A DNA stretch of 14,838 bases. It comes from an uncultured Holophagae bacterium (GTDB taxonomy: Bacteria; Acidobacteriota; Holophagae; Acanthopleuribacterales; Acanthopleuribacteraceae). The stretch covers positions 1-14,838 of the forward strand of contig CAYRFM010000136.1 of NCBI GenBank assembly GCA_964423555.1. The letters are read 5' to 3'. The notes under the pieces were generated by a model that worked only from the letters and a program-made list of their open reading frames with translations, ran no database searches and was not told the origin of the DNA. The first letter of the stretch is position 1, and each line of letters opens with the position of its first letter. Below are positions 1 to 14,838 of the stretch, one piece after another. A program made the translations under genes and the position numbers.

Positions 1-93
1 GCTCGAGCTTCCATGCAATCGGTCTATGAACATCTGGACATTGACGAGTCCCTGACCGTCGCCCCGGGAGCCTTGACATTGGGAGATGGCTGA
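1..93 (+). CDS. Possible 3' end of an upstream gene (partial, runs off the window start). Frame 1 is open to TGA at 91-93.
   Basis: Open frame from position 1 with GC-rich third codon positions. There is no start codon in the window and no recognisable domain. Confidence 0.2.
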   Translation, partial: ARASMQSVYEHLDIDESLTVAPGALTLGDG

Positions 94-101
94 AGTACCT
101 T
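73..101 (+). promoter_or_regulatory. Putative sigma70-type promoter for the cupin/DUF393 operon
   Basis: TTGACA at 73-78 matches the -35 consensus exactly. TACCTT at 96-101 is a -10-like hexamer 17 bp downstream. A GGAGG RBS at 119-123 follows, with ATG at 130. Confidence 0.3.
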
Positions 102-129
102 CCCAATTGATTCAGTACGGAGGTTCACG

Positions 130-543
130 ATGACCCAGCAAGCACCCAATCTCGCCCACACCTACCTGCACGTCGACAACGACGAGCGCACCACGGAGCT
201 GGCCAGCGGCGAAAATTTCTGGGCCGACCTGGCTCAGGGCCTTTACCCGCAGTTGGAGCACGGCAGATTGATGGCGACCTTCGATTTCGGCAAAGACTGG
301 AACATGTGGGAGCGCCACCCAGCTGGCGAGGAAGTGGTCGTGCTGATGTCGGGCGCCGTGCGGTTCCTGCTAGAGGAAGCCGAAGGCATTCGCGAGCTCC
401 AGCTGACCCAGCCCGGCGATTTTGCCCTGGTCCCGCCAGGGATTTGGCATACCGCGCGCACAGAGGTGCCGACCCGCATGCTGTTCCTGACGCCAGGCGC
501 CGGCACGGAACACCGGCCCATGGACAGCCAGGGCAACCCATGA
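130..543 (+). CDS. Cupin-domain protein (cupin_2-like small beta-barrel)
   Basis: 137-aa ORF. A GGAGG sits 6 nt upstream of the ATG. Motifs HPAGEEVVVLMSGAV...PGDFALVPPGIWH are typical of the conserved cupin beta-strands. Its stop overlaps the next start (ATGA at 540-543). Confidence 0.8.
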   Translation: MTQQAPNLAHTYLHVDNDERTTELASGENFWADLAQGLYPQLEHGRLMATFDFGKDWNMWERHPAGEEVVVLMSGAVRFLLEEAEGIRELQLTQPGDFALVPPGIWHTARTEVPTRMLFLTPGAGTEHRPMDSQGNP

Positions 544-1613
544 GCTGGAGCGGTGGCCAGTACAGCCTGATCCGAGCCCTGCTGGCGATCGCGCTGCTGG
601 CCCACTTCGGCCAGGAGCTGGCTCCGGACCAGCTTTCGCTGCTCACCCTGCAACTGCAGTCGGCGATCGGGCCCGCCGCCCTGTTGGTGACGCGCGGACT
701 TGGTCTTGGCCTGGCCCTCGCGCTCCTGATCGGTCGCATGGACCGTGTGGCGGCGTTTGCCTGCTTTTTCCTACTGCCCATTCCCCTGGCCCCGGCGGTG
801 CTCCATCCCATCCTGCACCCCTTGTCCCTGTTGGTGCTGGTCCATGCCCTGACGCCCGCCGCACCCTTTGGCAGTCTCGCGGCCGCCGGTCGACCCGATC
901 CGGCCGGCGATTGGCAGTTCCCTCGCTACCTCCACCACCTGCTCTGGGTTTACTTGGGCGCCACGGCGGTCACCAGTTTCCTGATCTGCGCAACCTCCGC
1001 GCGACCCTTCGCCCAGTTGCTCCTGACCGGACTTCAGGCCCTGGCCTGCCTGTTGGCCTTGCATGGGCGGCTCCGCGCCTTGGGCTTCCTGATCCTGGCC
1101 GGCTCCATGCCGTTCCTCGACGCCATGGGGCAACCGGCCACCGCCATTTTTCTGGTTTTGACCCTGATGGCCTTTGATCCCGCCTGGCTGCCCCCTCAGG
1201 CCGGCGCCGCCCCAGAGCTGATCTTCTACGACGGTCAATGTGGGCTGTGCCATCGCGCCTGTCGCTTCGTCATGGCCGAGGACCTGAACGGTGCCCTGTT
1301 TGCCTTCGCACCCCTCGGGGGCGAGAGCTTCACTGCCAGCCTGAGCCCCGATCAACGCAAGGGACTGCCAGACAGCATCGTGCTCTTGACCGCCGAGGGT
1401 CGACTGCTGACGCGCAGCAGTGCCTTGATTCACATCGGTCTCCGCTTGGGCGGGCTTTGGCGCCCACTGGCCTTTAGCGCTCGCTTGCTGCCGACGTCCT
1501 TGCGCGACGCAGTCTATCGCGCAGTCGCCGCTGTGCGCCACCGCCTCTTCGCCAAACCCAAGGACAGCTGCCCACTCGCGCCCCCGCGCTTGCGCACTCG
1601 CTTTCGCGCCTGA
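540..1613 (+). CDS. Polytopic membrane domain fused to a C-terminal DUF393/DCC-family thiol-disulfide oxidoreductase domain
   Basis: ATG at 540 overlaps the cupin stop, indicating translational coupling. The N-terminal ~230 aa is Leu/Ala-rich and hydrophobic, consistent with several TM helices. The C-terminus carries IFYDGQCGLCHRACRFV...ALIHIGLRLGGLWRPLA, matching the DUF393 YDGxCxLC motif. The six-frame ORF extends back to 306, but that part overlaps the cupin out of frame and is not used. Confidence 0.75.
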   Translation: MSWSGGQYSLIRALLAIALLAHFGQELAPDQLSLLTLQLQSAIGPAALLVTRGLGLGLALALLIGRMDRVAAFACFFLLPIPLAPAVLHPILHPLSLLVLVHALTPAAPFGSLAAAGRPDPAGDWQFPRYLHHLLWVYLGATAVTSFLICATSARPFAQLLLTGLQALACLLALHGRLRALGFLILAGSMPFLDAMGQPATAIFLVLTLMAFDPAWLPPQAGAAPELIFYDGQCGLCHRACRFVMAEDLNGALFAFAPLGGESFTASLSPDQRKGLPDSIVLLTAEGRLLTRSSALIHIGLRLGGLWRPLAFSARLLPTSLRDAVYRAVAAVRHRLFAKPKDSCPLAPPRLRTRFRA

Positions 1614-1637
1614 GCCGCGCATCGGCCAGGCCTTTTT
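1608..1637 (+). terminator. Putative rho-independent terminator downstream of the DUF393 gene
   Basis: A 9-bp GC-rich stem pairs GCCTG(A)GCCG at 1608-1617 with CGGCCAGGC at 1623-1631, around a CGCAT loop. A C-TTTTT tract follows at 1632-1637. The stem overlaps the TGA stop. Confidence 0.45.
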
Positions 1638-1722
1638 GGCCGATGCCTGGTGTGGCTGTGCTAAACTTGCGGACTGCACCGCGCAAGCGGCTGCCCCAAT
1701 TGAGACCAGGACGCCCTGAACC

Positions 1723-4116
1723 ATGGCGAAGCCGCCCAGTTCCCCCCAGGAAAGCACCGAACCGATCCAACTCAAAGCACCCTGGCGCCTCCCCTGGTGG
1801 AGCCGATTGGACGCCTATCTCTTCGCCGAGATTCACTATCCGTTTTTCCTGGCGATGTTGGTCTACAACGGCATTTTCCTGATCCAGATCCTCAGCGAGG
1901 TCTCGCAGATCGGCAGCGGGCAATTTACGATTCCCTCGCGCCTGTTCCTGCTCGTGTTCCTCAGCCGTATCCCCGATATCCTGCCGCTGACATCCGCGCT
2001 CTCGTTCCTCTCCGGCACCCTCTTCGCGATGCGGCGCATGAGCGGCGACAGCGAGATCATTGCGCCGCAGTCCCTGGGCGTCAGCTTCTGGAGGGTCAAC
2101 CGCGCAATTTTCCTCTACGGCTTTTTGCTGGCGCTGGTCAACAGCTGCGTCATCAACTTCATGGGCCCCTACCTGACCCGCAAGGCCAAGGTCGAGTACC
2201 AGCACTTCATCGAATTCGAGGCCTTCCCCAACATCAATGAAGGCATCAACCAGCTCAGCAACAATGCCGTCATGTACGTCGACCGGGTCGAAGAGGGCAT
2301 GCTGGCCGGGATGATGATCCTCAACCGCAAGGACGCGGAGGAGGAGATCTACCTGGCGCGCAGAGCCTCGCTTTACACCAACCGCGAGGTTCATTTGGTC
2401 GACTGGACCATGTGCACCCTGCCGCGCACGTGGGATTCCACCAATGACATCCGCTTTCTCGACGGCAAGACCCTAGCCCGCCAGATTCCGGTGCCGACCA
2501 ACTTCGGCAAGGAGTATCATCCCGGCGAGCGCAGCGAGTTGGACACCCTGCAAATGTGGTCGGAAATCAAGGCACTGGGCGACAGGGTCCCACCCGAGCG
2601 CCTCTACGCGCTCTACCAGCGCCTGTTTTCGCCGCTGATCTTTCTGATCCTCGCCATGTTCGCCGTACCGCTGGCCGCGCGCCACCACCGCCAGAGCACG
2701 GGCTCGGGCGTCGGTTGGAGCTTGCTCTTTATCCTCATTCACTTCATGCTCACCAAGGTTTCCGGCGATCTGGCCGAGGAGCGGCGTCTCAGCCCCGAAC
2801 AGGGCGTGGCCCTGCCACTCTCGGTCCTGTTCGCCATCGGCTTCGTGCTCCAGGTCGGCAAGAACCTGTGGTGGAGCCAATACATCCGCAAGAACCAGGG
2901 CCGCATCGGCTACGCTCTGGAACGCGCCGCCCGCTTTGTCGGTCGGGGGCTTGCAGGCCTGTGGCGCATGATCACGCCCGCGCGCAATACCGCCAGCCGC
3001 AGCGCCGCGCAGACGTTTGTGTTCCCCAGCAAGCTGGACATGTACACCATCAAGTCGTTCTTTTCGATCCTGATCATGGTTCAGCTCTCATTCCTGTTGT
3101 TGTTCGTTTTGCTGGAGTACGTCCAGCTCAGCGACTCGATTCGCACCAACCACATCAGCGGTGAATTGGTCGTGACCTTCTTCCTCAACAAGCTGCCCAA
3201 CATGGTCGACGAGACTCTGTTCATCAGCCTGTTGATCGCGATTCTGCTGCTGTTCACCTTCATGAGCAAGAACCAGGAGATCGTGGCCATCCGCGCCGGC
3301 GGCGGCAGCATGCAGCGGCTCTGCCTGCCGCTGGTGTTCTGCGGTTTATTGGTCTCAGGCGGCGCCTTCTATCTGGAAAACATGTTCCTGCCCAACACCA
3401 ACCGCACCGCCCAGATCCTGCGCAACAAGATCCGCAACAAATCGGAGACGATGTTCACCCGCGATGTCTGGATGCGCACGAAGGAAGGCGTGATCCTCAA
3501 CTACACCCACTACGACGACCTCAAGAGCCGCCTGGTCGACGTGACCCGTTACCGCATCGAGGGCGATCCAGTGCAGCGGATCGAGCGCACCTCTTGGCCG
3601 ATCCTCGAGGCCCGCGGCGGCCAGCTCTGGAAGGTGGAAGTCCCTACCAAGGCCTGGCGCTTCCACTTCAACGGCCGCCTGGTCGAAAAGGTCGAACGCC
3701 TGGACATACCCAAGGACACCATGGTCGACCTGGGCTTCGACCTCGCCGAACTGCGCCACCACAAGCGCAAGGCAGCGGAGTTCAGCATCCACCAGCTACG
3801 CGACTACCTCAACTACCTCAAGAGCCTTGGCTACGTGGAGGGCCACTACCGCACCGAGCTCTACATCAAGTACGCCAAGCCCCTGATACCGCTGTTCATG
3901 ATGCTGCTGGCCATGCCGCTGGGGATCCAGGTCGGCCGCCGCGGCACCTTCTACGGCGTGGCGATCGGCTTTGGCGCCGGGCTATCGTTCCTCGGTTTCT
4001 TCGAACTTTGCAAGGAACTGGGCTCGTCGGGCACGCTCAACCCACTCGTCGCCGGCTGGTCAGTCGTCGTCGTCTACGGCTTCGTGGCGCTTTACCGCTT
4101 CATCAATCTCGAGTGA
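1723..4116 (+). CDS. lptFG: Fused LptF-LptG-like LPS export permease (two YjgP/YjgQ-family modules in one 797-aa polypeptide)
   Basis: Single uninterrupted ORF. The N-terminal half (aa ~25-400) shows the YjgP/YjgQ pattern: a TM helix, then RMSGDSEIIAPQSLGVSFWRV, a periplasmic beta-rich insert, then TM helices. The second half (aa ~440-797) repeats the pattern: MYTIKSFFSILIMVQLSFLLLFVLLEY...AIRAGGGSMQRL...periplasmic insert...C-terminal TM helices. LptF and LptG are normally separate adjacent genes. Confidence 0.7.
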   Translation: MAKPPSSPQESTEPIQLKAPWRLPWWSRLDAYLFAEIHYPFFLAMLVYNGIFLIQILSEVSQIGSGQFTIPSRLFLLVFLSRIPDILPLTSALSFLSGTLFAMRRMSGDSEIIAPQSLGVSFWRVNRAIFLYGFLLALVNSCVINFMGPYLTRKAKVEYQHFIEFEAFPNINEGINQLSNNAVMYVDRVEEGMLAGMMILNRKDAEEEIYLARRASLYTNREVHLVDWTMCTLPRTWDSTNDIRFLDGKTLARQIPVPTNFGKEYHPGERSELDTLQMWSEIKALGDRVPPERLYALYQRLFSPLIFLILAMFAVPLAARHHRQSTGSGVGWSLLFILIHFMLTKVSGDLAEERRLSPEQGVALPLSVLFAIGFVLQVGKNLWWSQYIRKNQGRIGYALERAARFVGRGLAGLWRMITPARNTASRSAAQTFVFPSKLDMYTIKSFFSILIMVQLSFLLLFVLLEYVQLSDSIRTNHISGELVVTFFLNKLPNMVDETLFISLLIAILLLFTFMSKNQEIVAIRAGGGSMQRLCLPLVFCGLLVSGGAFYLENMFLPNTNRTAQILRNKIRNKSETMFTRDVWMRTKEGVILNYTHYDDLKSRLVDVTRYRIEGDPVQRIERTSWPILEARGGQLWKVEVPTKAWRFHFNGRLVEKVERLDIPKDTMVDLGFDLAELRHHKRKAAEFSIHQLRDYLNYLKSLGYVEGHYRTELYIKYAKPLIPLFMMLLAMPLGIQVGRRGTFYGVAIGFGAGLSFLGFFELCKELGSSGTLNPLVAGWSVVVVYGFVALYRFINLE

Positions 4117-4119
4117 GCT
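4081..4119 (+). repeat. Left copy of a ~40-bp imperfect direct repeat (3' end of lptFG)
   Basis: TTCGTGGCGCTTTACCGCTTCATCAATCTCGAGTGAGCTC versus TTCGTGGCGCACTACCGCTTCATCGACCTGGAATAAGCGAGCTC at 4776-4819. The two encode FVALYRFINLE* and FVAHYRFIDLE*. Confidence 0.7.
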
Positions 4120-4164
4120 CCCAACCGCGATGGGGCATCACGGCTCTGTCGGGAACTAGCCCGA

Positions 4165-4460
4165 GGGTAGGGCTCCCCGCGACTAAGGCAAAGCGGCGGG
4201 GGCGCCTAGTACGACTTTGTCAGGTTGATGGGCCAAGCGCTCAGGCATCCAGCCTCGTCATAGTTGCGGGGAACGCGTATGGTCCGCGGAGCCGGGAAAA
4301 GTGAGGTAAAGCGCCAGCTTTGCCTTAGTCGCTGGGAACGCGTATCGTCCGCGGAGCCAGCGGAGAGCCATTGCACGGCCAACCTGACAAAGTCGTACTA
4401 GTCGCTTTACCTCACTTTGGGCTTCGCGTTTTCCGTTCGGGTTCCCCGCGACCGCGGATG
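4165..4460. repeat. Non-coding cluster of interleaved inverted and direct repeats (MITE-like or att-like scar region)
   Basis: Inverted pairs: A 4175-4195 (CCCCGCGACTAAGGCAAAGCG) with 4316-4336. B 4206-4227 (CTAGTACGACTTTGTCAGGTTG) with 4379-4400. C 4301-4313 (GTGAGGTAAAGCG) with 4403-4415. Direct repeat D: GGGAACGCGTATGGTCCGCGGAGCC at 4268-4292 and GGGAACGCGTATCGTCCGCGGAGCC at 4334-4358. A GGCTCC(C)CGCG(G)AC-like motif recurs four times. No credible ORF is present. Confidence 0.6.
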
Positions 4461-4468
4461 ACGGATTT

Positions 4469-4813
4469 GTGCAGCAGGGTGCTGCACAATTACCCTGGTT
4501 CCAGGCCGGCGCCTTCAAGCCGGAGCACCTGGGCCAGCTCGGCTTCTACCTGACCGCCATCGACCGCGACATGAAGAGCGCGCACGACAACCCCACGATT
4601 GGGCTCTTGCTCTGCAAGACCAAGAACAAGGTGGTGGCCGAATACGCCCTGGGCGACAAGACGCAGCCAATGGGCATCGCCGAATATCGCCTGGCGCAAG
4701 CCTTGCCTGCCGAGCTGCAAACCAGCCTGCCCACGATTGAAGAAATCGAGCGGGCCCTCATGACAATATGGTTGAAGTTCGTGGCGCACTACCGCTTCAT
4801 CGACCTGGAATAA
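4469..4813 (+). pseudogene. C-terminal remnant of a YhcG/DUF1016-family PD-(D/E)XK nuclease gene (N-terminal catalytic part missing)
   Basis: FKPEHLGQLGFYLTAIDRDMKSAHDNPTIGLLLCKTKNKVVAEYALGDKTQPMGIAEY matches the conserved C-terminal block of YhcG-like proteins (FKPEY-GQLNFYL...NP-IGIILC...VEYAL). Upstream in frame there is a stop at 4385-4387 and no nuclease core. A perfect 10-bp-stem palindrome TTGTGCAGCA-GGG-TGCTGCACAA at 4467-4489 sits at the truncation point. Confidence 0.55.
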
Positions 4814-4819
4814 GCGAGC
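4776..4819 (+). repeat. Right copy of the ~40-bp imperfect direct repeat (3' end of the yhcG remnant)
   Basis: See the left copy at 4081-4119. About 80% nucleotide identity over ~38 bp, and the same reading frame relative to the stop codon. Confidence 0.7.
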
Positions 4820-5773
4820 TCACTTAGCGAAAATATCCTCTGCCCGTCCAGCAACGAGCAAGTTTTTACCCCAACCCAGCACCGTGTCTGTGTCCGCAGC
4901 ATCTACTTTCGCCGCATTCTCAGCGGGCAGGTCACCAAACCGGGATTGATAGAGGGCCACAAACAATTTCTTTGCCCCTTGGCTCTCTCCTGCGCGCTGC
5001 GCTTCGTCCCAAGCCTGAACCCTAGGAGGACCAAATGTCCCAACTTCGAATCGCATGTTCACCTCCTGCTGTTCCCAATTCTGGACCTCAGCCACAGGGA
5101 TGTCAAGTTCTGGCGGCAAGGTCATGACGATATCGATGAAGTTCAATAGTGTCACAATTTCACCGCGATTGCGGCCGACGCGAAAGGCAAGCCGGAAAAG
5201 TTCGCGCTTCCAGCGCGCTCTTTGGTGGGGACTGCGCCGCGTTCTTGCGGAGTGCAGATGAGCAGCGACAACCAAGAGAAACGGGTTACAACCCGAGGCC
5301 AGTTTCTTGAGGTTGGGCTCCAGGTCAATTAACTTGACCACATTGAAGCGGTAATCGAGCGATGTGCCAAAGCAGCTGCGCTGGTAACCTTCCGGGCGCC
5401 AGTCACTCAGGTCCGTGAGAATCGCTAGCTGACAGATACCGTGCTTATCCCCCATTCGGTGGTCCAGCTCGAGGTAATAACCCAGCATGCGCTTGTTGAA
5501 ATGCGGCTGGGGTCGGTCCTGAACCTCGTTGTGAAGCATCACCAGAAAGTCGGAACCATCGAGCAAGTGAAGACGGACCAGTTTATCCAGGAAATGTCGA
5601 CGGCGCTGGCGAAAAGCGCTGGGCTTGGGAAGCTCCGAATCGCAAAACACAGGCGCCGCCTGCCAGTCGACTTTCGCCCACAGGTCCGGCAGAAACAACT
5701 CGAGCATGGGCGAAAGAAAATGCTCGATAACGTACTTCCAGGCGCCATCATAATGGGTCACCAATCTTGCCAT
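4820..5773 (-). CDS. Rpn-family (YhgA-like, DUF4351-containing) PD-(D/E)XK recombination-promoting nuclease or putative transposase
   Basis: Most likely start is the ATG at 5773 (MARLVTHYDGAWK), with AGGAGGG 6 nt upstream. The six-frame ORF extends to 5971, but that extension is AT-rich and not conserved-looking. The N-terminal YDGAWKYVIEHFLSPMLELFLPDL matches the D-D-WK...F-P signature of cyanobacterial-type Rpn proteins. LVMLHNEVQDRPQPHFNKRMLGYYLEL matches the IEVQ...RM-Y core. The C-terminus LFVALYQSRFGDLP...LGWGKNLLVAGRAEDI resembles DUF4351. The gene is ~50% GC against ~66% in flanking genes. Confidence 0.6.
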   Translation of the reverse strand: MARLVTHYDGAWKYVIEHFLSPMLELFLPDLWAKVDWQAAPVFCDSELPKPSAFRQRRRHFLDKLVRLHLLDGSDFLVMLHNEVQDRPQPHFNKRMLGYYLELDHRMGDKHGICQLAILTDLSDWRPEGYQRSCFGTSLDYRFNVVKLIDLEPNLKKLASGCNPFLLVVAAHLHSARTRRSPHQRARWKRELFRLAFRVGRNRGEIVTLLNFIDIVMTLPPELDIPVAEVQNWEQQEVNMRFEVGTFGPPRVQAWDEAQRAGESQGAKKLFVALYQSRFGDLPAENAAKVDAADTDTVLGWGKNLLVAGRAEDIFAK

Positions 5774-5989
5774 AGAGCCCTCCTGGCGGACGGCAGCCGC
5801 CTGAATAGGATGCAGAACTGAGCATGCCAAAATTATCCACGAATACTTTTCATCGTCAACCAGGGAAGGCGCGAGGGAGCTGTCAGCGCCTCCGTCGGGC
5901 CAGGACGTAAGGGTTGTGAAAAAAAGCACGAACTCGGGGAATGTATTTCTCCATAATTTCGCCTTAAGCATCTGAAGGCGAGTCGGTAC

Positions 5990-6056
5990 GTGATTCTTCT
6001 CCTGAGCTCGCCGAATTGGGATACAATCTGGTCAACTAATCGACCTGGAGGCCCCC
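5990..6056 (+). promoter_or_regulatory. Putative promoter and RBS region of the yqiJ/yqiK-like operon
   Basis: TACAAT -10-like hexamer at 6022-6027, with a weak -35. GGAGG at 6047-6051 lies 5 nt before the ATG at 6057. Confidence 0.25.
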
Positions 6057-6662
6057 ATGGACGAGCTCATCGATGCCGCGCTTGCGATGACCACGTTGCC
6101 CTTGACGATCCTCATGGGCGTCGTCGCCCTTTATTGGCTCTCGGTGCTCCTGGGAATCTTCGATCTGCACCTGTTCGACGGCGATGTTGACCTCGACCTC
6201 GACAGCACAGGCTTTTTTGGCCACCATTTCGGCTTTGGCGACGCGCCCTTCATGCTGGGCTTCAGTCTGGTCGTCTTCTTCTCCTGGGGCATCGCCGTAC
6301 CGGTCGAACATCTGATCCATCCGCAGGGCGGCATTGCCTGGGCTGGCCTAGCTGGCATTGTCCTGACCGGCTACGTGCTGGCCAAATTCGCGGCCGTTCC
6401 TCTGGGCCGCATCTTCACGCATTTCAACAAGGAGCACGGTGCCGTCGACGCGGTCGAAGGCCAAGTCTGCACCCTGCTCTATGACACCAACAACCAGGTC
6501 ACCTCGCAGGGCCGCATTGTCACCAAGAGCTCGCCCGTCGAGATCAACGTGCGGGCGAGAGCGGGCCAGCAGCTGCCCCAAGGCAGTCGCGTGCTGGTCA
6601 TTGAAAAGGCCGAAACGGGCAACTACTATTACGTGGAAACCATCGAAGAATTGGAGCGTTGA
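6057..6662 (+). CDS. yqiJ: NfeD/YqiJ-like inner-membrane protein (N-terminal TM helices plus a C-terminal OB-fold beta domain), the usual operon partner of SPFH proteins
   Basis: 201 aa. The N-terminal half has 3-4 hydrophobic helices. The C-terminal region (VEGQVCTLLYDTNNQVTSQGRIVTKSSPVEINVRARAGQQLPQGSRVLVIEKAETGNYYYVE) is the soluble beta-rich NfeD-like domain. Its stop is 2 bp before the ATG of the downstream SPFH gene. Confidence 0.7.
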   Translation: MDELIDAALAMTTLPLTILMGVVALYWLSVLLGIFDLHLFDGDVDLDLDSTGFFGHHFGFGDAPFMLGFSLVVFFSWGIAVPVEHLIHPQGGIAWAGLAGIVLTGYVLAKFAAVPLGRIFTHFNKEHGAVDAVEGQVCTLLYDTNNQVTSQGRIVTKSSPVEINVRARAGQQLPQGSRVLVIEKAETGNYYYVETIEELER

Positions 6663-6664
6663 AC

Positions 6665-9106
6665 ATGGGTTTTTTCGAAGCATTTAGCGGTGTTGTCATC
6701 GCCATCGTCGTCCTTGGTCTGCTGGCGATTTTCACCCTGGCCATCAGGCTCTATCGGCGCGTACCCCAGGGCATGGCCCTGATCCGCAACAGTCCCGGCG
6801 GCGCCCACGTCTCCTTTCACGGCGCCCTAGTCCTGCCCTTCATCCACAAGGCCGAGATCATGGACATCACCGTCAAACGCATCGAGATCGCCCGTGCCGG
6901 CTCCGACGGCCTGATCTGTAAGGACAACCTCCGCGCCGACATCAAGGTCGCCTTCTTCGTGCGGGTCAACAAGACCGCCGACGACGTGCGCAGCGTCGCC
7001 GATATCCTCGGCGTCGACCGTGCCTCCGACCAGAACGCCCTGATCGGCCACTTCGACGCCAAGTTCTCCGAGGCCCTCAAGACCGTCGGCAAGCGCTTCA
7101 ACTTCGTCGAGCTCTACGAGGCACGCGACCACTTCAAGCGCGAGGTCACCGGCGTCATCGGCGAGGATCTGGACGGCTATCGCCTGATCGACTGCGCCAT
7201 CGACTACCTGGAGCAGACCGAAATCACCAACCTCAATCCGGACAATATCCTCGACGCCGAGGGCATCAAAAAGATCACCGAGCTGACCTCGACCCAAAAG
7301 ATCCTCGCCAACCAAATCGACCGCGACCGCGAGAAGACGATCAAGCGTCAGAACGTCGAGGCCGAGGAAGCCGTGCTGGAGTTGGACCGCCAACTGACCG
7401 AGAAGCAGGAGCGTCAGAAGCGCGAGGTCGCCGCCGTCAAGGCCCGTGAGGCCGCCGAGGCCCACAAGATCCAGCAGGAAGAGCGCCTCAAGGCCGAGGG
7501 CGCCCGCATCCGCACCGAGGAAGAGCTGTCGGTGGCCGAGCAGAACAAGCAGCGCCAGGTGATTGTCGCCGAGAAGAACAAGCAGCGCACCGAGGCGATC
7601 GAGAACGAGCGCATCATCAAGGACCAGCAGCTCGAACAGACCGAGCGCGAGCGGGTCGTCGATCTGGCCCGCATCGAAAAAGAGCGCGCCATCGAGTCCG
7701 AGCGCAAGAACATCCAGGACGTCATTCGCGAGAGGGTGGCCGTCGAGAAGACCGTCGTCGAGGAAGAAGAGAAGATCAAGGACACACGCGCCGTCGCCGA
7801 AGCCGAGCGCACCAAGAAGGTCACCGTCGTCGCCGCCGAGCGTGACGCGGAAGAGTCCCGCGTCAAGCTCGTCGTCAAGGCCCGTGCGGAAAAAGAGTCC
7901 GCCGAACAGCTGGCCCTCCAGAAAGTGATCGAGGCCGAAGCCGACCAGAAGGCCGCCGACAAGAGCGCCGAGGCCCGCAAGTTGCTGGCCGAGGCCGCCG
8001 CCGCCGAAGCCGCCGCGACGGGCCTGGCCGAGGTCAAGGTCGCCGCCGCCCGCGCCGAGGCCAAGGAACGCGAGGGTAGCGCGCAGGCCTTCGTGATCGA
8101 GAAAGTCGCCCTTGCCCAGGCCCAGGCCGCCGCCGCCAAGGCCGGCGCGCTGCGCACCGAGGGTGCCGCCGAGGCCGAGGTCATCGAGAAGAAAGCGCTC
8201 GCCGCCGCCAAGGCCGAGCAGGCCCAAGGCGCCGCCGAGGCCGAGGTCATCGAGAAGAAGGCGCTCGCCGCCGCCAAGGCCGAGCAGGCCCAAGGCTCCG
8301 CCGAGGCCGAGGTCATCGAGAAGAAAGCGCTCGCCGCCGCCAAGGCCGATGAGGCCCAGGGCAGTGCCGCCGCCGTCGTCATCGAGAAGAAGGCCCAGGC
8401 CGAGGCCAAAGGCATCGAGCTCAAGGCCGGCGCCCGCCGCACCGAAGGCGGTCTCGAGGCCGAAGTCCTCGAACAGAAAGCCCTCGCCCAGGCCCGCGCC
8501 GAGGAAGCCGCCGCCGCCGCCCTCGAGAAGACCGGCAGCGCCGAAGCCAACAACCTGCTCAAGAAGTTCCAAGCCGACGCCCAGGGCATCCGCGACAAGG
8601 CCGAGGCCATGAAGCTGTTCGACCCCTCCGGCCGTGCCCACGAGGAGTTCAAGCTGGTCACCGAACGGGACCGCCAACTGGCCCTGGCCCAGATCGAGAT
8701 GCAGAAGAGCATCGCCGCCGCCCAGGCCGAGGTTCTCTCCGCCGGCCTGCAATCGGCCAAGATCGAGATCATCGGCGGCGAGTCGATGTTCCTCGACAAG
8801 CTGCTCGGCTCCGTCACCCAGGCCAAGTCCGTCGACCACCTCGTCGGTGGCTCGAAGGTCCTCAACGACGTCAAGAACACCTTCTTCAACGGCGACCCCG
8901 CCTACTTCAAAAGCCAGCTCCACACCTTCATCGACCAGTTCGGTCTGGACAGCGAGGACATCAAGAACCTCAGCATCTCGGCCGCGATCCACAAGATGAT
9001 GAATGCCACCGCCGACGACCGCGCCCGCGGCGTGCTCTCCTCGATCCTCGGTTGGGCCGAGAAACTGGGGCTGGACGCCACCAAACTCGACGACTTCCGC
9101 AAGTGA
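6665..9106 (+). CDS. yqiK: SPFH/band-7 flotillin-like protein (YqiK/FloT-like), 814 aa, with an unusually long Ala/Glu-rich coiled coil containing tandem repeats
   Basis: N-terminal TM helix (VVIAIVVLGLLAIFTLAI), then an SPFH domain (ALVLPFIHKAEIMDITVKRIEIARAGSDGLICKDNLRADIKVAFFVRVNK...). A ~450-aa EA-rich helical region follows, then a flotillin C-terminal region. ATG at 6665 has GGAG 9 nt upstream. The six-frame track starts at TTG 6659. Confidence 0.85.
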   Translation: MGFFEAFSGVVIAIVVLGLLAIFTLAIRLYRRVPQGMALIRNSPGGAHVSFHGALVLPFIHKAEIMDITVKRIEIARAGSDGLICKDNLRADIKVAFFVRVNKTADDVRSVADILGVDRASDQNALIGHFDAKFSEALKTVGKRFNFVELYEARDHFKREVTGVIGEDLDGYRLIDCAIDYLEQTEITNLNPDNILDAEGIKKITELTSTQKILANQIDRDREKTIKRQNVEAEEAVLELDRQLTEKQERQKREVAAVKAREAAEAHKIQQEERLKAEGARIRTEEELSVAEQNKQRQVIVAEKNKQRTEAIENERIIKDQQLEQTERERVVDLARIEKERAIESERKNIQDVIRERVAVEKTVVEEEEKIKDTRAVAEAERTKKVTVVAAERDAEESRVKLVVKARAEKESAEQLALQKVIEAEADQKAADKSAEARKLLAEAAAAEAAATGLAEVKVAAARAEAKEREGSAQAFVIEKVALAQAQAAAAKAGALRTEGAAEAEVIEKKALAAAKAEQAQGAAEAEVIEKKALAAAKAEQAQGSAEAEVIEKKALAAAKADEAQGSAAAVVIEKKAQAEAKGIELKAGARRTEGGLEAEVLEQKALAQARAEEAAAAALEKTGSAEANNLLKKFQADAQGIRDKAEAMKLFDPSGRAHEEFKLVTERDRQLALAQIEMQKSIAAAQAEVLSAGLQSAKIEIIGGESMFLDKLLGSVTQAKSVDHLVGGSKVLNDVKNTFFNGDPAYFKSQLHTFIDQFGLDSEDIKNLSISAAIHKMMNATADDRARGVLSSILGWAEKLGLDATKLDDFRK
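8165..8420 (+). repeat. Intragenic 66-bp (22-aa) tandem repeats: three near-identical copies plus degenerate flanking copies
   Basis: GCCGCCGAGGCCGAGGTCATCGAGAAGAAAGCGCTCGCCGCCGCCAAGGCCGAGCAGGCCCAAGGC repeats at 8165-8230, 8231-8296 and 8297-8362 with 2-4 mismatches. It encodes AAEAEVIEKKALAAAKAEQAQG. Degenerate copies extend to ~8530. Confidence 0.85.
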
Positions 9107-9112
9107 CCGCCC

Positions 9113-9139
9113 GCGCGGGTGAGTGCCGCTCACCCGCGC
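9113..9139 (+). promoter_or_regulatory. Perfect GC-rich hairpin between the flotillin gene and the giant ATPase gene (possible terminator, attenuator or processing site)
   Basis: GCGCGGGTGAG-TGCCG-CTCACCCGCGC: an 11-bp perfect stem with a 5-nt loop, starting 7 nt after the flotillin stop. No U-tract follows. The downstream gene has its own GAGGG RBS at 9162-9166. Confidence 0.4.
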
Positions 9140-9173
9140 CGCGTCCCACGATCCTAACTGCGAGGGTGTCAGC

Positions 9174-12100
9174 ATGTCCGATCAGAACCCGGCGCCTGAG
9201 GGCGCCGCAGAAGGAACCCAGGTCCGCCTCGAGAGCGGCACCTACGAAGTCATCCGCGGCCGCCTGCAGGCCCAGGCCAACGAGCTCCAGAGCCGCCTCG
9301 ACGGGCTCAACCTCGTGCGCAAACAGACGTTCGGGGCCATCGAGACCCGCCTCACCGGCACCCAGCGCGTGCTCACCGCCAACAACTGCATCCCCCAGGA
9401 CATGTACGCCATCGGCGACTGCTTCCTGTTCGGCTACAACGTCCACCTGGGCCTGCGCACCGACCTCCAGCTCGAGGACGTCTTCGCCGTCTATGCCTAC
9501 GCCGACGGCCAGTTTCAGGCCCGCGACCTGAGCCTGATCCAGGACCCCGAGTTCGAAAAGGACTTCAAGAACCTCTACAAGTACTACAAGAACACCAGTT
9601 TCATCAAATTCGCCATCATCGGCCCGCACCTCTTCATGCAGTTCCAGATCGGCCGCGCCGTCACCGATTTCAAGACCTTCAAGTGGCTGATCGGCGACAG
9701 CGGCCTGACCTACCTGGACAGCCGCTCCGACCACGAGTTCAAAGTCCCGCCCCAGCACGACTTCGAGTGGTCCCGCGTGCGCCGCGACTGGTTCCGCATG
9801 GGCGCTCACCCCCACGTCTCGATCGAGGACCGCGTCTTCGTCGAAACCATCGGCGGCGACCTGACCATCAAGGTCGAGGACAACACCACCAGCGGCAGCG
9901 GCATCTACGCCGAACCCGTCGACCACCCCGATCAAACCCTCGACGACAGCGAGATCTACTACGCCGCCGTCGGCCACGTCATCCTTCTGAAGATCCTGCC
10001 CTACCAGGAGAAAAAGTACCGCTACTTCGTCTACAACGAGAAGCTTCAGGAGGCGCTGAGAGTCGACCCCATCGGTGAGAGCTGCGTCTTCTTGCCCGAC
10101 GGCCACGGCCTGATCTTCCCCCGCGGCTACTATCTCCAGACCGGCATGCTCAAGCTCTTCGAGGCCCAGGTCGCCGGCCTGGCTTTCGAAAAGCGCCTGA
10201 CCTCGCCCAATGGCGAGGACTTCCTCTACATCTTCTATAACCGCGAGAGCGGCGTCTATGTCCTGCTCAGTTACAACCTGATCCAGCAAAAGGTCGAGAG
10301 CCCGATCGTCTGTAACGGCTACAGCTTCTTCGCCGATGGCACCCTGATCTACTTCCGGGCCGAGGAGCAGCCCGGCAAGCACCATTCGGTCCAAATTTGG
10401 CAAACCCCATACACCCGCGAGGGCTTCGACCTCGGCCAGCAGCATAACTCGCCCATCGCCCGCATCGGCAACAAGGACATCGTCCGCGCCATGGCCGAGT
10501 GCGGCGAGGTCCTGACCCTGGTGCGCAAGGAGGACAGCTACGCCAACCTCTACGTCGACATCGCCCGCAAGTGCACCGACATCGTCGACAGCTACTTCTG
10601 GCTGCGCGAGGAGGCCACCGCCGACCTCCACGCCGCGCTCGGCGCCATCGCCGCCGCCGCCCGCTCCGCCATCGACGAATTTGACAAAGTCAGCCGCATC
10701 AAAAAGACCACCCGCGAGGAGATCGAGCGCGTCGCCGCCGCCGCGGCCGCCCTGTTCAAGCAGATCGCCCGCACGCCCCTGCGCCAGGTCGACGAGTTCG
10801 TCGCCAGCCTGACCAAACTGCGCAGCCTGCGCGGCGAGGCCATCTCCTGCCGCGAGCGCCGCTACGCCGACAGCGCCCGCATCGACGCCCTCGAGACGCA
10901 GATCCGCGAACACGCCGAACAACTCTCCAGCGCCTGCGTCGCCTTCCTGCTCCGCGACGAGGCCCTCGCCCCCTACCAGAGCCGCCAGCTCCGACTCGAG
11001 CAGCAACTGGCCGAGGTCCGCACCGTCGCCGCCGCCCGTGCCCTCGAGCAGGAGCTGGACGGCTCCAGCCGCGAGCTCGAGCTGCTGATCGAGATCGTCT
11101 CCAACCTCAAGATCGACGACGCCACCCAGACGACCCGCATTATCGACGCCGTCAGCGCCATCTTCGCCGAGCTCAACCGCCTCAAGGCCGCCCTCAAGAA
11201 CCGCGTCCTCGAGTTGGCCCGCAGCGAGGGCGTGGCCGAGTTCAACGCCCAGCTCAAACTGCTCGCCCAGTCCGTCACCAACTACCTGGACGTCTGCGAT
11301 AGCCCCGACAAATGCGAGTCCTATCTGACGAAACTGACCGTCCAGGTCGAGGAGCTGGAGGGCCGTTTCAGCGAGTTTGACGAGTTCATCAACCAGCTCG
11401 TCGAGAAGCGCGAAGAGATCTACAACGCCTTTGAAGCCAAGCGCCTGGCTCTGGTCGAGGCGCGCAACAAGAAGGCCGCCGCGCTGTTCTCCGCCGCCGA
11501 GCGCATCCTTGCCGGCATCCGCAACCGCGCCGCCAAGTTCGACCAGGTCGCCGAGATCAACGGCTACTTCGCCGGCGACCTGATGGTCGAAAAACTGCGC
11601 AACCTCATTGATCAGCTCGTCGCCCTGGAGGACACCGTCAAGGCCGACGACCTCCAGGCCCGCCTCAAGACCATCCGCGAAGAAACCGTCCGCCAGCTCA
11701 AAGACCGCCAAGAATTGTTCGACGGCGGCACCAACCTGATCCGCTTCGGCAACCACGCCTTCAGCGTCAATACCCAGGCCCTGGCCCTGACCATGGTCGT
11801 GCGCGATGGCCAGCAGTGCTACCACCTGGCCGGCACCGACTTCTTCGAACCCGTCGCCGACCCCGCCTTCCTCGAGACCCGCGCCGTCTGGGACCAGGAA
11901 CTCGTCAGCGAGACCGCGACCGTCTACCGCGCCGAGTTCCTGGCCTGGCGCCTGCTGCAAACACTCGACCAGGGCGACCCCCACCAGCTGCTCTGTGCGA
12001 GCGCCGAGGAGCTGCCCGAGCGGGTGCGCCTGTTCGCCGGACCCCGCTACGCCGAGGGCTACACCAAGGGCGTCCACGACGGCGATGCCGCCCTGCTGCT

Positions 12101-14549
12101 CGCCAACTTGCTCGAGCTGCGCCGCGGCCTCGGCCTGCTGGCCTGGCCCAGCCGCGCCCGCGCCCTGGCGGCGCTCTATTGGCACCGCTTCTGCCCCGAG
12201 CCCCTGCGACTGCACTGGCGCGCCACCTGCGCCGGCCTAGCCACTTTGTTCGAGTTCTATCCCAGCGCCAGCGCTTCAGCCCGTCATGTCGCCGAGATCG
12301 CCGAGCAGCTGCGCGCCTTCGTCGCCGCCACCGCCCTGTTCGCGCCCGAGCTCGTCGACGACGCCGCCGCCGCACTGTTCAACCAGCTCCAGCAGGGTGA
12401 CGGCTTCGCCATCGCCGTCGAGGCCAGCGAGCTCTACCGCGGCTTCGCCTCGCAGATCGCCCATCGCGGCTTCCAGGAGCGCCTGCAGGCCGCCCTGCGC
12501 GAACTGGAGCGGGAGCCCGCCCGCGCCTTCCAGCTGACCCGCGAGTGGGTCCGCGCTTACCGCGAGCACGAGACCAAGATCGACGCCCAGTTCGAGGACG
12601 AGGCCGCCGTGCTCTACCTCACCGACAGCTGGGCCGCCACCAGAGTCGGCAGCCTGACCTGCGCGCGCCTGCTCGAGGGCTTCAAGGGCAGCCACGCCGT
12701 CCTCGACCAGGGCCGCTACCAGCTCGACTTTTACAGCTTCCGCACACGCTTGGCCACCTACGACCGCGAGCTGGTCCCGCGCTTCGAGCACTACACCGCC
12801 CAAAAGAAGCGCCTGCTCGAGGAAAGCGCCCGCACCATGCGCCTTGACGAGTTCAAGCCCAAGGTCCTGACCAGCTTCGTGCGCAACCAGCTGCTCGACA
12901 AGGTCTACCTGCCCCTGATCGGCGACAACCTGGCCAAGCAGATCGGTGCCGCCGGCGCCGGCACGCGCACTGACCGCATGGGCATGTTGCTGCTGATCTC
13001 ACCGCCCGGCTACGGCAAGACGACCCTGATGGAGTACATCGCCAACCGTCTCGGCCTGATCTTCATGAAGATCAACGGCCCGGCCCTGGGCCACGAGGTC
13101 ACCTCCCTCGACCCCGCCGCCGCGCCCCATGCCGCCGCCCGCGAGGAGCTCCACAAGCTCAGCCTTAGCTTCGAGATGGGCGACAACGTCATGATCTACG
13201 TCGACGACATCCAGCACTGCAACCCCGAGTTCCTGCAAAAGTTCATCTCACTCTGCGACGCCCAGCGCAAGATCGAGGGCGTCTACAAGGGCCGCACCCG
13301 CACCTACGACTTCCGCGGTCGCAAGGTCGCCGTCGTCATGGCCGGCAACCCCTACACCGAGAGCGGTGCCAAGTTCCGCATCCCCGACATGCTCGCCAAC
13401 CGCGCCGACACCTATAACCTGGGCGACATCATCGGCGACAACGCCGAGAGCTTCGAGCTCTCCTACATCGAGAACGCCCTGACCTCGAACCCCGTCCTCA
13501 ACAAGTTGGCCGCGCGCAGCACCAAGGACGTCCTGACCCTGGCCCAGGCGGCCCGCAGCGGTAGCCGCGACGGCCTCGAGCTGGAGGGCAACTACGGCGC
13601 CGAGGAACTGGCCGAGTTCACCGCCGTGCTGCAGAAGCTGTTCCGGGTCCGCGACGTCATTTTGCAGGTCAACCTGGCCTACATCAAGAGCGCCGCCATG
13701 GAGGACGCCTACCGCACCGAACCGGCCTTCAAGCTCCAGGGCAGTTACCGCAACATGAACAAGATCGCCGAGAAGGTGTTGCCGATCATGAACGAGGCCG
13801 AACTCGAAGGCCTGATCCGCACCCACTATGAGAACGAGGCCCAAACGCTGACCAGCGGCGCCGAGGCCAACCTGCTCAAGTTCCGCGAGCTGTGCGGCAC
13901 CCTGAAAGGCGCGGAGGCCGAGCGCTGGCAAGAGATCAAACGCAGCTTCGCCGGGCGCCAGCGCCTGCAGGGCATCGACACCAGCGATAAGCTCGGCCAG
14001 GCCGTGGCCCAGCTGCAGGCCTTCGCCAACGGCCTGGACGCCATCAAAGAGCTGCTGGCCAAGGGCATCGACCAGCAGTACAAGCTGGCCAAATGGGAGG
14101 CCAAGCAAAAGACCGAACCCCGCGACCCGACGGCACCCCAGCACACCCACACGACCCTGGCCCCCGAGACTCTGACCCGCCTGGCCGCGCTGCTGGAACC
14201 GCTCAGCCAGAACCTGGCCCAGGCCCTGGCCCAAGCGACCAAGGCACCGCTGATCGTGCCAGCCGCCGCGCCGGCGCCGGTTCCAGCGCCAGCACCACAG
14301 CAGAGTCAAACCGAAGAAGCGCTAGGCAAATACCTGGCCGCCCGCGACAAGGAGCAGCAGTACCTATTGAAACTGCTGCGCCAGCAATTCGAGGTCATGC
14401 AGCATTGGCTGAAGCCGACCTACGAAACGACCAAGGCCCACGACGCCACCATGGACAGCCTGACCAGTGCCGTCAACAACCTGATGGCGACCCACGGCAG
14501 CCTGCTCAACTACCTCCAACAATTCGAAGGCAAACGCCCCCGCACCTAA
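9174..14549 (+). CDS. Giant (~1,790 aa) multidomain protein: N-terminal beta-rich domain, long helical/coiled-coil middle, C-terminal AAA+ ATPase domain of the AAA_5 (MoxR/CbbQ/dynein-related) type, and a helical tail after a Pro/Ala linker
   Basis: Preferred start is ATG 9174 (MSDQNP), with GAGGG 7 nt upstream. The six-frame ORF starts at GTG 9123, inside the hairpin. Walker A LLLISPPGYGKTTLMEY at ~13000-13030. Walker B NVMIYVDDIQH at ~13190-13215. Sensor-1 VAVVMAGNPYTESG. A MLANRADTYNL motif resembles the ALLDRF motif of AAA_5. The first ~450 aa are aromatic and beta-rich (YAIGDCFLFGYNVHLG, FLYIFYNRESGVYVLLSYNL, SFFADGTLIYF). Residues ~480-1250 are helical, Ala/Leu/Glu/Arg-rich. A PAAAPAPVPAPAPQQ linker precedes the last ~80 aa. 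Confidence 0.8.
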   Translation: MSDQNPAPEGAAEGTQVRLESGTYEVIRGRLQAQANELQSRLDGLNLVRKQTFGAIETRLTGTQRVLTANNCIPQDMYAIGDCFLFGYNVHLGLRTDLQLEDVFAVYAYADGQFQARDLSLIQDPEFEKDFKNLYKYYKNTSFIKFAIIGPHLFMQFQIGRAVTDFKTFKWLIGDSGLTYLDSRSDHEFKVPPQHDFEWSRVRRDWFRMGAHPHVSIEDRVFVETIGGDLTIKVEDNTTSGSGIYAEPVDHPDQTLDDSEIYYAAVGHVILLKILPYQEKKYRYFVYNEKLQEALRVDPIGESCVFLPDGHGLIFPRGYYLQTGMLKLFEAQVAGLAFEKRLTSPNGEDFLYIFYNRESGVYVLLSYNLIQQKVESPIVCNGYSFFADGTLIYFRAEEQPGKHHSVQIWQTPYTREGFDLGQQHNSPIARIGNKDIVRAMAECGEVLTLVRKEDSYANLYVDIARKCTDIVDSYFWLREEATADLHAALGAIAAAARSAIDEFDKVSRIKKTTREEIERVAAAAAALFKQIARTPLRQVDEFVASLTKLRSLRGEAISCRERRYADSARIDALETQIREHAEQLSSACVAFLLRDEALAPYQSRQLRLEQQLAEVRTVAAARALEQELDGSSRELELLIEIVSNLKIDDATQTTRIIDAVSAIFAELNRLKAALKNRVLELARSEGVAEFNAQLKLLAQSVTNYLDVCDSPDKCESYLTKLTVQVEELEGRFSEFDEFINQLVEKREEIYNAFEAKRLALVEARNKKAAALFSAAERILAGIRNRAAKFDQVAEINGYFAGDLMVEKLRNLIDQLVALEDTVKADDLQARLKTIREETVRQLKDRQELFDGGTNLIRFGNHAFSVNTQALALTMVVRDGQQCYHLAGTDFFEPVADPAFLETRAVWDQELVSETATVYRAEFLAWRLLQTLDQGDPHQLLCASAEELPERVRLFAGPRYAEGYTKGVHDGDAALLLANLLELRRGLGLLAWPSRARALAALYWHRFCPEPLRLHWRATCAGLATLFEFYPSASASARHVAEIAEQLRAFVAATALFAPELVDDAAAALFNQLQQGDGFAIAVEASELYRGFASQIAHRGFQERLQAALRELEREPARAFQLTREWVRAYREHETKIDAQFEDEAAVLYLTDSWAATRVGSLTCARLLEGFKGSHAVLDQGRYQLDFYSFRTRLATYDRELVPRFEHYTAQKKRLLEESARTMRLDEFKPKVLTSFVRNQLLDKVYLPLIGDNLAKQIGAAGAGTRTDRMGMLLLISPPGYGKTTLMEYIANRLGLIFMKINGPALGHEVTSLDPAAAPHAAAREELHKLSLSFEMGDNVMIYVDDIQHCNPEFLQKFISLCDAQRKIEGVYKGRTRTYDFRGRKVAVVMAGNPYTESGAKFRIPDMLANRADTYNLGDIIGDNAESFELSYIENALTSNPVLNKLAARSTKDVLTLAQAARSGSRDGLELEGNYGAEELAEFTAVLQKLFRVRDVILQVNLAYIKSAAMEDAYRTEPAFKLQGSYRNMNKIAEKVLPIMNEAELEGLIRTHYENEAQTLTSGAEANLLKFRELCGTLKGAEAERWQEIKRSFAGRQRLQGIDTSDKLGQAVAQLQAFANGLDAIKELLAKGIDQQYKLAKWEAKQKTEPRDPTAPQHTHTTLAPETLTRLAALLEPLSQNLAQALAQATKAPLIVPAAAPAPVPAPAPQQSQTEEALGKYLAARDKEQQYLLKLLRQQFEVMQHWLKPTYETTKAHDATMDSLTSAVNNLMATHGSLLNYLQQFEGKRPRT

Positions 14550-14569
14550 AGGCACCTGGTAAAAAGGAA

Positions 14570-14838
14570 TGTGGCGCAACTTCCAAAGTTGCGCTGGTCG
14601 CAGTCACGACCAGTTCGCCAAACAGGGCGCAAGTCGCATCAGGTTTTGTAGCGCAAATTCCAAATTTGCGCCGTAGCAGTCACGACCAGCTTGCCAAACA
14701 GGGTGCAAGTCGCATTAGGGTTTGTAGCGCAAATTCCAAATTTGCGCCGTCGCAGTCACGATCTGCTTGCCAAACAGGGCGCAAGTCGCACCAAAGTTTG
14801 TAGCGCAAATTCCAAATTTGCGCCGTCGCAGTCACGAC
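14570..14838. repeat. 76-bp tandem repeat array (at least 3.5 copies, continuing beyond the window end), each unit carrying a 9-bp-stem hairpin
   Basis: Units start at ~14570, 14647, 14723 and 14799. Consensus: TGTAGCGCAAATTCCAAATTTGCGCCGTCGCAGTCACGACCAGCTTGCCAAACAGGGCGCAAGTCGCAYYARRGTT. The palindrome GCGCAAATT-CCA-AATTTGCGC appears in units 2-4. Unit 1 has GCGCAACTT-CCA-AAGTTGCGC, a compensatory double change that preserves pairing. Units are ~85-95% identical over their full length. Confidence 0.85.

What the first reader, a model, noticed from the sequence alone, without database searches (positions are those of the whole stretch)
4081..4819. ~40-bp direct repeat duplicates the lptFG 3' end onto the end of a yhcG gene remnant and flanks the repeat-rich insert
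The last 11 codons of lptFG (FVALYRFINLE*) and of the truncated yhcG-like ORF (FVAHYRFIDLE*) are near-identical. About 38 bp of their DNA also matches at ~80% (TTCGTGGCGC..TACCGCTTCATC...CT.GA.T.AGC..GAGCTC). The copies lie ~695 bp apart and bracket the IR cluster and the yhcG remnant. This is the signature expected when an integrative element inserts into the 3' end of a protein-coding gene and supplies a substitute 3' end, giving attL/attR-like imperfect repeats. A recombination or gene-conversion event between two unrelated genes is the alternative. Either way, the present 3' end of the essential lptFG gene may not be the ancestral one.
Basis: seen in the sequence. Interest (0 to 1): 0.55.

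Follow-up and report, generated by a model that had tools for sequence, protein, structure and literature searches.

The report
Displaced duplicate of the lptFG gene end
The last 38 bases of the essential outer-membrane lipid transport gene lptFG occur twice because foreign DNA was recombined into the end of the gene; this is an ordinary kind of insertion scar, and the working gene still ends in the normal, conserved way.

Summary
The repeat is real. Positions 4081-4118 and 4778-4815 match at 31/38, in the same frame, and both end in a stop codon. The next best match anywhere in the window is 22/38.

Copy 1 is the native-type end of the fused lptFG gene. Every one of about 20 relatives ends in ...ALYRF(I/V)NLE*. 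Copy 2 is foreign to YhcG: none of 1155 YhcG homologues has this tail.

A sister genome (87% identical LptFG) has an empty site, with lptFG followed after 163 nt by the next operon. The window's extra DNA is 4119 to about 5950-6020, roughly 1.9 kb, and the repeats bracket only its first 697 bp.

The extra DNA holds:
- a repeat cluster (4119-4454);
- a twice-deleted yhcG pseudogene (4455-4758);
- 19 nt of filler;
- copy 2;
- six bases later, the stop of a convergent Rpn-like nuclease gene (4820-5773) that no family model recognises directly.

The contig has no integrase. No other lptFG locus (13 examined) has a second tail.

Best reading: a 3'-end displacement scar. Incoming DNA was recombined into the end of lptFG and the resident terminus was pushed downstream. 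I slightly favour a homology-anchored illegitimate joint over a decayed att-flanked element. It is a new example of a known kind and of low interest.

The parts
1723..4116 (+). Fused lptF-lptG gene (797 aa), intact.
   Evidence: Pfam LptF_LptG, two stretches, E = 1.9e-108. Orthologues at 42-87% identity are collinear to the last residue.
4081..4118 (+). Copy 1 of the repeat: the functional last 11 codons of lptFG, the TGA stop and 2 nt. Homology to the sister genome ends exactly at 4118.
   Evidence: It is 33/38 identical to the sister L002 end.
4119..4454 (.). Cluster of direct and inverted repeats. It has four copies of a roughly 45-nt unit in both orientations, a 22-nt exact inverted pair at 4206-4227 / 4380-4401, and a third pair at 4298-4313 / 4404-4419. 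The pairings cross, so this is not one hairpin. Origin unknown.
   Evidence: RNA fold z = -6. No Rfam, tRNA or Pfam hit. No copies in JGI metagenome contigs, viral contigs or plasmids. The Logan assembly is broken over 4143-4403.
4455..4503 (+). Scrap of the yhcG N-terminal domain (encodes ..VQQGAAQLPW..).
   Evidence: 82% DNA identity to L024 312-360, which lies in the 5' part of a yhcG gene.
4500..4758 (+). yhcG C-terminal (PD-(D/E)XK YhcG_C) fragment. It is joined to the N-domain scrap by an internal deletion of about 583 bp and lacks the catalytic D...ELK region.
   Evidence: 87% DNA identity to L024 944-1202. Pfam YhcG_C positions 80-157 of 157. PADLOC PDC-S02. It matches 50 of 51 columns that are invariant in 13 homologues.
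4759..4777 (+). 19-nt filler (CATGACAATATGGTTGAAG) between the end of yhcG homology and copy 2. It matches neither yhcG nor lptFG. This is the junction.
4778..4815 (+). Copy 2 of the repeat: a displaced or duplicated lptFG terminus. It now supplies the last 11 codons and the TAA stop of the chimeric yhcG pseudogene ORF (4469-4813).
   Evidence: It has L->H and N->D changes at residues that are nearly invariant in LptFG. TAAGCG is shared with the sister's lptFG end.
4820..5773 (-). Rpn-like (DUF4351 / PD-(D/E)XK 'recombination-promoting nuclease / putative transposase') gene of 317 aa. Its stop lies 6 nt from the stop of copy 2. It is absent from the sister genome.
5774..6020 (.). Upstream region of the Rpn-like gene and the right edge of the extra DNA. 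blastn homology to the sister resumes at 6021. By eye it may resume at about 5955 (AATTTCGCCTTAAGCAT... against the sister's AATTGCGCTTAAGCAT...).
6057..14549 (+). Conserved three-gene operon (201 aa, 815 aa, and a 1808-aa DUF3686/AAA ATPase). In the sister genome it directly follows lptFG.

Best explanation
Copy 2 is the scar of a recombination event that put foreign DNA into the last 33-38 bases of lptFG. An intact, canonical gene end (copy 1) was kept or supplied on the lptFG side. A second copy of the terminus was left 697 bp downstream, where it is now read in frame as the tail and stop codon of a decaying yhcG pseudogene. It has no function of its own.

The sub-mechanism I favour is 3'-end displacement by homology-anchored illegitimate recombination.
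1. The resident chromosome carried lptFG followed 6 nt later by the convergent Rpn-like gene ('allele A').
2. DNA arrived from a diverged relative carrying lptFG followed by a yhcG-type defence islet ('allele B').
3. It recombined homologously inside lptFG. Its far end was joined illegitimately 33 nt upstream of the resident stop codon.
4. The two alternative downstream alleles ended up stacked in tandem.
5. Later deletions removed most of yhcG.

Shown: the duplication, the empty site, the chimeric ORF, the deletions and the absence of an integrase. Inferred: the order of events, the donor, and the nature of the joint. The confidence given is for this specific sub-mechanism. That copy 2 is an insertion scar of some kind I hold at about 0.9.
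For: - The repeat is real and far beyond chance.
- Copy 1 is the canonical LptFG terminus in all orthologues. No YhcG homologue has the tail, and YhcG homology stops at ...IERAL, 19 nt before copy 2.
- The sister contigs L002 and L003 have lptFG, a short spacer, then the operon, with homology breaking exactly at 4118.
- The repeats bracket only 697 bp of the roughly 1.9 kb of extra DNA. Copy 2 sits 6 nt from the stop of the Rpn-like gene. Related genes elsewhere are likewise wedged 12-20 nt from a host gene. This fits copy 2 having once been the true end of lptFG abutting that gene.
- Copy 2 shares the TAA stop and the following GCG with the sister's lptFG end, whereas copy 1 has TGA.
- The contig has no integrase, transposase or tRNA.
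- The region bears other illegitimate joints: two deletions inside yhcG.
- The only other long locus with a close (72%) homologue of the Rpn-like gene, L005, shows the same kind of scar. Directly after the gene's stop comes a 40-60-nt copy (90%) of the start of the histidine-kinase gene that lies 985 bp downstream. That copy is fused to a 57-67-nt copy (79%) of the sequence upstream of the Rpn-like gene. This is two alternative cargo alleles in tandem with one illegitimate joint, which an att model does not explain.
- The mechanism has precedents: homology-facilitated illegitimate recombination, and displacement of 3' ends in T6SS and Rhs loci (PMC5361080; PMC3240628).
Against: - No donor or intermediate allele (lptFG + yhcG islet alone, or lptFG + Rpn-like gene alone) was found, so the joint's microhomology cannot be checked.
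- Identity along lptFG against the sister shows no step that would mark a recombination tract.
- The repeat begins with a perfect 10-nt block and contains a perfect 12-nt block, and its right end coincides with the left edge of the insert. This is also exactly what an att core would look like.
- Copy 2's H and D residues would be odd for a once-functional lptFG end, unless they arose after displacement.
- The L005 analogy rests on one locus.
Confidence: 0.45

Rival explanations
1. Decayed site-specific integrative element. An island with a tyrosine or serine recombinase used the last roughly 38 bp of lptFG as attB. Its attP supplied a substitute gene end (copy 1 = attL) and the original end was displaced to attR (copy 2). 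This is what prophages e14 and phage 21 do at icd. Deletions later removed the integrase and most of the cargo, leaving the repeat cluster and the yhcG fragments. The Rpn-like gene was already next to lptFG, or arrived separately.
For: - Imperfect direct repeats with perfect 10-nt and 12-nt blocks, starting abruptly and running through the stop codon.
- The left edge of the insert coincides with the end of copy 1.
- An empty site exists in the sister genome.
- Deletional decay inside the segment is documented.
- The E. coli K-12 precedent was checked here: e14 starts inside icd, and the icdC pseudogene at its far end is a 165-nt copy at 153/165 identity with 2 amino-acid differences.
Against: - No integrase, excisionase or any recombinase gene or fragment lies between the repeats or on the contig.
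- The segment is only 697 bp.
- None of 13 other lptFG loci has a second tail or an element at this site.
- No homologue of the tail or the junction was found in viral contigs.
- The repeats do not coincide with the indel relative to the sister.
- The similar scar in L005 has two different repeats abutting, which is not an att structure.
Confidence: 0.3
2. In-situ target duplication. Foreign DNA was inserted by illegitimate end-joining at a staggered break, or by replication template switching. This duplicated 38 bp of the resident lptFG end as an initially perfect repeat. Copy 2 then drifted neutrally.
For: - Relative to the sister and to L004, copy 2 has 5 private changes in 38 nt and copy 1 has about 2. 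This is compatible with neutral drift of copy 2 over roughly the time since the split from the sister (lptFG is 79-88% identical).
- The copies share C at position 18 against both relatives.
Against: - Three of the 5 private changes in copy 2 are synonymous-type. This is not what drift predicts, though the sample is too small for significance.
- Copy 1, not copy 2, carries the derived TGA stop.
- The neighbouring yhcG fragment keeps 50 of 51 family-invariant residues, arguing against long neutral decay of the segment. yhcG may, however, have been inactivated late.
- A 38-bp stagger is unusual.
Confidence: 0.12
3. Deletion fusion. The incoming island carried a second, foreign lptG/lptFG gene downstream of yhcG. 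A later deletion removed everything between the yhcG 3' end and the last 36 nt of that paralogue.
For: Deletions are frequent in this segment. The divergence of copy 2 (82%) is in the range seen between species.
Against: - It needs an extra unobserved gene and a deletion that happens to leave an in-frame tail.
- No other lptFG-derived sequence is detectable in 4119-6020.
- Copy 2 abuts the Rpn-like gene just as a resident gene end would.
Confidence: 0.05
4. Assembly artefact or chimera: the two copies lie on different molecules or strains and were joined through the repeat cluster. Alternatively, the similarity is chance convergence.
For: The central 261 nt of the repeat cluster (4143-4403) is absent from the Logan contigs of the same run.
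Against: - Both junctions next to the copies are present at 100% identity in independent contigs.
- Synteny with the sister genome places lptFG next to the same operon, and copy 2 itself lies next to that operon.
- Chance is excluded by the shuffles and by the shared frame and stop.
Confidence: 0.03

Closest known systems
Prophage e14 / phage 21 integration into the 3' end of icd in E. coli (icdC pseudogene)
   Same: An insertion into the 3' end of a housekeeping protein gene. A functional end is kept next to the gene, and an imperfect copy of the terminus, ending in its own stop codon, is left at the far side of the inserted DNA. Checked here: 165-nt repeat at 92.7% identity with 2 amino-acid differences.
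   Different: e14 is 15 kb with intE/xisE, and the repeats delimit it exactly. Here the bracketed DNA is 697 bp with no recombinase, the repeat is only 38 nt at 82%, and the repeats do not coincide with the indel relative to the sister genome.
C-terminal / 3'-end displacement by homology-facilitated illegitimate recombination (Rhs loci; T6SS effector-immunity arrays, Kirchberger et al. 2017, PMC5361080)
   Same: Incoming DNA shares the conserved upstream gene as an anchor and brings non-homologous downstream cargo. The resident 3' end and downstream gene are pushed back and kept as orphans. No integrase is involved, and alternative alleles end up stacked.
   Different: In those systems the displaced pieces are variable toxin tips and immunity genes under selection. 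Here the displaced piece is 38 nt of an essential transporter gene and has no evident use. Neither donor nor intermediates were observed.
Genomic islands in the 3' ends of tRNA/tmRNA genes
   Same: Direct repeats made of the 3' end of the target gene flank the inserted DNA, and the gene is regenerated.
   Different: The target is a protein-coding gene. No tRNA is present in the window and there is no integrase.
Rpn (YhgA-like) recombination-promoting nucleases of E. coli (Kingston et al. 2017, PMC5350276; Zhong et al. 2023, PMC10400941)
   Same: The gene abutting copy 2 belongs, by its relatives' matches and conserved D/D/E/Q residues, to this superfamily. Its E. coli members cut DNA non-specifically and raise RecA-independent recombination.
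   Different: The window protein itself matches no Pfam or NCBIfam model. Identity to characterised Rpn proteins was not measured. Nothing shows that it produced the junction.

Membership tests
att-flanked site-specific integrative element (e14/icd type) | Direct repeats (attL/attR) derived from the target gene end lie exactly at both edges of the inserted DNA. | tested here: inconclusive
   The left edge of the extra DNA coincides with the end of copy 1 at 4118. Copy 2 ends at 4815, but the extra DNA relative to the sister continues to about 5950-6020.
att-flanked site-specific integrative element (e14/icd type) | An integrase or recombinase gene (or its remnant) within the element. | tested here: not met
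   No such ORF or domain between the repeats or anywhere on the 14.8-kb contig. The contig is the whole record, so nothing outside it can be examined.
att-flanked site-specific integrative element (e14/icd type) | An empty site in related genomes. | tested here: met
   In L002 and L003 the lptFG stop is followed 163 nt later by the operon, with no second tail.
att-flanked site-specific integrative element (e14/icd type) | Recurrent use of the same target in other genomes. | tested here: not met
   Thirteen other lptFG loci (L002-L004, L007-L015), with up to 10 kb of flank, carry a single tail. The sample is small and mostly distant (42-46% identity).
Homology-facilitated illegitimate recombination / 3'-end displacement | A conserved anchor gene directly upstream, with the resident 3' end retained downstream of the new DNA. 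| tested here: met
   lptFG is collinear with the sister up to 4118. Copy 2, followed by the Rpn-like gene and the operon, lies downstream.
Homology-facilitated illegitimate recombination / 3'-end displacement | An illegitimate joint at a short microhomology between donor and recipient. | not testable with these tools
   The donor sequence beyond 4777 is unknown. 19 nt of unassignable filler lie at the joint.
Homology-facilitated illegitimate recombination / 3'-end displacement | A recombination tract of donor origin in the anchor gene. | tested here: inconclusive
   Sliding identity against the sister shows no step towards the 3' end. A donor as distant from the sister as the recipient would leave none.
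YhcG / DUF1016 PD-(D/E)XK nuclease (PADLOC PDC-S02) | A match to the YhcG_C domain and presence of the catalytic D...E-x-K core. | tested here: not met
   Only model positions 80-157 of 157 are present. The FFIDLL...ELK core is deleted. This is a pseudogene fragment of a family member.
Rpn / YhgA-like recombination-promoting nuclease (TIGR01784, PF04754/PF12784, DUF4351) | A significant match to the family models. | tested here: inconclusive
   The window protein has no hit. Among its 7-member family, 4 hit TIGR01784 (best 4e-4), 5 hit DUF4351 (best 2.4e-5) and 1 hits PDDEXK_2.
Rpn / YhgA-like recombination-promoting nuclease (TIGR01784, PF04754/PF12784, DUF4351) | Catalytic residues D11, D63, E82 and Q84 of RpnA, and a PD-(D/E)XK fold. 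| tested here: inconclusive

The most novel reading that the evidence does not exclude
Rpn-like nuclease genes of this subfamily may mark, and perhaps cause, illegitimate joints that stack alternative cargo alleles next to themselves, leaving 40-60-nt copies of the edges of neighbouring host genes. In both loci where a close member could be seen with flanks (the window and L005), such a copy begins 6-18 nt after the gene's stop. That would be a natural footprint of the RecA-independent recombination so far shown for E. coli Rpn proteins only on overexpression.
Probability: 0.08. Interest if true: 0.55.

Novelty: new member of a known kind. Interest (0 to 1): 0.25.

Why it matters
It adds little. 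It is one more example of foreign DNA entering at the very end of a housekeeping gene while that gene's coding end stays intact. The site downstream of lptFG in this acidobacterial (Acanthopleuribacter-like) lineage is a variable spot that collects nuclease and defence-type genes (yhcG, Rpn-like). For annotation, ORF 4469-4813 should be treated as a chimeric pseudogene rather than a YhcG protein, and lptFG as intact. The only lead with wider interest is the repeated association of an Rpn-like gene with such scars. It rests on two loci.

Tried and rejected
- **First genome-contig scan.** The single LptFG protein found nothing. The profile scan gave 6 loci and the metagenome scan 5, none with a second tail.
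- **RNA explanations.** There is no Rfam family and no tRNA or tmRNA in 3900-6200 or in the window.
- **Repeat cluster as a multi-copy element.** Exact-pattern scans for its two best-conserved units found nothing in JGI metagenome contigs or viral contigs. Distant blastn against plasmids matched only the yhcG part. Whether it is a MITE or REP-like family stays open.
- **Repeat cluster built from local sequence.** I looked for pieces of the lptFG end, the sister's spacer and the Rpn upstream region. The best signal is a 12-nt exact inverted match of copy 1 (4085-4096 / 4305-4316) with p = 0.017 uncorrected over 8 tests. It is not significant.
- **Tail peptide elsewhere.** A degenerate back-translation of FVAHYRFIDLE found nothing in viral contigs.
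- **Dating the event from decay of the yhcG fragment.** It keeps 50 of 51 invariant residues. This is uninformative because yhcG may have stayed functional long after insertion.
- **A recombination tract in lptFG.** Sliding identity shows no step.
- **Homology between the sister's spacer and the DNA after copy 2.** Only TAAGCG and scattered bases match.
- **Truncated YhcG hits P0029 and P0037.** I considered a shared breakpoint, but they look like unrelated frameshifted fragments.
- **KSB1 homologues of the Rpn-like gene.** They sit inside the nuo operon and show no comparable scars next to the gene. The 46-nt repeat in L018 flanks a different small gene and may be tandem paralogy.
- **PDB sequence search.** The Rpn-like family profile gave nothing. 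The afdb50 fold library was unavailable.


Full report
**Observation**

Positions 4081-4118 and 4778-4815 form a 38-nt direct repeat with 31 identities, 697 bp apart.
- Copy 1 is the last 11 codons, the TGA stop and 2 nt of ORF 1723-4116. That ORF is a 797-aa fusion of two LptF_LptG permease domains and ends ...FVALYRFINLE*.
- Copy 2 is the last 11 codons, the TAA stop and 2 nt of ORF 4469-4813, which ends ...FVAHYRFIDLE*.
- The similarity starts abruptly. Only 2 of the 15 bases upstream of each copy match.
- Scanning the 38-mer over the whole window on both strands gives 31 identities at 4778 and at most 22 anywhere else. In 300 randomisations of 3900-5000, the best 38-mer pair never exceeded 27.

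**Which gene owns the sequence**

LptFG relatives were found at 87%, 61% and 42-46% identity. They are Acanthopleuribacter / Sulfidibacter-like Acidobacteriota. All end in ...(F/I/A)(V/I/F)(A/S)LYR(F/Y)(I/V)N(L/M)(E/D) followed by a stop. L790 and N795 are nearly invariant. Copy 1 therefore encodes the canonical terminus.

The other ORF matches the YhcG_C PD-(D/E)XK domain only up to its residue 88-99 (Pfam model end 157/157; PADLOC PDC-S02). Of 1155 YhcG homologues, none covers the tail. Aligned homologues end ...LPSIEQIERELA plus a short acidic tail.

**Empty site and true extent of the insert**

The contig of the 87% relative (L002, GCA_965188225.1, and a Logan contig L003) has lptFG followed 163 nt later by the homologue of window ORF 6057-6662, and then the same operon.
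- blastn aligns window 244-4118 to L002 5-3883, and window 6021 onward to L002 4007 onward. By eye the homology may resume near 5955.
- The window therefore has about 1.9 kb (4119 to about 5950-6020) in place of roughly 75-120 nt of the sister's spacer.
- The repeats bracket only the first 697 bp of this.
- More distant relatives have different downstream genes, so the state cannot be polarised further.

**What the extra DNA contains**

1. 4119-4454 is a dense cluster of direct and inverted repeats. It has four copies of a roughly 45-nt unit, a 22-nt exact inverted pair and a further inverted pair. Their pairings cross, so it is not a single hairpin. It has no Rfam, tRNA or protein-family match, and no copies were found elsewhere.
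2. 4455-4503 and 4500-4758 are two pieces of one yhcG gene. Against the yhcG of an unrelated type I restriction island (L024) they match at 82% and 87% DNA identity, with 583 bp missing between them and the first ~280 nt missing as well. The catalytic core lies in the deleted part. Similar genes sit on proteobacterial plasmids. This is a horizontally mobile defence-type gene, now a pseudogene.
3. 4759-4777 is 19 nt that matches nothing.
4. Copy 2 follows.
5. Six bases after its stop comes the stop of a convergent gene, 4820-5773 (317 aa; the 383-aa ORF is an over-extension).
   - It matches no model itself.
   - Members of its small family hit DUF4351 and the Rpn 'recombination-promoting nuclease / putative transposase' model.
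   - It keeps D9, D63, E83 and Q85, close to the catalytic D11, D63, E82 and Q84 of E. coli RpnA (PMC5350276).
   - A medium-confidence model gives weak fold matches to PD-(D/E)XK nucleases.
   - It has a promoter-like site of its own.

There is no integrase or transposase on the contig, and the contig is the entire record.

**Reliability of the assembly**

Two Logan contigs from the same sequencing run reproduce window 26-4142 and 4404-8016 at 100% identity. Both repeat copies and their junctions are therefore independently assembled. Only the middle of the repeat cluster (4143-4403) depends on the MAG assembly.

**Mechanism**

Any explanation must place foreign DNA into the last 33-38 nt of lptFG while keeping a working end. 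Three readings fit.

*(a) Site-specific integration.* An attP mimics the gene end, as with e14 at icd. I checked that precedent: e14 begins 165 nt before the icd stop, and the icdC pseudogene at its far end is 153/165 identical.
- For it here: the repeat has perfect 10-nt and 12-nt blocks, a sharp start, and an end that coincides with the left edge of the insert.
- Against it: there is no recombinase or remnant of one, the bracketed segment is only 697 bp, the repeats do not coincide with the indel, and no second tail was found at any of 13 other lptFG loci.

*(b) Homology-anchored illegitimate recombination, or '3'-end displacement'.* This is the mechanism proposed for Rhs and T6SS arrays (PMC5361080). 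DNA from a diverged relative carrying lptFG plus a yhcG islet recombines within lptFG, and its far end is joined illegitimately just upstream of the resident stop. The resident terminus and the Rpn-like gene are pushed downstream. This explains several features:
- the imperfect identity, which at 82% is in the range of between-species divergence of this gene;
- the filler at the joint;
- the absence of a recombinase;
- the position of copy 2 tight against the Rpn-like gene, since relatives of that gene are typically wedged 12-20 nt from host genes;
- the shared TAAGCG of copy 2 and the sister's lptFG end.

It is also favoured by a parallel. In L005, the only other long contig with a close (72%) homologue of the Rpn-like gene, the gene's stop is followed by a 40-60-nt copy of the start of the histidine-kinase gene that lies 985 bp further on. 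That copy is fused to a 57-67-nt copy of the sequence upstream of the Rpn-like gene. This is the signature of two alternative alleles of one locus placed in tandem by one illegitimate joint, not of an att site.

*(c) An initially perfect target duplication that drifted.* This is possible but fits less well. Copy 2's private changes are mostly synonymous-type, copy 1 carries the derived stop codon, and the adjacent yhcG piece keeps 50 of 51 invariant residues. None of these is statistically decisive.

I rank (b) at about 0.45, (a) at about 0.3 and (c) at about 0.12. Minor alternatives are deletion fusion with a foreign lptG copy, misassembly and chance.

Under (a) or (b) the DNA of the present lptFG end would indeed be the incoming copy, and copy 2 the resident one. 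The encoded terminus, however, is identical to that of the closest relatives. Copy 2 is the one with substitutions at two nearly invariant residues. Functionally, nothing is unusual about the present end of lptFG.

**Comparison and novelty**

The structure behaves like the icd/e14 and tRNA-island cases, where a gene end is regenerated and a copy displaced. Mechanistically it is probably closer to the integrase-free displacement seen at Rhs and T6SS loci. It fails the integrase criterion for membership in the first class, and the donor-side criteria of the second cannot be tested. It is a new example of a known kind of scar, at a gene (lptFG) for which I found no report of such use.

The one observation that could be of wider interest is the repeated association of this Rpn-like subfamily with short copies of host-gene edges. 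It rests on two loci and is offered only as a lead.

Noticed in passing
window 4820-5773 (- strand): A 317-aa gene recognised by no Pfam, NCBIfam, PADLOC or PHROG model. It belongs to a tiny family (7 proteins among 5.8 billion clusters) whose other members weakly match DUF4351 and the Rpn recombination-promoting nuclease model. D9, D63, E83 and Q85 are invariant. It is absent from the sister genome.
   Followed up: yes
L005 2350-2416, 3504-3626, 4484-4546: In an unrelated contig carrying a 72% homologue of that gene, the gene is followed at once by a copy (90%) of the start of a histidine-kinase gene located 985 bp downstream. That copy is fused to a copy (79%) of the sequence upstream of the Rpn-like gene. 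It looks like two alternative cargo alleles stacked by one illegitimate joint.
   Followed up: partly
window 4119-4454: A repeat cluster with crossing inverted and direct repeats (22-nt exact inverted pair at 4206-4227 / 4380-4401; RNA fold z = -6). It has no known family and no copies in the collections searched. The Logan assembly of the same run breaks exactly over 4143-4403, which suggests multi-copy or variable sequence.
   Followed up: partly
window 4795-4807 vs L024 888-900: Copy 2's CTTCATCGACCTG is 13/13 identical to the yhcG segment encoding the catalytic FFIDLL motif, which is deleted in the window's remnant. Three of the seven differences between copy 1 and copy 2 go towards this yhcG sequence. 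This is either chance or a trace of microhomology-driven exchange.
   Followed up: partly
window 4085-4096 and 4305-4316: A 12-nt exact inverted match between copy 1 (its copy-1-specific CTT codon included) and the repeat cluster. p is about 0.017 before correction for 8 tests, so it is not significant.
   Followed up: yes
window 6057-14549: A three-gene operon: 201 aa and 815 aa with no family hits, and 1808 aa with DUF3686 'ATPase involved in DNA repair', DUF7902 and AAA domains, plus weak LmuB/IetA PADLOC hits. It is conserved in the sister genome and could be a defence or repair system.
   Followed up: no
window 7967-8356 (ORF 6659-9106, residues ~437-566): The 815-aa protein has an internal segment with no counterpart in the 718-aa sister protein. 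blastn shows a short repeated match (window 8228-8262 against L002 6143-6177), hinting at a repeat expansion.
   Followed up: no
L018, L019-L023 (candidate division KSB1-like contigs): Distant homologues of the Rpn-like gene sit between nuoG and nuoH inside the NADH dehydrogenase operon, which is also interrupted by small DUF2442/DUF4160 genes. In L018, a 46-nt repeat (74%) duplicates a gene end, stop and next start codon around one such small gene (2909-2954 / 3292-3337).
   Followed up: partly
window 4500-4752: The yhcG fragment is 70-80% identical at DNA level to PDDEXK nuclease genes on Polaromonas, Aeromonas and Ralstonia plasmids, and 87% identical to one in a type I restriction island (L024). 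This is unusually high cross-phylum DNA conservation, indicating recent horizontal spread.
   Followed up: partly

Follow-up and report, generated by a model that had tools for sequence, protein, structure and literature searches.

A YqiJ/NfeD, flotillin and giant AAA+ gene triad in an uncultured Holophagae bacterium: a widely conserved locus with a possible role in membrane stress

Introduction

A 14,838-nt stretch of DNA from an uncultured Holophagae bacterium (hereafter the window) raises the question of what a giant AAA+ protein might do directly beside a flotillin gene, and whether the genes involved belong together at all. Three same-strand genes at 6057–14549 (+) encode a YqiJ/NfeD-type protein of 201 aa, a YqiK-type flotillin of 813 aa and a giant protein of 1,791 aa. 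AAA+ machines are known to team up with SPFH assemblies, HflK/C-FtsH being one such case, and polymers of the ESCRT-III/PspA family are remodelled by AAA+ ATPases such as Vps4. An earlier note on this DNA had proposed an ATP-driven machine recruited to flotillin microdomains, with possible roles ranging from membrane remodelling or repair and envelope stress to phage defence.

Results

Gene layout and the intergenic hairpin

The features of the locus are listed in Table 1. Two nucleotides lie between the stop codon of gene 1 and the ATG of gene 2, for which an alternative TTG start is present at 6659, and 67 nt separate genes 2 and 3. The open frame of gene 3 starts at 9123, upstream of its ATG at 9174, and GAGGG is found 7 nt 5' of this ATG. 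The hairpin reported earlier in the second gap was recovered with a perfect stem. The fold of 9100–9180 had a free energy of −35.3 kcal/mol (z −2.4), and inspection of the hairpin sequence revealed no U-tract. Among the 49 related loci whose gap measured 40 nt or longer, 22 carried a hairpin of at least 7 bp behind the flotillin stop, a count made without a background control, and 6 of those 22 had a U-tail. We consider the hairpin a candidate for a partial terminator or for an element that stabilises the mRNA.

Table 1. Features of the YqiJ/NfeD–flotillin–giant AAA+ locus in window coordinates.
Feature	Position (nt)	Residues (aa)	Strand	Details
Gene 1, YqiJ/NfeD-type small membrane protein	6057..6662		+	201 aa
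Gene 2, extended YqiK/FloT-type flotillin	6665..9106		+	813 aa from ATG
66-nt tandem repeat in flotillin coiled coil	8165..8391		+	3.4 copies; 22-aa unit AEAEVIEKKALAAAKAEQAQG
GC-rich hairpin	9113..9139		+	7 nt 3' of flotillin stop; 12-bp stem, 3-nt loop
Gene 3, giant soluble AAA+ protein	9174..14549		+	1,791 aa from ATG
N-terminal helix, gene 3		21-53	+	
Beta-propeller-like domain, DUF3686 core	9339..10418	56-415	+	
Helical, coiled-coil-like stalk	10599..11723	476-850	+	includes DUF7902 (aa 596-678); Pfam, composition
Small beta unit, globular alpha-helical bundle, linker helix	11724..12878	851-1235	+	bundle of ~12 helices
AAA+ module	12879..13973	1236-1600	+	
Walker A	13008-13022	1279-1283	+	GYGKT
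Walker B	13191-13208	1340-1345	+	MIYVDD
Other AAA+ elements				beta-hairpin before sensor 1, sensor-1 N1392, R1410, R1526, lid, C-terminal helices
C-terminal tail	13974..14546		+	helix, Pro/Ala-rich low-complexity linker, short conserved terminal helical segment

Identification of the YqiJ/NfeD-type protein and the flotillin

Pfam and NCBIfam searches with the gene 1 and gene 2 sequences themselves detected nothing, and the identities of both proteins depend on profile comparison. For gene 1, hydropathy indicated three hydrophobic segments; the protein also has an acidic loop and, at its C-terminus, a putative OB-like beta domain. Its family profile aligned with E. coli YqiJ over 176 columns (hhalign, probability 96.6%, E 5e-10), and among 38 orthologues, 21 matched PF21001 (YqiJ_N) and 5 matched PF01957 (NfeD). 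The best PDB match, to the C-terminal domain of YuaF, reached only E 0.54, so that the OB-domain part of the assignment is weakly supported. From these comparisons, we identify gene 1 as a YqiJ/NfeD homologue with three predicted transmembrane segments.

The N-terminal membrane anchor of gene 2 is its single hydrophobic segment (aa 1–33). An SPFH domain follows, then a long coiled coil rich in Ala and Glu, and the C-terminal domain is conserved. A profile of 37 family sequences aligned with E. coli YqiK over 383 columns at 33% identity (hhalign, probability 100%, E 9.7e-41), and Band_7 of Pfam was matched by 5/37 orthologues (best E 3e-13). Residues 201–640 contain 0 Pro and 67% A/E/K/R/Q, and the coiled coil aligns with the SPFH protein QmcA (8z5g). 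By profile and composition, we assign gene 2 as a YqiK-type flotillin with a membrane anchor. The unusual length noted earlier was borne out, with 553 aa in E. coli YqiK and a family median of ~696 aa as points of reference. Tandem Repeats Finder returned a period of 66 with 91% matches (score 370) at 8165–8391; this repeat is a recent, lineage-specific length expansion and accounts for part of the extra length.

Architecture of the giant AAA+ protein

Gene 3 matched PF12458 (DUF3686, E 1e-184), PF25472 (DUF7902, E 1e-25), AAA and AAA_5. It has more than 4,600 homologues, and those among the matches listed are ~1,600–1,950 aa long, with 88–100% coverage and ~50–60% identity. Across phyla, the family is extremely conserved (~50% identity over 1,800 aa). 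DUF3686 was seen solely at the N-terminus of proteins with this giant-AAA+ layout; clustering at 50% gave 728 representatives. The homologue was a single ORF in 76/80 genome loci, which, together with the similar lengths, indicates that the giant ORF is intact rather than several genes joined together. Hydropathy analysis of gene 3 gave no hydrophobic segment, and membrane anchors within the triad were confined to genes 1 and 2.

The ~750 aa of coiled coil described earlier proved to be an overestimate: a coiled-coil-like stalk is predicted for aa 476–850, with 3 Pro per 375 aa and 66% E/K/R/Q/A/L/D, whereas the remainder forms the beta unit, globular helical bundle and linker of Table 1. The AAA+ module, which is intact and the most conserved region of the protein, holds a full set of nucleotide-binding motifs in its core, and its nearest folds are the MoxR-class remodelling ATPases NorQ and CbbQ, making it a candidate member of that class. 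Walker B carries an invariant Asp-Asp rather than Asp-Glu, and hydrolysis may therefore be slow or regulatory. A gene for a VWA-domain partner, typical of MoxR systems, was absent from the window and from the neighbour clusters that recurred in the 80 loci. Conservation falls to 16–29% in the C-terminal tail, where the family consensus retains the motif L..QF.LM..W..P.

Conservation of the locus across bacteria

To be informative on gene order, a locus needed at least 3.2 kb of upstream DNA, which left 64 loci from six or more phyla. The flotillin gene lay directly upstream of the giant gene on the same strand in 61/64, and the co-oriented NfeD-before-SPFH pair present in the window was kept in 57/64. 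The carriers sampled included Planctomycetota, Bacteroidota, Verrucomicrobiota, Desulfobacterota, Clostridia, Kiritimatiellota and Omnitrophota, and the same triad was found in two Acidobacteriota relatives. Therefore, the main objection that the earlier note had raised against its own proposal, namely an adjacency peculiar to this genome, does not hold. A minority of genomes have the giant gene with no flotillin nearby (loci L025, L029, L031 and probably also L005 and L021). Pairwise protein distances of the giant protein and the flotillin correlated at r = 0.79, calculated without a control, in line with a shared history. Taken at the level of sequence and gene order, the data support the three genes forming a functional module or operon.

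Flanking genes in the relatives were variable and chiefly metabolic or housekeeping. In Bacteroidota, the order was HTH-S24 (divergent), CesT_Tir_1, PspA_IM30, NfeD, flotillin and giant, with the first three upstream in L009, L019, L033 and other loci; DUF4178, DUF350 and spermine synthase genes lay downstream of the triad in four Bacteroidota loci. The giant proteins of L009, L019, L033 and others are orthologous to that of the window, sharing ~47–55% identity with it over at least ~1,600 aa, and the giant protein and flotillin of Bacteroidota loci were ~50–55% identical to those of the window. No PspA or CesT gene was found within the 14.8-kb window, where an Rpn-like ORF, the YhcG fragment and LptF/G lie upstream of the triad, and the CesT/Tir-PspA dyad was absent beside the triad in both Acidobacteriota relatives. 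The link to PspA is thus indirect here.

Comparison with known systems

Contrary to the earlier impression that the coupling of SPFH/NfeD with a giant AAA_5 protein was undescribed, an operon of band-7/flotillin, YqiJ/YuaF and beta-propeller/coiled-coil/AAA+ genes has been reported by Ravi et al. 2024 (mSystems, PMC11237479, section 19, Table S3), both in a long form linked to CesT/Tir-PspA and in a widely distributed "abbreviated" three-gene form. Their example is ANH61663.1 from Dokdonia donghaensis; the operon was placed in the PspA membrane-stress network by comparative genomics only, and an analogy to ESCRT was drawn (PMC11237479). The window shares with this operon the same three proteins, their order and their domain architectures, and our Bacteroidota loci reproduce the long form. 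The window differs from the long form in lacking adjacent PspA, CesT/Tir and HTH-S24 genes, and from the operon in its longer flotillin (813 aa) with the recent 22-aa repeat expansion. Judged by these correspondences, the window triad is the published abbreviated form, without an adjacent pspA. Our literature search found no experimental work on any triad member.

As in E. coli YqiJ-YqiK and B. subtilis YuaF(NfeD2)-FloT, NfeD precedes the flotillin with tight coupling, and the window flotillin shares with YqiK/FloT the membrane anchor, SPFH domain and EA-rich coiled coil. However, yqiK in E. coli precedes sib/ibs toxin-antitoxin loci and not an AAA+ gene, the window flotillin is ~260 aa longer than E. 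coli YqiK, and the window proteins escape the Pfam Band_7 and NfeD models. For the AAA+ module, the nearest known systems are MoxR-class AAA+ proteins (NorQ, CbbQ; Pfam AAA_5/AAA_3) and the AAA_5 modules of dynein and midasin. In concept, the triad may also resemble HflK/C-FtsH and ESCRT-III/PspA with Vps4, in which an AAA+ ring works inside or upon a membrane-bound polymer or oligomeric scaffold, but it has neither a protease domain nor an MIT domain, and its sequence relationship to these systems is limited to the AAA+ core, which makes this an analogy and not homology.

Discussion

The gene identities proposed at the outset hold: profile comparison and Pfam matches returned a YqiJ/NfeD-like protein, a flotillin of the YqiK type and a giant protein with an AAA+ module. 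That the adjacency is incidental, or that an assembly artefact joined several genes into the giant ORF, is hardly credible: the only points in its favour are the hairpin and the 67 nt that separate the second gene from the third, and it is already refuted by the flotillin–giant synteny and by similar-length homologues in thousands of assemblies, complete genomes among them. Databases name gene 3 'DNA repair ATPase' or 'ATPase involved in DNA repair', and this Pfam/NCBI name, the SMC-like coiled coil and weak RuvB_N and RuvB matches could be taken to mean a DNA repair or chromosome-associated ATPase, with the flotillin tethering DNA transactions to the membrane. We judge this very improbable, given that the RuvB matches are confined to ~50 residues at the P-loop and do not reach the family cut-offs (23.9 bits vs 27; 24 bits vs 282), that no DNA-binding or nuclease domain was detected in gene 3, and that the genes kept with it encode membrane proteins and PspA. 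On these grounds we consider the DNA repair identity unsupported; a literature search found no paper behind the name.

An anti-phage or abortive-infection system, in which the giant ATPase would be the sensor or effector and the flotillin its platform at the membrane, is improbable, if somewhat less so. Defence systems often include large ATPases whose sensors are repeat domains, and an Rpn-type putative transposase is present upstream in the window. Toxin or nuclease genes also occur close to a few related loci: AbiEii and DUF559 separate the flotillin and giant genes, and Uma2 is found upstream in a locus that lacks a flotillin. However, the search of PADLOC-DB 2.0 gave no matches for genes 1 and 2 and weak ones for gene 3, to LmuB (7.6e-5), through an SMC-like coiled coil in the stalk, and to IetA (4e-3); these reflect coiled-coil or P-loop similarity alone, with no system-level match. 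The Pfam/domain search found no effector domain (nuclease, TIR, pore-former), conservation of the giant protein across phyla is unlike that of fast-diversifying defence genes, and neighbours vary and are mostly metabolic or housekeeping. The defence-island setting suggested earlier was thus not borne out, and the low-GC islet taken as its context holds the Rpn-family putative transposase and the YhcG nuclease fragment. Unlikely, yet clearly ahead of these explanations, is an arrangement like HflK/C-FtsH, in which a flotillin/NfeD cage, as corral or regulator, would hold the motor in position and would not be its substrate, while the motor would act on other membrane-proximal clients through protein extraction, complex maturation or cofactor insertion, comparable to the MoxR-class chaperones NorQ and CbbQ. 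AAA+ proteases are enclosed by SPFH cages, the nearest folds NorQ and CbbQ are maturation or activase chaperones with specific client complexes, and beta-propeller heads typically bind clients or adaptors. Nevertheless, no conserved linked client gene was found beyond PspA/CesT in Bacteroidota, and the missing VWA partner also counts against it.

The reading that we prefer, with about even confidence, is that the triad is a membrane-stress or membrane-maintenance machine, a scaffold plus motor encoded by a YqiJ/NfeD-flotillin-AAA+ operon. The earlier suggestion that an ATP-driven machine acts at flotillin microdomains to remodel the membrane or answer envelope stress agrees with the published prediction (PMC11237479). 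Conserved synteny, the correlated distances, the PspA neighbourhood in Bacteroidota, the intact AAA+ module and the anchors of genes 1 and 2 speak for this reading. Counting against it are the Asp-Asp of Walker B, the lack of a PspA gene beside the triad here and in the two Acidobacteriota relatives, and the minority of genomes that have the giant gene apart from a flotillin. The flotillin and its NfeD partner would form a large oligomeric scaffold at the cytoplasmic membrane face, and the giant protein would oligomerise via its MoxR-like AAA+ ring. The beta-propeller head on its coiled-coil stalk may dock to the flotillin assembly itself, to PspA/ESCRT-III-like polymers or to clients gathered there; the scaffold would either recruit the motor or be remodelled by it, probably together with PspA. 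The hairpin after the flotillin gene probably reduces motor expression compared with that of the scaffold. In such a machine, ATP hydrolysis would drive the assembly, remodelling or disassembly of these sub-membrane complexes, either under envelope stress or as part of membrane maintenance.

Conservation and identity of the triad

The YqiJ/NfeD-type gene (gene 1), the YqiK-type flotillin gene (gene 2) and the gene for a giant DUF3686 AAA+ protein (gene 3) form a co-inherited triad, with 2 nt between the gene 1 stop and the gene 2 start, 67 nt between the gene 2 stop and the gene 3 start, and GAGGG 7 nt upstream of gene 3. A genome scan with one genome per GTDB species returned at least 600 pattern matches; 568 of those listed were confirmed and 80 loci were kept, and synteny was counted in the 64 of these with at least 3.2 kb upstream. 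NfeD, flotillin and giant genes followed one another in the same order and on the same strand in 57 of the 64 loci, and flotillin and giant genes without NfeD in four, so that the adjacency proposed as a module in the earlier note was retained at most of these loci. Neither flotillin nor NfeD preceded the giant gene in three loci (L025, L029, L031), and two more loci with short flanks (L005, L021) carried other genes upstream of it instead; neighbours at these five included TonB_C, Uma2, DUF2147, DUF389 and TPR proteins. Flotillin identity across phyla was ~55%, and giant and flotillin pairwise distances correlated (mirror-tree, r = 0.79, without a control gene pair), which counts as weak support.

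More than 4,600 homologues of the giant protein were found, with ~50% identity across phyla and all mis-named "DNA repair ATPase". Among the matches listed, they were ~1,600-1,950 aa long, ~50-60% identical and distributed over Acidobacteriota (the closest, 57-61%), Planctomycetota, Bacteroidota, Verrucomicrobiota, Desulfobacterota and Sumerlaeota. Given these widespread homologues of similar length, the giant ORF is upheld as one gene and a fusion of several genes is rejected. A 1,711-aa homologue (P0074; 55% identical) came from a eukaryotic protein set (EukProt) and could reflect contamination or horizontal transfer. A library clustered at 50% identity contained 728 DUF3686 representatives; among the best 150 of these, the domain was N-terminal in every apparently complete protein (~1,300-2,000 aa) and the shorter proteins were mostly fragment-like, so DUF3686 defines one family and architecture within this set.

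For genes 1 and 2 of the window there was no Pfam match, even with the E-value limit relaxed to 10, and none in NCBIfam or PADLOC, and phmmer against PDB sequences returned nothing useful for them; their identity therefore had to rest on family profiles, aligned from orthologues in the 80 related loci. The gene 2 family aligned with Escherichia coli YqiK (hhalign probability 100%, E 9.7e-41, 383 columns) and five of its orthologues passed Pfam Band_7, while the gene 1 family aligned with E. coli YqiJ over nearly its full length (probability 96.6%, E 5e-10), with YqiJ_N matched by 21 of 38 orthologues and the NfeD C-terminal domain by five. Against the PDB, the family profiles matched QmcA for the gene 2 coiled coil and, weakly, YuaF as the best match for gene 1. 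The NfeD and flotillin calls that had been made from the sequence alone were thus correct, and two genes of the triad would escape routine annotation. By hydropathy, gene 1 contains three hydrophobic segments, gene 2 carries a single anchor at its N-terminus and gene 3 lacks such segments; the triad comprises two membrane-anchored proteins and one soluble AAA+ protein.

Coordinates of features in the window, in the giant protein and at related loci (numbered L0xx)
Feature	Position	Strand	Description
DCC1-like gene	306-1613		
LptF/LptG permease, apparently fused	1723-4116	+	Single 797-aa ORF with two LptF/LptG domains (two Pfam stretches)
YhcG PD-(D/E)XK nuclease, C-terminal fragment	4469-4813	+	
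Rpn-family/DUF4351 PD-(D/E)XK putative transposase	4820-5971	-	383-aa ORF in lower-GC stretch
Gene 1	6057-6662	+	201 aa
Gene 2 (flotillin)	6665-9106	+	813 aa from ATG
Hairpin	9113-9139		Perfect 12-bp stem, 3-nt loop
Gene 3 (giant)	9174-14549	+	1,791 aa from ATG
Walker A	aa 1279-1283 of gene 3		GYGKT
Walker B	aa 1340-1345 of gene 3; window 13191-13208		MIYVDD
Further AAA+ residues	N1392, R1410, R1526 of gene 3		N1392 is sensor-1; beta-hairpin ahead of sensor-1 strand
76-nt tandem repeat	14570-14838 (contig end)		3.5 copies, 89% matches; begins 21 nt past giant-gene stop
Flotillin-giant insert, L017	8715-9380		
Small unrelated gene, L021	818-1255		Upstream of giant gene
Flotillin-giant inserts, L028 and L030			Homologues between both genes

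Anatomy of the giant protein

Pfam assigned DUF3686 to aa 37-475 (E 1e-184), DUF7902 to aa 596-678 and an AAA core to aa 1272-1395, with an AAA_5 match just over its cut-off. An AF2 model of aa 1-480 (pLDDT 85.9, pTM 0.84) placed an N-terminal helix at aa 21-53, ~27 beta strands within aa 59-410 and helices after them. The top PDB matches listed by Foldseek for this domain were nearly all beta-propellers (WD40, Kelch, prolyl-oligopeptidase propeller, CyRPA; E ~1e-7, with TM-scores of only 0.2-0.37), and we read the modelled beta region as propeller-type blades, in agreement with the "beta-propeller repeats" of Ravi et al. (2024). The stalk (aa 476-850) appears coiled-coil-like, given that it is poor in proline and rich in charged residues, alanine and leucine. 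In the AF2 model of aa 850-1650 (pLDDT 85.5), ~12 helices packed into a globular bundle (aa ~920-1150), alongside a small beta unit, a linker helix and an AAA+ module that was complete, and the ~750 aa of coiled coil previously attributed to the protein were therefore an overestimate.

The AAA+ alpha/beta domain was the most conserved part of the giant protein (mean identity 84%). Its Walker B motif had the form hhhhDD, with an Asp-Asp pair invariant in 44 sequences in place of the usual Asp-Glu, a substitution that, judging from the motif, may make ATP hydrolysis slow or regulated. Sequence searches extended no further than the P-loop of p97/Cdc48 and RuvB, and "MoxR/AAA_5-like" is the best provisional label for the module.

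The junction between flotillin and giant genes

The intergenic hairpin described in the earlier note is real: the 81 nt around it fold at -35 kcal/mol (z = -2.4). A canonical intrinsic terminator was rejected here, as the hairpin has no U-tract and a terminator scan made no call at this position. Of the 49 related loci in which this gap was 40 nt or more, 22 had a stable hairpin past the flotillin stop, a frequency that stands without a background control, and six of the 22 had a U-tail (e.g., in Kiritimatiellota locus L016). This recurrence suggests lower expression of the motor than of the scaffold.

In several genomes, small unrelated genes, including an AbiEii toxin and DUF559 endonuclease-like genes, had been inserted between those for flotillin and the giant protein, and gaps reached up to 2.4 kb in L014, L033 and L064. 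With such inserts, the junction is tolerant of insertions and translational coupling of both genes is not required.

Genomic context and the link to PspA

In ~18 Bacteroidota loci, the triad was preceded by a divergent HTH and peptidase-S24 regulator, a CesT_Tir_1/YbjN-like protein and PspA/IM30, and four loci carried DUF4178, an unassigned protein, DUF350 and a TM-fused spermine synthase downstream of it; genetic linkage of the triad to PspA/CesT and polyamine genes was seen within one phylum. The Bacteroidota long form is the operon of Ravi et al. (2024; PMC11237479, section 19), in which CesT/Tir-PspA is combined with three more components, including a 3TM YqiJ/YuaF protein, and whose Table S3 shows the identical gene string in a Dokdonia example. 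These authors also described abbreviated three-gene operons as more widespread and possibly acting with PspA encoded elsewhere, and a PspA-band-7/FloT-NfeD association has been reported in Acidobacteriota (Popp et al., 2022; PMC9239133). The coupling, which the earlier note did not recognise as a characterised system, has thus been published before as a comparative-genomics prediction. A literature search found no experimental paper on any triad member; queries for DUF3686/PF12458 or YqiK-YqiJ-AAA+ found none, and those for SPFH-NfeD-AAA+ and flotillin-MoxR gave unrelated papers only.

As in the window, the triad stood alone among unrelated genes (GGDEF, phosphatases, glycosyltransferases) in the two closest Acidobacteriota relatives. 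In Kiritimatiellota/Verrucomicrobiota, a PF06892 protein (phage regulatory protein CII/CP76; ~155-171 aa) recurred upstream of the triad in L016, L041, L049 and L066, at most a few kb from the NfeD gene and, in L041 and L049, right beside it; this protein may serve as a regulator specific to the lineage and a counterpart to the Bacteroidota HTH-S24 gene.

Upstream of the triad in the window, the 383-aa putative transposase ORF, which Pfam did not detect, shared ~30% identity with genes of cyanobacterial plasmids and lay in a stretch with a GC content of 0.55 versus ~0.63; together with the YhcG fragment, this islet looks like a mobile-element remnant and not a defence system. Each unit of the tandem repeat at the contig end contained the palindrome GCGCAAATTCCAAATTTGCGC, and the repeat probably caused the assembly break. 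CRISPR was rejected for this repeat, since the entire unit is conserved and spacers are therefore absent, and Rfam found no RNA family anywhere in the window, the repeat included.

Discussion

Based on the predicted architecture, flotillin and NfeD would build a sub-membrane scaffold, and the giant protein would oligomerise via its AAA+ ring. Through a propeller head on a coiled-coil stalk it would reach the scaffold, PspA polymers or clients, and ATP would drive their assembly, remodelling or dismantling during envelope stress. We tentatively suggest, as a possibility, that the giant DUF3686 protein is a dedicated ATP-driven assembly and disassembly motor of flotillin cages and of recruited PspA/ESCRT-III polymers, in which the propeller would read the scaffold state and the invariant Asp-Asp Walker B would make the motor slow and switch-like. 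Such a protein would be a bacterial counterpart of Vps4 or NSF for SPFH scaffolds. The functional idea of the earlier note, an ATP-driven machine recruited to flotillin microdomains, was reasonable and matches the published prediction; its defence-island part found no support.

The same components could be arranged the other way round, as in HflK/C-FtsH, with the cage regulating a motor that acts on other clients, which we consider doubtful. A defence system, with which the neighbouring lower-GC islet had seemed compatible, is very unlikely: no PADLOC system was matched, the family is extremely conserved and its neighbours are variable and non-defence; the defence-island setting is rejected on the PADLOC result, these neighbours and the Rpn-type ORF in the islet. 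A role in DNA repair, as implied by the database name, is scarcely credible: the name is without support, and the RuvB matches span only ~50 P-loop residues and fall below cut-offs.

The operon is known as a comparative-genomics prediction and is experimentally untouched, and the window is a clean example of it with nothing new in kind. To this prediction our analysis adds counts of conserved synteny, domain boundaries taken from confident models, a provisional MoxR-like assignment of the AAA+ fold, the invariant Asp-Asp Walker B, the confinement of DUF3686 to one architecture (among the best 150 of 728 representatives), the frequent inter-cistronic hairpin, and the finding that standard HMM libraries overlook both the flotillin and the NfeD gene in this clade. 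Although this is no new discovery, the open problem is important and the module deserves a first experimental study, for which the domain boundaries and invariant motifs of the giant protein, the scaffold-motor hairpin and culturable carriers (Hymenobacter, Pontibacter, Leeuwenhoekiella, Aquimarina, Gimesia, Symmachiella, Sulfidibacter) offer handles.

To our knowledge, the assembly, remodelling and removal of flotillin/SPFH scaffolds and PspA polymers in bacteria are poorly understood. The operon ties these scaffolds and PspA genetically to an AAA+ protein that ranks among the largest and most conserved uncharacterised ones in bacteria and, if the giant protein is indeed their motor, this would explain the turnover of bacterial flotillin assemblies.

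Follow-up and report, generated by a model that had tools for sequence, protein, structure and literature searches.

A giant DUF3686-family AAA+ ATPase encoded directly downstream of a flotillin gene, and its proposed role in remodelling flotillin assemblies

To which family does a bacterial ATPase of 1,791 residues belong, and what might it do? These questions are raised by a stretch of 14,838 nucleotides from an uncultured Holophagae bacterium (contig CAYRFM010000136.1), referred to here as the window. The reading frame for the giant protein is real: it begins with an ATG at position 9174, which is preceded by GAGGG, and ends with a stop codon at 14547–14549. An earlier note on this DNA had held that the protein could not be assigned to a named family, and had named a full match to a known family as the finding that would count against this view. 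Such a match was found, to Pfam DUF3686, DUF7902 and AAA and to the NCBI product 'DNA repair ATPase', and the claim therefore falls. DUF3686 (PF12458) aligns over its entire profile (positions 1–448 of 448; aa 37–475; E 1.2e-184, 614.5 bits), DUF7902 (PF25472) lies inside the helical region (aa 596–678; E 1e-25, 90 bits against a gathering threshold of 26), and the Pfam profiles AAA and AAA_5 match as well.

More than 4,600 homologues were retrieved at E < 1e-3, and NCBI names the product 'DNA repair ATPase'. The 120 matches listed are 50–61% identical to the giant ATPase and collinear with it end to end, mostly over 91–100% of the query; none among these matches exceeds 61% identity. The family is spread over Planctomycetota, Verrucomicrobiota, Bacteroidota, Acidobacteriota, Actinomycetota, Deinococcus, Desulfobacterales and some Proteobacteria. 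Its N-domain occurs essentially only at the N-terminus of proteins of 1,550–2,036 aa, shorter matches having the look of fragments, and in one homologue an NfeD1b_N domain is fused N-terminally to the ATPase. None of the three proteins of the gene cassette described below is covered by an NCBIfam model, and a search of the literature on the DUF3686/DUF7902 family and on flotillin-associated ATPases found no experimental study of the family. Judged by sequence, then, the giant protein is a member of a widespread and catalogued DUF3686 family that is experimentally uncharacterised. Long antisense reading frames at 6827–9175 and 8970–12215 (minus strand) were set aside; they look like shadows of GC-rich coding sequence, and scanning of such frames gave no Pfam matches. 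Promoter and terminator scans around the cassette genes stayed at chance level, and Rfam gave no matches.

The order of parts in the protein (Table 1) was much as the earlier note had described it, being borne out by the full-length reading frame and by homologues aligned end to end; two AF2 models cover the protein, with pLDDT values of 85.7 and 83.3. A beta-rich, aromatic N-terminus with a possible propeller fold had been proposed. The residues F, W and Y make up 15% of aa 59–410 versus 6% of the helical region, the AF2 model (pLDDT 85.7) contains about 27 strands, consistent with six to seven four-stranded blades, and Foldseek matched the domain to 6- and 7-bladed propellers with a probability of 1.0. 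As modelled, the N-domain has an irregular, propeller-like fold of six to seven blades. The helical middle has the total length of about 750 residues claimed for it, but it consists of two blocks split by a small beta module, and Pfam found no match in the second block. The earlier note had likened it to a dynein or SMC stalk; the helices resemble spectrin-like bundles and lie N-terminal to the AAA module. The Pro-Ala linker and the tail were found where expected and are the part of the protein that the family conserves least, conservation falling after approximately aa 1620 and the tail being gap-rich in homologues. Foldseek also returned architecture-level matches to eukaryotic coat and IFT proteins, which the layout of a propeller followed by a helical rod loosely recalls.

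Table 1. Features of the giant ATPase and of the two genes upstream, in window positions
Feature	Residues	Position (nt)	Strand	Basis or remark
YqiJ/YuaF-type (NfeD-like) inner-membrane protein, cassette gene 1	201 aa	6057..6662	+	BLASTP, hydropathy
Flotillin-like SPFH protein (YqiK/FloT type), cassette gene 2	815 aa	6659..9106	+	Band_7, YqiK match
66-nt tandem repeat in flotillin coiled coil, 3.4 copies, 22-aa units AEAEVIEKKALAAAKAEQAQG		8165..8391	+	TRF, 91% matches
Flotillin C-terminal domain	~168 aa (648-815)	8600..9103	+	candidate docking module
Giant soluble ATPase, DUF3686 / 'DNA repair ATPase' family	1,791 aa	9174..14549	+	ORF, Pfam, homologue alignment
N-terminal long helix	19-53	9228..9332	+	AF2 DSSP
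Beta-rich propeller-like domain, core of Pfam DUF3686 (aa 37-475)	59-410	9348..10403	+	
First helical region, rod of spectrin-like helical bundles	427-848	10452..11717	+	
DUF7902, within first helical region	596-678	10959..11207	+	Pfam
Small beta module between two helical regions	855-893	11736..11852	+	both AF2 models; conserved
Second compact all-alpha domain, directly before AAA+ core	919-1240	11928..12893	+	AF2, pLDDT mostly 88-98
AAA+ alpha/beta core	1250-1420	12921..13433	+	
Walker A SPPGYGKTT	1276-1284	12999-13025	+	only P-loop in the protein
Walker B VMIYVDD	1339-1345	13188-13208	+	
Pre-sensor-1 beta-hairpin	1366-1379	13269-13310	+	AF2
Sensor 1 AGN in AAA+ core	N1392			
Putative Arg finger, in LANRAD	R1410			
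Enlarged helical lid	1421-1600	13434..13973	+	AF2, alignment
Sensor-2-like motif QGSYR in lid	R1526	13749-13751	+	
C-terminal long helices	1601-1684	13974..14225	+	AF2
Pro/Ala-rich disordered linker	1685-1714	14226..14315	+	23% Pro, pLDDT <50, gap-rich and variable in homologues
Variable helical tail, weakly conserved LRxQFxLMxxWxxP motif	1715-1791	14316..14546	+	alignment, AF2

The single AAA_5-like core that had been placed near the C-terminus was confirmed, with a marginal score: AAA_5 (PF07728) reached 22.5 bits with the whole protein and 25.6 bits with the isolated segment, just above a gathering score of 22, over profile positions 2–125 of 139, and scored 25.2 and 28.3 bits in homologues. 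The DUF3686 family motifs SPPGYGKTT, DDIQH, AGNP, NRAD and GSYR are all present, and the AAA+ motifs are essentially invariant in the 67–69 representative clusters that span them (clusters at 50% identity, 73 aligned rows). Two inserts of the AAA_5 clade had been suggested as a check, and one of them was recovered. In the AF2 model, strands at aa 1366–1371 and 1374–1379 precede beta4 (1385–1391; pLDDT ~86–92) and form a pre-sensor-1 hairpin between alpha3 and beta4. The helix-2 hairpin was not seen in the model; the beta2–alpha2 interval holds a conserved 18-residue segment, GPALGHEVTSLDPAAAPH (aa 1302–1319), modelled as a short helix plus coil. Assignment to the dynein/MoxR class is favoured by the marginal AAA_5 score and by structure, the closest structural neighbours of the module being members of the MoxR/AAA_5 clade, but sequence comparison with the PDB did not bear it out. 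A profile of 33 AAA regions, run against all PDB sequences, matched p97/Cdc48 and RuvB, in each case only locally at the P-loop, and found no MoxR; searches of the PDB with the whole giant protein and with the flotillin likewise gave P-loop matches only or nothing. The classical AAA clade (PF00004: p97, FtsH, Vps4) gave no full-length profile match that included the second region of homology. The AAA+ module has catalytically intact motifs and a pre-sensor-1 insert and, as modelled, is structurally closest to MoxR, dynein and midasin. Because its Walker B motif ends in DD rather than DE, hydrolysis may be slow or regulatory, and because the loop after beta2 (KINGPALGHEV) carries no aromatic pore-loop motif, the protein probably acts as a MoxR/dynein-style remodeller and not as a threading unfoldase.

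A module of this kind could belong to a conventional MoxR-type chaperone that matures an enzyme complex or inserts its cofactor, as in the pairs CbbQ/CbbO, NorQ/NorD and RavA/ViaA, in which case a neighbouring flotillin would be incidental or would serve only to place the chaperone at the membrane. We consider this unlikely. The VWA/MIDAS partner is missing, as the earlier note had already remarked: scans of window reading frames turned up no VWA domain, and the neighbours of 85 related loci included no conserved VWA gene. Nor was a conserved enzyme gene found beside the ATPase among the neighbours of related loci. With 1,791 aa, the protein is roughly six times as long as a MoxR ATPase and has N-terminal domains specific to its family, and the lack of a MoxR chain among the PDB matches and of an evident helix-2 hairpin in the AF2 model also argues against this reading.

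The decisive context, which the earlier note had missed, is provided by the two genes upstream, which by sequence are those of a YqiJ/NfeD-like protein and a flotillin; the giant ATPase is gene 3 of the cassette. Hydropathy analysis found no transmembrane segments in the ATPase, which is taken to be a soluble protein of the cytoplasm, and both of its cassette partners are membrane proteins. The first has approximately three transmembrane segments by hydropathy and a C-terminal soluble domain. It is weakly similar to E. coli YqiJ (BLASTP E 1e-4, collinear over 189 aa); Pfam found no match in the window's own protein, and YqiJ_N was matched at 3.6e-8 in the orthologue from locus L014. The second, which is likely to start at an ATG at 6665, 3 nt past the upstream stop, consists of an N-terminal transmembrane segment or hairpin (hydropathy indicates a single segment at aa 1–35), a Band_7 domain, a long Ala/Glu/Lys coiled coil and a C-terminal domain. 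It matches E. coli YqiK at 5e-49, with 32% identity over 445 aa (BLASTP), and its N-terminal 214 aa match Band_7 at 1.8e-9 (38.4 bits against a gathering threshold of 23.6). Whole-protein Pfam scans of the partner flotillin gave no match, because the coiled coil suppresses the Band_7 score, and automated context analysis therefore hides the linkage of ATPase and flotillin. Only 67 nt separate the flotillin gene from that of the giant ATPase on the same strand.

The C-terminal domain of the flotillin, about 170 aa, did not align with E. coli YqiK, and it is 35–61% identical across cassette flotillins. Among 72,556 plasmid records it was matched in 11, all 11 of which also carry the N-domain of the giant ATPase, the two adjoining wherever coordinates were compared; the SPFH domain alone matched 308 records. 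By these counts the domain is specific to flotillins whose genes adjoin that of the giant ATPase; it is a candidate docking module.

The linkage extends well beyond the window. Of 62 related loci, drawn from many phyla, 59 have a flotillin gene immediately before that of the ATPase and on its strand; the other three have no adjacent flotillin. A YqiJ-like gene lies upstream in 51. Linkage of this consistency across phyla argues that the flotillin neighbourhood is not incidental, and so counts further against the MoxR-chaperone explanation. PspA accompanies the cassette in 15 of the 62 loci and CesT_Tir in 11; neither was found in the window. The same operon, sometimes with PspA and CesT/Tir, has already been described by comparative genomics, with chaperone-like roles in sub-membrane assembly proposed for it (Ravi et al. 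2024, PMC11237479), and the window cassette is the 'abbreviated' form of that operon, without the CesT/Tir–PspA dyad. On a Streptomyces plasmid the annotation reads 'flotillin family protein' followed by 'DNA repair ATPase', in the same order. The ATPase is not mentioned in papers on the SPFH proteins of P. aeruginosa, on flotillin-associated rhodopsins, on the evolution of SPFH proteins or on NTP-dependent conflict systems. An apparent flotillin–ATPase fusion (P0234) was rejected as a probable gene-calling artefact: the metagenomic fragment is short, and the first 70 aa of its N-domain are missing.

Both the Pfam description of DUF3686 and the NCBI product name speak of DNA repair, and a repair ATPase of SMC/Rad50 type would use its long coiled coil to bridge DNA ends and its head to bind DNA. 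We regard this as highly improbable. The Walker A and B motifs are 60 residues apart within one AAA+ core (aa 1276–1345) and are not split by a coiled coil as in SMC and Rad50, and the helices of the giant resemble spectrin-type bundles, not the antiparallel coiled coil of those proteins. Pfam and NCBIfam detected no ABC-type fold, no known DNA-binding domain and no SMC or ABC match. Weak similarity to RuvB_N around the P-loop remains below the gathering threshold, and NCBIfam RuvB scores are 24 bits against a cut-off of 282. PADLOC weakly matched LmuB, an SMC-like protein (E 7.6e-5), but this match is limited to helical sequence and was rejected as compositional. The conserved neighbours are the membrane proteins flotillin, YqiJ and PspA, with no nuclease or recombinase among them, and no paper was found that ties the family to such a role. 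The product name 'DNA repair ATPase', which has been carried through thousands of genomes, is almost certainly a misnomer.

Thirdly, the cassette might serve in conflict or defence, for instance through abortive infection, in which case the propeller would sense an invader and the flotillin and NfeD proteins would perturb the membrane. Several observations point in this direction. Some copies are carried by plasmids or megaplasmids, among them pQBR103 of P. fluorescens and plasmids of Streptomyces, Deinococcus and Hymenobacter; the C-terminal tail is variable, and one homologue (P0065) has HEAT repeats in its place, at approximately aa 1762–1852; in the window, 1.2 kb before the cassette begins, there is a remnant of PDC-S02, a PADLOC candidate; and the combination of a large NTPase and a repeat 'sensor' domain is reminiscent of conflict NTPases, STAND proteins included. 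We nevertheless think a defence role improbable, since a scan of the three cassette proteins against 5,027 PADLOC models gave no meaningful score, and the N-domain and catalytic sequences are highly conserved across the family, with no hypervariable sensor seen. Only 13 of 72,556 plasmid records carry the ATPase, several of them chromosome-sized, and the flanking genes differ from locus to locus and are mostly housekeeping genes. The recurrent partners are the envelope-stress genes PspA and CesT/Tir and polyamine genes (PMC11237479), and on pQBR103 itself the cassette lies downstream of PspA and polyamine genes.

The reading that we favour is that the giant ATPase carries out ATP-driven remodelling of flotillin assemblies, and of PspA assemblies, at the inner membrane, and does not act in DNA repair; we give this somewhat better than even odds, a probability of roughly 0.55. 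Against it count the three loci in which no flotillin adjoins the ATPase gene and the DD ending of Walker B. By analogy with its structural relatives, the ATPase would oligomerise into a ring. Either its N-terminal propeller and rod or its variable tail could dock it to the flotillin assembly from the cytoplasmic side, the likely contact point being the cassette-specific C-terminal domain of the flotillin; physical contact between the two proteins is something we infer from gene linkage alone. ATP might then be used for assembly, disassembly or reshaping of flotillin scaffolds, or for handing clients to them, the same action perhaps extending to PspA where the operon encodes it, and the cassette may form part of an envelope or membrane-stress response. 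Precedents for such coupling exist: the AAA+ protease FtsH sits within SPFH cages of HflK/C, and the AAA+ protein Vps4 takes ESCRT-III polymers apart. More speculatively, and as a distinctly less probable proposal, the family could be the first motor that is driven by ATP and dedicated to the flotillin scaffolds of bacteria, a ring-forming AAA+ machine of MoxR/dynein type whose propeller-tipped, spectrin-like arms would grip the C-terminal domain of the flotillin while ATP hydrolysis would open, close or recycle the cage, along with PspA polymers where these are encoded. If that were so, bacteria would own an active, energy-consuming membrane-microdomain machine. For the membrane biology of bacterial flotillins or of PspA, the linkage predicts a step that consumes energy and lends itself to a direct test.

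The MoxR proteins CbbQ (6l1q) and NorQ (9qh4) are stand-alone proteins of ~260–300 aa that work with the VWA partners CbbO and NorD, whereas the AAA+ module of the giant lies at aa 1250–1600 of 1,791, with no VWA partner, a DD Walker B, an enlarged lid, no evident helix-2 hairpin and no sequence-level match to them. Dynein and midasin (Rea1/Mdn1) concatenate six AAA modules per chain, whereas the giant has one; in dynein the stalk is a coiled-coil hairpin inserted into AAA4, unlike the spectrin-like bundles that precede the AAA module here. In the bacterial inner membrane, the SPFH scaffold HflK/HflC is coupled in its function to the AAA+ protease FtsH (PMC13220708), and the cassette resembles this system in that the gene of an SPFH-family membrane scaffold is paired with that of an AAA+ ATPase. 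FtsH is a membrane-anchored AAA protease of the classical clade, whereas the giant has neither a transmembrane segment nor a protease domain and belongs to another AAA+ clade, and its SPFH partner is of flotillin/YqiK type and not HflK/C. Homologues of cassette genes 1 and 2 follow each other in this order in E. coli yqiJ–yqiK and B. subtilis yuaF–floT, which encode an SPFH2 protein and its NfeD-like partner (Hinderhofer et al. 2009, PMC2636767); those operons have no third, ATPase gene, and the cassette flotillin carries an extra C-terminal domain absent from YqiK. With the DUF3686 cassette of PMC11237479, the window copy has in common the full-length collinear architecture, the signature motifs and the neighbourhood of YqiJ/YuaF, Band-7/flotillin and ATPase genes.

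The reading frame at window positions 9174–14549 (+ strand) is real. Frame +1 is open from a GTG at 9123 through the stop codon at 14547–14549; the likely start is the ATG at 9174, with GAGGG just before it, giving a product of 1,791 aa. This giant ATPase contains no hydrophobic segment (maximum Kyte-Doolittle value for a 19-mer, 1.29) and is predicted to be soluble. In Pfam, its N-terminus matches the full DUF3686 profile (E 1.2e-184) and residues 596–678 match DUF7902 (E 1e-25). In a search of 5.8 billion proteins, over 4,600 homologues scored E < 1e-3. The 120 matches listed are 1,596–1,950 aa long, have the same Pfam set, and carry the NCBI names 'DNA repair ATPase' or 'ATPase involved in DNA repair', some being called 'MoxR-like ATPase' by JGI. 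An exhaustive HMMER search with the N-terminal domain (the DUF3686 core, here N-domain) gave 740 clusters at 50% identity. The N-domain is N-terminal in all full-length members (1,550–2,036 aa); the architecture is thus fixed and specific to the family, of which the window protein is a full member. The earlier note had placed the protein in no named family; it belongs in full to the DUF3686 / 'DNA repair ATPase' family. No experimental study of this family was found in the literature. The giant ATPase adds a member to a family that is catalogued but uncharacterised; as the operon context of this family has been published before, the novelty of the protein is limited.

Alignment of 120 homologues is collinear with the giant ATPase from end to end. 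Identity is 73–91% in the AAA+ core (aa 1231–1440) versus 45–79% in the N-domain, and the last ~170 aa are gap-rich with only 13–24% identity. Two AlphaFold2 models, each based on 98-sequence alignments, had pLDDT values of 85.7 (aa 1–900) and 83.3 (aa 851–1791). The alignment and the modelled layout agree with the domain order and motif calls of the earlier note, including its Pro-Ala linker with a tail and the propeller-like N-domain that it gave as one possibility; its observation is confirmed and its interpretation supported in part. The ~750-aa middle region that it described is helical but does not form one block, there being two different helical blocks with a small beta module between them, and its analogy to a stalk does not hold. 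The protein has a single P-loop and a single hhhhDD motif. A genuine role in DNA repair is very improbable: nothing beyond the inherited name speaks for it, and when the SMC/Rad50 layout was tested the protein did not show it.

Domain layout of the giant ATPase
Feature	Position (aa)	Source
N-terminal helix	19–53	AlphaFold2
~27 beta-strands	59–410	AlphaFold2
Helices of 16–58 residues each	427–848	AlphaFold2
Small beta module	855–893	AlphaFold2
Compact all-alpha domain, high confidence	919–1240	AlphaFold2
AAA+ alpha/beta core	1250–1420	AlphaFold2
Enlarged helical lid	1421–1600	AlphaFold2
Long helices	1601–1684	AlphaFold2
Disordered Pro/Ala-rich segment (23% Pro, pLDDT < 50)	1685–1714	
Helical tail	1715–1791	AlphaFold2

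In the ATPase region, Pfam AAA_5 scored 22.5–25.6 bits against a gathering score of 22, with the profile nearly fully covered. AAA_22 was also matched, AAA was matched over the first half of its profile only, and RuvB_N fell below threshold. The pre-sensor-1 insert is present in the AlphaFold2 model as a beta-hairpin (aa 1366–1379) between alpha3 and beta4, and the helix-2 position holds a conserved 18-residue segment not modelled as a hairpin. The AAA_5 score and the pre-sensor-1 hairpin uphold the AAA+ class proposed earlier. In the PDB, phmmer and a 33-sequence profile of the AAA region picked up p97/Cdc48 and RuvB alone, through local similarity at the P-loop; on sequence alone the module is not placed with MoxR. 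A conventional MoxR chaperone acting with a VWA partner seems unlikely, because no VWA gene is present, an absence already remarked upon from the sequence. Across the 50%-identity representative clusters covering each motif, Walker A (SPPGYGKTT), Walker B (DDIQH), sensor 1 (N1392), R1410 and GSYR (R1526) are essentially invariant, and for this reason the ATPase is presumably active. Walker B residues 1344–1345 (window 13203–13208) are DD, not DE, in 68 of 68 covering representative clusters; the usual catalytic glutamate is aspartate throughout the family. Since the loop after beta2 is without an aromatic pore-loop motif, the protein would fit better as a MoxR/dynein-like remodeller than as a threading unfoldase.

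Two genes lie directly upstream on the same strand, and both belong with the ATPase gene, a context missing from the earlier note. The product of the nearer one (6659–9106) had no Pfam match as a whole protein, and the precomputed Pfam fields of its orthologues are likewise empty; automated neighbourhood analyses therefore miss the flotillin-ATPase linkage. Its first 214 aa alone match Band_7/SPFH (1.8e-9; 38.4 bits, gathering score 23.6), and the protein matches the E. coli flotillin YqiK (5e-49) and has one N-terminal transmembrane segment. The other gene (6057–6662) encodes a product with ~3 transmembrane segments that matches E. coli YqiJ weakly but collinearly, and its orthologue in one related locus matches Pfam YqiJ_N. 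YqiJ and YuaF are held to be NfeD homologues (Hinderhofer et al. 2009, PMC2636767). Packing of this cassette is tight, with a 4-nt overlap or 3-nt gap between the YqiJ-like and flotillin genes, then 67 nt to the ATPase gene. The C-terminal ~170 aa of the flotillin gave no alignment to E. coli YqiK. Among 72,556 plasmid records, 308 matched the SPFH domain and only 11 the flotillin C-terminal domain, all 11 being among the 13 with the ATPase N-domain; the C-terminal domain is cassette-specific. The 308 SPFH-matching records include 229 from Escherichia and 27 from Shigella, and plasmids typed as conjugative make up 260 of them. These flotillin-like genes have < 60% identity to the query, and none of the Escherichia or Shigella records matched the C-terminal domain or the ATPase. 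The flotillin gene also contains a 66-nt tandem repeat (8165–8391; 3.4 copies, 91% match) encoding 22-aa units (AEAEVIEKKALAAAKAEQAQG), so coiled-coil length probably varies between strains.

We analyzed 83 related loci with the ATPase gene (80 from GTDB genomes and three by protein look-up), to which the window and one Streptomyces plasmid locus were later added. In 62 of the loci, the sequence ahead of the ATPase gene was longer than 3.2 kb; among these, a same-strand flotillin gene was found upstream in 59, a YqiJ-like gene in 51, PspA/IM30 in 15 and CesT_Tir_1 in 11. The loci span Planctomycetota, Verrucomicrobiota, Bacteroidota, Acidobacteriota, Desulfobacterales, Kiritimatiellota, Omnitrophota and Hydrogenedentes. 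The Streptomyces plasmid is annotated 'flotillin family protein' then 'DNA repair ATPase'. On P. fluorescens pQBR103, genes for PspA, a rhomboid protease, DUF2491, DUF350, DUF1190 and glutathionylspermidine synthase precede, in order, a hypothetical protein, an SPFH protein and 'DNA repair ATPase'. Gaps of 0.5–1.7 kb separate flotillin and ATPase genes in L017, L022, L026, L039, L041, L046, L052, L056–L059, L064, L071, L072, L074 and L077, and hold small ORFs mostly unrelated to one another. Homologue P0128 carries NfeD1b_N (E 3.4e-15) fused ahead of DUF3686, and the C-terminal region of homologue P0065 includes HEAT repeats (~aa 1762–1852). Such fusions are rare; they link the ATPase with NfeD/SPFH systems and suggest that the tail is an exchangeable adaptor. 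That the cassette is a defence or conflict module is doubtful, given its conserved sequences, the lack of PADLOC matches, and partners that are stress-response genes. Four-element operons including CesT/Tir-PspA and a 3-TM YqiJ/YuaF protein, and more widespread abbreviated operons without PspA, have been described, with chaperone-like roles proposed in assembly of sub-membrane complexes (Ravi et al. 2024, mSystems, PMC11237479). The PspA and CesT_Tir_1 genes in Bacteroidota loci confirm that the cassette is this same system.

Elsewhere in the window, a 435-aa ORF (306–1613, +) has a DCC1-like thiol-disulfide oxidoreductase domain at aa 306–416 only; the protein probably starts much further downstream, or else the N-terminal 300 aa of the ORF are an unrecognised domain. 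Long overlapping ORFs occur here on both strands, as is typical of GC-rich DNA. A single 797-aa ORF (1723–4116, +) contains two LptF_LptG permease stretches (E 1.9e-108), and LptF and LptG therefore appear fused into one polypeptide. The 114-aa ORF at 4469–4813 (+) matches PDC-S02, a candidate defence gene in PADLOC (E 8e-37), and also phrog_22762, in both cases over the C-terminal ~90 residues only. It seems to be what is left, after truncation, of a longer gene, which by eye we take to have encoded a YhcG/PD-(D/E)XK-like nuclease. The 383-aa ORF at 4820–5971 (−) lies in a lower-GC stretch (~55–57% vs ~65% elsewhere) and had no match in Pfam, NCBIfam, PHROGs or PADLOC; a resemblance to Rpn/PD-(D/E)XK 'transposase-like' proteins is seen by eye. 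The two ORFs could jointly represent a small insertion, mobile or degraded, in the interval from the lptFG gene to the cassette. A tandem array (14570–14838; 76-nt period, 3.5 copies, 89% match) begins 21 nt past the ATPase stop and extends to the contig end, each unit holding the palindrome GCGCAAATTCCAAATTTGCGC. It is not a CRISPR, because entire units recur and there are no unique spacers between them. It had no Rfam match and resembles an intergenic repeat of REP or MITE type; the assembly probably broke because of it.

The giant ATPase has a single AAA+ module that is catalytically intact, and as a rule its gene goes together with those of a specialised flotillin and an NfeD-like membrane protein, often also with that of PspA. 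Like its structural relatives it would form a ring, and it may dock on the flotillin assembly in the cytoplasm. The probable contacts are the cassette-specific C-terminal domain of the flotillin and, on the ATPase, the propeller-rod arm or variable tail. During membrane stress it would spend ATP on putting flotillin or PspA assemblies together, taking them apart or reshaping them, or on handing clients to them. We assign a probability of roughly 0.55 to the general reading of an ATP-driven remodeller or partner of flotillin or PspA assemblies. Known parallels are FtsH, enclosed by HflK/C cages, and Vps4, which acts on ESCRT-III. The protein is a good experimental target in that it predicts some energy-dependent step in the biology of bacterial flotillins and exposes widespread misannotation as 'DNA repair ATPase'.
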